Virus record (IMG/VR): IMGVR_UViG_3300032116_000004
Location: 124,001-188,000 of that record
Strand: one strand, 5' to 3'
DNA length: 64,000 nt
The notes under the pieces: model-generated
What the model was told of the DNA's origin: nothing
Seen by the model: only the letters and a program-made list of their open reading frames with translations
Databases searched by the model: none
Part shown: positions 1 through 64,000 of the stretch, piece by piece
Layout: each line of letters opens with the position of its first letter
Numbering within the stretch: position 1 is the stretch's first letter
Made by a program: the position numbers and the translations under genes

Positions 1-316
1 CGGTGGTGTGGATATCAGTCCCATTGGAGACTGCATGAAAACTGAAGTGTGGGCCATGGGTCGTGAACTGGGCGTGTTGCAAGATATCATTGATGCCGCT
101 CCCACTGATGGTTTATGGGCAGATGGTCGCACTGACGAACAACAGTTAGGCATGACCTACGCCGACCTTGAAGTGGCCATGCGCATGGACCAGGGCGAAA
201 TACAGTGCGATAACAAAGAGCTCAAGAAAAATCTAAAACGATATCGAGAGATCCGTGCTCGCAATCTACACAAGATGCAGGCTATTCCGGTGTGTAAATT
301 CAAAGATCAAGAATGA
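1..316 (+). CDS. nadE: NH3-dependent NAD+ synthetase, C-terminal part (5'-truncated by window)
   Basis: DISPIGDCMKTEVWAMGRELG...PTDGLWADGRTDEQQLGMTY matches the NadE C-terminal motifs. Confidence 0.85.
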   Translation, partial: GGVDISPIGDCMKTEVWAMGRELGVLQDIIDAAPTDGLWADGRTDEQQLGMTYADLEVAMRMDQGEIQCDNKELKKNLKRYREIRARNLHKMQAIPVCKFKDQE

Positions 317-1719
317 CGCCTTGGCAGGAATTTTATCTAAGCATAAAAGATTCATCATGGCCGGACTGCGACCATGAACAAGATTTTTTATCTCTACCAC
401 AGTGGATACAGGATGAGTGTCAACAAGTTCATGGTTATGTGATAGGTAGTTACAGAAATCAGCCTCGATATCAACACAAAACATTTCCCATAAAAACTGC
501 CACAGCTTGTCAACTCAAATGGAACTGGAGCACAGTTTATCTTACGACAGAAAATACTGCCAGTTGTCATCGCACCAATCATCACAAGTTTGATATCGAT
601 GTATTTGATTTTCACAACACTCCTAGCAAGTTGGACGATAGATCTCGCATGCTCCAGGGATTTTGGCCCGAAAAAGGTTGTGGTTATTGTCGAGATATAG
701 AAACGGCCGGAGGACAAAGTGACAGGATAACCAATCTTGATATGCCTGGAATGTTTGCTCCGCCAGAACTGGATGATGATCTTGTTGCTATCCAAGTCAC
801 TCCTCGTATATTAGAAGTTTACTTTGACAATGTCTGTAATTTGAAATGTGTGTATTGCGGTCCGCATTTCAGCAGTTTATGGGATGCTGAAAACAAAAAA
901 CATGGTAAGTTTGAAAAAAATGGTTTGATCATCTCGAATACATTTAAGAAAAGTCCTGATATCGCAAAAAATAAAACCAAGATGTTTGAGTGGATATCGC
1001 AACACGGACATAGCCTTACCAACTTTAATTTCCTTGGCGGCGAGCCTTTGTTCCAAAAAGATCTCGATGATTGTCTGGATTTTTTTGATCACAACCCAAT
1101 GCCGGAACTAGAGTTCCAGATTTTTACCAATCTCAATGCTACTCCGGCTCGAGTGTCTGCGGTGGTAAGCAAAATTAAAAATCTCATTGACAAACAACAT
1201 CTCAAAACTTTTGTGGTAACTGCCAGTCTCGATTGCTGGGGACCTGAACAAGAATATGCACGTTTTCCTCTCAAACTAGACATTTGGGAAAAAAATTTCC
1301 GATACCTGCTTGATCAATCTTGGATTAGATTAATAGTAGGTAGCACACTGACTCCTCTCACTATCAAGACTCTGCCTGATCTTATTGAGCGCATCAATCA
1401 ATGGAGAAAGATACGCCATGTATCTCATTACATGAACAGTGCAGAATCACCGTTGCACATGCATGTTGATATTTTAGGCGATGTTTTCGTGGATGATTTT
1501 AATAGAGCTATCCAGATCATGCCCGAGAATGATGCGGAGCAGATCAATATCAAAAAATATCTGCAAGGCATTGCTCAAGAAAGCGCCAGCAAAGGATTTG
1601 ACACAGAGGAAATCATAAAGCTCCGAGAATTTTTAACCGAACTCGATCGGCGTAGAGCAACCAATTGGCAACGAGTTTTTCCTTGGTTAGAGCCTATTTT
1701 TCAGCAGGTTGACCAATAA
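313..1719 (+). CDS. Radical SAM protein with extra Cys-containing N-terminal region
   Basis: CNLKCVYC motif, GGEP motif, additional Cys (C..CHR, CGYC). Confidence 0.85.
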   Translation: MTPWQEFYLSIKDSSWPDCDHEQDFLSLPQWIQDECQQVHGYVIGSYRNQPRYQHKTFPIKTATACQLKWNWSTVYLTTENTASCHRTNHHKFDIDVFDFHNTPSKLDDRSRMLQGFWPEKGCGYCRDIETAGGQSDRITNLDMPGMFAPPELDDDLVAIQVTPRILEVYFDNVCNLKCVYCGPHFSSLWDAENKKHGKFEKNGLIISNTFKKSPDIAKNKTKMFEWISQHGHSLTNFNFLGGEPLFQKDLDDCLDFFDHNPMPELEFQIFTNLNATPARVSAVVSKIKNLIDKQHLKTFVVTASLDCWGPEQEYARFPLKLDIWEKNFRYLLDQSWIRLIVGSTLTPLTIKTLPDLIERINQWRKIRHVSHYMNSAESPLHMHVDILGDVFVDDFNRAIQIMPENDAEQINIKKYLQGIAQESASKGFDTEEIIKLREFLTELDRRRATNWQRVFPWLEPIFQQVDQ

Positions 1720-1737
1720 TCCAAAAGGTATTATAAT
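1709..1737 (+). promoter_or_regulatory. sigma70-like (early) promoter
   Basis: TTGACC-17 nt-TATAAT. Confidence 0.75.
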
Positions 1738-1766
1738 AATACAATGATAACATTTTGGAGTCATCA

Positions 1767-2168
1767 ATGACCATGCACTTGGAAGGCCCTTGGTTGACCA
1801 CCACTGGCAAAGTAAAAAGCAAACGCCGCCGGTGGGCATCTGCTGATGCGGCCCGCCGAGCCCGTGATCTCAAAGCCGAGTGGGAGCAACGACAACTGGA
1901 ATGGGCCAAACTGGCTCCTAATTTTTCCGGTAAAAAAGTTTCTGTGACTGTGAGCAAAAAATTTCCATCCTACGGTCCGCCACCCGGACGCGAGACTCCT
2001 TATATCCCCAGCCTCAATGGTGGTGTGGATTCTACCCCGGCAGTGAAAGCGCCGGACAAGGTCTACACTGGCACCAAGATCAAGGGCATAGGTACCATGC
2101 ACAAATCTAATGCAGTTCCTATCTTTTCAGACGAAGAAGCCGAAGCCATCGCTCACATGAGACGATAA
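1767..2168 (+). CDS. Hypothetical phage protein
   Basis: GGAG SD before ATG 1767; downstream of promoter; C-terminal KVYTGTKIKGIGTMHKSNAVP. Confidence 0.75.
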   Translation: MTMHLEGPWLTTTGKVKSKRRRWASADAARRARDLKAEWEQRQLEWAKLAPNFSGKKVSVTVSKKFPSYGPPPGRETPYIPSLNGGVDSTPAVKAPDKVYTGTKIKGIGTMHKSNAVPIFSDEEAEAIAHMRR

Positions 2169-2257
2169 TGCCTAATCCAGGACCGTTGATCGCTTATGTG
2201 TTGTTCTGTGTGGTCGTGCCCTTGGCCTTGGCCGCGCTTTACATATTTTTGTCATGA
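2168..2257 (+). CDS. Small membrane peptide (29 aa), not in ORF track
   Basis: MPNPGPLIAYVLFCVVVPLALAALYIFLS; TAATG and ATGA overlaps with both neighbours. Confidence 0.55.
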   Translation: MPNPGPLIAYVLFCVVVPLALAALYIFLS

Positions 2258-2472
2258 TCCTATATCCAGCAAGAGTAGAATGGCAAGCCGGAGATACCAT
2301 ACTGAGTTGGGACGGATTCTTGGAGAGCGTGATCGAAGTGTTTGGACTTCCCGGCGATCGTTATGTCACTGAACTGGATGCCAACTACATGGATTTCAAA
2401 TTTTACACCGAGCAGGACCGCATGTTGTTTTTGACAGGTTGGTCAGCCCGCACTTTACCGGAGCAACGATGA
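2254..2472 (+). CDS. Hypothetical protein
   Basis: Coupled ORF in operon. Confidence 0.65.
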   Translation: MILYPARVEWQAGDTILSWDGFLESVIEVFGLPGDRYVTELDANYMDFKFYTEQDRMLFLTGWSARTLPEQR

Positions 2473-2771
2473 TAGAACAAGGACTTTGGGAATACGATCA
2501 AGTGGATGCCGAAGAGCGAGAACAACTAAAAAAGTGGTTGCGTGGCCTGCTACAGGAACGAGTGGTCACTGTGGAATTCGTCAAGGCCGATGGTAGCCCC
2601 AGGCGCATGGAATGCACACTGGCCGAGAGCGCAGGGGCTAAATATTCCACCAATGAAAGCACACGAAAAAAACCTCATCCTGACACCTGCGTGGTCTGGG
2701 ATACCAATCAAAACGCCTGGCGCAGTTTCCGCTGGGATCGTCTAAAACGGATCACATTCAATCTTGGCTAA
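2469..2771 (+). CDS. WYL_2/Sm-like SH3-fold phage protein
   Basis: [19 protein letters not shown]...VWD...WRSFRWD pattern. Confidence 0.65.
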
Positions 2772-2982
2772 AGAAGAAGGCGTAAAAATGGAAGGCACTG
2801 TGGTTGACGTGCTACCCAATGCCATGTTCCGGGTAAAAATAGACGGGCACGAAAATCCTGTGATGGGCATCATTTCGGGCAAGATGCGCATGCACAACAT
2901 CAAGATCCTGCTGGGAGATAGGGTAGAGATGGAGTTCAGTCTCTACGACCTAACCAAAGGGCGCATCACCCGTAGGAGATAA
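2764..2982 (+). CDS. infA: Translation initiation factor IF-1
   Basis: [24 protein letters not shown]...[17 protein letters not shown]...YDLTKGRI. Confidence 0.95.
2878..2982 (+). repeat. Direct repeat copy 1 (3' half of infA)
   Basis: 105 bp near-identical to 4586-4690. Confidence 0.95.
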
Positions 2983-3852
2983 ATGTTGTCTTTCTACATT
3001 GTGCCCAGTTTGGACACACACAATACCAAATTTACTTACGGTGAAGCACCGGAAAGATCCTGGTACTACGAATTTGTGACCGGAAAACAAGATCTCTTGA
3101 TCACTGTGGGAGACAGTTGGACCTGGGGAGATAGTCTGGGTCAGATCGATTTTGACAAAGGAATCTTCGATGATATCACTCACAGGACTTCGCATGTTTT
3201 TGGCAGACTGCTGGCAGACAAACTAAACAGAGACTTTCTCATGTTGGCCAAGTGTGGTGCTACCAATTCGGAAATACACAGAATGGCGTTTGGGTATATC
3301 GATCAGATCAAATCAAAATATCGTAAAATTACTGTGGTAATCACGCTCACAGAATTAATGAGAGAAATCACAGGGGATCCATGGTGGTTAGACCCAGCGC
3401 CAACTGAAAATTCATTGGATGGATTCCTAACAGACTATGAATACAATATGCTGGCAACTTTTCATGCGGCCATGCTTGAGCATCCTGATGTGCAATGGAT
3501 CTTGGCAAGAAACTTTACAGTGTCCTATCCATCAAACATCAGTAAGTTTCCGTATATGCTGAAAAAAACCTGGGTTGATATCTTAGCAGAAGCACAAGAA
3601 GATAAATCATTGTATCCACAGGACGCTAGAATTGTCAGTCAGTTAGGATTTGTTCCGTTGGAAGAATATTTACAAAAACGATCGTTGCATCGGTCCTGGC
3701 GACGAGATTTATATGGTCTCATGAGTTCAGCTTCGCTGGCTATAGATTGGTTGATGGACAGTGATCTAAACTATAAAAAAGCCACCAAACATCCCACTGA
3801 ACGAGGGCATGAATTGTGGGCAGATTATCTATACGATATTGTAAAAGGATGA
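2983..3852 (+). CDS. SGNH/GDSL-hydrolase-like protein
   Basis: ITVGDSWTWG block I, GATN, C-terminal KHPTERGH. Confidence 0.65.
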   Translation: MLSFYIVPSLDTHNTKFTYGEAPERSWYYEFVTGKQDLLITVGDSWTWGDSLGQIDFDKGIFDDITHRTSHVFGRLLADKLNRDFLMLAKCGATNSEIHRMAFGYIDQIKSKYRKITVVITLTELMREITGDPWWLDPAPTENSLDGFLTDYEYNMLATFHAAMLEHPDVQWILARNFTVSYPSNISKFPYMLKKTWVDILAEAQEDKSLYPQDARIVSQLGFVPLEEYLQKRSLHRSWRRDLYGLMSSASLAIDWLMDSDLNYKKATKHPTERGHELWADYLYDIVKG

Positions 3853-3865
3853 TATAAAACTAATC

Positions 3866-4561
3866 ATGAAAAACAAAATTGTGGGGTTCGGGGATAGTTT
3901 CGTATTTGGCAGTGAACTTGATGACAACGACGACGGACATAACTCCTGGATCGGCCTATCGGCAAAAAAACTAGGAGTCACATATGAGACCACTGCTGTT
4001 CCAGGATGCGGTAACGAAAATATCGCTCGACAAATACTGACATATTTTTCTAACAATCCATCAGATGATGTGGTAGCAGTGATCAATTGGACCTGGGGAG
4101 CTCGATGGGATTTTTATGTTCCAGGATTGGAACAATGGACCACGTTGGGTTTAACCTGTGTTCCTAGCAAACTGGCACCAATGGTAGGAATAGAAGAAGC
4201 AGAAAAAATACTGGAATTTTATAACAAATATCCTGGACATTCTACCTTATGGGACAAATGGCGGAGTCTGCAAACAATCTACATGGTGCAAACATTTTTA
4301 AAACATAAAAAAATATCCAATATTCAGACTTACATGGATTATGAACTTTGGGACACTCAATGGCATGCTCCAGACTACATCAGGACCTTGCAAGATTTTA
4401 CTAGGCCTTGCATGCAAAATTTTCAGGGTTTGAATTTCTTGGATTGGAGCAGGTCAAAGGGATTTACAGTCACCGACCCAGGTCTGCACCCCCTAAAAGA
4501 GGCTCATGATGCAGCCTGTGATTTGTGGGTGGATAGTTATGCCCAAGCATTAAAAGACTAA
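3866..4561 (+). CDS. SGNH/GDSL-hydrolase-like protein
   Basis: GFGDSFVFG, PGCGN, INWTW, LHPLKEAH. Confidence 0.65.
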   Translation: MKNKIVGFGDSFVFGSELDDNDDGHNSWIGLSAKKLGVTYETTAVPGCGNENIARQILTYFSNNPSDDVVAVINWTWGARWDFYVPGLEQWTTLGLTCVPSKLAPMVGIEEAEKILEFYNKYPGHSTLWDKWRSLQTIYMVQTFLKHKKISNIQTYMDYELWDTQWHAPDYIRTLQDFTRPCMQNFQGLNFLDWSRSKGFTVTDPGLHPLKEAHDAACDLWVDSYAQALKD

Positions 4562-4585
4562 ATATCTATATGCACATTAGTTTAA

Positions 4586-4690
4586 GGCAAGATGCGCATG
4601 CACAACATCAAGATCCTGCTGGGCGATAGGGTAGAGATGGAGTTCAGCCTCTACGATCTAACCAAAGGTCGCATCACACGCAGGCGCTAA
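4586..4690 (+). pseudogene. Orphan duplicate of infA 3' half (repeat copy 2)
   Basis: Encodes the identical [34 protein letters not shown]; differences only synonymous; no infA 5' half. Confidence 0.85.
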
Positions 4691-4710
4691 ATACCATAAA
4701 GGAATGCTTT

Positions 4711-5142
4711 ATGGGATTCGTAAAAGGCAACGACGGTAAACCCCGTTCTATTAAAAATCCACTGGAAGGCTCGATAGGAGACGCCGATCTCGGTGAGGTC
4801 ACGTTCCAGAGCATAACCATCGGCGGAAATGTTGCCGCCGCAAACATACTCACAAATGGCTATCGATATGCCAACGGTGTTGCAGTGGTATTCGGCGGTG
4901 GTAATGTTACTGCAAATTCAGTGAGTTACTCCCAGACCAATCCAGGAGACTGGCCCACAGTGCTAGCCAATGTGCAGGGCGCACTGGACAGCGTGGCCAA
5001 CACCGTGGCCAACATAGAAACAGGTAGCGGATTTAGTTTTATGGGACCTTACAGTAACGATGCCACAGCCGCCGCAGGCGGAGTGGCCATTGGTCAGGTG
5101 TATTTCAACAACTCTGGTGGGTTGGTAGTGAGGCAAACATGA
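4711..5142 (+). CDS. Probable virion structural protein
   Basis: TAAATA at 4688, AAGGA SD; Gly/Asn/Ala-rich; YSNDATAAAGGVAIGQVY motif. Confidence 0.6.
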   Translation: MGFVKGNDGKPRSIKNPLEGSIGDADLGEVTFQSITIGGNVAAANILTNGYRYANGVAVVFGGGNVTANSVSYSQTNPGDWPTVLANVQGALDSVANTVANIETGSGFSFMGPYSNDATAAAGGVAIGQVYFNNSGGLVVRQT

Positions 5143-5717
5143 TGGAAACAGCCGCCGCAATAGCAGAATTTATCAATCTAGTAGAAGCATCTACTCGTCC
5201 TGCCAAACTGGAAACCACTCCTTTGCCCTACGGGATGAAAGATCTAGATCCGGTGATGAGCGAAAAAACCCTGGATTATCATTTTGAGCATCTGGCCCGT
5301 GGCTACGCCAAACGCTACAACGCAGGTGAAGGCAACGCAGATTTCAATCGTGCTGGCAGTTTCTTGCACAACATGTTCTTCCCGCAGTTTCGTGCTCCCA
5401 AGAGCGGCAATCGCCCTAGAGGATCCAGCCTCAAACTCATCGAGCAAAAGTTTGAAGATTTTGATACATTCAAGGACTCAGTGAAAGAAACCGCCATGAA
5501 GATACAGGGATCGGGATGGGTATATCTATCCACTGCAGGCGAAATCAAGACCATCAAAAATCATGCTGTTCGCACTGACATAGCCTTGCTGATCGACTGG
5601 TGGGAACATGCCTGGGCCCTGGATTACCAAAGTGACAAAGAAGCCTATCTCAACAATGTGTGGCGCATCATCAACTGGGACATCATCAACGAGCGCATTG
5701 GTATCATCGAGGAATAA
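5139..5717 (+). CDS. sod: Fe/Mn superoxide dismutase with short N-terminal leader
   Basis: LPY..L.P.MSEKTLDYH, LHNMFF, GSGW, DWWEHAW ligand motifs. Confidence 0.9.
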   Translation: MMETAAAIAEFINLVEASTRPAKLETTPLPYGMKDLDPVMSEKTLDYHFEHLARGYAKRYNAGEGNADFNRAGSFLHNMFFPQFRAPKSGNRPRGSSLKLIEQKFEDFDTFKDSVKETAMKIQGSGWVYLSTAGEIKTIKNHAVRTDIALLIDWWEHAWALDYQSDKEAYLNNVWRIINWDIINERIGIIEE

Positions 5718-5720
5718 ACT

Positions 5721-6044
5721 ATGCAGTTAACGGAATCAGCACAGAGCAAGATACAAGACATATTCGCCGAGGAAAACAATGCCAATCTCAAACTGCGTGT
5801 GTTCGTGCAGGGCGGTGGTTGCTCGGGCATGCAGTATGGTTTCACATTTGATGAAGCACAAAACGAAGACGACTTTGATTTTGATTACAATGGTGTCAAA
5901 CTCTTGGTAGATTCCATGTCATGGGGCTACCTGCAAGGTGCTACAATAGACTACAAAGACGACATCATGGGCAGTAGTTTCAGCATAGAAAACCCCAACG
6001 CACAGACCACCTGCGGTTGCGGATCAAGTTTCTCACCTTACTAG
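5721..6044 (+). CDS. erpA: Fe-S cluster insertion protein (HesB/IscA/ErpA family)
   Basis: [17 protein letters not shown] ... [14 protein letters not shown]. Confidence 0.9.
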
Positions 6045-6056
6045 CATAGATCCAAA

Positions 6057-6093
6057 CTGCCTGTTCCGGTAAATATACCAAAGGAACAGGTAG
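6057..6093 (+). promoter_or_regulatory. Late promoter TAAATA inside SD-sequestering hairpin
   Basis: ctgcctgttcc (6057-67) pairs with ggaacaggtag (6083-93); TAAATA at 6070-75. Confidence 0.7.
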
Positions 6094-9000
6094 ATGGCCC
6101 AAGATATTATCAATATTGGCCCACAGCCCAATGACGGGCAGGGTGACAATTTACGCACAGCGTTTGACAAAACCAACGACAATTTCAATCAGATCTGGAC
6201 AGCCGGTCCTGTAGGATCCAATGTCCGTATCGCAGGCAACGTCATCTCCACGCTCCAGGTCAATCAAGATCTAGCCCTGAGCCCCAATGGTGTGGGCAAT
6301 GTGCGCCTCAACAACAACACCATTCCCGGCGCCAACAACACCTGGTTCCTGGGCTCTGCCACCATGCAGTGGCGCGGTTTGTATACGGCGTCGGTAGAAA
6401 CCGGCAACATAACCATCACTGGCACGCTCACAGTGCCCGGCGATGCTGTGATCCAGGGCAATCTCACTGTGGAAGGCGATACCATACAGATTGGCAACAT
6501 CGTCACTGACACCAAGACCATACAGTTGGCCAACACAGCGGCCAATGCCATCCAGGCCAATGGATCGGGCATCACTGTGGGTGCTTCGGACAACATAGCC
6601 ACGTTCCTTTACAATTCCACTTCCAACTCCTGGGTCACCAATCTACCGATCACCTACGCCAACGGTCAACCCATAGGCAAAACGCCTGGCGGCAGCAACA
6701 CCTACATACAGTTCAATGATGCCGGCAACTTTGGCGGCAACGCCAACTTTACCTACAATCGTGCCACAGGCAATTTTTATCTAGGTGGCGCCAATCTCCG
6801 AGCAGTCGCAGGCAACAGCCAACCCTACATCCTTCAGGTGCCCGGAATCGCGTTCCAAGGCGGATCAGCCATCATGGAATGGGACGCAGTAAATCAACAC
6901 GTGGATGTTTCCAACAGTTTTTCTATTTCTGGCACACTGCAATTATACGGCAACTATCCCGGCGATGGAGCGGTAATTACCACAAGCGGCGGGTCTGGGG
7001 TAGACATAACCATTGAACCCTCAGGCAATCTCTATCTCAACGCCGATGGCGGGGAAGTGATTGTTTCTGATCAAACCGCCAGTGTGGATACCAACACAGG
7101 AGCACTCAAAGTCTTGGGTGGCGTTGGAGTAAATGGCAACATCAATGTGGGCGGTAACATCACTGGTGCCAATATCACGGCCAACTATTTCGTTGGCAAT
7201 GGTAGCTTGCTCACCGGCGTGTCCAGTTATGCCAACGCCAATGTGGCAGCCTATGGCGAAGCAGGATGGGCTGGCAATATCATACCCTCGGCCAATGCCA
7301 CTTACAGCCTGGGCAACACCACCACAAGAAGATGGAAAGATATCAATCTTTCCGGTAACATCAACATCGGCGCTGCCAATATCAGCACAGTGCCTGGCAA
7401 TCTACAAACTGCTGTCCTGAGCGTGCCCGGTATCTCTTTCCTGGGTGGCAATGCCATCATGGAATGGGATCCTACCAACCAACACGTTGATATCAGCAAC
7501 AGTTTCAGCGTCAGTGGCACTTTGGCATTGTATGGTAACTATCCTGGCACCGGAGCACTGATCGCTACATCAGGCGGTTCTGGTGTAGACATCAAGATAG
7601 AACCCTCAGGCAACTTGTATCTCAACGCCGACGGTGGCGAAGTCATAGTATCGGATCAAACTGTCAGTGTGGATCCCAACACAGGAGCTCTCAAGGTCTT
7701 GGGTGGCGTTGGAGTAAATGGCAACATCAATGCGGGTGGCAACATCACCGGCAACTATTTCATTGGCAACGGCAGCCAACTCACAAACTTGCCTAGCACT
7801 GACTGGGCTAATATTGGTAATATCACTAATGCCAATGGACCACAAAATATAGCAATAGGAGAAAATGTTCACCAAACATTTACTTACACACCTGGATTTG
7901 GAACTGTGGCCATCGGATATAATGCAGGTCAAACCAACCAAGGTGGATTAACCGTGGCCGTTGGTTGGCAGGCTGGTCAATCCAATCAAAGTAATAATGC
8001 TATAGCAATTGGATATGCCGCAGGCCAAACTGGGCAAGAAGATGGTGCTGTGGCTATTGGTGCTTTTGCTGGTGCTCAACTCCAGGGTGCCGATGCCATA
8101 GCAATTGGTAAGTACGCTGGTTATAATGGAGTTGGTGTAGCACAACCTGATAACACCATCTTCCTAAATGCCACAGGCACAAATATGGGAGGCGTGCCCG
8201 CACAAACAAATAGTTTCTATGTAGCACCCATACGCAATGATGTGGCCAATGTGGCTGAGGTCATGTTCTACAACACTACCAGCAAGGAAATTACCTATGG
8301 CAATGTCATAAGTGTTGCTGGTAACATCACAGGCGGCAACGTCAACACTGGCAAGATCACACTCACCAACGGTGCAGTGATACGAGACACCGCAGGTGAT
8401 GCAGTGGCCATTGGACAACAAGCTGGTGAAACATCACAAGGCAACTATGCAGTGGCCATGGGCTTCCAAGCTGCCATAACCTCACAAGGCATTGGAGCAG
8501 TGGCCATTGGTCGAGAAGCCGGCAACGCACAAGGTGCCTACGCAGTGGCCATTGGTCAAGAAGCTGGGTTTGCCGGGCAGAGCAGTGGTGCAATAGCCAT
8601 AGGTTTAGAGGCTGGCAACAATAATCAAGGCGGCGATTCAGTGGCCATTGGTTACCGTGCCGGAGGGGAAGACCAAGACATCTATGCAGTGGCTATAGGT
8701 TATCAAGCTGGTAACAATACCCAAGGTGGTTCAGCAGTGGCCATTGGTGAAATGGCTGGTACCGACACACAAGGCGTCTCAGCAGTGGCCGTAGGTGACG
8801 GAGCTGGTCGAATCACACAAGGCGAATATGCGGTAGCCTTGGGCTACGGTGCTGGTGACACCAATCAAGGCAACAATTCAATCATCATCAATGCCACCGG
8901 TGGCATACTTAATCAAACCACTGCCAATACATTCACAGTGGCACCCATACGCAATGATGTGGCCAATGTGGCTGAAGTCGTGTTCTATAATACCACATCA

Positions 9001-9432
9001 AAAGAAATCACCTATGGTAATGCTATCAGTGTAACTGGTAACATCTCAGGTGGAAACATTATCACCGCAGGCAACATCACCGGCAACACAGCCGGCTTTG
9101 CCCTAGGTTATAGAGACATACCGCAGGTCGCATTCACAGCTAACGCAACCATTGCTACCACAGACGCTGGCAAGCACTTCTACTCCACCCAAAGCACCGA
9201 CTACATCCTCACAATAGCCAACAACGCCAGCCAAGGGTTTGCGACAGGTGCAGCCATCACAGTGATCAATCAAGGCACAGGCAATATCACAGTGGCCCAA
9301 GGATCTGGAGTAACTCTTTACCTGGCTGGTAATGCCACATCAGGCAACAGGACAGTGGCCACATTTGGTATGGCCACAATCATGAAGGTGGCCACAGACA
9401 CCTGGTTCATCAACGGCACCGGAGTCAGCTAA
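6094..9432 (+). CDS. Tail fibre / adhesin-like virion protein
   Basis: N-terminal INIGPQPNDGQGDNLRTAFDKTNDNF (T4 gp9/10-like anchor), GNITG repeats, YadA-head-like AVAIGxxAG repeats. Confidence 0.8.
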   Translation: MAQDIINIGPQPNDGQGDNLRTAFDKTNDNFNQIWTAGPVGSNVRIAGNVISTLQVNQDLALSPNGVGNVRLNNNTIPGANNTWFLGSATMQWRGLYTASVETGNITITGTLTVPGDAVIQGNLTVEGDTIQIGNIVTDTKTIQLANTAANAIQANGSGITVGASDNIATFLYNSTSNSWVTNLPITYANGQPIGKTPGGSNTYIQFNDAGNFGGNANFTYNRATGNFYLGGANLRAVAGNSQPYILQVPGIAFQGGSAIMEWDAVNQHVDVSNSFSISGTLQLYGNYPGDGAVITTSGGSGVDITIEPSGNLYLNADGGEVIVSDQTASVDTNTGALKVLGGVGVNGNINVGGNITGANITANYFVGNGSLLTGVSSYANANVAAYGEAGWAGNIIPSANATYSLGNTTTRRWKDINLSGNINIGAANISTVPGNLQTAVLSVPGISFLGGNAIMEWDPTNQHVDISNSFSVSGTLALYGNYPGTGALIATSGGSGVDIKIEPSGNLYLNADGGEVIVSDQTVSVDPNTGALKVLGGVGVNGNINAGGNITGNYFIGNGSQLTNLPSTDWANIGNITNANGPQNIAIGENVHQTFTYTPGFGTVAIGYNAGQTNQGGLTVAVGWQAGQSNQSNNAIAIGYAAGQTGQEDGAVAIGAFAGAQLQGADAIAIGKYAGYNGVGVAQPDNTIFLNATGTNMGGVPAQTNSFYVAPIRNDVANVAEVMFYNTTSKEITYGNVISVAGNITGGNVNTGKITLTNGAVIRDTAGDAVAIGQQAGETSQGNYAVAMGFQAAITSQGIGAVAIGREAGNAQGAYAVAIGQEAGFAGQSSGAIAIGLEAGNNNQGGDSVAIGYRAGGEDQDIYAVAIGYQAGNNTQGGSAVAIGEMAGTDTQGVSAVAVGDGAGRITQGEYAVALGYGAGDTNQGNNSIIINATGGILNQTTANTFTVAPIRNDVANVAEVVFYNTTSKEITYGNAISVTGNISGGNIITAGNITGNTAGFALGYRDIPQVAFTANATIATTDAGKHFYSTQSTDYILTIANNASQGFATGAAITVINQGTGNITVAQGSGVTLYLAGNATSGNRTVATFGMATIMKVATDTWFINGTGVS
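6838..7751 (+). repeat. Intragenic duplication (~330 bp units at 6838-7166 and 7423-7751)
   Basis: VPGI.F.GG.AIMEWD...GNIN.GGNITG occurs twice, 585 bp apart. Confidence 0.9.
8221..9022 (+). repeat. Intragenic repeat pair (8221-8305, 8938-9022), each closing a YadA-like repeat block
   Basis: VAPIRNDVANVAEV.FYNTTSKEITYGN twice. Confidence 0.85.
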
Positions 9433-10160
9433 TGAGCGGCATCATGCAGATGGTGGCCAACAATGTGCAACAGGCCGCGACTCCCGCTCCCAGCATTGTG
9501 ACCTTGAATCTGCAACTGTATTTGAACGCGGCTGATCCGGCCAGCTATCCAGGTTCAGGCACGACCTGGACTGACTTGAGCCCAAATGCTTATTCAACCA
9601 CCTTGATTGGTGCACCGGCTTTCAATTCAACCTACTTTAATTTTGATGGCACCACTGAGTATGTGGACACCAATCAAAGTCTATCTGCAGAAGAATTTTC
9701 AGTGGGTGCTTGGTTCCGATCATCAGCCGGCGGCATCAAGATGATACTTAGCAAAGAGGAAACAGGAGGGTGGCCTTGGAACTATCGCATCTGGCTCAAC
9801 GGCGGACAGATCATAGGTGACATCGCACAGAGCGGTGCATCAACTAGAAACATCAACAGCCCATTGACCAACTACAACAACAGCGCCTGGTATCTTGTCA
9901 TGTATACCCGTAGCACTGCAACTCAAACCTTGTATGTGAATGGCGCCCAGATCGCCACAGCCGCAGGATCATTTCCATCGGGCACTATTTCAAATGCTCA
10001 AGAACTCTGGGTAGGACGAAGCGCATTCACAGGTGGAAGCCCAACTGGCAGTTACCAGTATGTGGGCGATCTAGGACAGGTATTTGTCTATAATCGTGTT
10101 TTAGACTCTGCAGAAATCCTACAAAACTACAACGCTACAAAGGCTACTTACGGTTTGTAA
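9432..10160 (+). CDS. LamG/concanavalin A-like lectin domain virion protein
   Basis: SYPGSGTTWTDLS, FDGT.EYV, LYVNG, VYNRVL..EILQNYNA. Confidence 0.8.
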   Translation: MSGIMQMVANNVQQAATPAPSIVTLNLQLYLNAADPASYPGSGTTWTDLSPNAYSTTLIGAPAFNSTYFNFDGTTEYVDTNQSLSAEEFSVGAWFRSSAGGIKMILSKEETGGWPWNYRIWLNGGQIIGDIAQSGASTRNINSPLTNYNNSAWYLVMYTRSTATQTLYVNGAQIATAAGSFPSGTISNAQELWVGRSAFTGGSPTGSYQYVGDLGQVFVYNRVLDSAEILQNYNATKATYGL

Positions 10161-10202
10161 ACGCCTCCAAAATAGCATAAATATCTCAAAGCGAGGTAAA
10201 AC

Positions 10203-10466
10203 ATGTCGATAGAAGTGATCAACGTAGGAACTGTGCCCAATGATGGAACTGGAGATGGCTTACGCACGGCTTACATCAAGTGTAACAACAATTTTGCGTT
10301 CCTGAACTCATTCACCAGCAACAATGCACCCACACTGAGCACGGGTTCAGTGGGCGATTCAGCAGGGCAAACAGCCTATGATGGCTCTTACTACTATGTG
10401 TGCTTCCAGGACTATGATGGTTCATCAGTGATCTGGGGCAGGATCTCGCTTGACACGAGTTGGTAA
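10203..10466 (+). CDS. Small baseplate/fibre-anchor-like protein
   Basis: INVGTVPNDGTGDGLRTAYIKCNNNF, same anchor motif as 6094; TAAATA at 10178. Confidence 0.7.
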   Translation: MSIEVINVGTVPNDGTGDGLRTAYIKCNNNFAFLNSFTSNNAPTLSTGSVGDSAGQTAYDGSYYYVCFQDYDGSSVIWGRISLDTSW

Positions 10467-10469
10467 AAC

Positions 10470-13304
10470 ATGGCACAACCACAGTGGATAACTCCTGCTG
10501 GAGACCTAGGAACCATAGCCGAGGGCTTGTTTTTCCAAACGCCCGTTGAGGCAGTGGATCCCGACGGCGGCACGGTAAAATATAGGCTCATAGCCGGCAC
10601 CTTGCCCGGAGGCATCCAAGTCAAAGCCAACGGTGTGATCGAAGGTGTGCCCGCGGCCTTTGCATCTGTGCAGGGCGTGCCCATTGAAGTTTCTGAAAAC
10701 ATAACCAGTCGTTTCGCTGTGCGTGCCTATGTGGAAACACCCGGCGGCATAGTTCGACTCAATGACCGAACTTTTACCATCACTGTGACGGGACAGGATT
10801 TGCCACAGTTCATCACGCCGGCCGGATCCATTGGTCTGTTCTATGATGGCGACACAGTGGAATACCAGATCCTCTACGAAGACAGTGATCAAAACGATCT
10901 GGTCGTAGTCACACTGGAAGATGGTGATTTGCCTCCAGGTCTGCGCATATCAGCCACTGGCCTGATTGAAGGTTATATTGAACCTGTGGCTCCTCTGCCA
11001 GACACTGCCATCGCAGGGTATGATAGAACTGGCACTGCATTCGATCAATATCCTTTTGATTTTTCATCCCGATCGATCTCTACCAACTACCAGTTTACTC
11101 TCCAGATATCCGACGGTAAAGATCGCACACAAAGAACTTTTGAGATGTTTGTCGTGAGCCGTGACAGCCTCACAGCCGACACCACAGACTTCACAGCCGA
11201 CAACAATGAAATCACTGCCGACGTGCTGCCACAACGAGCACCATTGATCACTAACTATCCACCTGATGGATATATCGGACTGTATCGCCATTCCAACTTC
11301 TTTGCCTATCAGTTCCAGGCCATAGATCTCGACGGCGATCAATACCTTTTTGAGATAGCAGCCGGTGACTCTGCTGACCTGCCTCCTGGTCTGACCTTGG
11401 ATCAAACCACTGGTTGGTTGTATGGTTACATACCCGATCAAGGCGCCACGGAAAATGCATACAATTTTGTGGTATACGTCTACAAAAAAGACAATCCCAC
11501 ACTGATTTCCAATCCTTATCCTTACAGCATAGATACCATTGGTGACATAGAAACTGCTGTGACCTGGATCACGCCCACCAACATTGGCATCATCGACAAT
11601 GGTGGATTGAGTTTGTTCGCAGTAGAAGCTGTGACCAACAGCGATAGATCTCTGCAGTATCGACTCAAACCCGGTGCCGGCGCTGCCGAAAATTATGTTC
11701 CCGGAGTCTACAACAAACTGCCTCAAGGGTTGAATTTATTATCATCTGGACACATATCAGGCCGTGTGAGTTTCAATACCTTTGCTCTGGATGGTGGAAC
11801 CACTACATTCGATAACATGCGCACCACACGGCTGGTGCCCGCGCCTACAACATTTGATTCGGTGTTTAACTTCACAGTGGAAGTCTACAGTTCAGATGGA
11901 CTGATATCCACGTTCAAGAATTTTTATATCACTGTCAATCGTGAGTTCAACGAGCCCTATGAGAGCCTGTATATACAGGCCATGCCCAGCGAAGCCGACA
12001 GAGAACTCATTGACAGTCTGCTCCAGAACCAGGACATCATGGATCCAGATCTCATATTCCGCGATGATGATCCATGGTATGGTGTGAGCCGTAATGTCGT
12101 ATATCAGCATGCGTTTGGATTAAGAGCTGCCACGCTGGAGCAATATGTAGAGGCCTTGGACCTCAACCATTTCCGCAAACAGTTGACATTGGGCGAGATC
12201 AAGGTAGCACAGGCCCGATACAACAATACCGGAGCCGTGGCCTATGAAGTGGTCTACAGTGAGATCATAGATTCGGGCGTGAACGATGCGGGCGAAAGTC
12301 CACCACAATCAGTGCCCGTGGCTTTCCCGTTCCAGGATCCCTATGATCCTTCAGTGACCATCACTGACGTATATCCCAACAGCCTGATCGAGATGCGAGA
12401 CCAGGTCATTGATACCGTAGGACAGTATAGCCAGGTGTTGCCGTTGTGGATGACATCCAAGCAGGCCAACGGGCGTGTGTTGGGCTTTACCAAAGCCTTC
12501 ATCATAGCCTATACCAAGCCCGATCGAGGCAATCAATTGGCCTACAACATCCGCACACAGTGGGGTGAGCGATTGAACTTAGTGGATTTTGAAGTGGATC
12601 GTTTGATCCTGGATCGTTTGATGACTCGCAACTGGGTGGCCTTCGATGATTCTACCATAGATGGGGAATGGGAACCGAGCCCAAGTTCCACCACATTTGA
12701 TCGTTTTGACAGGCCCAGCAATCTCAACTTCATTGGGCGTGTGGACTATGCCACTGAACTCAGTTTTGCTGACGTCAACAACCAAACCTTGGCCTATATC
12801 GCCAGCTTGGGCGGCATAGATGGTGACATTGGTAGTGCGCTGAACAATCGCACCTTGGTGTTCAAGAAACAGTATGATTGGCCCGGTGGCGAAACCGATG
12901 ATGAAGCATTCACAGACTGGCCCAGCACCTACGATCAGTTGATCTATGACAGCACTCCATTGGACCCTAGTTCCATACTTCCCCAGCAACAACGGCTAGC
13001 CATATGGAAGATGACCGTGGTAGGGGGCAATTACATCTCCTTGAGCCTGGTCAAAGAAGCCAACATCTATGACTATGTGTTTATCACACGTGGTGCAACA
13101 TGGGCTAACACCGAACTGTATCTGCCCAATCAGATCGCACGGGTATGGAGCCTGATTCCTGAGCCAGCCACCCAAGAAACCACTTTCGATGATCGCAGTC
13201 TGCTGTTCAACGCACCCAGCGATCAGTGGAAATACACCGATGAATACAACCGTTATTTGCTGTTCCCCAAAGTCAATATCCTGGGGCCCGATCTACAAGA
13301 ATAG
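10470..13304 (+). CDS. Large virion structural protein with putative Ig-like repeats
   Basis: Repeated W.TPAG.LG / G.LPPGL.L...G.I.G modules. Confidence 0.75.
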   Translation: MAQPQWITPAGDLGTIAEGLFFQTPVEAVDPDGGTVKYRLIAGTLPGGIQVKANGVIEGVPAAFASVQGVPIEVSENITSRFAVRAYVETPGGIVRLNDRTFTITVTGQDLPQFITPAGSIGLFYDGDTVEYQILYEDSDQNDLVVVTLEDGDLPPGLRISATGLIEGYIEPVAPLPDTAIAGYDRTGTAFDQYPFDFSSRSISTNYQFTLQISDGKDRTQRTFEMFVVSRDSLTADTTDFTADNNEITADVLPQRAPLITNYPPDGYIGLYRHSNFFAYQFQAIDLDGDQYLFEIAAGDSADLPPGLTLDQTTGWLYGYIPDQGATENAYNFVVYVYKKDNPTLISNPYPYSIDTIGDIETAVTWITPTNIGIIDNGGLSLFAVEAVTNSDRSLQYRLKPGAGAAENYVPGVYNKLPQGLNLLSSGHISGRVSFNTFALDGGTTTFDNMRTTRLVPAPTTFDSVFNFTVEVYSSDGLISTFKNFYITVNREFNEPYESLYIQAMPSEADRELIDSLLQNQDIMDPDLIFRDDDPWYGVSRNVVYQHAFGLRAATLEQYVEALDLNHFRKQLTLGEIKVAQARYNNTGAVAYEVVYSEIIDSGVNDAGESPPQSVPVAFPFQDPYDPSVTITDVYPNSLIEMRDQVIDTVGQYSQVLPLWMTSKQANGRVLGFTKAFIIAYTKPDRGNQLAYNIRTQWGERLNLVDFEVDRLILDRLMTRNWVAFDDSTIDGEWEPSPSSTTFDRFDRPSNLNFIGRVDYATELSFADVNNQTLAYIASLGGIDGDIGSALNNRTLVFKKQYDWPGGETDDEAFTDWPSTYDQLIYDSTPLDPSSILPQQQRLAIWKMTVVGGNYISLSLVKEANIYDYVFITRGATWANTELYLPNQIARVWSLIPEPATQETTFDDRSLLFNAPSDQWKYTDEYNRYLLFPKVNILGPDLQE

Positions 13305-13362
13305 CGTTTTTCAATGACTGCGCCAATCCGGCTAAATATATCCATAAACTAGGAATATAAAG

Positions 13363-14256
13363 ATGGCATCAAACATCAACCCAAACAACATTGACACAGC
13401 GTATCCCATCGCTGGTCAGGACAACGATTCGCAGGGTTTCCGCGATAACTTTACCAACATCAAGACCAACTTTGAGTTCGCCGAACAAGAAATTGACGAC
13501 CTGCAGAGCAAGGTCCTGCTCAAAGCCGCGCTCACAGGCACCACCCTAGACAACAACATGGCTGGAGCGGCCCTGGTGGCACCTACCATGCGTGGCGTTC
13601 GTTACACACGCATCGCGCCCACGGCCACATCGGGCAACATCACTGTGGACTTCGCCGCCGGCAGTTATTATCGCATCAATCAAAACGGCAACATCAATCT
13701 AGCATTTACCAACATTCCCAGCGCAGGCAACTACGCAGAATGGACCGTGCAGTTGATCGTGGCCAATGCTGGCAATGCTGTGACACTACCTAGTTCAGTT
13801 TCCATCGGCAACACCAACATACAAGGCGCAGATGCCAACAACGTGGTCACTTTCAATCAAAGCGGCACCTATAGTCTGAAGTTTTCTACCAGCGACGGTG
13901 GTTCTTCGGTGGATGTAGAAGATCTAGATAGACCACGCAACCAATTCATGAATCCTTTGTTCCTGCAAGTGCCCGAATCATTCGCGGCCAACGGCAACGT
14001 GAGCCTGACCAATTCCACCACGGTGTTCACTTCCAACGCCAACAGGACGGGCAACCTCAATGCCGGCACCACGGGACAGATCAAGATCTTGGCCTATGGC
14101 AATGCCGCTGCCGGAAACACCCGAATCACCGTGGCCAATGCGGCCTGGGGCGGATCCAACATCGCTAACCTTTCTGCGGTGGGTTCGGCCTGCACCATGC
14201 AGTATGTGAACTCCAAATGGTTCGTGATCGGTAACAACGGCGTCACTTTCAGTTGA
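13363..14256 (+). CDS. Virion structural protein
   Basis: TAAATA at 13333; YPIAGQDNDSQGFRDNF N-terminus; Asn/Gly/Thr-rich. Confidence 0.7.
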   Translation: MASNINPNNIDTAYPIAGQDNDSQGFRDNFTNIKTNFEFAEQEIDDLQSKVLLKAALTGTTLDNNMAGAALVAPTMRGVRYTRIAPTATSGNITVDFAAGSYYRINQNGNINLAFTNIPSAGNYAEWTVQLIVANAGNAVTLPSSVSIGNTNIQGADANNVVTFNQSGTYSLKFSTSDGGSSVDVEDLDRPRNQFMNPLFLQVPESFAANGNVSLTNSTTVFTSNANRTGNLNAGTTGQIKILAYGNAAAGNTRITVANAAWGGSNIANLSAVGSACTMQYVNSKWFVIGNNGVTFS

Positions 14257-14267
14257 TCCAAACGTCA

Positions 14268-14308
14268 TTGACACACCCGCTCCTCTATGTTACACTAGCA
14301 TAGAGGAG
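14268..14308 (+). promoter_or_regulatory. sigma70-like promoter overlapped by SD-sequestering hairpin
   Basis: TTGACA-17-TACACT; ctcctctatg (14280-89) pairs with catagaggag (14299-308). Confidence 0.65.
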
Positions 14309-14317
14309 TTTTCATTT

Positions 14318-14758
14318 ATGCCCATAGATCTCAATCGTTACAGCGAATTCGTCCAAAAGGTCACCAGCGGTGCCAGCAATGACCTTACCACGTTCATGAA
14401 TACCCTGGATCGACTCGATGCCAATTATGAACTGTTTGATGGTGAGATGCGCCACGGACCCGACATCAATGTGCCATTGTTGCTGACCGCGGCCTTGGGC
14501 ATGGCGGCCGAGACCGGTGAGTTCTGCGAGATCCCCAAAAAGATCTTCTTCCAGAACAAAGCACTCAACGAAGAAGCAGTTTTCCATATGAAACGCGAAT
14601 TGGGCGACATCATGTGGTATTGGATCAATGCCTGTAGGGCACTGGATCTCGATCCCAATGAAGTCATCGCTGAGAATGTGCGCAAACTCCAGAGCCGATA
14701 TCCTGGAGGCACATTCGACCCTTATCACAGCGAGCATCGCCTGCCGGGAGATCTGTGA
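14318..14758 (+). CDS. MazG-like nucleotide pyrophosphohydrolase
   Basis: ALGMAAETGEFCEIPKK...RELGDIMWY...NVRKLQSRYP. Confidence 0.85.
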   Translation: MPIDLNRYSEFVQKVTSGASNDLTTFMNTLDRLDANYELFDGEMRHGPDINVPLLLTAALGMAAETGEFCEIPKKIFFQNKALNEEAVFHMKRELGDIMWYWINACRALDLDPNEVIAENVRKLQSRYPGGTFDPYHSEHRLPGDL

Positions 14759-14994
14759 TGGAACATCCTTTGATCGGTGATCTCGGAGAACTCACCTTGG
14801 AACAACTGCACGAAAAGATCAATGAACTGCATCGCAAGTTGGGTGTGGCGGCGAGATCTGGCAATGGTTACCTGTGCGATCAACTGCGCATGGCCATAGA
14901 AAGTTATACCAACCGCGCTCGACAGATACAAGATAAACAATATCAAGAAGCACAGAAAAATTTCGACGACAAGATAAACATTTCCAACCACTGA
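14755..14994 (+). CDS. Hypothetical protein
   Basis: Coupled ORF. Confidence 0.7.
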   Translation: MMEHPLIGDLGELTLEQLHEKINELHRKLGVAARSGNGYLCDQLRMAIESYTNRARQIQDKQYQEAQKNFDDKINISNH

Positions 14995-15584
14995 TGAATG
15001 TCCGTATAGAATACCCTGCTGAGTTCCTGGCTGCCGCCCATTGGGAGGACTCAGTGCTGATGAATTGCTACACCGTGCGCTGTGAGATGATCACTGGCAC
15101 CAATGATGCGGTAGAGCAAAACGTGGCCCTGGAACGCTTGAAATGGATCCTGTTCCAGGCCATGCAGAATTCGGTGTTCATTGATGCCCGAGAAAAAGCC
15201 ACCATAAAACGCTTGGAAGCGGCAGGCCTGAGGACTGTGCCGTTGCCCGCACCTCCAGTTGACCAAGTGATAGGCATGATGTTATACTCTAAATTAGAAG
15301 CAGTGATGGAAGGTCGCATATCGGTCATGCAACTGTCTCTGAGTTCGGAATTGGGAGAAAATGTGATCTATTATCAAAACAACATGGAATCTCTAGGGCC
15401 ATTGGCCCAGCCCGGTTGGTGGCAGAATCCCGAACCTGTGTGCAGTGATGCTAGGCCCACTGCAGGCAAAGTGGTAGATATTGGTGCCAGCCAGACTTGG
15501 AAAAGCCTGGATCTGCACTGGACGCAAGATGACGACGATGTGAAATCCAACGTGGTAGCATTCCGCAAAGATGAAGACAAATAA
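14994..15584 (+). CDS. Hypothetical protein
   Basis: Coupled ORF. Confidence 0.7.
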   Translation: MNVRIEYPAEFLAAAHWEDSVLMNCYTVRCEMITGTNDAVEQNVALERLKWILFQAMQNSVFIDAREKATIKRLEAAGLRTVPLPAPPVDQVIGMMLYSKLEAVMEGRISVMQLSLSSELGENVIYYQNNMESLGPLAQPGWWQNPEPVCSDARPTAGKVVDIGASQTWKSLDLHWTQDDDDVKSNVVAFRKDEDK

Positions 15585-16092
15585 ATTTGGTGAAATCATA
15601 CTGGGTGAACCAGATCTCTGCGATCTGCTCATGCAAGGCCGTGATGTCGCTAACATGTCACATGTGACAGTGGACCCCAGTGTGAACATAGAGCAAGTGG
15701 CTGTCATGCTGGACGATCCCAAGAGTTTGTTGACTTGGGGATTCCCTGAAGCATCCGACATCGCTGTGCCGGAGTTTGATCGTGTCAGGCAAGGCCATTG
15801 GTTCATGCCCGACGAATATCAGCAACTGGACATAGCCCAGCATGTGCTGTCGTTGTGTGACACACCGGAACAACTGCAAAGGGCTGGTGCGGAACTGCTG
15901 ATGTTCCAGGAACGTGAACTATTTGATCTCTTGCGATATCTCAAATATCTCGTGGATGTCATGCGACAAAACAATGTTATTTGGGGAGTGGGTCGAGGAT
16001 CCAGCGTGGCCAGTTATGTGCTGTATCTACTGGGCGTGCATAGGATTGATTCGATGTTCTATGATTTAGATCCTGTAGAATTCCTCCGTTAA
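15571..16092 (+). CDS. Stand-alone DnaE (Pol III alpha) palm-fragment-like protein
   Basis: WGVGRGSSVASYVLYLLGVHRIDS ... EFLR. Confidence 0.75.
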   Translation: MKTNKFGEIILGEPDLCDLLMQGRDVANMSHVTVDPSVNIEQVAVMLDDPKSLLTWGFPEASDIAVPEFDRVRQGHWFMPDEYQQLDIAQHVLSLCDTPEQLQRAGAELLMFQERELFDLLRYLKYLVDVMRQNNVIWGVGRGSSVASYVLYLLGVHRIDSMFYDLDPVEFLR

Positions 16093-16118
16093 ATACACTA
16101 TTACCAGGAGTAGGAAAA

Positions 16119-16577
16119 ATGACCAAAAAAGTATATAGGACAGCGCAAGGCAAGACAGTGGATCTTGGCAGCCTGATCTTACAAAATGAAACAGTGCGTG
16201 CCGTGGGCAACATGGGCGTGAACGCTCGTGGTGACAGGGTAGATGGACAGAATCGTTCCATCGATTCGCGCAATCAACGTGTGGGACGGCAGTATGCCCG
16301 CCAGACCACCAATGTCAGCGACCAGCGCAAAACCAAATCACGCCAAGACGAGATGCAGGCCGACGAAGTGGTAAATGACACAGTGATCCAGGATCAACCC
16401 ATTGCGGAAACCGTGGCCGAACCCGTGGTGGAATCTCCCACATCAGCTGCCTCGCCATCGCCAATACCAGAAGGTGGATTGGCAGCCGCTATAGCCAAAG
16501 CACGCTCGATCAAACAAGAACCATTGAAATCACCTCGACAACAACGACAAGACACACCAGGAGTGCAGAAAATATGA
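16119..16577 (+). CDS. Hypothetical late protein
   Basis: TAAATA at 16090, SD AGGA. Confidence 0.7.
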   Translation: MTKKVYRTAQGKTVDLGSLILQNETVRAVGNMGVNARGDRVDGQNRSIDSRNQRVGRQYARQTTNVSDQRKTKSRQDEMQADEVVNDTVIQDQPIAETVAEPVVESPTSAASPSPIPEGGLAAAIAKARSIKQEPLKSPRQQRQDTPGVQKI

Positions 16578-16945
16578 CCAGAGCCGCTTTTGCTCCGCAT
16601 CGTATACACAAATTGAAAGCGTTGCATGACGCTGTGATAGTGTCAGACATGGAGTTCAAAGGACGACAACTCAGTTCGGGTATCATCCTCATGAACGACA
16701 ACGGCAAAGCCAACGGCATCCGACCACGCTGGGGTCAGGTCTATGAAGTGGGACCCGAACAGCAGGATGTTCGCCCAGGACAGTGGATCTGCGTGGCCCA
16801 TGGTCGTTGGACACGCGGACTAGAGATAGAAGATGACAGCGGCGTAAAGACCATACGCAAGGTAGATCCCAAGGATATCTTGTTGATCAGCGACGAGCAT
16901 CCAGGATCTGATGATACCATATCTGAGGCAGTGTCAGGGACCTGA
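16574..16945 (+). CDS. GroES-like co-chaperonin
   Basis: LKALHDAVIV...SSGIIL...GQVYEVGP...DVRPGQ...KDILL. Confidence 0.7.
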   Translation: MTRAAFAPHRIHKLKALHDAVIVSDMEFKGRQLSSGIILMNDNGKANGIRPRWGQVYEVGPEQQDVRPGQWICVAHGRWTRGLEIEDDSGVKTIRKVDPKDILLISDEHPGSDDTISEAVSGT

Positions 16946-17187
16946 TGGGTTTCCAAAAACCTGATTTACACGGTGCTGAAATGGCCATAAGGAAGGCCGC
17001 GACCGAAATACGCAGTCCTTACAACGATGGATTCACTTCAGCATATCTCAAACTAGAACTCTATCAACTCAAATGCATGCTGGAAGATCTCTATCAGGAT
17101 CTCCCTAGATTCGGCGACGAAGAAACATGGGAAAAGATACGCATGGTAGAGGTATTGAGCAAGAAAGAACAGCATGGGCAAAGGTAG
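16945..17187 (+). CDS. Hypothetical protein
   Basis: Coupled ORF. Confidence 0.65.
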   Translation: MGFQKPDLHGAEMAIRKAATEIRSPYNDGFTSAYLKLELYQLKCMLEDLYQDLPRFGDEETWEKIRMVEVLSKKEQHGQR

Positions 17188-17395
17188 CACGCCAAGACCG
17201 TTTTCAGTTGATCAATCAACCTTTGATTCCAATTGGGATCAGATTTTTAAAAAACCCAAAAAGACCGAAGGTGAACTGCAGGCCGAAGCCTTCCTGCGAG
17301 ACGAATATTACGACTTAGATGATGGATGGGACCATTACAGCGGCTTGCCCAATCCCAAAGCATATAGAAAGGACGATGATGCAAATAAGAGTTAA
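17174..17395 (+). CDS. Hypothetical protein
   Basis: Overlapping ORF in operon. Confidence 0.65.
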   Translation: MGKGSTPRPFSVDQSTFDSNWDQIFKKPKKTEGELQAEAFLRDEYYDLDDGWDHYSGLPNPKAYRKDDDANKS

Positions 17396-17579
17396 ACAAA
17401 ATCCTGAAGAATTTGGTAAGTGTGGTTGTGGGCGTAGTCCAACTGGCAAATGCTGTGGGTGGCATGCCTTGACAGAAGATGCTTATCGTGTTAAACTAAG
17501 CGAGTGGGAATTTGAACAATACAAAAAACAAGCCCAGGAAACATGGGGCGATAGTTGCACAACAGGAAAAGGCGAATGA
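17379..17579 (+). CDS. CDGSH-like Fe-S/zinc-finger small protein
   Basis: CGCGRSPTGKCCGWH resembles C-x-C-x2-S...C-D-G-S-H; AAGGA SD. Confidence 0.6.
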   Translation: MQIRVKQNPEEFGKCGCGRSPTGKCCGWHALTEDAYRVKLSEWEFEQYKKQAQETWGDSCTTGKGE

Positions 17580-17695
17580 AACGATTGAGGATGGCATTGG
17601 CTCGATGGATATTGGGACAACACTGTGCCTGTTACAACATGGGTTATCATAAAATGTGTGATTATACAAAACGTCGGATTGGTAATAAAAAATGA
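17576..17695 (+). CDS. Small hypothetical protein (39 aa), not in ORF track
   Basis: MKRLRMALARWILGQHCACY...; ATGA overlaps at both ends. Confidence 0.5.
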   Translation: MKRLRMALARWILGQHCACYNMGYHKMCDYTKRRIGNKK

Positions 17696-18612
17696 AAGAA
17701 CTATGGACAGAAAAATATCGCCCACGTGAACTCAAAGATTATGTGTTCCGCGATGACGCACAACGGCAACAGGTAGAAGGCTGGGTCAAAAGTGGGGCTA
17801 TTCCACATCTGCTATTTTCGGGCGCCCCAGGTGTGGGCAAGACTACCTTGGCCAAGATACTGATCAATGAACTAAAGATTGATGACTATGATATATTAGA
17901 AATCAACGCCAGCCGCGAAAACTCAGTGGACACCATCCGAGACAAGATCACTGGCTTTGTGCAAACCATGCCTTATGGCGTATTTAAAGTGGTGCTACTA
18001 GACGAGGCAGATTACATATCGCCCAACGGTCAGGCCGCACTGCGTGGTGTTATGGAGACTTATCATGCTAGTGCTCGGTTCATACTTACTTGTAACTATC
18101 CTAACCGCGTTATTCCTGCTCTGCACAGTAGATGCCAAGGATTTCATATCGAGCGGGTTGACGTCACTGAGTTTACTGCTCGCATGGCTACTGTTCTGGT
18201 AACAGAAAGTGTGGAGTTTGATCTTGATACTCTAGATACCTATGTCAAAGCCACTTATCCGGATTTGCGTAAGTGTTTGAACATGTGCCAAATGAATTCC
18301 ACAGGTGGCAAACTAGAACGTCCACACGGTGACGAAGGTGGCACACGAGAGTGGAAACTGGATGTCGTAGATCTGTTTAAACAAGGTCGCATCCGAGAAG
18401 CCCGTGTGCTGTTGTGTCAGTCAGCCAGGCCTGAGGAAATGGAAGACGTGTTCCGTTGGATGTATGACAATTTAGATCTTTGGCACACTGATGTCCACAA
18501 ACAAGATCAAGCCATAGTGATCATACGCAATGGTATAGCCAACATACCCATGGTAGCAGATCAGGAGATCAATCTTGCCGCTACCATGATCGAACTAGCG
18601 GGACTCAGATGA
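17692..18612 (+). CDS. Clamp loader ATPase subunit (T4 gp44/RFC-like)
   Basis: LWTEKYRP, GAPGVGKTT, LEINAS, LLDEAD, SRC. Confidence 0.92.
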   Translation: MKELWTEKYRPRELKDYVFRDDAQRQQVEGWVKSGAIPHLLFSGAPGVGKTTLAKILINELKIDDYDILEINASRENSVDTIRDKITGFVQTMPYGVFKVVLLDEADYISPNGQAALRGVMETYHASARFILTCNYPNRVIPALHSRCQGFHIERVDVTEFTARMATVLVTESVEFDLDTLDTYVKATYPDLRKCLNMCQMNSTGGKLERPHGDEGGTREWKLDVVDLFKQGRIREARVLLCQSARPEEMEDVFRWMYDNLDLWHTDVHKQDQAIVIIRNGIANIPMVADQEINLAATMIELAGLR

Positions 18613-18899
18613 GATATCTCATCATCAATTACTACCGCAAACCCAATGGCAAATTGGACGAAGCCACCACGGTAAGCAAAAAGGTCAAGATGCGCGACTG
18701 GCAATCAGCCGCGGTGATTTTAGATTTCAAAGAATGTAAAGTTTTAAAAGCCACGCTGGATGGTCAGTCAGTGCCCAAAGATTTCGATCGTATCGTTGCA
18801 TTCTATCATCAACATTACCCCAACATCATCGAAAGACTATTCAACGAAAACGGTTATGAGATCAAAACTGCGGAACCTGGATCGACTGATCCTAACTGA
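18609..18899 (+). CDS. Hypothetical protein
   Basis: Coupled ORF. Confidence 0.65.
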   Translation: MRYLIINYYRKPNGKLDEATTVSKKVKMRDWQSAAVILDFKECKVLKATLDGQSVPKDFDRIVAFYHQHYPNIIERLFNENGYEIKTAEPGSTDPN

Positions 18900-19473
18900 T
18901 TGTGATGGAGTGCTCCTGGATTGGGAGTGGGCGTTCAATGTGTGGGTGCAACAGCACGGGTTCGTAGAACAGCCCGATGCAAAACTGCACTACGACATGG
19001 GCATACGCTACGGCACGTCCAAAGAACAGATACGCAAACTCATAAAGATATTCAATGAATCCGCTTCTATCGGATTCCTTCCGGCCTTGAGAGATTCGGT
19101 CTACTATGTCAAACGTCTGCACGAGGAGTATGGTTTCAGATTCCACTGTATTACCAGTCTCAGTCGAGATGAGAACGCACAGAAACTGCGTGAAATGAAT
19201 CTGCAAAAAATCTATGGTGCCACAGTATTTGAACGCATCGTGTGTTTGGATACCGGTGCCCATAAAGACGAAATCTTGCAGGAATACGAAGGCACTGGAT
19301 GTTGGTGGGTCGAAGACAAGCCCGAAAATGCTCTAGCAGGCTGGCAACAAGGGCTCAAACCCATCCTCCTAGAGCATGGGCACAACATGGGATATGACCA
19401 CCCAGATATTACAATATGCAAGAACTGGGCGGACATTTTCCGTCAAGTCACAGGATCCTCTTATTCAGCATAG
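18856..19473 (+). CDS. HAD-superfamily nucleotidase-like protein
   Basis: LTDCDGVLLDW, WVEDKPEN. Confidence 0.8.
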   Translation: MRSKLRNLDRLILTDCDGVLLDWEWAFNVWVQQHGFVEQPDAKLHYDMGIRYGTSKEQIRKLIKIFNESASIGFLPALRDSVYYVKRLHEEYGFRFHCITSLSRDENAQKLREMNLQKIYGATVFERIVCLDTGAHKDEILQEYEGTGCWWVEDKPENALAGWQQGLKPILLEHGHNMGYDHPDITICKNWADIFRQVTGSSYSA

Positions 19474-20213
19474 AGTCCTAGCACTGTGTCAATGATGGGG
19501 TGACGTTGTATATCCCGTTTTCCTAAGGTGCATACTGCTAGGCCATTTCCTGATTGAGATTTCAGTCTCTCGCAGAGATCTAGTAGGCCATTGTCTCGCT
19601 TGGTGCGGTCGGTCTGTTCAACGTCCCCGGTAACTACGATTTTTGAACCGCTGCCAATGCGGCTCAAAAGCATTTTCATCTGTCCCGGAGTGGCATTCTG
19701 CATCTCGTCAGCGATGATCCAACTGGATTTGAAAGTCCTGCCTCGCATGAAAGCCAAGGGTGAGATTTCTATGATCTGGTCGTCCATCATCTTGACAATG
19801 TCTTGTGGTCTGTAGTATTCACGCAACACATCCAGCAGTGGCCTGGTCCACGGTTCCATCTTTGATATCAGATCGCCGGGCAGGAATCCATGTCGCTCAT
19901 CCTCTACTCCTATCGCAGGACGGGTTAGAACTATCCTTTCACATTGCCCGGCTTTGAGAGCCTTGATGGCCGCTTGCATGGCCAAATAGGTCTTGCCCGT
20001 TCCAGCAGGACCTACAGCCACCACTATGTGTTGGCTGGGATCTAACAGGGTTAAAATGAGATGTTCTTGATTGCGGGTTTTTGGCACTAGATCTATGTGC
20101 CTGGTTTGTCGGAGTGCTTGGTTAAAGTTGATGGTGTTTTCTTGCTGTGTGTGAATACGTCGTTGGGCTTTGGCCCCTCTTGCTCTACTCAATGTCAATT
20201 CTCCTTTGAACAT
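19461..20213 (-). CDS. phoH: PhoH-family ATPase (start uncertain)
   Basis: GPAGTGKTYLA, LTRP, GFLPGD, FMRGRTF, DEMQN, TGD; minus-strand TAAATA at 20235-40. Confidence 0.92.
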   Translation of the reverse strand: MFKGELTLSRARGAKAQRRIHTQQENTINFNQALRQTRHIDLVPKTRNQEHLILTLLDPSQHIVVAVGPAGTGKTYLAMQAAIKALKAGQCERIVLTRPAIGVEDERHGFLPGDLISKMEPWTRPLLDVLREYYRPQDIVKMMDDQIIEISPLAFMRGRTFKSSWIIADEMQNATPGQMKMLLSRIGSGSKIVVTGDVEQTDRTKRDNGLLDLCERLKSQSGNGLAVCTLGKRDIQRHPIIDTVLGLYAE

Positions 20214-20361
20214 TTGTGCGCTACCTCACATGAATATTTAGGTCATTAACTTGAGTCATAACACAGGACAGAATTCCAAGATCAGCCCACTAAATATTAG
20301 GCTTTGCCCATGCCTGCCAGGCAAAAAACAGCAAACTATCGCTGACCATAAATACTTGACC

Positions 20362-20946
20362 ATGGACAGCAATATCTTCAAAAACGATCAAGACTATTGG
20401 CTCATAGCCGACAACATCCGCGACATCTATCTCAGTGACGGCAGCCTCAGCACATTGCTGGATTTTGAGCGTGTGTTAGACGAACTGGATATCTATGCCT
20501 TTAAAAACTGGCAGTTGGGCGAGTTAGTGTCAGGACCCGACATTGGCAAATACAAAGTAGGTTGCATATTCATGTGGCCCGGGGAACTCATGCCAGACCC
20601 ACGCGGTGCCCGTAGATTGTTGCCCTTTGACTGCGAAGTGCGCTTCAAAAAGACCCGCATGAAAGTGCCCAAGAAGATCGAAAAACCCACGGATTTCCGT
20701 CCTGGCACACACAAAGCCAAACTCATAGACAAACCCGTATGGTTGGTAGAAATCGTCATGCCCAAGAATCTCATGAATGACATCCGCACCGGTGCCGTGG
20801 AACTGGAAGATGAGACCATAGACCTAGAAGAACTGGATCAAGCCTATGAGCAGGATCTAGATCAGGAACAATATCAAGACCAAGGTGCCGTACAGCAGGC
20901 CCAGGCCACGTTGGCACCATCTGGAGGAATCCCCAATGTTGTCTGA
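20362..20946 (+). CDS. Hypothetical late protein
   Basis: TAAATA at 20349, 7 nt before ATG. Confidence 0.7.
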   Translation: MDSNIFKNDQDYWLIADNIRDIYLSDGSLSTLLDFERVLDELDIYAFKNWQLGELVSGPDIGKYKVGCIFMWPGELMPDPRGARRLLPFDCEVRFKKTRMKVPKKIEKPTDFRPGTHKAKLIDKPVWLVEIVMPKNLMNDIRTGAVELEDETIDLEELDQAYEQDLDQEQYQDQGAVQQAQATLAPSGGIPNVV

Positions 20947-21469
20947 AGGACTTAATTTCAAAGACTTGGTAGGCATGATGAAGCCCACCATACACATCGA
21001 TGAGTTCTCATCCAAGATGGGTGATGATGACGAGATCTTGGTAGCATCATTTTTCGTGCGCGATCGCCAAGCCGCCAAGGACATAGTGAACTGGTTGGAA
21101 AAGGGCTACGATGCAGTGATTGATGCAGATACCAGTCCCGGCGAGATCCGACCCAATCGATATCTGGTCTACACAGAAATGAAACGCCGATCCAATGTAG
21201 CAGACAAACTGGAAGAAATACTCAGCGATTTTTCCACGCTCACAGAATACGAAGACAGTTCCAAATGGACCTTGGTCTACAGAGGCAAAGATCAACCATG
21301 GTCAGTGGAAGCATTCAACGCCACTGTGCCTACCAGTCCCAAAGAGTATCGCCGTCGTGTGGAGAGCGATCTCAACGAAATGCGTTCTGCATCTGGCTTG
21401 CCTGTGCGGCAGATCTATGAACGCGAAGCAGATATCAGAACCTTACAAAGTGCTGCCGGTCTGATATAA
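20936..21469 (+). CDS. Hypothetical protein
   Basis: GGAGG SD before MLSEGL. Confidence 0.7.
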   Translation: MLSEGLNFKDLVGMMKPTIHIDEFSSKMGDDDEILVASFFVRDRQAAKDIVNWLEKGYDAVIDADTSPGEIRPNRYLVYTEMKRRSNVADKLEEILSDFSTLTEYEDSSKWTLVYRGKDQPWSVEAFNATVPTSPKEYRRRVESDLNEMRSASGLPVRQIYEREADIRTLQSAAGLI

Positions 21470-21485
21470 GCTGCTACATACTCCT

Positions 21486-22103
21486 ATGATAGTGAGTTGT
21501 GGCGACAGTTTTTTCTACGGTAGCGATCTACAAGATGCAAACAGCACATGGCCCGCGCTGGTCGCGCAGAGACTGGACTCAGAGTATCATTGTCTAGCCC
21601 AACCTGGCGTGGGCAATCTCCGCATACTACAACAAGTGATTGAGGCGCTGGATCGTTTTGGGCCCCGGGCCACCTATCTCGTCAACTGGACCTGGATTGA
21701 TCGTTTTGATTATGTCCACAGCCAAGACGCCCAGTGGCATACCATACGGCCCGCATTGGATGATTCACCAAATGACGATCTTTACTATAGACATTTCCAC
21801 GGTGAACTGTCAGACAAGTTCCGGAATTTGATCTATGTATCACATGCGTGCGACATGATGCAAGGTCATCGATGTGTGATGACTTACATGGATCGATTGC
21901 TGTTGGATCAACAATGGCATGCTCCGGATTATGTGCAGGTTTTACAAAGCAAAATACACCAACATCTCCAGGATTTTGATGGACAGACATTCCTCGAATG
22001 GAGCCGAGGTCGTGGCTTTGCCGAGAGCCCAGGTTGGCATCCACTGGAGGCAGCGCATGTGGCAGCCGCTGATCATTGGTTACACAGAGTGTCTGCACTA
22101 TGA
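21486..22103 (+). CDS. SGNH/GDSL-hydrolase-like protein (paralog of 3866)
   Basis: CGDSFFYG, PGVGN, VNWTW, QWHAPDY, WHPLEAAH shared with 3866..4561. Confidence 0.7.
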   Translation: MIVSCGDSFFYGSDLQDANSTWPALVAQRLDSEYHCLAQPGVGNLRILQQVIEALDRFGPRATYLVNWTWIDRFDYVHSQDAQWHTIRPALDDSPNDDLYYRHFHGELSDKFRNLIYVSHACDMMQGHRCVMTYMDRLLLDQQWHAPDYVQVLQSKIHQHLQDFDGQTFLEWSRGRGFAESPGWHPLEAAHVAAADHWLHRVSAL

Positions 22104-23209
22104 GTTATTGTCCTTTGCCATTCCGACATGTTTTCATTGAGCCACGAGGTATCAAGCCTTGTTGCAGTTTCACAGAGACTGCTCCGATCACTGTGACTCA
22201 GTGGTTGTCCAGTGATCGATTGAGGAATTTGCAACAAAACATCCTGTCAGGATCCATAGACTCTGGATGTGCTGACTGTATCCGTAACGAACAACAGCAT
22301 GGTGTGGGCACCAGACTGGGAGCGTTGCAACACTATGGTTCCACTCCTGTGTCAGACACTGATATAGATTATGTGGATTATCGTTCCAGCAACGTCTGCA
22401 ACTTTCGATGCCGGTCATGCGAACCTTATTTTTCCAACGGTATCGCACAAGATGTGCGCCAGAGCGAATTCTTACAAACTCTCTATCAGATTCCGCCAGA
22501 AAAAACCGCCACAGTGTCAGACAAACAATGGATCTTGGACAACATATCGACCATTGATAGACTGATGTTCACCGGCGGTGAACCTACCTTATTGCCCGAA
22601 GTAAAAGAAATAGTCAATCGTATACGACGTGAGCAGTTAGATACCAAGATCATCATGATCACCAATGGCAGCTTCCGTGATCCATGGTGGTTGGAAATCG
22701 CCAGCACCATGCCCAATGTTAATTTCACTGTGAGTCTTGATGCTGTGGGCCCAGCTGCAGAAATCATACGCCACGGCACCAGTTGGTCGCAGATCGAGCG
22801 CAACGTCCTGTATCTAGCCAACCATGGTCACAGTGTGAACTTCAGCACAGTGATAACGCAACTAAATTTTTTCCAACTTGGACCCTTGCTGGCATTTATC
22901 AACATCGTCCGGAAATTCAACGATCGTCCCAACGGACGCACACAGTTCATACAGATATGCAACCATCCTAGATACTTCTCTCCCATTAACTGGCCAGATC
23001 ATATGCGTCCTGCGGCCATTGACTATCTTGATTGTTTGTTGGCTCTGGATTTTGTAGATTCTGCACGTGATGTCCTGGTAGATCTGCGCAACAACATCAT
23101 CCAGCATGAATTTGACTCCGATGCATGGACCACTGCCCAACGTGTGAACCTAGAACTAGACGTCTTGAGAAAACAAGACCATACTTGGCTATTTGAGCCC
23201 ACAAAATAA
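22100..23209 (+). CDS. Radical SAM protein with N-terminal SPASM/twitch-like Cys cluster
   Basis: CNFRCRSC, TGGEP, KPCC...CADC. Confidence 0.85.
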   Translation: MSYCPLPFRHVFIEPRGIKPCCSFTETAPITVTQWLSSDRLRNLQQNILSGSIDSGCADCIRNEQQHGVGTRLGALQHYGSTPVSDTDIDYVDYRSSNVCNFRCRSCEPYFSNGIAQDVRQSEFLQTLYQIPPEKTATVSDKQWILDNISTIDRLMFTGGEPTLLPEVKEIVNRIRREQLDTKIIMITNGSFRDPWWLEIASTMPNVNFTVSLDAVGPAAEIIRHGTSWSQIERNVLYLANHGHSVNFSTVITQLNFFQLGPLLAFINIVRKFNDRPNGRTQFIQICNHPRYFSPINWPDHMRPAAIDYLDCLLALDFVDSARDVLVDLRNNIIQHEFDSDAWTTAQRVNLELDVLRKQDHTWLFEPTK

Positions 23210-23236
23210 CTAAATACCGACACAAGGAGCAAAACA

Positions 23237-23857
23237 ATGTCCGTGATATCTCGCGATCAACTCAAAGAATGCATAGGCAACAATGCTTATCTAGACCAGT
23301 GGTGCCAAGCACTCAATGCCATACTGCCAGAATACGGCATCAATACTGCCGAGCGTGTGGCCGCTTTTGTCGCACAGTGCGCACACGAATCGGGTGGATT
23401 CAAGTTCCTCACAGAAAACCTCAACTACAAAGCCGCTAGCCTGCGCAAAGTTTTCCCCAAATACTTCCCCACTGATGAACTCGCGGCAGCCTATGAAAAA
23501 CAGCCCGAACGCATTGCCAACAGGATATATGCTAACAGAATGGGCAACAGCGATGAAGCATCTGGAGACGGATGGCGCTATCGTGGTCGCGGCCTGATCC
23601 AACTCACTGGGCACGACAACTATGCTTTCTTTGCAGGCAGTCTTGACATACCCGTGGAAGAAGCCGCTGAATATCTGCAGACCTTTGAAGGTGCTGTGCA
23701 AAGTGCCTGTTTCTTCTGGGAGCAAAACAAACTCAACGATTGGGCAGACAAGCGAGACATCCTCACTCTTACCAAACGCATCAACGGTGGAACCATCGGT
23801 CTCGAAGACCGCAAAAAGCATTATGAGCATGCCCTCCACGTGCTGGGAGCTCACTGA
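23237..23857 (+). CDS. Glycoside hydrolase family 19 endolysin
   Basis: AQCAHESGGF, ENLNY, YRGRGLIQLTG, TKRINGG; TAAATA at 23211. Confidence 0.9.
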   Translation: MSVISRDQLKECIGNNAYLDQWCQALNAILPEYGINTAERVAAFVAQCAHESGGFKFLTENLNYKAASLRKVFPKYFPTDELAAAYEKQPERIANRIYANRMGNSDEASGDGWRYRGRGLIQLTGHDNYAFFAGSLDIPVEEAAEYLQTFEGAVQSACFFWEQNKLNDWADKRDILTLTKRINGGTIGLEDRKKHYEHALHVLGAH

Positions 23858-24465
23858 TGTTTAGCATCCAGATGATGCTACAGTTGATTCCAGACAGCAT
23901 CTTTGTTTGGATCACCTATGCCATGCTGGCTGCAGGCCTTGGTGCCTACGTGGCCAGCAAGGTTCTGTTGTGGTTGCCCGTGATCAGCACTTACAAACTA
24001 CCAGTGGAGCTGATAGGTGTAGCGGTCTTGGTAGTTGGCGCTTATTTCTACGGTGGTGTGGCCTATAGAGAAATGATTGCTGAATATCGAGAAAAAGTGC
24101 GAGTCGCAGAACAACAAAGCCGAGAAGCCAACGAGCAACTGGCTGAAGAAGTAAAGAAAAAAGCCAAAGTCATAAAGGAAACTGTGTATGTCAACAGAGA
24201 AATCATCAAGGAAGTCACTGGTGGGCAGATTGATGCTACTTGCCGCTTGCCCCGTAGTGCTGTCAGCGTGCATGACCGCGCCAGTCAAAATGAAGTGGCC
24301 GGACGTGCCGAAGGAACTGATGGAACCCCCAGTGAAGTTAAAGCCAGTCAGCTCCTTACCACAGTCGTCGAAAACTACGGCTCCTGCCACGACAACGCGG
24401 CGAGATTAGAAGCATGGCAGCAGTGGTATAGAGATCAGAAACGAATCTGGGAGTCCATACGATGA
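23857..24465 (+). CDS. Rz-like inner-membrane spanin
   Basis: N-terminal TM helices, coiled coil, follows endolysin. Confidence 0.65.
   Translation: MFSIQMMLQLIPDSIFVWITYAMLAAGLGAYVASKVLLWLPVISTYKLPVELIGVAVLVVGAYFYGGVAYREMIAEYREKVRVAEQQSREANEQLAEEVKKKAKVIKETVYVNREIIKEVTGGQIDATCRLPRSAVSVHDRASQNEVAGRAEGTDGTPSEVKASQLLTTVVENYGSCHDNAARLEAWQQWYRDQKRIWESIR
24188..24409 (+). CDS. Embedded Rz1-like outer-membrane lipoprotein spanin
   Basis: Alternate frame inside Rz-like gene; lipobox VLSAC then Pro-rich TAPVKMKWPDVPKELMEPP. Confidence 0.6.
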   Translation: MSTEKSSRKSLVGRLMLLAACPVVLSACMTAPVKMKWPDVPKELMEPPVKLKPVSSLPQSSKTTAPATTTRRD

Positions 24466-24791
24466 TGGACATCATGATGCTGATGGAGACCAAGATCAGC
24501 ATGAGCCTGGTGTTGGCCCTGTGTTTTATCTTCCTCCTGATCATCTTGTGGGTGTATCAAAGAGACAGTTCAAACAATGTAGATATCAAAGATCTATTCT
24601 GCACCGATGGAAAGATCGATGAAAAGAAATTCACACGCCTGGGCGCCTGGGTGGTCAGCACATGGGGTTTTGTCTACCTCATAGTGGATCAGCGTTTTTC
24701 AGAATGGTATTTTGTTGGATACATGGGTGCCTGGGTGGCCAATGCATTGTTTGACAATTACATGCAAAAAGACAAAGAATCTAAAAGTTAA
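24462..24791 (+). CDS. Holin-like membrane protein
   Basis: About 3 hydrophobic segments, charged tail, in lysis cassette. Confidence 0.5.
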   Translation: MMDIMMLMETKISMSLVLALCFIFLLIILWVYQRDSSNNVDIKDLFCTDGKIDEKKFTRLGAWVVSTWGFVYLIVDQRFSEWYFVGYMGAWVANALFDNYMQKDKESKS

Positions 24792-24807
24792 AATTTAAAG
24801 GAGAAGT

Positions 24808-24927
24808 ATGATGCTGGAAACTATATTTTGGTTGGCATTGGGAGCGTTTATAGGGTGGAACTTTCCTCAACCCGAATTCGCTAAAACTATACAGGCCCGG
24901 ATCGTGGGTCTATTCAAGAAAGGGTAA
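24808..24927 (+). CDS. Small membrane protein (39 aa), not in ORF track
   Basis: AAGGAG SD; MMLETIFWLALGAFIGWNFPQP. Confidence 0.65.
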   Translation: MMLETIFWLALGAFIGWNFPQPEFAKTIQARIVGLFKKG

Positions 24928-24930
24928 AAA

Positions 24931-25146
24931 ATGAAACATATCATATTCGCCGCGGGATTGGCCTTGGCAGTATCTTATCCGGTGATCGCCGCTGATACCA
25001 AACCAGAGACTCGCAAAGTCTGTGTGGATGTCAAGGACAAAGATGGAAAAGTGGTCAAAAACAAAGATGGCACTAACAAGCAGAACTGCCGAGAAGTCAA
25101 AGCACATCAAAAGCACGAAGGAACCAAAGTTCCTGAAAAGAAATAG
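24931..25146 (+). CDS. Small secreted Lys-rich protein
   Basis: Sec signal MKHIIFAAGLALAVSYPVIA; two Cys. Confidence 0.65.
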   Translation: MKHIIFAAGLALAVSYPVIAADTKPETRKVCVDVKDKDGKVVKNKDGTNKQNCREVKAHQKHEGTKVPEKK

Positions 25147-25168
25147 CTTCTAAAAGGTAGCACGGACC

Positions 25169-25204
25169 AAGGGCATGTAGTATAATTACTACTGCCCTTT
25201 TCTT
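25169..25204 (+). terminator. Hairpin + U-tract; also contains TATAAT -10 box for dnaJ
   Basis: aagggca...gtagta/tactac...tgccctt followed by T-rich run. Confidence 0.55.
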
Positions 25205-25999
25205 ATGACTGATTACTACCAAACCCTGGGTGTGCCCCGCACAGCCTCCGAAGATGATATCAAAAAGGCCTTCCGCAAGTTGGCCATGAAGCATCATCCT
25301 GACCGCGGTGGTGATGAGAAAAAATTCAAAGAAATCAATGAAGCCTATGATACCTTGGGCGATGCCACCAAGCGCCAGCACTATGACAATCCTCAGGTGC
25401 GTATCAACGTCAACGGCAATCCTTTCCACGGCGGTGGTGGACCTTTCAACTTTGATACCATATTTGAGATGTTCGGTGCAAGGATGAATCCACGTGGCCA
25501 ACAAGCACCGCGCAATCAGCGCATCAGTATCTGGATTTCATTGGAGACTGCTGTGGTTGGTGGACCTCGCACTGTGAGCATGCACACCCAAACAGGCACA
25601 CAGGCCTTGGAAATAACCATACCACCGGGGATCAATGACAATGAAAATGTGCGTTATCCGGGCTTGGGCCCGGGTGGTCAAGATCTCATTGTCAACTATC
25701 GTGTGCATGGGCACCCCGGCTGGCAGCGAGATGGACAAGATCTTTATACCGAACGAGGTGTGGATTTCTGGCAATTGATCCTGGGTCATAATCTAGAGAT
25801 CACAGATCTACAAGGTCGTGTGTTGAGTTTGGCCATACCACCACGCACACGTCCCGGAACTATGTTACGAGCGCGAGGACGCGGAGTCGTGCGAGAAGGA
25901 CACACCACCGGCGATTTGATAGTGAGATTGCGTGCCGAAATGCCCGGTAACATACCCGAAGAAATCATCGCTATACTGGAAAAACACACCAATAAATAA
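25205..25999 (+). CDS. DnaJ/CbpA-type co-chaperone (no zinc finger)
   Basis: DYYQTLGV...HHPDRGG J-domain plus DnaJ C-terminal domain. Confidence 0.9.
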   Translation: MTDYYQTLGVPRTASEDDIKKAFRKLAMKHHPDRGGDEKKFKEINEAYDTLGDATKRQHYDNPQVRINVNGNPFHGGGGPFNFDTIFEMFGARMNPRGQQAPRNQRISIWISLETAVVGGPRTVSMHTQTGTQALEITIPPGINDNENVRYPGLGPGGQDLIVNYRVHGHPGWQRDGQDLYTERGVDFWQLILGHNLEITDLQGRVLSLAIPPRTRPGTMLRARGRGVVREGHTTGDLIVRLRAEMPGNIPEEIIAILEKHTNK

Positions 26000-26003
26000 T
26001 TTT

Positions 26004-26450
26004 ATGAAGTTGACACGCAGGGTTTTACACAATCAAGCCAAGCCTGTAGATTTCCAGTATCCTGTCCGCAATCATGATCTGGCCACCCAGATGTTTGGGT
26101 TGATGCGCTTGCAAAATGGCATAGGATTGGCAGCTCCACAGATTGGCCTTTCCAAACGATTGTTTGTGATGAGCGTTGACGGACACGATCGGGCGTGCTT
26201 TAATCCTGTCATAGTGTCTAGCAGTGATGTGTTTGCCGAATTTGAGGAAGGATGCTTGAGTTTTCCCGGAGACTCATGTATACTTAAAAGACCCGATGCG
26301 ATCAGGGCGAGATACCAAAATCATTTCGGTGATTGGGTCGAAGCAGATCTTTCGGGACTTGAAGCCAGATGTTTCCAACACGAGTTGGATCATCTACAAG
26401 GAATAACCATGCATGATCGAGCCAAGGAACAGAATGCAACAGAATCCTGA
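26004..26450 (+). CDS. def: Peptide deformylase
   Basis: GIGLAAPQIG, EGCLS, QHELDHL. Confidence 0.92.
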   Translation: MKLTRRVLHNQAKPVDFQYPVRNHDLATQMFGLMRLQNGIGLAAPQIGLSKRLFVMSVDGHDRACFNPVIVSSSDVFAEFEEGCLSFPGDSCILKRPDAIRARYQNHFGDWVEADLSGLEARCFQHELDHLQGITMHDRAKEQNATES

Positions 26451-28695
26451 AATTGAACAAATATTAGCCCAGGCGCAAAAACTGGCCCGCGTAAAGCGAC
26501 ACGAATATGTCACGCTGGAACACCTGGCCTTGGCCTTGGTAAGGCATCAGCCTTTCACGCAGGTCATCGTCAAGTTTGGCACGCCTGTGGATCATCTCGA
26601 TCAAGACCTTGAAAGTTATATCGACAGCATGGTCAGCCTGCGTATGAATCGCGACGAAGATCCCAAGAAAACCAATGGATTGGAACGTGTGTTCAATCGT
26701 GCGCTCACCCAGGTGTTGTTCACAGGCCGCAGGCAAGTGACCACTATAGATCTATGGTTGGCCATCATGAACGAGTCAAACAGCCATGCACACTATTATT
26801 TCCTCAAGCACGGGCTGGAAAAGAAAGAGTTCATCGAATTTTGGCAAGCCAACTACACTACCAAGGACGGAGTGATCAGTGATGATCAGGCCAACGAAAT
26901 CCTCACCGAACACTGTATCAATTTCAGCCAGCGGGCGAGAGAGGATAAACTGGAGCCCTTGATCGGGCGATCCACAGAACTCAATGAAATCATCACGGTA
27001 TTGGCCAAAAAGTTTAAGTCAAACGTGCTCATGGTAGGAGATCCCGGAGTGGGCAAGACTGCCATCGCCGAGGGCCTGGCCACGCTGATATACAACGGCA
27101 CAGTGCCAGAATTCCTAAAGGATCATGAAGTCTGGAGCCTGGAGATTGGCTCATTGCTGGCAGGAAGCAAATATCGCGGCGAGTTCGAAGAAAAACTCAA
27201 GGCCGTGCTCATGGCCTTGGAACATAAGAAAAATGTCATACTGTTCATAGATGAAGCGCACACCATGCGCGGTGCTGGTGCAGGGTCTGGATCCAGTCTA
27301 GACTTTGCCAACATGATCAAGCCGGCCATAACCAAGGGCTTGCTCAAAGTCATAGCATCAACCACTTGGGAAGAATACTATGAGTCGTTTGAAAAAGATC
27401 GCGCATTGATGCGCCGTTTCTATCGTGTGAGCATCGACGAACCTGATCATGATACTACCATACGCATACTGACAGGATTGCAACCTCGCATGGAAGAATT
27501 CCATCGGGTCAAAATCAACGCAGATGCCATCACCAAAGCAGTGGAACTGGCCAGTCGTTATATCACTGATCGCAAAAATCCTGACAAGAGCATAGATCTA
27601 GTAGATGCGGCCTGTGCCCGAGAACGCATCAAAGATCTTGATGATGTGGTGATCACCGCAGATTTGATCCAGGATCAAGTGGGCCGTGTGGCCAATATTC
27701 CACCCGAACGTGTGAAGAATGATGTAAACACCCGAGTGACCGAACTAGACAGCAACATCAAGCAAAAACTTTACGGTCAGGATCATGTGGTGGATCAAGT
27801 GTTGGAACGTATCTATGTGAACTTCGCTGGTATCGCATCAGGTCGCAGGCCAGTGGGCAGTTTCCTTTTCCTGGGCCCCACTGGCACAGGTAAAACAGAA
27901 CTGGCACGGCTGTTGGCCGACAATCTCGACATGAAACTGTTGAGATACGACATGAGCGAATATCAAGATCGACACACCGTGAGTTCACTGCTGGGAGCAC
28001 CTCCGGGCTATGTGGGCTATGATGACAGCCAACTGGCCGGGGGCAAACTGATCAATGATCTTTCTAAACATCCATTCTCAGTGCTGTTGTTCGATGAAGT
28101 GGAAAAAGCCCACCCAGACATAGCCAACATCTTCCTGCAGATGATGGACGAAGGCACCATCACTGGAAGCAATGGCAAGACCGTGGACGTCAAGAACTGC
28201 ATCATCATCATGACGTCAAATCTAGGTGCTCGAGACAATGAAAATAACACAATCGGGTTTGGCCAGAGCCTCGAGAAGACCGGCGAAGAAGATCGCGCTG
28301 TGAAAGATTACTTCCGCCCGGAACTGCGCAATCGCTTGGATCTCATCTGCAAATTCAACAAACTGGATCCGCTGAGTATCAAGAAAGTGGTCATCAAGTT
28401 CGTAGACGAACTCAAACGCAGTCTAGTGGATCGCAACATCAGACTCACGCTGACAGAAGCCATGGTGGAGCATCTAGCAGACGTTGGCTATGATCCCAAG
28501 ATGGGTGCGAGGCCGTTGGGTCGCAAAATCGACGAACTGATCCGCGTGCCATTGAGCCGCAAGATCCTGTTTGATCGCTTGCAGGACTGCGAAATCACAG
28601 CAGACTATCGCGATGGCACAGTGGCTTTCAGCGATCTCAACCCAATACCCAGCACAGGAACCGTGGACGCCGATGGTATCATACAAGTCGACTAG
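26434..28695 (+). CDS. clpA: ClpA-like AAA+ chaperone
   Basis: Clp N-domain, two AAA modules (GDPGVGKT, GPTGTGKT), GARPL. Confidence 0.9.
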   Translation: MQQNPEIEQILAQAQKLARVKRHEYVTLEHLALALVRHQPFTQVIVKFGTPVDHLDQDLESYIDSMVSLRMNRDEDPKKTNGLERVFNRALTQVLFTGRRQVTTIDLWLAIMNESNSHAHYYFLKHGLEKKEFIEFWQANYTTKDGVISDDQANEILTEHCINFSQRAREDKLEPLIGRSTELNEIITVLAKKFKSNVLMVGDPGVGKTAIAEGLATLIYNGTVPEFLKDHEVWSLEIGSLLAGSKYRGEFEEKLKAVLMALEHKKNVILFIDEAHTMRGAGAGSGSSLDFANMIKPAITKGLLKVIASTTWEEYYESFEKDRALMRRFYRVSIDEPDHDTTIRILTGLQPRMEEFHRVKINADAITKAVELASRYITDRKNPDKSIDLVDAACARERIKDLDDVVITADLIQDQVGRVANIPPERVKNDVNTRVTELDSNIKQKLYGQDHVVDQVLERIYVNFAGIASGRRPVGSFLFLGPTGTGKTELARLLADNLDMKLLRYDMSEYQDRHTVSSLLGAPPGYVGYDDSQLAGGKLINDLSKHPFSVLLFDEVEKAHPDIANIFLQMMDEGTITGSNGKTVDVKNCIIIMTSNLGARDNENNTIGFGQSLEKTGEEDRAVKDYFRPELRNRLDLICKFNKLDPLSIKKVVIKFVDELKRSLVDRNIRLTLTEAMVEHLADVGYDPKMGARPLGRKIDELIRVPLSRKILFDRLQDCEITADYRDGTVAFSDLNPIPSTGTVDADGIIQVD

Positions 28696-29368
28696 CCCTT
28701 TGACCATTAAAATACATCGTAGAGATAGATCTTATTTCGATCTCTATGAGTATTGTTTGGCTTTCCGCATGGACGAGATGAGTTGTGTGCGAGAGATGGA
28801 GCATGACCGCATCGATCGCATGATCAACCATCGCAATGACTGGCGGCAACGCAGTCCGAACTTTGGTGGATCTTGGGCCAGCCGCCGGGGTCAGATCACC
28901 GAAGAACAGCGAGCCAATTGCCATGCCATGTTGGATTTCCTGCAGGCACAACAGAATTACAAAATCACAGTGTCAGGTGATTGGGGATATGTTTACACCA
29001 GCGATCTGGGCCTGATCCGCACCATAGAACAGTTGCCTTATGTGCATGCAGTGAGCGTGAAACGCAGTGTGTTGGATCGCCCCAGAGACACGCTGAGGAT
29101 CCAGAACAGCCAGCACGAGTTCCGGTCCTATTTCCGGGCACAGCGTCTGGATGAACCTCAACGCCACAATCTAGTGGACTTCTTGATCAAGCAAGAAAGC
29201 ATACGATTGGGACCGGGTCTGGCGCAGTTTATTGAACAGGATCAAAAACACTATTATGTCAGTGAAAACTTTTTCATTGATCATGATGGCATGGGCATAG
29301 TTACTATGCTGAGCCTGTTGTTACCTCGTATCACAAGGAAAACAGTCAAACTCATACGCGATAAATAA
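28673..29368 (+). CDS. Hypothetical protein
   Basis: Long ORF, start approximate. Confidence 0.65.
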   Translation: MVSYKSTSPLTIKIHRRDRSYFDLYEYCLAFRMDEMSCVREMEHDRIDRMINHRNDWRQRSPNFGGSWASRRGQITEEQRANCHAMLDFLQAQQNYKITVSGDWGYVYTSDLGLIRTIEQLPYVHAVSVKRSVLDRPRDTLRIQNSQHEFRSYFRAQRLDEPQRHNLVDFLIKQESIRLGPGLAQFIEQDQKHYYVSENFFIDHDGMGIVTMLSLLLPRITRKTVKLIRDK

Positions 29369-29374
29369 AAAACC

Positions 29375-29539
29375 ATGGCAAAATTACACGAAGAAATCAT
29401 CGTAGTCAAAGTAAGCAAATTGCTCAAGGACACAGAACAGGCACAACCCATAATGGGCGCTGAAACCGTGGCCAGTCTCGAACAGGTAATCCAAGAGCTT
29501 GCTGGATCCAATGTATTGGTAGAAATCGCTACCGAATGA
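29375..29539 (+). CDS. Small hypothetical protein (54 aa), not in ORF track
   Basis: TAAATA 7 nt upstream; MAKLHEEIIVVKVSKLLKD; ATGA overlap with next gene. Confidence 0.7.
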   Translation: MAKLHEEIIVVKVSKLLKDTEQAQPIMGAETVASLEQVIQELAGSNVLVEIATE

Positions 29540-29907
29540 AAACCGAAGATCTAGTGCTACTTCCGTTGACTATCTATGGCACACCATCTGGCAACTATGA
29601 TGGCAGTTCCGACACGGACTTTGCAGGCGATCGACAGAAAGCCGTGGCCTATTATCGCAGGGCATCGGGCACACAGAGCGTGCTGTTTGATGTTAACGAT
29701 TTCATAGGTGACATCAAGATCCAGGGTTCGCTGGATGCAGATCCCACGCAGAATGCCGAATGGTTCGACGTCTATACATTCCCCGACGATTCAGCGGCCA
29801 CGTCTGCCACAGTGAGCGTGGCCATCACGGGCAATTTCGCCTGGATGCGAGCCACGGTCACTGGCTTCCTAGGCGGCACTATCAACAGCGTATTGCTCAC
29901 ATACTAA
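29536..29907 (+). CDS. Hypothetical (possibly virion) protein
   Basis: Beta-rich ORF in late operon. Confidence 0.65.
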   Translation: MKTEDLVLLPLTIYGTPSGNYDGSSDTDFAGDRQKAVAYYRRASGTQSVLFDVNDFIGDIKIQGSLDADPTQNAEWFDVYTFPDDSAATSATVSVAITGNFAWMRATVTGFLGGTINSVLLTY

Positions 29908-29910
29908 ATC

Positions 29911-30345
29911 ATGGATCGTATCAAAATTAGCCTGGATGTAATCAATGCCTCTGAATATCATAATATGGGTATAGAATTATGGATAGACCGTGACAAATTT
30001 TTTGATAACACAGTGTCGCCTGGTCGTCATCATGTCATACATGAGTTTGAGTGTGCGGATGGAGATCATTGGTTGAAAATCGTGCTCAAGAACAAGACTC
30101 ATGAAAATACGCACATCGACGAACACGGAAATATTGTCAGCGATGCCCTAATCAATGTCAGCAATGTTTGTTTGGATGAAATCAACATTGACACCATGAT
30201 GCATTCGTTGGCCGACTATGTGCATGATGGCAACAATAGTAAAACCATTGCTGTGCATGATTTCTTTGGAGACCTTGGCTGTAACGGGCATGTGCAAATG
30301 AAATTTTCAGCGCCAGTTTATCTCTGGTTGCTAGAGAACATGTGA
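29911..30345 (+). CDS. Hypothetical protein
   Basis: ORF. Confidence 0.65.
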   Translation: MDRIKISLDVINASEYHNMGIELWIDRDKFFDNTVSPGRHHVIHEFECADGDHWLKIVLKNKTHENTHIDEHGNIVSDALINVSNVCLDEINIDTMMHSLADYVHDGNNSKTIAVHDFFGDLGCNGHVQMKFSAPVYLWLLENM

Positions 30346-30348
30346 TAC

Positions 30349-30356
30349 TATAAATA
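30349..30356 (+). promoter_or_regulatory. T4-type late promoter TATAAATA
   Basis: Full consensus 5 nt before ATG 30362. Confidence 0.75.
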
Positions 30357-30361
30357 CTGGT

Positions 30362-31882
30362 ATGAAAAAATTAGTGATCATACCAGGTGGATTCCACCCT
30401 TATCATGCCGGGCACAAAGCCTTGTATGATGCCGCACGTGAAGCGTTTCCTTCGGCCGAAGTGTATGTGGCGGCCACAGACGATACCACTGGTCGTCCAT
30501 TTCCATTCAAGACCAAGAAGTTCCTGGCACAGCAAGCCGGCATCCCCAGCAACAGATTCATCCAGGTAAAATCACCTTTCAGCGCAGAAGAAATAACCCA
30601 ACATTTTGATCCCAACGAAACACAGTTGATTTTTGTTCGTTCAGACAAAGATCGCGATCAGAATCCTCAGCCAGGCCAGCCTGGACAGATAATCACACGT
30701 GGTCCTCGTAAAGGACTGAGCCCTTATTTACAGCCCTACCGTCGCAACGGTCTCGAACCCATGAAAGATCATGCTTACATGACTTATCTGCCCACTGTGC
30801 AGTTTGGTCCGGGCATGACGTCAGCCACTGAAATCCGTGCCAAATGGCCCGGCATGGATCCCAAACAAAAAGCCGCTCTGGCTGGTGTGCTGTATCCCTT
30901 GGCAGCCGACAATCAAGCAAAGATAGCCAAGATCGTGGAAATACTAGACACAGTGATGGGCGTCGGGAAAGACGTCAATGAGGAACAACTCAATGAACTA
31001 GATCTTTTCAATAAACGCACAGACTATATCAAAATGGGCAATGATCAGTTTATTGACATAGGATATCGTGTGACTGATAGATTTGGTCAGCCAGGCAACC
31101 CTCTGGTCACTAATTCCAAAATTCGCTGGGTGCCACCGCAAGAGGCTGTGACTCTTAAACTCAATGATCGTGTGACTGATGTTAGTCGCAAAATGGATTC
31201 GGACAATGTATTCACTCTTGATTCTAGTCTGATTCCACCAAACGTGAAATCTCAGATAGCACAATGGATCAAGACCCACCCTGCACCAACCACTGAAGCA
31301 GTGCTGGTAAATGATCCAGACGCTGGCCATCAGATCATACCTGACGGTGGCATGGGCACCTGGGACGAGGCCAGCATGGTCAACAATCTCGCCCGTAAGT
31401 TTGCCGACATGGTCAACATGGTCAAAGGCAAAAACTACTCTGGACTGCAATATGCACTTTACAAAGGTGGCGTGGTCAAGAGCTTGGTTGACGCCTTGGC
31501 AGAATACGAGCGTTTCATGCAGAAACAAGGTCGCAGACCCATAGCACGTGGCCGAGAAGTTGACATGAGCCAACTCAATCTCGCAGAAAAAATCCGGATG
31601 AGGATGCCTGTGGAAGAATCTCCCGACTATATCGAAGAAGGTGATGTGGTTCCGTTTCCGCCCTCGGCCACTCCGCCCGAGGGCTATGAGCAAGCCAAAC
31701 AATTGGCCTTCAAAATAGTAGACATAGCCAAAGACGAAAAGATACAGGATCCTGGTCCTATGTTGGCTCCACTGCGCAGAGATCTGCAAATGCTGGGCTG
31801 GCGCATGAGGATGGACAACAGCGGAATGCGCTTGATCCATACCCGTTCAAATTGGAACACCATCATTGACCCAATGAAATAA
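30362..31882 (+). CDS. HxGH nucleotidyltransferase (cytidylyl/NMNAT-like) fused to further modules
   Basis: PGGFHPYHAGH, SATEIR; downstream modules separated by VNEEQLNE, TTE, LAE, VEE, IEE. Confidence 0.75.
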   Translation: MKKLVIIPGGFHPYHAGHKALYDAAREAFPSAEVYVAATDDTTGRPFPFKTKKFLAQQAGIPSNRFIQVKSPFSAEEITQHFDPNETQLIFVRSDKDRDQNPQPGQPGQIITRGPRKGLSPYLQPYRRNGLEPMKDHAYMTYLPTVQFGPGMTSATEIRAKWPGMDPKQKAALAGVLYPLAADNQAKIAKIVEILDTVMGVGKDVNEEQLNELDLFNKRTDYIKMGNDQFIDIGYRVTDRFGQPGNPLVTNSKIRWVPPQEAVTLKLNDRVTDVSRKMDSDNVFTLDSSLIPPNVKSQIAQWIKTHPAPTTEAVLVNDPDAGHQIIPDGGMGTWDEASMVNNLARKFADMVNMVKGKNYSGLQYALYKGGVVKSLVDALAEYERFMQKQGRRPIARGREVDMSQLNLAEKIRMRMPVEESPDYIEEGDVVPFPPSATPPEGYEQAKQLAFKIVDIAKDEKIQDPGPMLAPLRRDLQMLGWRMRMDNSGMRLIHTRSNWNTIIDPMK

Positions 31883-31933
31883 TCGTGCTACAATCGCTAG
31901 ACTAAATATACGCACATTATTTTAGAGGACTCC

Positions 31934-32878
31934 ATGAGCGAACAACAGCAACCACAACCGGGCCAGACCCAGATCCAAGTCAATGTAGATTTCTTGCGCC
32001 AACAGCGTGTGCATCTCTGTATGCCCTGCTATGGTGGCCAGCTCACTGAGTCTACATTCATGAGTTATATCAAATGGTCAAACACATGCCGACAGTTGGG
32101 CTTGGACTGGACTATAGAAACCATGACCAATGAATCATTGATTTCACGTGCTAGAAATACTCTAGTTGCCAAGTTCTTGAACACTCCTGGCAGCACACAC
32201 TTGATGTTCGTGGATGCTGACATTGGTTGGGAACCGTGGCATTTGCTGGTGCTACTAAACGCAGACAAAGACGTCATTGGTGGCTTATACCCAATGAAGA
32301 CCATGCCCGTTAAGTGGGTGGTCAATGGCTTCGAAGGTGCCAAAGAAGAAGGACCCTTACAGGAAGTATCAAAAACAGGCACAGGCTTTATGTTGATCAA
32401 GCGACATGTGTTTGAAAAGCTCGCTCGCCATCCTGCTGTGAAAACTTTCGCCAATGATATCGGCCTGCCCAAAGAACTTGATCCACACATGAAGACCTAC
32501 TTTGACACAGCAGTGCGTGAAAATCGCTACTATTCTGAAGACTGGACGTTCTGTGAAAACTGGCGCGATTTCGGTGGCGAAGTATGGGTAGACAAGCGTG
32601 TGTTGCTCAAGCACACAGGAACCTATGTGTTTGACTATGCTGTGCAACCGGCCTTGTATCAGAGTCTCAAGGAAGAAATGGAACGCAACGGACAGCTACC
32701 AGTGGCACAACCCGTGAATACACCGGTATCTACCACACAGACCAGCGACTACAGCCAGCATGAAAAACTTGCTGTGCCAGCCGCCGACGCTGTGCCCACA
32801 CAACCTGTGCCTGTGCAGGCCAAAGTGGTGGCCAAAACCAAACCTCAAGCAAAAAAGGCCAAAGCACAATCTAAATAA
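31934..32878 (+). CDS. GT-A fold glycosyltransferase-like protein
   Basis: ESLISRARN, LMFVDADIGW (DxD), GTGFMLI, SEDWTFC; TAAATA at 31903. Confidence 0.75.
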   Translation: MSEQQQPQPGQTQIQVNVDFLRQQRVHLCMPCYGGQLTESTFMSYIKWSNTCRQLGLDWTIETMTNESLISRARNTLVAKFLNTPGSTHLMFVDADIGWEPWHLLVLLNADKDVIGGLYPMKTMPVKWVVNGFEGAKEEGPLQEVSKTGTGFMLIKRHVFEKLARHPAVKTFANDIGLPKELDPHMKTYFDTAVRENRYYSEDWTFCENWRDFGGEVWVDKRVLLKHTGTYVFDYAVQPALYQSLKEEMERNGQLPVAQPVNTPVSTTQTSDYSQHEKLAVPAADAVPTQPVPVQAKVVAKTKPQAKKAKAQSK

Positions 32879-32889
32879 ATAGATGTGCC

Positions 32890-35800
32890 ATGGACATCAA
32901 TGAATTAGACAGTTACCGCCTGTCGGACGCGGTAAAGTTTCACACTGAATTAAACCCTGCACTCTGGGACGGCGATCGCATGCGTCCCGAAGTGCGTGAG
33001 GCCCTGATCAAAATCGCCGATGATTTCCGCGAATTCCTGGGCATCAGTGATCTCGCAGTGGAAGATATCACTGTGAGTGGATCCAATGCCGCATACACCT
33101 ATACTCCCCATTCCGACATAGATCTGCATCTCTTAGTAGATTTCAGCAAGCTCAATCCCGACCAAGTATATCAAGAGCTGTTCAACGCAAAGAAATATCA
33201 ATACAACGATCAACACGATATAAAAATCAGAGGCTATGACGTCGAGCTCTATGTGCAAGACGCAGGCAAGCCTGTTCGCAGCCTTGGTGAGTATTCCATC
33301 GTGCGTGACGACTGGACTCGTATTCCCGTGCGACGCCAAGGCAATCTCGACGAAAAATCAACCCAAGCAAAATACGAAAAACTCAGAGACCTGATTGAGC
33401 TTGCACTGACCAGCGATGATCTCCAAACAGTCACCAATCTCACTGACGTGATAAAACGATATCGGCAGGCCGGATTGGATGAACATGGCGAGTTCGGACC
33501 TGAGAATCTGGCCTACAAGATCCTGCGCACACAGGGCTTGGTCAAGCGATTGTTTGATCATCGTGCCAGCCTAGAAGATTCAAAACTGAGCCTGGCTGAG
33601 CGCCGAAAGAAAAAGAAAAAATCCAAAAAGAAATTCCGTTACGGTTCTTTTGGTGGATACTATTATCCAGGCTATGGTTATTATGGTCAGACCGGCGACG
33701 CCGAAGCCGCAGACGGTGGTGGTGATGGGGGCGGAGAAAGTGTGCGCGAAGACACAGAGATCAAAGTCCAAGCCAAGAGCATACCCATAGACAAAGTGGT
33801 GCGACGCTTCGTGCATTTTGCCGCGCACTATCTCAAACTAGATCAACTGCCTCGCATCATCTTGCAAGGTGAAAAATTTACCAAGCACATCCATTCAATG
33901 GGCCATTATGTAGATGACAAGAAAATGATCGAGGTGGCCACGCACGGTCGCCACATCATGGACATCCTGCGCACCGTGGCACATGAACTCACACATTACA
34001 AACAGCATGAACGCTTGGGCCGAGACATGCCTGACACAGCGGGTCGCACTGGCAGTCCCTACGAAAATGAAGCCAATGCCAAGGCCGGCATAATTATGCG
34101 CCATTTCCAAAATCGTTATCCAGAATTCTTTGGCGCAGAAACAGTGGAAGAACAACTCACGGAGTTTTCACCCGCACAGTCTGGTGCTACCGGTGAAGAC
34201 GATGACATCGAAGCACACTATGGTGATCAGACTCCACCAGGACCAGAATTCCCTCCTACCATGCCCGCAGGCACTGTGAGGGTAGATGTGAGCGATGTGT
34301 ATGACTGGTATAAACTGGGACAGCATATCTCCAACATGAAAGGCTTGGGCAAGCATGACTTTGGTGCAGGTCCGCCCAGTTCCATAATCTCGTTTGGCGA
34401 TGAAGAAACTGAACATAAGTTTATCAAAGATCTTGAAGCCACGGGCCTAGATGTCACTGACATCGATCCCAAGGATCCCCGGCAACCCGCTGGCATGCGA
34501 AAAGTCAAGACCGATCCTACCTACAATGTAGACGAGGGTCTAGGAAAAACACTGGCCACTGGTGCCTTGGCAGCCGCTGCCGCACTGGGACAGCCAGCAC
34601 AGGCACAGGATGTGGGGCGCACGGCCTATCAGATAGGCAAGCAGATATATCAACCCTCGGGCATATTCACCCGTGCAGGTGCTGAAGAAGAACTCAAGGG
34701 CATAGCCCGAGACATGGCACGTGGCAGCAGAGAAATACGTGTGGGTGGCAAGTTGATCTATGGTGGCCCTAGACCGCAAGGTGAGCGTGTTGCGTCAAAC
34801 GCCGCGGCTGCATCAGCAGAAGAAGCCTATCGACAGGCCCTGGAAAATGCCATCAACCGCGCACAACAACAGCATGGTCCTATCACACTGGGCCCCGGCG
34901 GTTGGAAAGTTGTGGATTATGAAGCCGACCAGATGGGCAACACATTCCGTGCCATGGTGGCCATAGAAGGTCCTGCACCGCGCAGAGAATCCATACAGAC
35001 GCCTGTGAGTCGCAGCCAAAAGGATCGCGAAGATTACTACAAGTTTGTCATGGGCAAGGCCACGACAGGTCGTCCTTTGACACGCTCGGAACAAGAATTC
35101 ATCAAGACCTATCGTCTACAACAGAAAATACAAGGTAAAGTGGCCGAAGATGCCGCAGGATACATCCCCACCAAGAAGCAGGCCCGAGATCCACGTTTCA
35201 AAACAGCACTCACAGTGGACATCCGACCTGGACAGGTAGGCAAGGAAGCCAACAAGTTGGGATTGCAGACCGACAGCCAAGGACGTCCTGCACTGTTGAT
35301 CAAGAACTTGGCCAATGCCTTGAAGGAATACAAAGAGACTGGAGTGTTTGAAGCAGTCAATCCCGTGACTCCTGCCGTGCCAGACCCACGACAAAAAATA
35401 GATCCATATCAAGGGCAGGCCCAGAAACGACAAAGACCACAAGACCGACCAAAGAAAAAAACACCATCGAGCACTGGCAATCCAAGATTCGTCAATATCG
35501 AAGTCAAAGAAGACGAAGATCTCATGGAAGTCAAGATGTCGCCCGGGGCCTTGGAAGCCTGGGCACGATCACCTGAAGCCGAAGGTATACGTGCTGGCTT
35601 TGAAGCAGAAATGATCTTCCGTGATACCCGCCGTGACGAAGATGAAGACTACGATCAAGAACCTGACTACGACTACGATGAGCGGCCCGATGACATCGAC
35701 CATGTCATAGACTTCTTCTCCAATGATGACTATGGCTATGGTTTGAGTCGCCAAGGCGCCAGGAATCTACGAGAAAGCCTGTGGGAAGCCTATACGGAAT

Positions 35801-37989
35801 GGGTGGATGAACAGATCAGCGAGAGTTGGGACGAGAATGCCGAAGATCAAGTGCGTGACTACATGGAGACCAACGTCTGGGACGATGACTCAGAACGCGA
35901 AAGCCGTATCCAAGACAAGGTCGAGGAAATGTTTGGTGACGAGGCAGTGCCCGCTATAATGAAAGCCGGCGACAGCGCACCAAGATTCACCCGGAGTTCA
36001 GATCAAGATGAATATGCACAATCCAACGAATTATACCAAAAATTCAAGCAAGCATCCGATGCGGCCTACGAAGCATTCGAAGAAGAAATAACCAATGAGT
36101 TTGAAAGCCAAGGCGAATATTACGATGCGGCTCGCGAATATTATTGGGACATGACGCGAGAAGGCGGCGAGTTTGACGAGCGCGACTTCCTCCGTGACCG
36201 CTATGGTTACATGACTGACATCGCCAACGAAGAAAGCCTTGACTGGCCCTACTGGAGCGGCGGTTCCTCTGGCACTGGCAGCCGTGAGTGGAGCGATATT
36301 GGTGACAGTTTACAGCGTGCCATTGACATGCCAGTGAGAGTGAGTTCAGGCTATCACTCAACCACACGCCGGCCCGGTCTATGGATCATCGAACCCGACG
36401 GCAGCCTAGATCCCGATGATCGTGATGATGAAATGGGCCTGGAGATCGTGTCTCCGCCCTTGCCCTTGCCAGAAACCCTGGAAAAATTAAAACAGGTCAT
36501 TGAGTGGGGTAACTCAGAAGCCGATGCCTACACCAACTCGTCCACCGGCTTGCACATGGGCATCTCTATACCCTATGTGGGCGGTGACGTAGACTATGTC
36601 AAATTGGTGCTGTTCATGGGCGACGAATATGTGTTAGACAAGTTTGGTCGTGCTTCCAACACCTATGCGGCATCGGCCATGGAAAAACTACGCAACAGCA
36701 TGCGAGTGGCACGCCGCCGTGGCACCTTGACTGAAGCCCGATTTGATCCCATGGGTGCGCTAGAACTGGTGCAGAAAAATCTCATTGAACTGGCTGCTCG
36801 TTATGTGCAGAACGGTGTGGGAGACAGCAAGTATACTTCCGCACACATCCAGGACGGCTACATCGAGTTCCGTAGCCCTGGTGGTGATTATTTGAGCATG
36901 GAGAGTCGCGGTGAATATGATGACATCCGCAATACCATGTTGCGTTTTGCTCGGGCCATGCAGATCGCAGGCAGCCCCAGCCTGGAACGTCGAGAGTATG
37001 CCAAGAAACTCTATAAACTGATCTCACCTGGTGCACAGGATGACGGTCTCAAGTTATTTTCTCAATTTGCCGCTGGCACCATAACTCCAGAAGAACTCAA
37101 GAAACAGTGGGCCAATGCTGTGCTCCAGAAAGAGATACCCACCACTGGTCAAGAAGAGTGGGAAGTGTATGATCAGCGCAAGTCTGGTCCGGATGGAGTG
37201 ATCGACTCTTTCTATGCTGATGAATATGACACTGCCTATATGAAAGCCCAGGACAAGTATGGCAACACACCCGAATGGCGCAATTTGGACATCCGTAAGA
37301 AACAACCCTGGTATGATGTCAAGGATTCCTACGGTGACATCATACTCACTGTGAGAGCCAGAGATTTTGACAGCGCCAAACAAAAGGTCCAGGCAGAGTA
37401 TGGGGATCGACTCTCCGACGATTGGGAGATATATCGCAGGCCCGATGACACTCCTGAGCCAGAAAAGAAACTGAGTCCACGTGCTCAAGTGGCCAAACGC
37501 CTCAAAGAACCCAAGGTCACACCGGCAGTGGCCGCAGACAATGAGCGAGATCGTGAACAGATACAGGCCCGCATAGGTGAGCCTCAACCCGCAGGCGCAG
37601 TATCAGACGCCGGACACTATCGTGTGATGTGGGATGAGCGCAGGAATGGAACAGTAACCAGTGATTCTTTGAACATTGATGCTGCCAGTGCCGAAGCAGC
37701 CAGACAGAATGTGCTAGATGCGTTGCAAATGCAAGGTCGAGATGTCATACAGATATCTGCACACCCCCAACAGCCACCAGCCTGGCGGCGCAATCGAGAA
37801 CCTGTTGCCACATCAACACAGGGCGAATTCTCAGGACAGTGGCAAGTTCGTAATGCCAATACCGGAGAAGTGGTTTACACATTCAGTGGCATAGGCAACA
37901 GTCAAGGCGATGCCAATCGTGTGGCACAACAATGGGTCCAACGCACTAGATTTGATGATCCTGTAGAAGTCGTTCCAGAGTTGAGATAA
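32890..37989 (+). CDS. 1699-aa multidomain polyprotein: Pol-beta NTase, HExxH peptidase-like, signal-peptide module, amidoligase, others
   Basis: SGSNA..DIDLH..ELYVQD; AHELTH..ENEANA; GFEAEM/EPDGSL/LEIVSP/STGLH/IEFR. Confidence 0.8.
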   Translation: MDINELDSYRLSDAVKFHTELNPALWDGDRMRPEVREALIKIADDFREFLGISDLAVEDITVSGSNAAYTYTPHSDIDLHLLVDFSKLNPDQVYQELFNAKKYQYNDQHDIKIRGYDVELYVQDAGKPVRSLGEYSIVRDDWTRIPVRRQGNLDEKSTQAKYEKLRDLIELALTSDDLQTVTNLTDVIKRYRQAGLDEHGEFGPENLAYKILRTQGLVKRLFDHRASLEDSKLSLAERRKKKKKSKKKFRYGSFGGYYYPGYGYYGQTGDAEAADGGGDGGGESVREDTEIKVQAKSIPIDKVVRRFVHFAAHYLKLDQLPRIILQGEKFTKHIHSMGHYVDDKKMIEVATHGRHIMDILRTVAHELTHYKQHERLGRDMPDTAGRTGSPYENEANAKAGIIMRHFQNRYPEFFGAETVEEQLTEFSPAQSGATGEDDDIEAHYGDQTPPGPEFPPTMPAGTVRVDVSDVYDWYKLGQHISNMKGLGKHDFGAGPPSSIISFGDEETEHKFIKDLEATGLDVTDIDPKDPRQPAGMRKVKTDPTYNVDEGLGKTLATGALAAAAALGQPAQAQDVGRTAYQIGKQIYQPSGIFTRAGAEEELKGIARDMARGSREIRVGGKLIYGGPRPQGERVASNAAAASAEEAYRQALENAINRAQQQHGPITLGPGGWKVVDYEADQMGNTFRAMVAIEGPAPRRESIQTPVSRSQKDREDYYKFVMGKATTGRPLTRSEQEFIKTYRLQQKIQGKVAEDAAGYIPTKKQARDPRFKTALTVDIRPGQVGKEANKLGLQTDSQGRPALLIKNLANALKEYKETGVFEAVNPVTPAVPDPRQKIDPYQGQAQKRQRPQDRPKKKTPSSTGNPRFVNIEVKEDEDLMEVKMSPGALEAWARSPEAEGIRAGFEAEMIFRDTRRDEDEDYDQEPDYDYDERPDDIDHVIDFFSNDDYGYGLSRQGARNLRESLWEAYTEWVDEQISESWDENAEDQVRDYMETNVWDDDSERESRIQDKVEEMFGDEAVPAIMKAGDSAPRFTRSSDQDEYAQSNELYQKFKQASDAAYEAFEEEITNEFESQGEYYDAAREYYWDMTREGGEFDERDFLRDRYGYMTDIANEESLDWPYWSGGSSGTGSREWSDIGDSLQRAIDMPVRVSSGYHSTTRRPGLWIIEPDGSLDPDDRDDEMGLEIVSPPLPLPETLEKLKQVIEWGNSEADAYTNSSTGLHMGISIPYVGGDVDYVKLVLFMGDEYVLDKFGRASNTYAASAMEKLRNSMRVARRRGTLTEARFDPMGALELVQKNLIELAARYVQNGVGDSKYTSAHIQDGYIEFRSPGGDYLSMESRGEYDDIRNTMLRFARAMQIAGSPSLERREYAKKLYKLISPGAQDDGLKLFSQFAAGTITPEELKKQWANAVLQKEIPTTGQEEWEVYDQRKSGPDGVIDSFYADEYDTAYMKAQDKYGNTPEWRNLDIRKKQPWYDVKDSYGDIILTVRARDFDSAKQKVQAEYGDRLSDDWEIYRRPDDTPEPEKKLSPRAQVAKRLKEPKVTPAVAADNERDREQIQARIGEPQPAGAVSDAGHYRVMWDERRNGTVTSDSLNIDAASAEAARQNVLDALQMQGRDVIQISAHPQQPPAWRRNREPVATSTQGEFSGQWQVRNANTGEVVYTFSGIGNSQGDANRVAQQWVQRTRFDDPVEVVPELR

Positions 37990-38573
37990 TGCGATCTCAG
38001 GAATTTATCTCAGAAGTAAACTTTCCCGATGAGTTATCAGTGAGCGACCGCATACAAAACTATTTTTTTGATCGCGGCTATCAGTTGGCCGGCGAAGGAC
38101 GCGATCAGATAGCCTTGTTGAGTCCCAGAAACACCATACTCAAAGTCTTGGGCATAGGTGAAGATGAGCGCGAACAGATAGTAAAAAACTACGTGAAATT
38201 TTTCGTCAACAATCAGAACGATCCTTATATTCCCAGGATTTACAACGTGGGTGATTTTGAAGTAGATGGAGAAACATATTTTGTGTATGAGATGGAATAT
38301 CTAGACTATGTGGCCAACGAAGAAGCCACGCTGGACTATCTAGAAAATCTCATGTCAGCAGTGGCACGCGGACGTGATCGTGTGCAGGAGTTCATGAAGA
38401 ACAATCCTGCTCCTAAAGAACTGGATCGTGATGACATCGTGGGTTTAGTAAATACTACGCTGAAATTAGAACAAGCCTTGGGCGGCCAGGCACCATTGGA
38501 TCTCAGCCAGATAGAGAACCTTCGCCGCCGCAGTGATGGACATCTAGTGATAATGGACCCCTACAGCCTATGA
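37989..38573 (+). CDS. Protein-kinase-like protein with MRxxEF leader
   Basis: AGEGRD, ILKV, IPRIY, MEYL, DLSQIEN, VIMDP. Confidence 0.55.
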   Translation: MRSQEFISEVNFPDELSVSDRIQNYFFDRGYQLAGEGRDQIALLSPRNTILKVLGIGEDEREQIVKNYVKFFVNNQNDPYIPRIYNVGDFEVDGETYFVYEMEYLDYVANEEATLDYLENLMSAVARGRDRVQEFMKNNPAPKELDRDDIVGLVNTTLKLEQALGGQAPLDLSQIENLRRRSDGHLVIMDPYSL

Positions 38574-38968
38574 GAGCACAAGAATTATTAGTCGAAATCA
38601 CTCGCAGAGACTTCTTGCGTGGTGCAGGTGCCGTGGCTGGCTCTGCGGCATTGGGATCGGCACAGGCTCAATCCGATCGGAACATCACCAAGATTATCAA
38701 CTCGGCTGCCATGTTGTGGGTGATATGTAAAAAACACTATCCCAACAACCCCAACACCCGAGAACTAGAAGAAACAGTCAAACGGCTTTGGAAAAGTAAA
38801 AGCGACAATGCTGTGGCATTTAATGAAGAATACACAGCAATGAAAGAAAGATTGGCAGATTGGGAAGCCCGAGATCCTGCCGGCTATGCCAACTTTGTCA
38901 ACCGATATATGATGAACTTTGCCAAGATTAAAGCCAACTTGGAAACATTACCAGAGATGATGATATGA
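38570..38968 (+). CDS. Leader + twin-arginine signal protein
   Basis: MRAQELLVE then ITRRDFLRGAGAVAGSAALGSAQA. Confidence 0.75.
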   Translation: MRAQELLVEITRRDFLRGAGAVAGSAALGSAQAQSDRNITKIINSAAMLWVICKKHYPNNPNTRELEETVKRLWKSKSDNAVAFNEEYTAMKERLADWEARDPAGYANFVNRYMMNFAKIKANLETLPEMMI

Positions 38969-40809
38969 GAGCACAAGAATTCGCTAATTCCAAACTAGTC
39001 ATCTTTGACATCGACGATACCCTGGTCAACACAGACACCAAGGTCAATGTGGTGCGAGATGGCCGGATCGTGAAGCAACTCAACAGTCACGATTTCACGC
39101 ACTATCACTTACAGCCCGGTGAAGAGTTTGACTTTGGTGCTTTCCGTGATGCCCGCGAATTCTACACACAGGCCCGGCCCATACCCGGCATGATCCGCCA
39201 ACTCAAACAAGACATCGCCACGGGCAACAAAGTGATCATGCTTACTGCCCGCTCGGACTTCAATGACCGAGAAGTTTTCCTGGACACATTCCGCCAGTAT
39301 GGCATTGACATGTCAAAAGTGCATGTGTATCGTGCTGGTAACTTGAACATCAAAGCCGCCACAGAAGAAAAGAAAAAGATCATACTACAACATCTCTTGG
39401 GCAAAGAACACTACGACAAGATCATCATGTATGATGATTCTGTGCCCAATTTAAATGCTTTTCTTAGCCTCAAACAAGATTATCCATGGTCTAAGTTCTA
39501 TGCCTGGCACGTGGATCCATCAGGAAAGGCAGACGAGTATCATAGGACTGATATCCGTGTCACAGAAGTCAGTGCGGATCGCTTGCAACAGTATCTAAAT
39601 CGCGCTGGACAACAGGTTGATCGCAGACAGGAAAGAATGGCCCAGGCCCGTGAGCGACTCAACAAGAGTTATGAAATATACCATGCAGACCGTCCTGCTG
39701 GCTCCAGCCAGATTGTAGATCGTTTTGAATCTGACACCCCTGCGGAAGCCCAACGTTATTATGAAAAGTTTATTCAGAACTACGAAAGTGATCGAGACTT
39801 TGATTTACAACTGCGTCGAAGCACAGGCATCGTGGAAGATTCATTCCGAGGCATCGATATCTCCATGGAAAAGGAAGATGATGAAATCATGGTCCAGGCG
39901 TCGGCGGGTGGCAAGCAGTTAGGGTCAGTGTTGTTTGTGGAATACGATGGCTATCTCATGCCACAGGATCTTGAAGTAGATGAACGATTCCGTGGGCAAG
40001 GTATCGCCCAGGCCATGTATGACTATGTGAAAAGCCTGGGTTATCGCATACGCAGGAGTGGCCAGCAGACCGACGCAGGTTCTGGATTCTGGAGAAAACA
40101 TCGTCCAGAACAGAATGTCTGGGAACAAAGTGTGGCGAAAGGCGATAAAATGAGCCTCATTAATCTAGATCAATCCTTGGCCGACACACCATCGGTATGG
40201 AAAAAATTCATAAGTTTGTTGCCACCACAATTGGCCCGAGAGTTTGTGGATGAGCGTCCAAGACCCGATCAAGACGATATAGACTTTCTCACTCCTTTGC
40301 GTCTGGTCAGTCCGCAGCCTGTATCAGTGCGTGTGGCCGACTTATTGCGTCATCCAGAGAATCAAGGAACCATTGGTAGATCGCCCGACGATGTGGTAAC
40401 AGCAGTAAACCAACGATGGGGTCTCAAGATCCCGTCAGGTAAGAAATATGATCCCAATCCCGCACGATATCGTGCCTATGCCCAGATGGCACCCGGCACA
40501 GCCAGTCCTTCAGTCATGGCCGACGGGGTGATCCTGTTTGGAGCAGGCAGATTCGTGGCCGCGGCTCTGCGTGGTGATGAAACCATGCGTGTGTGGAGCA
40601 TGACAAGAAAGCAAGGCGTGAAGGAAGTAGAGGAAAACTTTGCTGATGGTCGAGTAAAGGGCAAGAGCCGCCCGGGTCGTGTGAAACGTGCGGGTGCTAG
40701 TTGTAGTGGATCAGTCACAGATCTGCGTGCCCGTGCCAAGAAGTATGGTGGAGAACGGGGCAAAATGTATCATTGGTGCGCCAACATGAAGTCAGGTCGG
40801 AAGAAATAA
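38965..40809 (+). CDS. Polyprotein: HAD phosphatase + GNAT + ParB-like + basic Cys module
   Basis: FDIDDTL/LTARS/YDD; VDERFRGQGIA..QTDAG; ILFGAGR; NFADG..HWCAN. Confidence 0.75.
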   Translation: MRAQEFANSKLVIFDIDDTLVNTDTKVNVVRDGRIVKQLNSHDFTHYHLQPGEEFDFGAFRDAREFYTQARPIPGMIRQLKQDIATGNKVIMLTARSDFNDREVFLDTFRQYGIDMSKVHVYRAGNLNIKAATEEKKKIILQHLLGKEHYDKIIMYDDSVPNLNAFLSLKQDYPWSKFYAWHVDPSGKADEYHRTDIRVTEVSADRLQQYLNRAGQQVDRRQERMAQARERLNKSYEIYHADRPAGSSQIVDRFESDTPAEAQRYYEKFIQNYESDRDFDLQLRRSTGIVEDSFRGIDISMEKEDDEIMVQASAGGKQLGSVLFVEYDGYLMPQDLEVDERFRGQGIAQAMYDYVKSLGYRIRRSGQQTDAGSGFWRKHRPEQNVWEQSVAKGDKMSLINLDQSLADTPSVWKKFISLLPPQLAREFVDERPRPDQDDIDFLTPLRLVSPQPVSVRVADLLRHPENQGTIGRSPDDVVTAVNQRWGLKIPSGKKYDPNPARYRAYAQMAPGTASPSVMADGVILFGAGRFVAAALRGDETMRVWSMTRKQGVKEVEENFADGRVKGKSRPGRVKRAGASCSGSVTDLRARAKKYGGERGKMYHWCANMKSGRKK

Positions 40810-40817
40810 GTAATATC

Positions 40818-41000
40818 ATGCGAGCAAGAGAACTCACAGGACACAAGTGGATCACCACTATAACCATAAGCAATCCTGACTATACCGGCCGGATTGATGT
40901 GTCAGTGTATGCCCACAATCAAGCACAGGCCCGACAACTGCTCAAAGCGCAGTATCGCATCCAGGATCATCACATCGGATCCATCAGGAAGGCGCCATGA
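40818..41000 (+). CDS. Small protein with MRAREL leader
   Basis: Leader motif; ATGA overlap with next gene. Confidence 0.65.
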   Translation: MRARELTGHKWITTITISNPDYTGRIDVSVYAHNQAQARQLLKAQYRIQDHHIGSIRKAP

Positions 41001-41314
41001 GAGTCGCAGAATTCATCGCAGAAGATCTGTCAGCGGCTGGCTTCCGTATCCATGTTAGTCCACACCTGGATAATCGTGCAGAAAATCGCGGCATATCCAT
41101 GGCCACCATCTTGGGCATACTCAACAGATTGGATCGGGTGCGCAGACACATCCGTGGATTTGAGCCCAACTCACAGTTCAATGTCTATGACAGCCAACAC
41201 AACATACATCTTGGCATGATGCGATCAGGATTCGATCCAGATAAACTGTTGTTGAACACAGTGTATCACAACGAAAACTACCACGGGCGCAATCCCGTCA
41301 TAAAGGTTCGATAA
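40997..41314 (+). CDS. Possible BECR/DUF4258-like ribonuclease with leader
   Basis: MRVAEFIAE; SPHLDNRAENRGIS ... LNTVY. Confidence 0.45.
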   Translation: MRVAEFIAEDLSAAGFRIHVSPHLDNRAENRGISMATILGILNRLDRVRRHIRGFEPNSQFNVYDSQHNIHLGMMRSGFDPDKLLLNTVYHNENYHGRNPVIKVR

Positions 41315-41901
41315 TGAGAGCACAGGAGTTCCAGGAAGTGGCACTGCTGACCCGGGTCAAAGGCAAGGGCGAGGAGCCCAGCAATCTGCCCAAGTTTGGA
41401 CGGCCCATACTGCCCAAAGAAGAGATCAAATACCTTGGGAAAAAAGTCGGCAACATGGGCCGCTATGAGATCTGGCGAGACTATGTGGGTAGCCAGGTCA
41501 GTTACATCCTGGTAGATCCCCAAAGCCGCAGAGCCATAATCCATGCCTTTGGCAGCAGATATCAGAGAAATCCCAACTCATTCATAGTGGCAGGCCTGTA
41601 TGCCGCACCCGGCAATCCTGTGCGTGCCAGCCAGTTCTATCATGCCTTGATCACGGAATTAGGACTGGATCTCATTTCTGATATCAAGCAGAGTCCCGGA
41701 GGCTACAAAGTGTGGCGTGAATTACAGCAAAGATTTCGTGACGTGAATGTATATGGCTATGATACCAAGCGCAACGAACTGCTGAACGTCACTGCACGTG
41801 ATGAAGAAATGACACATGTGCCCGCTGAAATCGTGCGCAAGGGCGGGCCCGATGTCAAAGACGTGGCCCGCAACATCAGGCTAGTGGCCACAGCAAAGTG
41901 A
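41314..41901 (+). CDS. GNAT-like protein with leader
   Basis: MRAQEFQE; ASQFYHAL...LISDIKQSPGGYKVWREL. Confidence 0.5.
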   Translation: MRAQEFQEVALLTRVKGKGEEPSNLPKFGRPILPKEEIKYLGKKVGNMGRYEIWRDYVGSQVSYILVDPQSRRAIIHAFGSRYQRNPNSFIVAGLYAAPGNPVRASQFYHALITELGLDLISDIKQSPGGYKVWRELQQRFRDVNVYGYDTKRNELLNVTARDEEMTHVPAEIVRKGGPDVKDVARNIRLVATAK

Positions 41902-41934
41902 TCGCCAGCAGGCGCACACGCCGGTAAATATCGC

Positions 41935-42225
41935 ATGAAATCAACATTCGTAAAATTAAACGTAGATCTACACTGCGATTGGAAAAAGACTCCGCCGCCC
42001 TATAGACTCTATGTCAACGATGAACTGTTCACTGAACGCACCTACATCTGGGGTGGCACACAGTATCTCCAAGAAATCATCAGCCTCAGCGCACCGCCTG
42101 GACGCTACAGCCTACGTATCGACAATCTGGGCGATCCTGACTGCAAATTCAAACTGCGCAATCTCTCAGTAGAAACAGGATCAGCCACGGTGCTGGATTC
42201 TAAAACCGTGGAGATCACCCAATGA
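41935..42225 (+). CDS. Hypothetical protein
   Basis: TAAATA 4 nt upstream. Confidence 0.7.
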   Translation: MKSTFVKLNVDLHCDWKKTPPPYRLYVNDELFTERTYIWGGTQYLQEIISLSAPPGRYSLRIDNLGDPDCKFKLRNLSVETGSATVLDSKTVEITQ

Positions 42226-42404
42226 GAGCCCGAGAATTCGTCACAGAAACCACGGTCAGCGGTGCCATAGCCACGGTTGCACAGCCCATGATGGCCGTGC
42301 TCGCAAGAGAACCTGCACAAGCACCCGCTGATAAATATAAAACTACTTCTAGGAAGCCGGCACCAGATGTTAACCGACGATTTAAAAACTCTTTTAGCAA
42401 GTAA
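42222..42404 (+). CDS. Small protein with MRAREFVTE leader
   Basis: Leader motif; ATGA coupling. Confidence 0.65.
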   Translation: MRAREFVTETTVSGAIATVAQPMMAVLAREPAQAPADKYKTTSRKPAPDVNRRFKNSFSK

Positions 42405-42807
42405 CTTTGCATATTATCTCAAGGCACAGATGTTCCATTGGAACGTGGAAGGCCCTGATTTCGGGCAACTGCACGAATTTTTCGGCGAAGTCTACGCTGA
42501 TGCCTACGGCGCTGTGGACCAGATAGCCGAATACATCCGCACCCTGGATGACTACGCTCCCGGAAGCCTAGAGCGTTTTTCAGAACTCAGCGAGATCCCT
42601 GGACAGACCAAGATTCCCCGAGCCCGGCTCATGCTGGAAGAATTGCTACAAGATACCGAAACCATGAAAGCCATGGTCATGCGTGTGTTTGAATCTGCAC
42701 AGGCCGAAGGTCGCGAAGACATCGCTAACTTCATGGCCGAACGCCAAAACAGTCATGGCAAGTATGCCTGGCAGACACGCTCATTCCTCAAGGATCAACG
42801 AGCATGA
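42367..42807 (+). CDS. dps: Dps-family mini-ferritin
   Basis: HWNVEGPDFGQLHEFFGEVY...DQIAEYIR...HGKYAW. Confidence 0.9.
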   Translation: MLTDDLKTLLASNFAYYLKAQMFHWNVEGPDFGQLHEFFGEVYADAYGAVDQIAEYIRTLDDYAPGSLERFSELSEIPGQTKIPRARLMLEELLQDTETMKAMVMRVFESAQAEGREDIANFMAERQNSHGKYAWQTRSFLKDQRA

Positions 42808-43739
42808 GCAATGACATAGCCCGCATACTGACCAAGTTTGATCAACTCAACGAAGGGTTGAACCAACAACAGACTGCCGTGAAGCAGATGCCTGCACTGT
42901 TTAAAATGAAATCACAGGGTCCTGTGTTGGGCGGAGATCCCAACCGCCCTGCGCCCAGCAAAGGTTACTATTTTGGTGGTGAGGGCGAGGAACCCACTGT
43001 GAATCGCGGTGGTTACAATAAACTACGAGATCGCACAGATTATCTTGACAAGCGTGATATCTTGTTCCGCCAGCTCACTCCTGGCATAGATCCACAAACC
43101 AGAGAAGCCATCAAAGATCGATTGGCCCAATTAGAAAAAGCTGCCGAGATGTCTGGGCTGACAGAAAACACCGAAGACAATCCCATGAGAGATGCAGTGC
43201 TTGGGCGCATCCGTCGTGGCAGATTGGATCTCATAGAAAAATATGGTCTGGACCATGTGCTGTCCGCTGTGGATGATGTCACAGACGGTGATGATGATTG
43301 GTACGAAATTGGATCCAGTGATGTCAGCGCCTATATCAAGCGTGTGGAAGATCTCTTGCGTGATCACTATGGTAGCCGTGACGAAGTAGTTGAAAGCGCC
43401 ACTACCGAAGACGTGATCTCCACTGTTAAGAAAAAACTGGGCGACTATCTACAAGACATAGCCACGCAGATCAAGACAGATCCTGATCTCAAAGACAAAA
43501 TGCCCCAGGACATGGATCGGATCTCTCCTGTGGTCAAGACCATCACCACAGACGATGGCAAAGAAATCAAGATACACGGCAACGAAGATGACGGATTCCG
43601 CATCACTATAAAGAACAAGGCCTTGTCATCCGAATTTGACAATCTTGACGAAGCTGTGATGGCCTGCGAGATGTATTGTGCTCGCCGACGCAACATGCAA
43701 GAACAAACGTCAAACAACGACTATCTGGAAGAACGATAA
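42804..43739 (+). CDS. Modular hypothetical protein with xxE junctions
   Basis: QLNE, GLTE, VVE junctions. Confidence 0.7.
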   Translation: MSNDIARILTKFDQLNEGLNQQQTAVKQMPALFKMKSQGPVLGGDPNRPAPSKGYYFGGEGEEPTVNRGGYNKLRDRTDYLDKRDILFRQLTPGIDPQTREAIKDRLAQLEKAAEMSGLTENTEDNPMRDAVLGRIRRGRLDLIEKYGLDHVLSAVDDVTDGDDDWYEIGSSDVSAYIKRVEDLLRDHYGSRDEVVESATTEDVISTVKKKLGDYLQDIATQIKTDPDLKDKMPQDMDRISPVVKTITTDDGKEIKIHGNEDDGFRITIKNKALSSEFDNLDEAVMACEMYCARRRNMQEQTSNNDYLEER

Positions 43740-46399
43740 TGAATCTGTTTAATCTAATTGAAAATACCACAGGCGGCTACGACAATCTCCGCGCACTGTT
43801 ACAGGCCGTGAGCACCCGCTCGCCAGCCGATCTCAACATAGGTGGTGAACCCATCACCCTGGACTACATGGAAGCTAACTTCCTCAACGGTATCTATCGA
43901 GCATATTTGAAAGCCGGACGCCAAGAAGAATTCATCCAGGACCTGGGCGATGCACGGCGCTTTGACATGCACATGAAGAAACTGCGCGATCTCATCGCTA
44001 AACAGAAATCCTTCCGTGGATCAGTTCCGGGTCAACGTGGTGTCACAGGCGATGTTCCTGCTGGTGTGATGGAAGGTCTGGAAGCCTTGGAAGAGATAGC
44101 CATGCAGGATCCCAACAATCCCACAGATCAAAATGCCGGCAAATTGAACTGGACTCGCATGATCCAGGACTACATGGGCAACAAACCCTACACTGAATTT
44201 GAATTTGGCACGGATCGTCCGCTCACTCTGTATCGCACACAGATCTATGCCATACTCAAAGCATTTGGCAACATGAAACCACAGCAGAAACTCAACATCA
44301 TCCTCAACACCTTTGGCAACAAAGTGGCTACCGTGGAATACCTTGACAAACTGCGTGCCAAGGGCATGATGCCCAAAAAAGTGCCTGCCTATGTGGCGCC
44401 TGGCACAGAGGCTCCTGCACCGGGACAGATGAGCCTTCCGGGCATAGACATGCCTCGCATCAAAGAAGCTCAAAAAAAAAGTCCGCAAGAATTAGCTAGA
44501 GACACGGCTGTTTCGGCCAAGGTCCAACGTGCGTTCCAACTGGCCAGGGCTCGTCAACCTGCCGCTGCCTCTGACATCGAAGCCTTTGTCAAAGATGAAA
44601 TAGAACGTGGCGAAGAACTAGCACAACAGGTCGGTCAGTTACAGCAAGACAATGAACAACAGAGCCAGCAGATAGCACAACTGACCAAGGCCGTGAGCCA
44701 GCAAGCCAAGGCCGAACCTGAACCAAAGCCACCTGCACCATCAGCACCTGCCGCACGGGCACCCACGGCACCTGCCAAACCAGAAAAAGAACCCACTGCC
44801 AAAGCAGAGCCCGAGGCCCTGCCCAAGGACAAAGAAGAACCCAAGACCGAACCCAAGGCCGAACCTGCACCGCAGACACAACCGGCTCCAGCCAAGGCTC
44901 GCAAGCCCAGGGCTAAACCTCGTGCCAAACCACAAAAGGCCCCCGGGGAATTGCCGCCCGTGGATACCACCATCCAGATGCCACCACAGCAGATACCCGA
45001 TCAGCGACCTTCAGCGCAGATATTGCAGTTTCCTGGCGGCAAGAAAGATGAAGTAGGCGCTGCCATGCAAGGCCTGGATCTTGGTGATTTGCCACGTGCC
45101 GCGGGACAAAACGAAAGCGTGAGAGTCACTGTGAGAGGCAATCCGTTGTTTGAAGGCAAGGATGGCACTGTGAAACAACGCATCGCCGATGACTTCTTCC
45201 TGGTAGATGTAGATGGATTTGGATCACATGCTTTCCATGTCAGCAAATTGGTGTTTGAGATGCAAACCCGACTGGATCGCTTCAATATTGACAGACCCAT
45301 GTTGCCATCCGGCGTGGCCAAGGTCCAATACGCCCGTGACAACAACATGTATGATGATGCCCGCATACAAGAAGCCTTGCCTGACAAGGCCATGGCTGTG
45401 TTGAAAAATCTACAGCAACAGCAACAACAACCAGAACCTGCAATTGATCTCAATACACCTGCTGGTCCACGACGTGGTCGTCCTACCAATGCCCAACGAG
45501 CACAGCGCCACGAAGAGTTCTTGACTCTCCGACGTCGCATAGCATTGTTGGACGAGTTGATCCAGATGAAAGAACAGATTGATCGCTTGTTCCTCAAGGC
45601 ACAGAATGTGCGTGGCGGTATCTATCCTGGCTTGCAAGCAGACATTGAGATGGAAGAACTGTATCCTGTGCCAGAAACAGATCGCCAATTCCAAGATCTC
45701 CGAGACAAATACACCAAAGACTTAACCGCACTGCAAAAGTTCTTGGCCATGAAGAAGGCAGTGTATCGTGAAGACGAAGATTCGATGTTGGGCGAAAGCA
45801 CTGCCTTGGTGCGCTTGAAACAAGCACGTCAGGCACTGAGTCAACAAGGTGTGGCGGAAGGCACCGACGACGTCAAAAAGCGAATGTCCAAGTTGGAAGC
45901 ACTGGCCTTGGCTGCAAATCGTGCCGGTGATGATGCAAAATGCAAAATGTATCAGCAAAAGATTCAATCACTCAAACAAAAATTATCTAGAGATATGTCA
46001 ACAGGTGTAGCGGAAGCAGTTACAGATGTAAAGGCTGGCATGGCTGAAATATATCATCGCCTGGCTCCCAAAATAGAACGCCACCGAGACAGTTTCCTTG
46101 CCGGGCAACTGTATGATGAGTTGGAAAACTATGCTGAACTACACGGTGCCGAAGGCGAGTTCAAAAGGATGATGGCCACGGCCAGGAACAGTGCCCACAT
46201 GGAATATGATACCAACCCGGGTGGTTTCCAAAACTGGTTCTGGTTCTTGCCATTTGAAAAACAGTTGGATGAAAAACAAGATGCTTGTTACCGCAAGGTA
46301 AAAAGTCGTTACAAAGTATGGCCTTCGGCTTATGCATCGGGTGCCTTGGTCCAGTGCCGCAAGAAAGGTGCTGACAACTGGGGCAACAAGAAAAAATGA
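43739..46399 (+). CDS. Large modular polyprotein with Pro/Lys/Glu linker and GVAE junctions
   Basis: MNLFNLIE leader; QGVAEG, TGVAEA, QLDE; C-terminal ACYRKVKSRYKVWPSAYASG module. Confidence 0.75.
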   Translation: MNLFNLIENTTGGYDNLRALLQAVSTRSPADLNIGGEPITLDYMEANFLNGIYRAYLKAGRQEEFIQDLGDARRFDMHMKKLRDLIAKQKSFRGSVPGQRGVTGDVPAGVMEGLEALEEIAMQDPNNPTDQNAGKLNWTRMIQDYMGNKPYTEFEFGTDRPLTLYRTQIYAILKAFGNMKPQQKLNIILNTFGNKVATVEYLDKLRAKGMMPKKVPAYVAPGTEAPAPGQMSLPGIDMPRIKEAQKKSPQELARDTAVSAKVQRAFQLARARQPAAASDIEAFVKDEIERGEELAQQVGQLQQDNEQQSQQIAQLTKAVSQQAKAEPEPKPPAPSAPAARAPTAPAKPEKEPTAKAEPEALPKDKEEPKTEPKAEPAPQTQPAPAKARKPRAKPRAKPQKAPGELPPVDTTIQMPPQQIPDQRPSAQILQFPGGKKDEVGAAMQGLDLGDLPRAAGQNESVRVTVRGNPLFEGKDGTVKQRIADDFFLVDVDGFGSHAFHVSKLVFEMQTRLDRFNIDRPMLPSGVAKVQYARDNNMYDDARIQEALPDKAMAVLKNLQQQQQQPEPAIDLNTPAGPRRGRPTNAQRAQRHEEFLTLRRRIALLDELIQMKEQIDRLFLKAQNVRGGIYPGLQADIEMEELYPVPETDRQFQDLRDKYTKDLTALQKFLAMKKAVYREDEDSMLGESTALVRLKQARQALSQQGVAEGTDDVKKRMSKLEALALAANRAGDDAKCKMYQQKIQSLKQKLSRDMSTGVAEAVTDVKAGMAEIYHRLAPKIERHRDSFLAGQLYDELENYAELHGAEGEFKRMMATARNSAHMEYDTNPGGFQNWFWFLPFEKQLDEKQDACYRKVKSRYKVWPSAYASGALVQCRKKGADNWGNKKK

Positions 46400-46929
46400 G
46401 ATATCGAGAGATCCTTGAAGCATGCTGGACTGGTTATAGAAAAGCCGGTATGAAGCGCAAGGGTGATCGCTGGGTTCCCAACTGTGTGCCTGTGAGCGAA
46501 CAGCACATGGAAGAAAATCTCCGAGACTGGTTCAAAGAGAAGTGGGTGCGATTTGGGCCCGACGGTAAGATCCGTGGTGACTGCGCCAGAGGTTCCGACT
46601 CAGAAGGCAAGCCAAAGTGCCTGCCACAGTCAAAAGCACACAGCCTAGGCAAAAAAGGTCGTGCGTCGGCAGCAGCCAAGAAGCGTAGAGAAGATCCCAA
46701 TCCAGAACGCAGAGGTGCTGCCAAGAATGTGTCCACAAAGGTTCGCGAGGATGCAGTGCAAGATCTAGTGAAAGATCTAAAAAATCCACACAGTTATGAT
46801 GCCATTGATCACATGATGCAGACCATTGCTAAAAAATCTGGAATCACTGCAAAAGAACTGCATGATCGTTTCGTGAAAAAACATGACATAACTCCAGACG
46901 AATACATCAAACGCAAAGGCAACAAATGA
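46396..46929 (+). CDS. Leader + basic Cys modules
   Basis: MRYREILE; ACWTGY..VPNCVP; MEE-NLRDWFKEKW..KPKCLP; VRE. Confidence 0.7.
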   Translation: MRYREILEACWTGYRKAGMKRKGDRWVPNCVPVSEQHMEENLRDWFKEKWVRFGPDGKIRGDCARGSDSEGKPKCLPQSKAHSLGKKGRASAAAKKRREDPNPERRGAAKNVSTKVREDAVQDLVKDLKNPHSYDAIDHMMQTIAKKSGITAKELHDRFVKKHDITPDEYIKRKGNK

Positions 46930-47333
46930 GAAATCTAATCAACCGCATGGAAGCCATAGAACAAGGTTGTCCCCCTGCAACACAAAACATTGACCTCAAC
47001 CTCAAGAACAGGAAGAAAGCCATAGATGAATATGACTATGGTCCCATGGATCCCAACGCTCCCAACGAAGAATATTGGGAAAGGATAGCCGCAGAGTGGA
47101 ACATGGACGACGTCGATCAAGCCAAGTCGGCACGCTGTGGCAACTGCGCGGCCTTTGACATATCAGATGACATGCAAGATTGCATAGCCAAAGGCATCGG
47201 TGCAGAACCTGGGTCGGACCCTATGAGCACCATAGATGCAGGCACCTTGGGTTATTGCAAATTCCTCAAATTCAAATGTGCTGCCAAACGCACCTGCACC
47301 GCTTGGGTGGAAGGTGGTCCCATAACAAAATGA
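46926..47333 (+). CDS. Cys-rich hypothetical protein with leader
   Basis: MRNLINRMEAIE; CGNC, YC, C....TC. Confidence 0.7.
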   Translation: MRNLINRMEAIEQGCPPATQNIDLNLKNRKKAIDEYDYGPMDPNAPNEEYWERIAAEWNMDDVDQAKSARCGNCAAFDISDDMQDCIAKGIGAEPGSDPMSTIDAGTLGYCKFLKFKCAAKRTCTAWVEGGPITK

Positions 47334-47677
47334 GAGTGACTGACATCGTGCGCGAGACCAAAGATATTGCCAGTTTCCTAAGTGGTCAATCTCCCATGGT
47401 AACGCTGCCACCTGGTAGTGCTAGAGCCAAGATTTTCACACCACAGGATCGCCAGGCCATAGAACGTTTTGTTCCTGCGGTGCGCGACATGACCGATCAT
47501 GACGCACTGGAATCGGCCAAAGAGTTTTTAGAAACTTTCTTGAATCGCATCAAAACCGGCGAACAGTTGGACAGGACTGACCTTCGCATAGTCGGCGGAC
47601 TCTATGACATCATCCGCAAACAAACCGATCGTTATGACACGTTTATGAGGAAATACAATCTAGATGAAAGCCAGTGA
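47330..47677 (+). CDS. Hypothetical protein with MRVTDIVRE leader
   Basis: ATGA coupling; leader. Confidence 0.7.
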   Translation: MRVTDIVRETKDIASFLSGQSPMVTLPPGSARAKIFTPQDRQAIERFVPAVRDMTDHDALESAKEFLETFLNRIKTGEQLDRTDLRIVGGLYDIIRKQTDRYDTFMRKYNLDESQ

Positions 47678-48194
47678 ATTCGTTTCTGAGAAATGGAGCC
47701 GCAAATACAAACGCTCTATCAACTGTGCCCGGCCTCGTGGTTTCAGCCAGAAAGCGCACTGTGCTGGTCGTCGAAAGACCGACGAAGCCATAGGTGCCAA
47801 TTACAACACCGCTCGTAGCATCGCTCAGGACATCCATGATTATGTTCTGAACATAGGACAGACCATTAGTCTGCAAGGGTCTCGAGGTCGTCCATATGTA
47901 GAGCAACTGCAATCAGAAATGTTGCCCATGATCGAGGAACTGCGTGCGCTTGGCTACGACTATCACCCCGAAGCCCGAGACTACATGGTGCCATTGACCA
48001 TAGACAATGCTCTCGATCCCAGACTGACCGAAGAACAACTGGATGAGATACTCATGTTTAAAGGATCACCTTGCACCGTGGACTGCTCGGGTCACAGGGC
48101 AGGATACGAGTGGTGGTTCCGCAAACGCAAGACTCCCAACTCATGGAGCCCCAGTTTCAACAAGGGCGCTGCCTTGGCAGCCGCAGGTAAGTAA
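47664..48194 (+). CDS. Three-module protein with MKASEFVSE leader
   Basis: KWSRKYKRSINC..HC / KTDE / QLDE-ILMFKGSPCTVDCSGH. Confidence 0.7.
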   Translation: MKASEFVSEKWSRKYKRSINCARPRGFSQKAHCAGRRKTDEAIGANYNTARSIAQDIHDYVLNIGQTISLQGSRGRPYVEQLQSEMLPMIEELRALGYDYHPEARDYMVPLTIDNALDPRLTEEQLDEILMFKGSPCTVDCSGHRAGYEWWFRKRKTPNSWSPSFNKGAALAAAGK

Positions 48195-48198
48195 CGGT

Positions 48199-48282
48199 AT
48201 GGACTATCCTGTATATCCCGAAGATGACGGTTCGGATCGTTGTCGTAATCCCTACAGCCCTGTGGCAAAGAACACACCTTAG
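48199..48282 (+). CDS. Small peptide MDYPVYPEDDG... (27 aa)
   Basis: ATG after upstream stop with AGGT SD-like site. Confidence 0.4.
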   Translation: MDYPVYPEDDGSDRCRNPYSPVAKNTP

Positions 48283-48351
48283 GACCGCTATGGTGCGTGG
48301 CCGGCTGCTGGCCTGACTGACGGATTCGCTACCCCTAGGTCTAAAGTGAGC
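48275..48351 (+). ncRNA. Candidate structured RNA
   Basis: GC-rich largely intergenic segment with ttaggacc/ggtctaa enclosing ggccgg-ctg-ctggcc hairpin. Confidence 0.3.
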
Positions 48352-48363
48352 ATAATTATTTAG

Positions 48364-48612
48364 ATGTATAACATTGTACCATCGTCATGGCAAGGATCTG
48401 CCGATCAATGCACGGGTGAGATGGCATGGTTAAAAGAACTTGGGTCTAATTTCTATTGTGCTCTATGGCAAGCATGGCCAAAATATGATTTACCACTTGG
48501 ATACGATGGTTACGTCATCTCGTTTCACCTCGAGTCTGGTGATTTTGCTATAGAGTGCGAAAAGGTAAACCTAAGCACATCTGATCAGGTTATTAGATAT
48601 TTTAAATCTTGA
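48364..48612 (+). CDS. Hypothetical protein, possibly a gene remnant
   Basis: AT-richer short ORF without clear SD. Confidence 0.4.
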   Translation: MYNIVPSSWQGSADQCTGEMAWLKELGSNFYCALWQAWPKYDLPLGYDGYVISFHLESGDFAIECEKVNLSTSDQVIRYFKS

Positions 48613-48637
48613 CTAAATCTGGGATATCGTGTATTAT
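48609..48637 (+). promoter_or_regulatory. sigma70-like promoter of replication operon
   Basis: TTGACT-17-TATTAT. Confidence 0.65.
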
Positions 48638-48657
48638 ACGACAACAAAGGAGATATT

Positions 48658-48918
48658 ATGGATACCAAAACATTCAACGCCGAACAAAAAGCCAAACTCA
48701 CCCAAATCATCAATGAAGGCATGCAGGTCATGCACGAGATCGAAACGCTGACTGGCGGACTCAATGACACTGTCAAGGCCGTGGCCGAAGAAATGGAAAT
48801 CAAACCCAGCATTCTCAAAAAAGCCATCAAGGTTGCGCACAAGGCCGAGTTTGGTAAAACCCAGCAGGAGCAAGAACTGTTGGAAACGATTTTGACCACC
48901 GTGGGCAAAACTCTATAA
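48658..48918 (+). CDS. T4 DsbA/GapR-like small DNA-binding protein
   Basis: Helical 86 aa, VAEEMEIKPSILKKAIKVAHK; strong SD. Confidence 0.5.
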   Translation: MDTKTFNAEQKAKLTQIINEGMQVMHEIETLTGGLNDTVKAVAEEMEIKPSILKKAIKVAHKAEFGKTQQEQELLETILTTVGKTL

Positions 48919-48999
48919 TTACTGTTATCGAAACAGCGCATCGCCCACGTCACGGGCATGAATCAAGGTATGAGCGAGCCATAAGTCGCCTGGAGAACA

Positions 49000-51660
49000 A
49001 TGAGTTACGTAGACGCACTATTTGATCGTGATCACGATCGCATACATGTGGTAGAACGCCTGGATGGGCGTAGAGAATACCGAGAGTATCCTGCCACATA
49101 CATTTTTTATTACGACGATCCCCGAGGCAAGTTCCGTTCGATCTACGGCAACTCTGTTTCGAGATTTTCTACACGCAACAACAAAGAGTTCCGCAAAGAA
49201 CTGCGCATCCAGTCGGGCAAGCAAATCTATGAGTCCGACATCAATCCTGTGTTCCGTTGCTTCGAAGAAAACTACAAAGGACAAGATGCTCCTCGACTGC
49301 AGACAGCATTCTTTGACATCGAAGTAGACTTCGATGCTGAGCGCGGATTTTCCAAGCCCGAGGATCCATTCAATCCTATCACTGCCATATCGGTCTATCT
49401 TGACTGGTTAGATCAGTTGGTAACACTGGTGGTTCCGCCACGTCACATGAGCCAGGAGACTGCTCAAGAGATTGCCAGCGAGTTTGACAATACCTTGGTA
49501 TTTGAACGTGAAGAGGACATGTTAAAAACATTCCTGGATCTAATAGATGATGCAGACGTGCTGTCAGGGTGGAACTCAGAAGGCTTTGATATTCCTTATG
49601 TGATCATGCGTACCACTCGTGTATTGAGCAAAGATGACACACGAAAGATGTGCTTGTGGGGACAACTGCCCAAGCAACGCACCTTTGAACGATTCGGCGC
49701 AGAAAATCTCACTTTCGATCTCATTGGACGTGTGCATATGGATTACATGCAACTCTACAGGAAATATACCTATGAAGAAAGACACTCCTATAGTCTGGAT
49801 GCCATCCTCGAATATGAAGGACTTGAAGGAAAAACTAAATTTGAAGGAACCCTGGACCAACTCTACAACCAAAACTTCAAAACATTCATACAGTATAACC
49901 GACAGGACGTCAACGGTCTGGCCCAGATGGACAAAAAACTCCGGTTCCTGGATCTAGCCAACGAACTAGCCCACGCCAACACTGTGTTGCTACAGACCAC
50001 CATGGGTGCTGTGGCAGTCACAGAGCAAGCAATCATCAACGAAGCCCACGAACGTGGTATGGTAGTTCCCAACAGGAAAGAGAGACTCACAGATGAAGAC
50101 ACGCAAGCCGCAGGTGCCTATGTTGCTTATCCCAAAAAAGGCATCCACGAATGGGTCGGTGCCATCGACATCAACTCACTGTATCCCTCGGCTATTAGAG
50201 CCCTCAACATGGCGCCAGAAACCATCGTCGGGCAACTGCGCCCCATAATGACTGACCGGTATATCCGAGACAAGCAGACTTCCGGTGCGAGCTTCGCGGC
50301 TGCCTGGGAAGGCCTGTTCGGCAGTCTTGAGTATACAGCCGTGATGGAACAACAGCGTGGCACAGAGATCACCATAGACTGGCAGGACGGTGAAGAGACC
50401 GTGCATAGTGCCGCAGAAGTGTGGAAGATGGTTTTTGACTCAAATCAGCCATGGATCCTCAGCGCCAATGGAACTATATTCACTTTTGAAACCGAAGGTG
50501 TGATTCCGGGACTGTTGGCACGCTGGTATAGAGAGCGCAAGGAACTCCAGAATCATCTCAAACAAGCCACTAGCAAAGCCGATCAGGAATTTTGGGACAA
50601 ACGACAGTTGGTCAAGAAGATCAACTTGAACAGTCTGTATGGTGCCATCCTCAACCCCGGTTGTAGATTTTTCGACAAGCGCATCGGTCAATCAACCACG
50701 CTCACGGGTCGGGCCATCGCACATCACATGGATGCCTTTGTCAACGAGTGTGTCACAGGAAAATACGATCACACAGGTGATGCTATCATCTATGGCGATA
50801 CAGATTCTGTATATTTTTCTGCCTGGCCTGCGCTGAAACAAGAAGTGGAACAAGGACGCATGACATGGTCCAAAGAGATCTGTGTGCAACTCTATGATTC
50901 GATCGCAGAACAAGTCAACCAGAGTTTTCCAGCATTCATGGAACAGGCATTCCATTGCCCTAGAGAGATGGGCGAGATCATCCGAGGCGGTCGAGAGCTG
51001 GTGGCAGATCGCAGTTTGTTCATCACCAAGAAGCGTTATGCTGTCAACATCTACGACAAAGAAGGCAAACGCAAAGATGTTGAGGGCAAAACAGGACAGA
51101 TCAAGGCCATGGGGCTAGATCTCAAGCGCAGTGACACACCCAAGATCATCCAGGACTTCCTATGGTCATTGTTGGAAAGAGTGTTGGCCGGTGCCCAACG
51201 AGATGAAATCATAGAACGCATCAAAGAATTCAAATATGAATTCAAAGAACGCCCAGGTTGGGAGAAAGGTTCGCCCAAACGTGTGAACAATCTCACACAG
51301 TATGCCAAGAAAGAAGAACGTGAAGGCCGTGCTAACATGCCAGGTCATGTGCGAGCAGCCATGAACTGGAACTCCATGCGACGCATGAATTCAGACAACT
51401 ACTCCATGCAAATTGTGGATGGCATGAAGACCATCGTTTGCAAACTGAAATCTAATGCCCTGGGCTGGACGTCCATTGGATATCCCACAGATGAATTGCA
51501 CTTGCCTGCTTGGTTCCGAGAATTGCCATTTGATGATGCAGAAATGGAAGCCACAGTAGTGGATCAAAAGATAGACAATCTGTTGTCGGTACTGGACTGG
51601 GATCTTTCATCGGCCACCGATACCACCAACACTTTCCAATCATTTTTTGACTTAGCATGA
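49000..51660 (+). CDS. Family B DNA polymerase
   Basis: FDIE exonuclease, GWNSEGFD, DINSLYPS, KINLNSLYG, YGDTDS, KKRY. Confidence 0.97.
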   Translation: MSYVDALFDRDHDRIHVVERLDGRREYREYPATYIFYYDDPRGKFRSIYGNSVSRFSTRNNKEFRKELRIQSGKQIYESDINPVFRCFEENYKGQDAPRLQTAFFDIEVDFDAERGFSKPEDPFNPITAISVYLDWLDQLVTLVVPPRHMSQETAQEIASEFDNTLVFEREEDMLKTFLDLIDDADVLSGWNSEGFDIPYVIMRTTRVLSKDDTRKMCLWGQLPKQRTFERFGAENLTFDLIGRVHMDYMQLYRKYTYEERHSYSLDAILEYEGLEGKTKFEGTLDQLYNQNFKTFIQYNRQDVNGLAQMDKKLRFLDLANELAHANTVLLQTTMGAVAVTEQAIINEAHERGMVVPNRKERLTDEDTQAAGAYVAYPKKGIHEWVGAIDINSLYPSAIRALNMAPETIVGQLRPIMTDRYIRDKQTSGASFAAAWEGLFGSLEYTAVMEQQRGTEITIDWQDGEETVHSAAEVWKMVFDSNQPWILSANGTIFTFETEGVIPGLLARWYRERKELQNHLKQATSKADQEFWDKRQLVKKINLNSLYGAILNPGCRFFDKRIGQSTTLTGRAIAHHMDAFVNECVTGKYDHTGDAIIYGDTDSVYFSAWPALKQEVEQGRMTWSKEICVQLYDSIAEQVNQSFPAFMEQAFHCPREMGEIIRGGRELVADRSLFITKKRYAVNIYDKEGKRKDVEGKTGQIKAMGLDLKRSDTPKIIQDFLWSLLERVLAGAQRDEIIERIKEFKYEFKERPGWEKGSPKRVNNLTQYAKKEEREGRANMPGHVRAAMNWNSMRRMNSDNYSMQIVDGMKTIVCKLKSNALGWTSIGYPTDELHLPAWFRELPFDDAEMEATVVDQKIDNLLSVLDWDLSSATDTTNTFQSFFDLA

Positions 51661-52601
51661 AACTCAGCAGATTAATCACCTACAAACACATGGTCGACGG
51701 GTTGCATATCAGTCACATCCAGGACCAAATAGAAACTGAACTAAAACAGATCCACACTGATCTTTCCATACAAAATATAGATTTTGATAATCTCAAATCT
51801 GAAATCGAAAAGCAGAGCCAAATGATACGGCAAAGCATGACAGCCATTGAATCATTGCTGGCTCAATTTAAAAAAAATCTACATGGCTTCGTGGACAGCA
51901 TAGAAGAGCCTTATTACGCCCGGAGCGAAAGCCTTTATCAAGAGAGTCGCAAAGATTCTGCTGAATACACGCTGGATCAATTGCAGTTCAAAAAACTGCT
52001 GTATGAACCGGCCACCAATGAATTTTTCCAAAGCCGACTGAAATTGCATTCGAACTTCAAATGGCCGGCCTTGGAGATTCGTCCTGGATTTGGAGATCTC
52101 ACTCCATGTCTTGTGGCCTGCGATCCTTTGTATCTAGTTGACACCAATGATGCACTCCTGCAACCTGTCAAAAAAATGTTTACTCCAGAATACCAGCGAC
52201 GCATCAGATATTACACCATCGACGAATCGGCCAAGCACATTCTCAACCAATTGCCCCGACAACAGTTTGGTATTATAGTAGCAGTGAATTTTTTTAACTT
52301 CCGTCCTCTTCCTTTGATCAAAAAATACGTGCAGGAATCGTTCTCGCTGTTGAAACCTGGAGGATCCTTGATTTTTACCTATAATAACTGTGACTATCCA
52401 ATAGGTGTTGACAATTTTGAAAATTCGTATTATTGTTATACACCAGGACATCAAATCGCTGAAATCTGTAAACAAGCAGGATTCAGGATAGCGGCCAGTT
52501 TTGATCTAGAGAACAATGTGAGTTGGCTCGAACTACAAAGACCGGGAAGACTGAGTAGCATACGTGGCGGACAGGCTTTAGGCAAAATACAATCACTTTA
52601 A
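51657..52601 (+). CDS. Class I SAM-dependent methyltransferase with N-terminal coiled coil
   Basis: LEIRPGFG, LVD, LLKPGG. Confidence 0.65.
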   Translation: MKLSRLITYKHMVDGLHISHIQDQIETELKQIHTDLSIQNIDFDNLKSEIEKQSQMIRQSMTAIESLLAQFKKNLHGFVDSIEEPYYARSESLYQESRKDSAEYTLDQLQFKKLLYEPATNEFFQSRLKLHSNFKWPALEIRPGFGDLTPCLVACDPLYLVDTNDALLQPVKKMFTPEYQRRIRYYTIDESAKHILNQLPRQQFGIIVAVNFFNFRPLPLIKKYVQESFSLLKPGGSLIFTYNNCDYPIGVDNFENSYYCYTPGHQIAEICKQAGFRIAASFDLENNVSWLELQRPGRLSSIRGGQALGKIQSL

Positions 52602-52612
52602 CGGAGAACCAA

Positions 52613-53344
52613 ATGAGAGACTTTTTATTAGACTTAGTAGAACACACACATGATCTCGGTTGCATCGACCTAATCAAGATCACAGGCACAGACAAAGAAA
52701 CTGTGATAGATGCCTTGGCTGAGGACAAGAGCGTGGTCGTGAATGCACGATTCGCCACGCCAGTGGCTGAATTCATGGGCACGTTCGGCATGCCCAATCT
52801 CAGCAAATTAAAGATCCTGATTAACTTGCAGGAGTATCGCGAACACGCCACCATCACTGTGAATCGCCAAGACCGTAATGGTGTGGACTCGCCGGTAGGC
52901 ATGCATTTTGAGAACAAAGTAGGAGACTTCAAGAACGACTATCGATTCATGGTCGCAGAAGTGGTCAGCGAAAAACTCAAACAGTTTAAGATGAAACCAG
53001 TGACCTGGCATGTGGAATTCGAGCCCACAGTGGCCGCTATCCAGCGTCTCAAGATGCAGGCACAGGCCAATGCCGAAGAAACTTCATTCATGGCCAAAAC
53101 CGAAGGCACTGATCTCAAGTTTTTCTTTGGTGATCACTCCACACACGCAGGCAACTTCGTGTTCCAACCTGCGGTCAGCGGCAAACTCACCCGTCCATGG
53201 TTATGGCCAGTCCAGCAGTTCATCGCTATCATGAATCTCACTGGTGACAAGACTGTGCGTTTCAGCGACGATGGTATTGCCAAGATCACTGTGAACTCAG
53301 GCATCGCCACTTACGATTACATGTTACCGGCCTTGAGCAAGTGA
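52613..53344 (+). CDS. Sliding clamp (gp45-like)
   Basis: 243 aa beta-rich protein next to polymerase; clamp loader present in window. Confidence 0.6.
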   Translation: MRDFLLDLVEHTHDLGCIDLIKITGTDKETVIDALAEDKSVVVNARFATPVAEFMGTFGMPNLSKLKILINLQEYREHATITVNRQDRNGVDSPVGMHFENKVGDFKNDYRFMVAEVVSEKLKQFKMKPVTWHVEFEPTVAAIQRLKMQAQANAEETSFMAKTEGTDLKFFFGDHSTHAGNFVFQPAVSGKLTRPWLWPVQQFIAIMNLTGDKTVRFSDDGIAKITVNSGIATYDYMLPALSK

Positions 53345-53982
53345 TCAGAAATGTAGTCCGTTACCAGCCTCCTGATATCTGGGGAGTGTTGTGTATAGAC
53401 ATCTGGCAAGATGCTCGCACCGACGAGTTTTACCAAACGTTCCTCCAGAGATTGTCTAAATATCCAGTGGGTGCTGTGGTTAACTGCACCTTGGATCTGG
53501 TGATTGACTATGCGGATGTGAGCGTGTATAATACACTTGATAGATACCACTGGCGATCAACAGATACCCAAGAACAAATACGCAACATGATGCTACTAGA
53601 TCTCGTCAAAGCCAGTGGGCAAAACAGGACCAGTCGCTTGATACATGATGCTTTGTTTGACCAAAACACTGTGCATATCAGCCAAAAGCAAACATTTAAC
53701 TATCATGTGGATCGGTTCTTTCCTGACATAAAGGATTGGATCGTGCTTGGCAGTGCCTGGGGCAAGTGTTTACACTACGGACCATTGGGTATAGATAAAT
53801 TGGTAGATCTACCAAATTGGAGATTCCATATCTTTCCTCAATGGAGTATACAGACAGAAACTCAGCAGGCACCGGATCTGCAACAGATACACGACGATTA
53901 TTTTGTATGGGCACCCATCGAAGATGATGGGTATAGACTGATAACAAGAGCACAAAATCACAAATGGATAGAGACGACTTAA
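53341..53982 (+). CDS. Hypothetical protein
   Basis: GTG-start coupled ORF. Confidence 0.6.
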   Translation: MIRNVVRYQPPDIWGVLCIDIWQDARTDEFYQTFLQRLSKYPVGAVVNCTLDLVIDYADVSVYNTLDRYHWRSTDTQEQIRNMMLLDLVKASGQNRTSRLIHDALFDQNTVHISQKQTFNYHVDRFFPDIKDWIVLGSAWGKCLHYGPLGIDKLVDLPNWRFHIFPQWSIQTETQQAPDLQQIHDDYFVWAPIEDDGYRLITRAQNHKWIETT

Positions 53983-55487
53983 CATCTAAACAGCAAGACT
54001 ATGCTGTGTTCCTCCCGGCCATCTCCAGTTTCTACGCTGGATACATCGGTCGCGAACGCCATGGTGTAGGACTGGATGCAGGTCGGTTGCCCTCGGCCAT
54101 TGGTGACATGGAAGCCATGAACTGGCTCAATCCTACCAAGGCTTTGTTTCCCTATCGTTGGAGCTTGTATTCCGCAGGACACGCCAATCTAGATTTGAAT
54201 AAGTTTGATGCCAAAGAGGACATGATCCGCAACAGAGATCCCAACACCATCATGCTGGCAGACTCAGGTGGATTCCAGATCGCCAAAGGTGTATGGCCCG
54301 GGCGCTGGGCAGATCCCACAGATAAAAAGTCAGAGCAACAACGAGAAAAAGTTCTTAAATGGCAGATGGGCATAGCCACATACGGAATGACCATGGACAT
54401 ACCCACATGGACATTCCGAGACCCCAAGGCTGCTGAAGCATCGGGTATTCACAGTTATGATGATGCTGTCACAGCCACACAATACAACAACGAATTCTGG
54501 ATCGCTAATCGCTACGGCGATACCCGGATCTTGAACGTGCTCCAAGGCGGTAACCATGCCGAGGCCGATCATTGGTATGATCTCATGAAACACTATTCTG
54601 ATCCCAAGCGTTATCCAGATCGGCATTTCAATGGATGGGGCATGGGTGGCCAGAACATGTGTGACGTGCATCTCATACTCCGCCGCTTGATACATCTCAT
54701 ACATGATGGACTGTTAGAAAAAGGTGTGCATGACTGGATGCACTTCTTGGGCACTTCAAAGTTGGAATATGCCTGTCTGCTCACAGACGTCCAACGTGCC
54801 ATAAGAAAATATCACAATGCCAATTTCACCATAAGTTTTGACTGTGCCAGCCCGTTCCTGGCCACTGCCAATGGACAGATATACACACAGCTCAGGACTG
54901 AAAACAGAGGCAAGTGGAGTTACATGATGAGCCCCACAGCAGACGATAAAAAATATGCCACGGACACTCGTGCATTCCGAGATGCTGTGCTACAGGACCG
55001 GATACATGACACATTTGAAGATAGCCCTATATCTGCCCGTATGAAGATCCAGGATGTGTGCATCTATAAACCCGGCGATTTGAACAAAATTGGCAAAGAA
55101 GGTCGCACATCGTGGGACTCTTTCTCTTACGCACTAATGATGGGTCACAATGTGTGGCATCATATCCGGGCGGTACAAGAAGCCAATCGGAGATATGATG
55201 CAGGAGAAGTTCCCGGAATGCTTGTGCGAGAAACCTTTGATCGTGTATACTTTAGAGACTTAGTAGATACCATTTTCCAACAACGTGATCGCAATCGTAG
55301 TTTGACTATCATAGATGAAAACTCTAAATTCTGGGACCAGATCATCGGCACACGAGGGTTCACGGGTAAACGCACTACCAATGCGCATACTCAATTCAAC
55401 GCTTTCTTTGATGTGGAAGATGATGACAGTTCCGAAGAAGAATTTGATCAATCCAAACTAGACGCCCTGGAGAACCTAAATGTATGA
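53964..55487 (+). CDS. TGT-fold guanine transglycosylase (DpdA-like)
   Basis: LADSGGFQ, TMDIP, VLQG, GWGMGG, HFLG, SFDCASP, HN. Confidence 0.75.
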   Translation: MDRDDLTSKQQDYAVFLPAISSFYAGYIGRERHGVGLDAGRLPSAIGDMEAMNWLNPTKALFPYRWSLYSAGHANLDLNKFDAKEDMIRNRDPNTIMLADSGGFQIAKGVWPGRWADPTDKKSEQQREKVLKWQMGIATYGMTMDIPTWTFRDPKAAEASGIHSYDDAVTATQYNNEFWIANRYGDTRILNVLQGGNHAEADHWYDLMKHYSDPKRYPDRHFNGWGMGGQNMCDVHLILRRLIHLIHDGLLEKGVHDWMHFLGTSKLEYACLLTDVQRAIRKYHNANFTISFDCASPFLATANGQIYTQLRTENRGKWSYMMSPTADDKKYATDTRAFRDAVLQDRIHDTFEDSPISARMKIQDVCIYKPGDLNKIGKEGRTSWDSFSYALMMGHNVWHHIRAVQEANRRYDAGEVPGMLVRETFDRVYFRDLVDTIFQQRDRNRSLTIIDENSKFWDQIIGTRGFTGKRTTNAHTQFNAFFDVEDDDSSEEEFDQSKLDALENLNV

Positions 55488-55683
55488 GAATCGCATCAAG
55501 CACCTAGAGCATGTCCACGAAATGCTGGACAAAAAAATTGATGTCATGGAACGGACCGGTGTGTTCGAAGACAACAACATACACGATCTCAAAAAACAAC
55601 GATTGCAGGTCAGAGACCAGTTGGCCGAATTGCGCAGGAAACAGCATGAACATGATCAAGAAGTTGACCAAGGAGATGATTGA
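55480..55683 (+). CDS. DUF465/YdcH-like small coiled-coil protein
   Basis: HEMLDKKI...LKKQRLQVRDQL. Confidence 0.65.
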   Translation: MYENRIKHLEHVHEMLDKKIDVMERTGVFEDNNIHDLKKQRLQVRDQLAELRRKQHEHDQEVDQGDD

Positions 55684-56195
55684 TGGATAGGCCCGGACAC
55701 AACAACGCAGAATTCTTTTTCGGCCGAGAAGTGGAACATACTCCGGCCTTGGACCAGCACACGCTGTTCGTGATAGGTTATCAGTCAGTGGAATCCATAG
55801 AACAGGCCTTGGCCCAATCCACACAGGATACCCAGCACATCTTTTTTGGGGCCAATGATTCATATCGTCCCAAGACCAATCCTGACTATGTTGGTTGGGA
55901 AAATGTCATACAAACTTTCCTGGGTCGTGGATATTGGTGTAGCCTGGATATACCTTTCCAGTATGTGGAAGAATTCCACGAGGGTGGGCTGTGTGAGCAT
56001 GATAGATTCATCCCCATCATCAAGATTCCCATTCCTTATATAAAATTGTGGAACTACAACACTTGTATCAAGATCGATGACAAGGATTTTGCGGCTACCA
56101 ATCCTGGAGTATGGGTCCATAATCTACATGATGTGCTAGATAGAGAAAAATTCACTGATTGGTCTAAATACGATAAAGATCTTGTAGTATCATGA
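55680..56195 (+). CDS. Hypothetical protein
   Basis: Coupled ORF. Confidence 0.7.
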   Translation: MMDRPGHNNAEFFFGREVEHTPALDQHTLFVIGYQSVESIEQALAQSTQDTQHIFFGANDSYRPKTNPDYVGWENVIQTFLGRGYWCSLDIPFQYVEEFHEGGLCEHDRFIPIIKIPIPYIKLWNYNTCIKIDDKDFAATNPGVWVHNLHDVLDREKFTDWSKYDKDLVVS

Positions 56196-56353
56196 GTTGG
56201 ATTTTTATGATGTTTATGCACGGCTATATAATAGAAGTGGACAGTTTTATCTCCAGGCAGGCATGTGTAGATAAAATGAAACAATACAATAGAGCCGCCG
56301 AACAGAGTGGCAGTATTTTCCTAGTATGGTGCGAATCAAGGCCTCGTGCTTGA
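56192..56353 (+). CDS. Small hypothetical protein (53 aa), not in ORF track
   Basis: ATGA overlap; fills the gap between genes. Confidence 0.5.
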   Translation: MSWIFMMFMHGYIIEVDSFISRQACVDKMKQYNRAAEQSGSIFLVWCESRPRA

Positions 56354-56377
56354 GACCTTTTATGTGGGGAGAAATTT

Positions 56378-56719
56378 TTGAAATACTGGACCGAACTTTC
56401 AGAAAGCGATCGCGCTCATGTTGCGTGGACTCTGAGTTTGGTATTGGCTGCCACTGTGCTGGTGCTTTATGCCATAGCCGCCAGTCGTGGACAGGATGTG
56501 GATTATTTCAAGACTCGCTTGGGACTCATGGAACAGCGTTTGAACTACATGGATCAAAAGATAGACAAAGTAGCACAGGGGCAACACGATCAAAAAGAAC
56601 ATCTCAATGAGATCCGTAGGATGCATGAAGCACAACAGCGGCAACTCGAAGACCAGCAAAAATGGCTGGATTTTTATAAAACCTTACCACAACTACCCAA
56701 ACCACCTACCAAGAGGTAA
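56378..56719 (+). CDS. Single-TM coiled-coil protein
   Basis: Hydrophobic helix then heptads. Confidence 0.65.
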   Translation: MKYWTELSESDRAHVAWTLSLVLAATVLVLYAIAASRGQDVDYFKTRLGLMEQRLNYMDQKIDKVAQGQHDQKEHLNEIRRMHEAQQRQLEDQQKWLDFYKTLPQLPKPPTKR

Positions 56720-56721
56720 TC

Positions 56722-57264
56722 ATGGCTCGACTTTATAGAATCACTCCATTGCAAAAAAAATCAGTGGAATATTTCGTGGATGTTTATGAAAAACTTCCAG
56801 ACGGAAGGATCAGAGGGTTTGATGTAACCGAAACTTGGCGATGGGGGCAGGCTTTCAGAGAAGAAGATGAACCAGTATATGAAAGCGAAGGCACTGTATT
56901 TTGTCGTCCTGAAGTTGGGTGGGGTTGCGAACTGGATGATTTGGTAGCCGTGCATGTGAATTATGGTTGCTGGGACATGGATGGCAATGTCTATGATGAT
57001 GGATTCACAGAAGAAGAAAAAGCCCAAATAGAAGCACTGTTGCGATGGGAAACCGAAGATGAAGATGGTCGTTGCGGAACCGGGTGGATCTATGACGGTG
57101 ATCATAATTGGGAAATCGAAGACGAGCACGTGGCCATATTGGAACCATACAAGGTTGACCTAGTGGATGAAGATGCTTATAATGAAGTAATAGAAGAGAA
57201 TGTCGCACTTGAAAAATTAACCCCATCAAATGGTTGGCCATTTCCAACTGAGGAATCTAAATAA
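56722..57264 (+). CDS. Acidic hypothetical protein
   Basis: GAGG SD, ORF. Confidence 0.7.
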   Translation: MARLYRITPLQKKSVEYFVDVYEKLPDGRIRGFDVTETWRWGQAFREEDEPVYESEGTVFCRPEVGWGCELDDLVAVHVNYGCWDMDGNVYDDGFTEEEKAQIEALLRWETEDEDGRCGTGWIYDGDHNWEIEDEHVAILEPYKVDLVDEDAYNEVIEENVALEKLTPSNGWPFPTEESK

Positions 57265-57488
57265 TGAATGTGAAAGAACTAGCAGAACAAGCGATCTATC
57301 GGGCTCAACACTTGCAAGAGTTTGAGGTATTGCGCGATGAAAACGACATGATGCTCAACGGAACCATACGCTATGACATTCGGCACAGGCCTGGCACACC
57401 ATATCGTATCACAGTGCCTGCAATGACACAGGCCGAAGCCGAAGTTCGTGTGGACGAGTGGATTGAAGAAATGAGGAATGTAGAATGA
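57264..57488 (+). CDS. Hypothetical protein
   Basis: Coupled ORF. Confidence 0.65.
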   Translation: MNVKELAEQAIYRAQHLQEFEVLRDENDMMLNGTIRYDIRHRPGTPYRITVPAMTQAEAEVRVDEWIEEMRNVE

Positions 57489-57979
57489 TTGTCAGCGAAA
57501 GAGAAACCATTGAACGTATCCGTGAAGCCGCTGATCGCAAAATCTGGGTCACATTCCAGAAAGAAGGTATCCATAAATACCCAGCGGCGCTGACAGATCC
57601 TATGTTGGCCACAGGAGATGAGTATGATGTTTCGTTCCTTGGTTATCCTCACCGTCACATCTTTCATTTCAGGGTGTGGATCGATGTGTTCCACAATGAC
57701 AGGGACATCGAGTTCATCCAATTCAAGCGGTGGCTCTTGTCGTTGTATTCCAGTGCCCAGCCAGCCGATGTCTTGCGTGATCGGACCGTTCACAATAATC
57801 AAAATTCAGTATTGAGCCTGGATTACAAGTCTTGCGAGATGATCGCAGACGATCTGTATCTGCAAATAGCAGGCCGTTATCCTGGCCGTGCTGTGTGGAT
57901 TGAAGTGGCCGAAGATGGTGAGAACGGCTGCCTCATCAAGTATAATACTCACCGTCCCTATCAATCAATCACAATCTAA
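57485..57979 (+). CDS. QueD/PTPS-like T-fold protein
   Basis: GIH, HRHIFHFRV, IEF, SCEMIA, VAED; context with folE and TGT-like gene. Confidence 0.65.
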   Translation: MIVSERETIERIREAADRKIWVTFQKEGIHKYPAALTDPMLATGDEYDVSFLGYPHRHIFHFRVWIDVFHNDRDIEFIQFKRWLLSLYSSAQPADVLRDRTVHNNQNSVLSLDYKSCEMIADDLYLQIAGRYPGRAVWIEVAEDGENGCLIKYNTHRPYQSITI

Positions 57980-57990
57980 GAGGAATCAAC

Positions 57991-58206
57991 ATGGGCAAGC
58001 CCACGTTCAAACCCAATCCCCGTAGCCGCCAGGTATGGGAAGACCTAGACCGTTATCTTGAATTCTGTTGCGATTATGGCTACAAGTTCAACGAAGCGGA
58101 TCTATACAATAACCGCGTGTATGCTTTCCAGCAGTTCCGCAAACTGGAAGCCGGCAAGGAGCCCCGAGACATGTGGGCACAAGATGCCAATCGGAGACCA
58201 CGCTGA
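57991..58206 (+). CDS. Hypothetical protein
   Basis: GAGGA SD. Confidence 0.7.
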   Translation: MGKPTFKPNPRSRQVWEDLDRYLEFCCDYGYKFNEADLYNNRVYAFQQFRKLEAGKEPRDMWAQDANRRPR

Positions 58207-59405
58207 TGCGTAAGATATTCTACATGGGGTTGGAAAGTTACGAAGCCCGCTACACTCTACAACTCACGGAATGGAACAAACGTGTGTTTGACCGCCGCGG
58301 CCTTGACGTTGTATATGTGCCTGGCTCCACCATTGATGATACCAAATCAATCAGTGTAGGACAGGTGCTAGACGCTCACGGTCGAAGTTATTTTTCAATG
58401 AGCCAGATGATGAACCTAGTGCAGATGATGCGCAACGGTGATGTCACTGATCAAGATGTGATCTATTTTGAAGACATGTTCCAACCCGGTATCGAGAGCT
58501 TACCTTATATTCTTGATCAAGTGCCTGACAATCTCAGACCGCGTATCTTTGTGCGCTGTTTGGCACAGGCCATTGACCCCGATGACTTCGTGCATGTCTG
58601 GGGCATGGCAGGCTGGATGTCGACTTATGAAAAGATGGTAAATCAGATCCCCAATGTCGCTGTGTTGGCCACCAACGAAGAGATGGTAGCACACATGCGC
58701 ATCGCAGGGTGGACTGCTCCCATCTACAATATTTCAGGCTTGGCATTTGGCAAGGCGGAAGTGCTCGAGCGCATAGGTGGCAAAGACCATGTTTGTGATT
58801 TTGACGTGAGACCATATCGTGTGGGATTTGCCGCACGATTTGATCAAGAGAAACAACCAGACTTCTACATGGATCTCATTGACATGTGGCATGAGCAAGG
58901 CAGATATCCGGTTGAGTTCGCTGTGTTCCAAGGAGGCCCATTGCGCTCAAACAACTCACGTTATATCGAACGTGCTCGTGACATGGAACGCCAAGGCCGC
59001 TTGAAAATCTATGAGAATCTAAAGAAAAATGATTACTATAATCTTCTCAACAATACTCGTGTGCTGTTTAATTGTGCTCTACAAGATTGGGTATCTAACA
59101 CAGTATCAGAAGCCGATACTCTTGGTTGTAATGTGTTATATCCTGCTTATCGCAGTTTCCCTGAAACCTTTGCCAACGATCCTAACCGACTTTATGTTCC
59201 TTGGTCGATAGATGATGCTTTCACCAAACTGGGGTTGTTGCTCAAAGAACCACACCACAACATGGGATTGATCTCTGACTGGACTGATGGCACAGTGGAT
59301 CGCATCGTAGATATCATCCAAGGCCAAGGCGAGCAATGGAATCGTTCAGGCAATCGCTACAGAGATCACGTGCCCGAAAACAAGTATCATGTGGTCAAAA
59401 TTTAA
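58206..59405 (+). CDS. GT-B fold glycosyltransferase
   Basis: FAARFDQEKQP, QDWVSNTVSEADTLGC, SFPE. Confidence 0.75.
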   Translation: MRKIFYMGLESYEARYTLQLTEWNKRVFDRRGLDVVYVPGSTIDDTKSISVGQVLDAHGRSYFSMSQMMNLVQMMRNGDVTDQDVIYFEDMFQPGIESLPYILDQVPDNLRPRIFVRCLAQAIDPDDFVHVWGMAGWMSTYEKMVNQIPNVAVLATNEEMVAHMRIAGWTAPIYNISGLAFGKAEVLERIGGKDHVCDFDVRPYRVGFAARFDQEKQPDFYMDLIDMWHEQGRYPVEFAVFQGGPLRSNNSRYIERARDMERQGRLKIYENLKKNDYYNLLNNTRVLFNCALQDWVSNTVSEADTLGCNVLYPAYRSFPETFANDPNRLYVPWSIDDAFTKLGLLLKEPHHNMGLISDWTDGTVDRIVDIIQGQGEQWNRSGNRYRDHVPENKYHVVKI

Positions 59406-59407
59406 AC

Positions 59408-60025
59408 ATGAAACAAAAAGTTTTAATCATTGGTGCCAGTGGTGGTATAGGATCATCATTATCGAGATTGATGTCAACCCATGATTATGATGTTGCAGGT
59501 TGGTCTTCACAGGATTTAGATCTAAATTATCCTGGAAGAATTTTTGATTGTGATTTTTCTCATTTTGACATTCTTGTAAATTGTGCCGGGCACAATCGTG
59601 GAACTTGGCGAGGTAATTTACAAAACACCTGGGAAAATCAACTCAGCATGATAATTGTAAACTATGCATCAAACTTTTTTTTGATGAAACATTATGCAAA
59701 ATCGAGAGATTCAGGAACTTACGTTTGGATCAGTTCCGACAGCATAGATCAACCAACTATCTACCAGGGTGTATATGCAGGTACCAAAATGGCCAGTAAG
59801 TTCAGTTTAGATCTTTTAGCCAAAGAAGCCGATCATATTACCGTATTATCTGCTAAAGTTGGACTTACCAAAACCAATTTCAGATATAGAAATTTTGAAG
59901 GCACCAAGTCCTGGCAGGAGGTAGAGGAGACTTATGGTGATAGAAAACTCATGTCAGCGGATTCGGTGGCGCAACGTCTTTTTCAAGGAATAAAAAGTAA
60001 CACAAAGGAAATGGTAATCACATGA
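59408..60025 (+). CDS. Short-chain dehydrogenase/reductase
   Basis: IGASGGIG, LVNCAG, YAGTK. Confidence 0.85.
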   Translation: MKQKVLIIGASGGIGSSLSRLMSTHDYDVAGWSSQDLDLNYPGRIFDCDFSHFDILVNCAGHNRGTWRGNLQNTWENQLSMIIVNYASNFFLMKHYAKSRDSGTYVWISSDSIDQPTIYQGVYAGTKMASKFSLDLLAKEADHITVLSAKVGLTKTNFRYRNFEGTKSWQEVEETYGDRKLMSADSVAQRLFQGIKSNTKEMVIT

Positions 60026-60399
60026 ACGGTAAGATAAAATTTATATTACCCGATATCAACGACAAAGCAATAGATTCGCGTGGTGCAATTTACAGCTTTA
60101 TACCACATGATGAAATTGTGGAATTCTGTTATGTTACTACCAAATCAGGACATGCTCGAGGTCATCATTACCACAAAGAGTTCGACGAATACCTCATGTT
60201 AGTGGATGGAGAAGGCATATATCTTGAGTTATTAGATGATGGAACTGTGAGGAAAATAGTAATAGGTGCTGGGCAAACTTTATATGTGCCTAGACTAACT
60301 CCACACACATTTATACCGATAACCGATTGTAAATCAGTAAGTTTTCTTACCAAACGATGGGACAACTGTCAAGAACCTATTACACCAATTAAGATATGA
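60022..60399 (+). CDS. Cupin, sugar 3,4-ketoisomerase (FdtA/WxcM)-like
   Basis: DSRG, RGHHYH..E, P...H. Confidence 0.65.
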   Translation: MNGKIKFILPDINDKAIDSRGAIYSFIPHDEIVEFCYVTTKSGHARGHHYHKEFDEYLMLVDGEGIYLELLDDGTVRKIVIGAGQTLYVPRLTPHTFIPITDCKSVSFLTKRWDNCQEPITPIKI

Positions 60400-60445
60400 A
60401 TTGGCGGAGAAATAAAATTTATATTGTTACAATAATGGAAAAATT

Positions 60446-61408
60446 ATGACTATGAAATCAAACTGTGTAATAGTAACGGGTGCTAGTGGTTATATAGGAG
60501 GACAAACTATTCTCCGACTTGGAGATGCTGGACATAATGTCATTGGTATTGATATACGGCCTGCTCCAGATCATTTGAAAAGTGCGTGCAATAGGTTCTA
60601 TCAAGAAGACTTTGCCAACGAATTTGCATTGAGCCTTTTGGACCAATTTGAACCACGGGCCATCATCCACTGTGCTGGCACTAGCCTCGTAGGCCCCAGC
60701 GTGACCAATCCTGAGCGTTACTATGACAACAATTTTGTCAAGACCAAACGCATGTTGGACCGACTGATCAAACATGAAATCAAGTCCAGAGTGATATTCA
60801 GTTCCAGCGCGGCTGTGTATGGAGAACCTGTGATGACTCCGTGTTCTGAATTGGATCCGCCTCTGCCCGTGAGTCCCTATGGTGAGAGCAAACTCATGAT
60901 AGAAATGGCGTTAAACAGTTATAGCCGTGCTTATGGACTAGACTATGTGAGTTTCCGTTACTTCAACGCCTGTGGGGCTGATCCCCGTGCCCGTCACGGT
61001 CAAGCCAATGCCGCTACTCACATCATTGCCAGAGTTCTGGAAAGCATGAGAGACGGAAAAGAGTTTGTGCTCAATGGTGAAAATTATCCGACCCAGGATG
61101 GAACTTGTGTGAGAGACTACATTCACGTAGATGATCTTGCCCGTGCGCACGAGATGGCCATAGAGCCGGAAATTCCTGCTGGCGTGTATAATCTTGGATC
61201 GTCATCAGGATACAGCAATCGCGAGATCATGGATCTGGCACAAAAAGTCGCAGATAAATCTTTAAAATTTTCTGCAGGTCCTCAGAGAGAAGGTGATCCT
61301 GCTGTGCTCACGGCTGCCAGCGACAAATTCAATTTAGTGAGTGCATGGGTTCCTAGATACAATATCGAAGAAATAATCCAGCATGCGTGGGCCTGGTATA
61401 CACGATGA
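60446..61408 (+). CDS. galE: UDP-glucose 4-epimerase
   Basis: TGASGYIG, FSSSAAVYG, YGESK, RYFNACG, DGTCVRDYIHV. Confidence 0.9.
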   Translation: MTMKSNCVIVTGASGYIGGQTILRLGDAGHNVIGIDIRPAPDHLKSACNRFYQEDFANEFALSLLDQFEPRAIIHCAGTSLVGPSVTNPERYYDNNFVKTKRMLDRLIKHEIKSRVIFSSSAAVYGEPVMTPCSELDPPLPVSPYGESKLMIEMALNSYSRAYGLDYVSFRYFNACGADPRARHGQANAATHIIARVLESMRDGKEFVLNGENYPTQDGTCVRDYIHVDDLARAHEMAIEPEIPAGVYNLGSSSGYSNREIMDLAQKVADKSLKFSAGPQREGDPAVLTAASDKFNLVSAWVPRYNIEEIIQHAWAWYTR

Positions 61409-61986
61409 GTTTTGACCCAATTTTTCAATTTGAAAAACAATTATCAGAATACACCGGTGCACCTTATGCTGTGATGACTGATTGTTGCACACATGCTATA
61501 GAGTTATGTTTACGGCATGAACTACCTAACTGGACATCATTCACTGCTTTTACCTATCTTTCTGTGCCCATGCTGATGCATAAACTTGGGATCGAATATA
61601 AATTGGTGCAGGAAGATTGGATTGGCGAATATCGTTTTCACAATACCCGTATCTGGGATTCGGCACGCCGGCTAGAACGCGGTATGTATCGACCTGGCAT
61701 GATGCAATGTTTGAGCTTTGGCCGAGGTAAACCGTTGGAGATAGGGCGAGGCGGTGCCATATTGCTTGACGATGCTCGGGCGTATCGTGTATTATTAGAA
61801 CAGAGATATGATGGTAGAGACTTGACCATCATCCCCTGGCAAGACCAAAAAACTTTTAGGGTGGGGTATCATTATAAACCAACCATAGAAGAGGCAGAAA
61901 AAGGTATCGAATTGCTACCAAAAGTAGATGAGAAACCTAAATATGTCTCATACCCGGATCTAAGACAGATCCAGATCATTGACTAG
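61405..61986 (+). CDS. Short DegT/DnrJ/EryC1/StrS-like PLP protein
   Basis: FEKQLSEYTGAPYAV..CT.A, DSA, LSFGRGKPL..GRGG. Confidence 0.7.
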   Translation: MSFDPIFQFEKQLSEYTGAPYAVMTDCCTHAIELCLRHELPNWTSFTAFTYLSVPMLMHKLGIEYKLVQEDWIGEYRFHNTRIWDSARRLERGMYRPGMMQCLSFGRGKPLEIGRGGAILLDDARAYRVLLEQRYDGRDLTIIPWQDQKTFRVGYHYKPTIEEAEKGIELLPKVDEKPKYVSYPDLRQIQIID

Positions 61987-62015
61987 CCATCCTCGGCTCT
62001 AACTCGGAGAAAAAA

Positions 62016-62852
62016 ATGACAGAAAAAAAACAAGAATTATTTGATGCGATAAAAAACACAAAGTTGGTAAGCGAAGCACCTTTCCATCCTGGCTATGAAG
62101 ATGCTGCCATGAATCTTACCAACACAGGACTGGACGCCATGGTCAATGATCGAGGTTATCAAACGGCCTATCTCGGCGATGCTATCCGATTCCAAATGCG
62201 GCGTGAAGGCAAAAGATTCTGGGCTGGAGACAATGTATCGGAATATGTGAATCCTGCCACCAAAGAAATCCTGATCAATGAGGCCACCGAAGCGTTTGAG
62301 TTAGTGCTAGATCGTTTGCTGATCGATAGAGAAACGGATCCCAACTCCAAGGGCACCGCACGTCGTTTGGCCAAGATGTATTTCAATGAGATCATGGCCG
62401 GAAGATATGAATCTGCACCCGACTGCACTGCTTTCCCCAACGACTCGGCAGACCGATACGAAGGCATGCTGGTGGTGCGCAGTGAGATCCGGAGCATGTG
62501 TAGCCATCACCATCAACCAGTGGTTGGAGTGGCCTATATTGGAATCTTGGCCGCACACAAACTCATCGGTCTCAGCAAATACACTCGCATCGCGCAATGG
62601 TGTAGCCGTCGCGGAACTCTACAAGAAGAATTGTGCAACGACATCGCCCGAGAGATCATGAAAGTGACCGAAAGTTCTGATGTAGGCGTATATGTGCAAG
62701 CCACGCATGGGTGTTGTGAAAATCGCGGCATCATGGCCCATTCTAGCCTTACCCAGACAACCGTTCTAAACGGTGCATTCCGGACGGACCCGGCTGTGAA
62801 AAAAGAGTTCATCGATAATATCAAACTGCAACAGGACTTTGCGCCTAGGTAA
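62016..62852 (+). CDS. folE: GTP cyclohydrolase I with N-terminal extension
   Basis: SMCSHHHQP, IGLSK, LQE, HGC..RG. Confidence 0.93.
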   Translation: MTEKKQELFDAIKNTKLVSEAPFHPGYEDAAMNLTNTGLDAMVNDRGYQTAYLGDAIRFQMRREGKRFWAGDNVSEYVNPATKEILINEATEAFELVLDRLLIDRETDPNSKGTARRLAKMYFNEIMAGRYESAPDCTAFPNDSADRYEGMLVVRSEIRSMCSHHHQPVVGVAYIGILAAHKLIGLSKYTRIAQWCSRRGTLQEELCNDIAREIMKVTESSDVGVYVQATHGCCENRGIMAHSSLTQTTVLNGAFRTDPAVKKEFIDNIKLQQDFAPR

Positions 62853-62870
62853 GTGAGCACTTACCTATTT
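62846..62870 (+). terminator. Perfect inverted repeat at folE stop
   Basis: taggtaagtg-ag-cacttaccta then ttt. Confidence 0.55.
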
Positions 62871-62910
62871 GACCAATAATCCTAGATCAACTATAATATT
62901 GATATTATAG
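62869..62910 (+). promoter_or_regulatory. sigma70-like promoter with palindrome over -10
   Basis: TTGACC-17-TATAAT; ctataatat-tg-atattatag. Confidence 0.7.
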
Positions 62911-62928
62911 ACAAATCTGGAACGACCA

Positions 62929-64000
62929 ATGGATTTCAAACGCAGTATCATTGCTGTATCAATCTCTGGCATAATGTCTACCTTGGCCGGCTGTGGGGGT
63001 GGTGGTGGTGGTGGCACTAGTTCAACGCTCGGTGGTTTTGTCCGATCAGAAGTTCCTTTCCATACTCCTGTGCGCATATCGTCGGCTATAGATCCTTTGG
63101 TCAAAGTCGATGGAGCGGCACCTGTATTTGATATCTTTGAAGCAAATGTCACTGGTAGTGGCAACGATATCATATTGGCAGGTAGACAAACACAATATGC
63201 CACACCCGAAACCTGGAGTAACAGCCGGATCAGTTTGTTCGCATGGCAAAACGGAACTTTAGTCGACCGCACTGCACAGTGGTTTCCGGGTGGTATCAAC
63301 GAAATACTAGGCACAGAACCCAGCGTGAAGTTTGCTGATCTATTCAACACAGGTCGCCAAGACATGTTGGTTGCACCCAGCACGGACATGCAACACTATG
63401 GCCCTGGTTATGTGTTCGCCAACCAAGGCACACATTTCAATCGCATATCAATTCCTCTCAACAATGTATGGGCCCACGACAGCGCCATCGCAGACATGGA
63501 CGGAGACGGTTTTAAAGATTTGCTGTTTGTCGATTATGGACCAAACACCACCTTGGCAATCAACAATCGAGTCAATAACTTTACCGCATATACCGATAGC
63601 AGAGGCACGGCCGGTGATCTGCGGTGGGGTGGATCCAGCATTGTTGCTGACAGTTTTCTAGGCAATGGACAGAAACAGATCATAGTAACTGACAATGCTT
63701 GTAATACTGCCAACGCCGCATGCAGTAATGCTCGCACCACCAAGATGTATAGCTACACCATCGTTGGAGGGCAACTGAATTATCAATACATAGCCGATCT
63801 TCCTGCACCATTGTTGGATCACAATGTGAGAGTGGTATCGCATGATTTCAACGAAGATGGACGACCCGATGCCATTGTTTTTAGCCGTCTTGGTTTCCAT
63901 ACCAAACAAAGTGCCATCCAATTCCTGAAAAACAACGGCGCCGCTGTGTTCCAAGATGTGACCACAGATACACTGGTCGGTTATGATACCAATACCTATT
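62929..64000 (+). CDS. Lipoprotein with FG-GAP/VCBS repeats (3'-truncated; missing from ORF track)
   Basis: MDFKRSIIAVSISGIMSTLAGC lipobox, poly-Gly, ADMDGDGFKDL and HDFNEDGRPDA; open to window end. Confidence 0.85.
   Translation, partial: MDFKRSIIAVSISGIMSTLAGCGGGGGGGTSSTLGGFVRSEVPFHTPVRISSAIDPLVKVDGAAPVFDIFEANVTGSGNDIILAGRQTQYATPETWSNSRISLFAWQNGTLVDRTAQWFPGGINEILGTEPSVKFADLFNTGRQDMLVAPSTDMQHYGPGYVFANQGTHFNRISIPLNNVWAHDSAIADMDGDGFKDLLFVDYGPNTTLAINNRVNNFTAYTDSRGTAGDLRWGGSSIVADSFLGNGQKQIIVTDNACNTANAACSNARTTKMYSYTIVGGQLNYQYIADLPAPLLDHNVRVVSHDFNEDGRPDAIVFSRLGFHTKQSAIQFLKNNGAAVFQDVTTDTLVGYDTNTY

What the first reader, a model, noticed from the sequence alone, without database searches (positions are those of the whole stretch)
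53964..62852. 7-deazaguanine pathway interleaved with glycosyltransferase and NDP-aminosugar genes
Seen: directly after polymerase and clamp come a TGT-fold protein with no CxCxxC zinc motif, a QueD-like gene and folE. Between the last two lie a GT-B glycosyltransferase, SDR, ketoisomerase-like cupin, GalE and DegT-like gene. Known: phage FolE/QueD/QueE/QueC plus DpdA insert 7-deazaguanines into DNA; cupin plus DegT typically make amino-deoxysugars. Inference: possible sugar-decorated deazaguanine DNA hypermodification, which I do not know to be described. queC/queE are not in this window, and the sugars could instead go to virion proteins or the host surface.
Basis: partly seen in the sequence, partly recalled or inferred. 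Interest (0 to 1): 0.75.

Follow-up and report, generated by a model that had tools for sequence, protein, structure and literature searches.

The report
Glycosyltransferase-linked 7-deazaguanine DNA modification module
A 316-kb phage carries, next to its DNA polymerase, genes to make a 7-deazaguanine base and swap it into DNA, together with a sugar-transferring enzyme found beside those genes in seven phage lineages, which suggests a sugar-bearing modified guanine that has not been described.

Summary
The 507-aa protein has a tRNA-guanine-transglycosylase fold, keeps all three catalytic aspartates and lacks the zinc motif. Structurally it is nearest to the phage DpdA2 proteins. The "QueD-like" gene is DpdL, a QueD paralogue with the published LxxxHRHxF signature. 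FolE, GalE, an SDR, a cupin and a GT4-type GT-B glycosyltransferase are real. The "DegT-like" gene is a conserved viral mini-DegT of about 200 aa. The "clamp" call is unsupported.

The rest of the genome holds QueD 3 kb beyond the reported region and QueE plus a phosphoribosyltransferase 12 kb beyond it. It holds no QueC. This is the FolE/QueD/QueE/DpdL gene set, without QueC, reported for phages with 7-deazaguanine DNA.

The glycosyltransferase lies beside DpdL and/or a DpdA-like gene in seven lineages:
- this metagenomic clade (61 of 61 informative loci)
- PA5oct-like phages
- Phosso
- ACP17
- BUDD/X1
- BCSR5
- cyanophage BUCT-ZZ01

The reverse does not hold: some DpdL phages lack the glycosyltransferase, as expected for an optional tailoring step.

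The genetic link is strong. That the sugar ends up on the deazaguanine is inference (probability about 0.4). I found no paper describing such a base.

The parts
49000..51660 (+). Family B DNA polymerase; upstream anchor of the conserved array
   Evidence: PF00136 and PF03104. Found in 77 of 80 related loci at the same relative position. 48% identical to the split PA5oct polymerase.
51657..52601 (+). 314-aa protein with a weak class-I SAM-methyltransferase likeness; function open
   Evidence: Pfam matches below cut-off. Syntenic in 66 of 80 loci.
52613..53344 (+). 243-aa conserved protein (phrog_12062), always just upstream of the TGT-like gene
   Evidence: PHROG E 7.5e-31. Present in 80 of 80 loci. 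Homologues sit upstream of the TGT-like gene in PA5oct (gp314, found in virions by mass spectrometry) and in Vibrio phage 2.275.O.
53341..53982 (+).
   Evidence: No Pfam, PHROG, PDB or phage match. Present in only 19 of 80 loci.
53964..55487 (+). DpdA-like DNA-guanine transglycosylase candidate: TGT fold, no zinc site, nearest subfamily DpdA2
   Evidence: AF2 pLDDT 90.6. Foldseek against PDB: top 50 hits all TGT, E 2e-7. hhalign against E. coli Tgt aligns DSGGFQ, D145, Q193, GWGMGG and D293. Invariant D100, D145 and D293. No CxCxxC in 56 of 56 members. BFVD hits include nt-1 DpdA2 at 1e-8.
55480..55683 (+). DUF465 small protein, variable
   Evidence: PF04325 E 1e-9. Present in 29 of 80 loci.
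55680..56195 (+). 171-aa conserved protein of unknown fold that travels with the TGT-like gene
   Evidence: Present in 71 of 80 loci, including relatives without the glycosyltransferase. A homologue lies directly upstream of ACP17 DpdA2 (E 6e-9). No family or PDB match.
57485..57979 (+). DpdL: QueD paralogue, proposed 7-carboxy-7-deazaguanine decarboxylase
   Evidence: Signature LGYPHRHIF = LxxxHRHxF (28 of 30 family members). tblastn to ACP17 (51%, 9e-34) and to phiST DpdL (33%, 1e-7). hhalign to QueD 86.8%. Present in 52 of 52 informative loci.
57991..58206 (+). 71-aa protein coupled to the glycosyltransferase
   Evidence: Always directly upstream of the glycosyltransferase and absent where it is absent. 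Fused to the glycosyltransferase in one 502-aa ORF in L085.
58206..59405 (+). GT4-type GT-B glycosyltransferase of a virus-specific family (ORF opens at 58173; conserved start is M12)
   Evidence: Alignments A2 and A3 keep R211, E215, K216 and E302 invariant. AF2 pLDDT 69.9. Foldseek best hits are BshA, a PBCV glycosyltransferase, BH4 glucosyltransferase and PimA, E 1e-9 to 1e-7. Adjacent to DpdL and/or DpdA-like genes in seven lineages.
59336..60025 (+). Short-chain dehydrogenase; lineage-specific insertion
   Evidence: PF00106 E 1e-13. In only 4 of 80 and 8 of 80 related loci.
60022..60399 (+). Small cupin (weak FdtA/WxcM likeness); lineage-specific insertion
   Evidence: Cupin_2 E 1e-6, FdtA E 9e-4. 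In 2 of 80 and 1 of 80 related loci.
60446..61408 (+). UDP-glucose 4-epimerase GalE; likely supplies the sugar donor
   Evidence: TIGR01179, 282.5 bits, above the cut-off of 262.3. Present in 38 of 44 loci with the glycosyltransferase and 0 of 8 without it.
61387..61986 (+). Mini-DegT (199 aa): shortened PLP-aminotransferase-like protein that keeps the SFxxxK lysine
   Evidence: PF01041, 34 bits, on residues 12-44 only. Aligns to the genome's full DegT at two blocks. Viral 190-200-aa DegT clusters. 193-234 aa in 12 relatives. In 35 of 44 loci with the glycosyltransferase and 0 of 8 without it.
62016..62852 (+). GTP cyclohydrolase I (FolE) with an N-terminal extension of about 90 aa; first step of the 7-deazaguanine pathway
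   Evidence: PF01227 E 9e-39; phrog_2197. In 52 of 52 glycosyltransferase-anchored loci with at least 7 kb downstream.
62929..64000 (+). FG-GAP repeat protein (794 aa, runs past the window end); separates FolE from HIT and QueD; variable
   Evidence: PF13517 and PF01839. In 15 of 80 loci.

Best explanation
The region is the front half of one replication-linked module for a 7-deazaguanine DNA modification.

Proposed steps:
1. FolE, QueD and QueE turn GTP into 7-carboxy-7-deazaguanine.
2. There is no QueC, so the pathway does not go on to preQ0. Instead DpdL, a QueD paralogue, processes the base. Its published proposal is decarboxylation to 7-deazaguanine.
3. A zinc-less, DpdA2-like transglycosylase (53964-55487) exchanges guanine in phage DNA for that base.
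4. A phosphoribosyltransferase in the module either salvages the released guanine or makes the deazapurine nucleotide.
5. A dedicated GT4 glycosyltransferase acts as an optional tailoring layer. It comes with a 71-aa partner, GalE as donor supplier and a mini-DegT. It adds a hexose-type sugar to the deazaguanine-derived base, either in DNA or on the free base before insertion.

This phage has further inserted an SDR, a cupin and, beyond the window, a 3,6-dideoxy/branched-sugar kit into the same module. These may diversify the sugar.

Shown: folds, catalytic residues, pathway gene content, synteny and co-occurrence.
Inferred: DNA as the target of the transglycosylase, the DpdL reaction, and the acceptor of the glycosyltransferase.
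For: - TGT fold and catalytic triad of the 507-aa protein.
- Its homologues sit beside QueF, YhhQ-like, QueC, Gat and FolE in Vibrio phage 2.275.O, and 3 kb from QueE in PA5oct.
- PA5oct DNA resists restriction enzymes with G-containing sites and is hit by nucleases that sense modified G (PMC12191111).
- DpdL signature and homology.
- QueD, QueE and the phosphoribosyltransferase are present and QueC is absent.
- The glycosyltransferase keeps the GT4 fold and invariant R, E, K, E residues.
- The glycosyltransferase is adjacent to DpdL and/or a DpdA-like gene in PA5oct-likes, Phosso, ACP17, BUDD/X1, BCSR5 and BUCT-ZZ01. In the clade this holds for 61 of 61 loci, and FolE is present in 52 of 52.
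- p71, the glycosyltransferase, GalE and mini-DegT are gained or lost as one unit on the TGT-like tree (one change, support 100/99). p71 and the glycosyltransferase are fused in L085.
- No ThyA-family hydroxymethylase is present that could supply a pyrimidine acceptor.
- Co-expression of dpdA and dpdL from ACP17 and phiST, without the intervening glycosyltransferase gene, gave no dDG in E. coli. The authors suspected a missing enzyme.
Against: - No chemistry has been measured for any phage that carries this glycosyltransferase.
- 7-deazaguanine, the product proposed for DpdL, offers no hydroxyl or amine side chain to glycosylate. Either DpdL does something else here or the sugar goes elsewhere.
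- phiST makes dDG with DpdL but has no glycosyltransferase. Several other DpdL phages also lack it, so it is not needed for the base itself.
- The model's nearest solved relatives (BshA, BH4 glucosyltransferase, MshA, PimA) act on small molecules or lipids. T4-type DNA glucosyltransferases are not among the top 50 hits.
- The glycosyltransferase model is only moderately confident (pLDDT 69.9).
- Six of the seven lineages were found by searching for these very genes. Lineage counts are therefore small and not a random sample.
Confidence: 0.45

Rival explanations
1. The module makes plain 7-deazaguanine-type DNA (dDG or dCDG), as in phiST. The glycosyltransferase belongs to the module but does not decorate the final DNA base. 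It might glycosylate a pterin or deazapurine intermediate, as cyanobacterial BH4 glucosyltransferase does with a pterin. It might modify a protein partner, or act as a non-catalytic helper of DpdA and DpdL.
For: - Fold hits include UDP-glucose:tetrahydrobiopterin glucosyltransferase and BshA, both with small-molecule acceptors.
- FolE, a PTPS-family enzyme and an SDR are also the gene set for pterin glycosides.
- dDG has no handle for a sugar.
- The ACP17 dpdA and dpdL pair was inactive without further factors.
Against: - The catalytic GT4 residues are invariant over 20-25% identity, which argues for real sugar transfer.
- GalE co-varies with the glycosyltransferase.
- QueE and the DpdA-like gene are not needed for a pterin glycoside, yet always accompany it.
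- A free glycosylated intermediate has no evident benefit for a phage.
Confidence: 0.25
2. The sugar genes have nothing to do with DNA. They are auxiliary genes that alter host surface polysaccharide or glycosylate virion proteins, and they merely sit in a permissive spot of the replication module.
For: - The SDR, the cupin and the RfbH/E1 deoxysugar kit occur only in this phage and resemble O-antigen pathways.
- Jumbo phages and cyanophages often carry polysaccharide genes (general knowledge).
- An FG-GAP protein lies inside the array.
Against: - This fits the lineage-specific genes but not the core glycosyltransferase. It lies beside DpdL or DpdA in seven lineages with otherwise different genomes, including Kyanoviridae, Arenbergviridae and Busanvirus.
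- It is never next to structural genes in these loci.
- The next most similar glycosyltransferase outside the family (PhiXhv group) has a different neighbourhood, which marks the family boundary.
Confidence: 0.15
3. The modified base enters DNA before replication. The phosphoribosyltransferase turns the deazapurine into a nucleotide, as in tubercidin and toyocamycin biosynthesis. It is converted to the dNTP and used by the phage polymerase. The TGT-like protein then acts on tRNA, or only in repair and salvage.
For: - A PF00156 phosphoribosyltransferase is conserved in this genome, PA5oct and BUCT-ZZ01, inside the module.
- A HIT-family nucleotide hydrolase or transferase is conserved next to FolE and QueD.
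- phiST has a MazG-like gene next to DpdL and shows 100% replacement.
Against: - Every characterised phage with 7-deazaguanine DNA encodes a DpdA. DpdA1 and bDpdA are shown to act on DNA.
- The transglycosylase is the most conserved gene of the module (80 of 80 loci).
- The phosphoribosyltransferase can equally be read as guanine salvage.
Confidence: 0.15

Closest known systems
DpdA2 DNA transglycosylases (Vibrio phage nt-1 type; Hutinet et al. 2019, PMC6884629)
   Same: Viral TGT-fold proteins next to 7-deazaguanine synthesis genes, too divergent for Pfam TGT. ACP17, BUDD and BUCT-ZZ01 carry DpdA2-type proteins (36% identity to nt-1). These score 93.6-96.5% by hhalign against the window's family. 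Foldseek E 1e-8 to nt-1 R9TGF0.
   Different: No BLAST-level similarity: tblastn with P0001 finds only PA5oct-likes, Phosso and Vibrio 2.275.O. The window's protein is longer (507 aa). The family has over 900 clusters at 50% identity. It is best called a sister subfamily that has not been named.
DpdL-type dDG system of Cellulophaga phage phiST (Cui et al. 2023, PMC10516641)
   Same: FolE, QueD, QueE and DpdL with no QueC, placed next to the DNA polymerase. The DpdL signature LxxxHRHxF is shared.
   Different: phiST uses a 259-aa DpdA3 and an ATPase, and has no glycosyltransferase, GalE or mini-DegT. Its DpdA3 is only marginally similar to the window's protein (hhalign 45%, Foldseek 2e-3).
Pseudomonas jumbo phage PA5oct gp316-gp322
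   Same: Same order: polB, p243 homologue, TGT-like (35% identity), glycosyltransferase (23%, E 7e-15), DpdL (53%), phosphoribosyltransferase, QueE, RNase H. The phage is reported to resist enzymes cutting at G-containing sites and to be targeted by sensors of modified G.
   Different: All of these genes except QueE are annotated as hypothetical, and no nucleoside chemistry is published. PA5oct lacks GalE, mini-DegT and the deoxysugar insertions.
T4 alpha- and beta-glucosyltransferases acting on 5-hydroxymethylcytosine DNA, and other DNA glycan systems (bioRxiv 10.1101/2023.12.21.572611)
   Same: Concept: a phage glycosyltransferase adds sugar to an already modified base as an optional extra layer. 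It is present in only some phages that make the base.
   Different: The acceptor there is a hydroxymethyl pyrimidine. No ThyA-family hydroxymethylase is present here. T4-type enzymes are not among the top 50 fold matches.
Glycosylated queuosine in eukaryotic tRNA (QTMAN/GTDC1, a GT4-like enzyme; named in Pfam as PF12038)
   Same: The only known sugar transfer onto a 7-deazaguanine derivative. QTMAN-type clusters appear among language-model look-alikes of the glycosyltransferase (score 0.97).
   Different: The PF12038 HMM finds nothing in the genome, even at E 10. The N-domain search gives generic GT-B families. Substrates there are tRNA and a cyclopentenediol hydroxyl. This is a resemblance only.
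UDP-glucose:tetrahydrobiopterin glucosyltransferase (BGluT) and BshA (GT4)
   Same: Best solved structural matches, TM 0.55-0.61 by target. BGluT's acceptor is a pterin made through FolE and PTPS.
   Different: 10-12% identity. Those pathways need neither QueE nor a TGT-like enzyme.

Membership tests
TGT/DpdA superfamily | (beta/alpha)8 TGT-type barrel | tested here: met
   AF2 pLDDT 90.6, with eight strand-helix repeats. Foldseek against PDB: top 50 hits all Z. mobilis TGT, E 2e-7, TM by target 0.50-0.54.
TGT/DpdA superfamily | Three invariant aspartates: general acid/base, base recognition and nucleophile (PMC10164549) | tested here: met
   D100, D145 and D293 are invariant in 56 sequences. 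They align to E. coli Tgt DSGGFQ, FDECT and MFDCV.
TGT/DpdA superfamily | Structural zinc site CxCx2Cx22H | tested here: not met
   0 of 56 members have CxCxxC, and there is no conserved Cys cluster. The site is conserved in TGTs and bacterial DpdA.
TGT/DpdA superfamily | Guanine exchange on DNA | not testable with these tools
   Only neighbourhood evidence and the PA5oct restriction phenotype.
DpdA2 subfamily | Sequence similarity to nt-1 DpdA2 | tested here: inconclusive
   No tblastn hit at 1e-5. Profile match to ACP17 DpdA2 is 96.5%. Foldseek gives 1e-8 to nt-1.
DpdL | QueD paralogue with LxxxHRHxF in place of CxxxHGH | tested here: met
   LGYPHRHIF in the window's gene; 28 of 30 family members carry the motif. 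hhalign to QueD 86.8%.
DpdL | Occurs with DpdA, FolE, QueD and QueE but without QueC | tested here: met
DpdL | Decarboxylates 7-carboxy-7-deazaguanine | not testable with these tools
   Unproven even for phiST.
GT4 (GT-B, retaining) glycosyltransferases | Two-Rossmann GT-B fold | tested here: met
   Foldseek PDB and Swiss-Prot hits are all GT4 enzymes, E 1e-9 to 1e-7, TM 0.55-0.64. The model is of moderate quality (pLDDT 69.9).
GT4 (GT-B, retaining) glycosyltransferases | Pfam Glycos_transf_1 above the gathering score | tested here: not met
   17.6 bits against a cut-off of 26.4. Some close homologues carry PF00534.
GT4 (GT-B, retaining) glycosyltransferases | Conserved diphosphate-binding and catalytic R/K and E residues in the C-terminal domain | tested here: inconclusive
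   R211, E215, K216 and E302 are invariant across members at 20-87% identity. Their mapping to the EX7E motif was done by eye only.
QTMAN (tRNA-queuosine mannosyltransferase) | PF12038 N-terminal domain | tested here: not met
   No match in the genome at E up to 10.
GalE | TIGR01179 equivalog score | tested here: met
   282.5 bits against a cut-off of 262.3.
DegT/DnrJ/EryC1 aminotransferases | Full fold-type-I domain of about 360 aa with a PLP lysine | tested here: not met
   199 aa; the Pfam match covers profile positions 26-58 only. The SFxxxK lysine block is retained. It belongs to a viral short-DegT family.
GTP cyclohydrolase I | PF01227 above cut-off | tested here: met
   133 bits against a cut-off of 27. 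NCBIfam equivalog scores are below cut-off.

The most novel reading that the evidence does not exclude
These phages carry a glycosylated 7-deazaguanine in their DNA. This would be the first sugar-bearing purine-derived base in any genome. It would be made by a DpdA2-like transglycosylase, DpdL and a dedicated GT4 enzyme. It would be widespread: each of the two core proteins (transglycosylase and GT4 enzyme) has thousands of metagenomic homologues, and cultured carriers include PA5oct, a candidate for phage therapy. In this particular phage the sugar would be further diversified by an in-module deoxysugar kit.
Probability: 0.4. Interest if true: 0.9.

Novelty: new variant of a known kind. Interest (0 to 1): 0.78.

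Why it matters
7-deazaguanine DNA modifications are a known phage counter-defence. All eight bases described so far are small, unglycosylated derivatives (PMC10516641). A sugar layer on a purine-derived base would add a new chemical class of DNA hypermodification.

It would also explain two published loose ends:
- why the ACP17 dpdA and dpdL pair was inactive when expressed without the gene between them
- what the unidentified G modification of PA5oct is

It would matter for restriction, CRISPR and type IV defence escape, and for sequencing and engineering of jumbo phages used in therapy. Several cultured phages carry the same triad of genes, so the question can be tested directly.

Independently of the sugar question, the analysis names an abundant, unannotated, zinc-less DpdA-like family.

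Tried and rejected
- Megablast of the region against phage records found nothing.
- The PF01702 (TGT) HMM finds nothing in the genome. Sequence and profile searches of PDB with the TGT-like protein also found nothing. Only fold search and hhalign reach TGT.
- The PF06508 (QueC) hit just upstream of the window is NadE. It is rejected as QueC.
- The 207-aa radical SAM protein (L024:6869-7492) looked like a QueE candidate. It scores best as prokaryotic viperin-like. The real QueE-like gene was found by homology to the phage QueEs.
- ORF 55680-56195 as QueD: no similarity to QueD. Its family profile finds nothing in PDB.
- NVP2275O_469 of Vibrio phage 2.275.O is not a homologue of the glycosyltransferase.
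- The QTMAN lead from the Atlas search was not borne out by the PF12038 HMM or by the N-domain search.
- The PhiXhv/Ep032 glycosyltransferase hit lies with GlmS and a BshB-like gene, without deazaguanine genes. I treat it as outside the family.
I refolded with permitted rows only, which lowered diversity and probably model confidence.
- Supplementary tables of Cui et al. are not held, so their subfamily label for ACP17 DpdA could not be read.
- Literature searches for a glycosylated or hexose-bearing deazaguanine in phage DNA found no such report.
- Sequencing-read tools and the complex predictor were not used. Neither bears on base chemistry.

Full report
**Setting.** The window is bases 124001-188000 of a 315,778-bp IMG/VR virus record estimated 91% complete. 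From 49000 to the window end all credible genes lie on the + strand.

**Checking the genes.**
- polB is clear.
- The ORF at 53964-55487 (507 aa) matches nothing in Pfam, PHROGs, NCBIfam or PDB by sequence.
- FolE (62016-62852), an SDR, a small cupin and a full epimerase-family protein are supported by Pfam. The epimerase-family protein passes the GalE equivalog cut-off.
- The 410-aa ORF has only a sub-threshold Glycos_transf_1 match.
- The "DegT-like" ORF is 199 aa and matches DegT only at residues 12-44.
- The ORF read as a clamp (53341-53982) matches nothing anywhere.

**The TGT-like protein.**
- It belongs to a very large family without annotation. More than 7,500 90%-identity cluster representatives pass E 0.001 among the 8,000 candidates scored, none with an informative name. 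There are 913 clusters at 50% identity.
- An alignment of 56 diverse members has invariant S70, D100, S101, G103, D145, P147, H260, G263 and D293.
- The AlphaFold model is confident (pLDDT 90.6, pTM 0.90) and shows eight strand-helix repeats.
- The best 50 PDB matches by Foldseek are all Zymomonas tRNA-guanine transglycosylase (E about 2e-7).
- hhalign against E. coli Tgt (84%, E 7e-6) lines up MLADSGGFQ with LTDSGGFQ, MDIPT with FDECT, LQGG with IQGS, GWGMGG with GYAVGG, and FDCASP with FDCVMP. These include the general acid/base, the base-recognition aspartate and the nucleophile.
- TGTs and bacterial DpdA share a structural CxCx2Cx22H zinc site (PMC10164549).
- In the viral structure library the nearest named proteins are phage "tRNA guanine transglycosylases" and the nt-1 protein that defines DpdA2 (E 1e-8). 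phiST DpdA3 is far weaker (2e-3).
- Among cultured phages, BLAST-level homologues exist only in PA5oct-like Pseudomonas jumbo phages, Sinorhizobium phage Phosso and Vibrio phage 2.275.O.
- In Vibrio phage 2.275.O the gene is followed by QueF, a YhhQ-family transporter, QueC, an amidotransferase and FolE.
- In PA5oct it lies 3 kb from QueE. A 2025 preprint reports that PA5oct DNA resists several enzymes with G in their sites, and that PA5oct is attacked by nucleases that sense modified G. No transglycosylase was identified there (PMC12191111).

**The rest of the pathway.**
- The only QueC-family hit in the genome is an NAD synthase.
- A true PTPS/QueD lies at G000 189788-190303, 1.8 kb past the window end and 3 kb past the reported region.
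- A QueE-like radical SAM gene, 40% identical to the annotated QueE of cyanophage BUCT-ZZ01, lies at 199082-199981. A PF00156 phosphoribosyltransferase lies at 197622-198194.
It carries LGYPHRHIF. This is the LxxxHRHxF signature by which Cui et al. 2023 distinguished DpdL, their proposed 7-carboxy-7-deazaguanine decarboxylase, from QueD (CxxxHGH).
- It hits ACP17 (51%, 9e-34) and phiST DpdL (33%, 1e-7). The motif is present in 28 of 30 family members, and the family aligns to QueD at 86.8%.
- Cui et al. found DpdL in phages that encode DpdA, FolE, QueD and QueE but not QueC. That is the content found here.

**The glycosyltransferase and its company.**
- Its conserved start is M12 (58206).
- The family is as abundant as the TGT-like family and very conserved.
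- The model (pLDDT 69.9) matches GT4 retaining glycosyltransferases only. These include BshA, a chlorovirus glycosyltransferase, cyanobacterial tetrahydrobiopterin glucosyltransferase, PimA and MshA.
- R211, E215, K216 and E302 stay invariant down to 20% identity.

Linkage within the clade:
- In 80 IMG/VR loci anchored on the TGT-like gene, the order polB, MT-like, p243, TGT-like, p171, DpdL, p71, glycosyltransferase, GalE, mini-DegT, FolE, HIT, QueD is kept down to 55% identity.
- In 80 loci anchored on the glycosyltransferase, 61 of 61 with at least 7 kb upstream hold the TGT-like gene. 52 of 52 with at least 7 kb downstream hold FolE. These loci are one clade, so they count as roughly one observation.

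Independent lineages:
- PA5oct-likes: TGT-like, glycosyltransferase, DpdL are consecutive.
- ACP17: p171 homologue, DpdA2, glycosyltransferase (hhalign 99.8%), DpdL, QueE.
- Xanthomonas phages BUDD and X1: FolE ... glycosyltransferase, "queuine tRNA-ribosyltransferase", DpdL, QueE.
- Burkholderia phage BCSR5.
- Sinorhizobium phage Phosso: DpdL and glycosyltransferase adjacent, FolE next, TGT-like elsewhere in the genome.
- Kyanoviridae phage BUCT-ZZ01: QueE, phosphoribosyltransferase, QueD, FolE, a second glycosyltransferase, DpdA-like, DpdL, glycosyltransferase at 65% identity.

The converse fails. The phiST group, RHph_I1_18, Bakedbeans, Ahp1 and D479 have DpdL but no glycosyltransferase. 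Eight related metagenomic loci have lost or never had p71, the glycosyltransferase, GalE and mini-DegT. They keep the TGT-like gene, p171 and DpdL, and most keep FolE. They form a single clade on the TGT-like tree (100/99 support). In L085, p71 and the glycosyltransferase are one ORF. The pattern is that of an optional tailoring unit attached to a core pathway.

**The other sugar genes.**
- The SDR and the cupin occur in at most a handful of relatives.
- Beyond the window, between QueD and the phosphoribosyltransferase, this phage has inserted two methyltransferases, a dTDP-glucose-4,6-dehydratase-like gene, an RfbH/E1-type 3-dehydrase (above the equivalog cut-off), split TPP-dependent E1 subunits and an RmlD-like reductase.
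- Most of these genes are absent from the related loci, and the rest occur in only a few.
- No PF00483 nucleotidyltransferase and no ThyA-family hydroxymethylase is present.

**Mechanism.**
- I rate the assignment of the region as a DpdL-type 7-deazaguanine DNA-modification module at about 0.85.
- I rate the glycosyltransferase as a functional member of that module at about 0.75.
- I rate a sugar on the deazaguanine-derived base as the product at about 0.4.

The main obstacle to the third claim is chemical. Plain 7-deazaguanine has no side-chain acceptor, and the nearest solved relatives of the glycosyltransferase include small-molecule enzymes, one of them acting on a pterin. The alternatives are glycosylation of an intermediate, a surface or virion glycan role for the lineage-specific genes, and a pre-replicative nucleotide route through the phosphoribosyltransferase. 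They are set out with their tests in the rival explanations.

**Known or new.**
- 7-deazaguanine DNA, DpdA subfamilies and DpdL are published.
- The literature searches found no report that treats the PA5oct-type zinc-less transglycosylase as a family, that links a GT4 enzyme to DpdL and DpdA, or that describes a glycosylated deazaguanine.
- Searches cover open-access papers and bioRxiv only.

Noticed in passing
whole genome G000 (e.g. 251-256 kb and 297-303 kb; one hit inside the window, at window 22385-22864): Fourteen ORFs match the radical SAM domain, eight of them above the Pfam cut-off, several in tandem clusters. That is unusually many for a phage.
   Followed up: partly
L018:4350-11625 (G000 190350-197625, just past the window end): A deoxysugar kit is nested between QueD and the phosphoribosyltransferase/QueE. 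It has two methyltransferases, a 4,6-dehydratase-like gene, an RfbH/E1-type 3-dehydrase (SFYPAHH, no PLP lysine), split TPP-dependent E1 alpha and beta subunits, and an RmlD-like reductase. Most of these genes are missing from the 160 related loci; a few occur in a small minority.
   Followed up: partly
L018:12603-13073 (G000 198603-199073): A 156-aa HhH-GPD base-excision glycosylase-like protein lies directly upstream of QueE. Its role in a base-exchange module is unclear.
   Followed up: no
L085:13833-15341: In one relative the 71-aa protein and the glycosyltransferase are fused into a single 502-aa ORF.
   Followed up: partly
L204:7212-8363 (Vibrio phage Bakedbeans gp176): The DpdL domain forms the C-terminal third of a 383-aa protein. 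The N-terminal part of about 260 aa is unidentified. This phage has no homologue of the glycosyltransferase.
   Followed up: no
L107:5093-8353 (Synechococcus phage BUCT-ZZ01): The cyanophage module holds a xanthine-guanine phosphoribosyltransferase between QueE and QueD. It also holds a second, unrelated GT4-like glycosyltransferase (447 aa) next to FolE.
   Followed up: partly
L018:3788-4303 and QueD genes of BUCT-ZZ01, phiST, ACP17 and RHph_I1_18: All five phage QueD proteins read CxxxHGY where the canonical QueD signature is CxxxHGH.
   Followed up: no
L017:8098-10316 (G000 122098-124316; the NadE gene runs into window 1-316): A Bax1-I/BI-1 family membrane protein and an NAD synthase (NadE) lie here. 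NadE produces the false QueC hit.
   Followed up: yes
window 62929-64000, continuing to L018:3313: A 794-aa FG-GAP repeat protein sits between FolE and HIT/QueD. It is present in only 15 of 80 relatives and looks like another insertion into the module.
   Followed up: no
L018:3310-3705: A HIT-family (HinT-like) nucleotide hydrolase or transferase lies next to QueD in many relatives (25 of 80 and 47 of 80 related loci, many of them too short to reach it), including most without the glycosyltransferase. It may act on a nucleotide intermediate.
   Followed up: no
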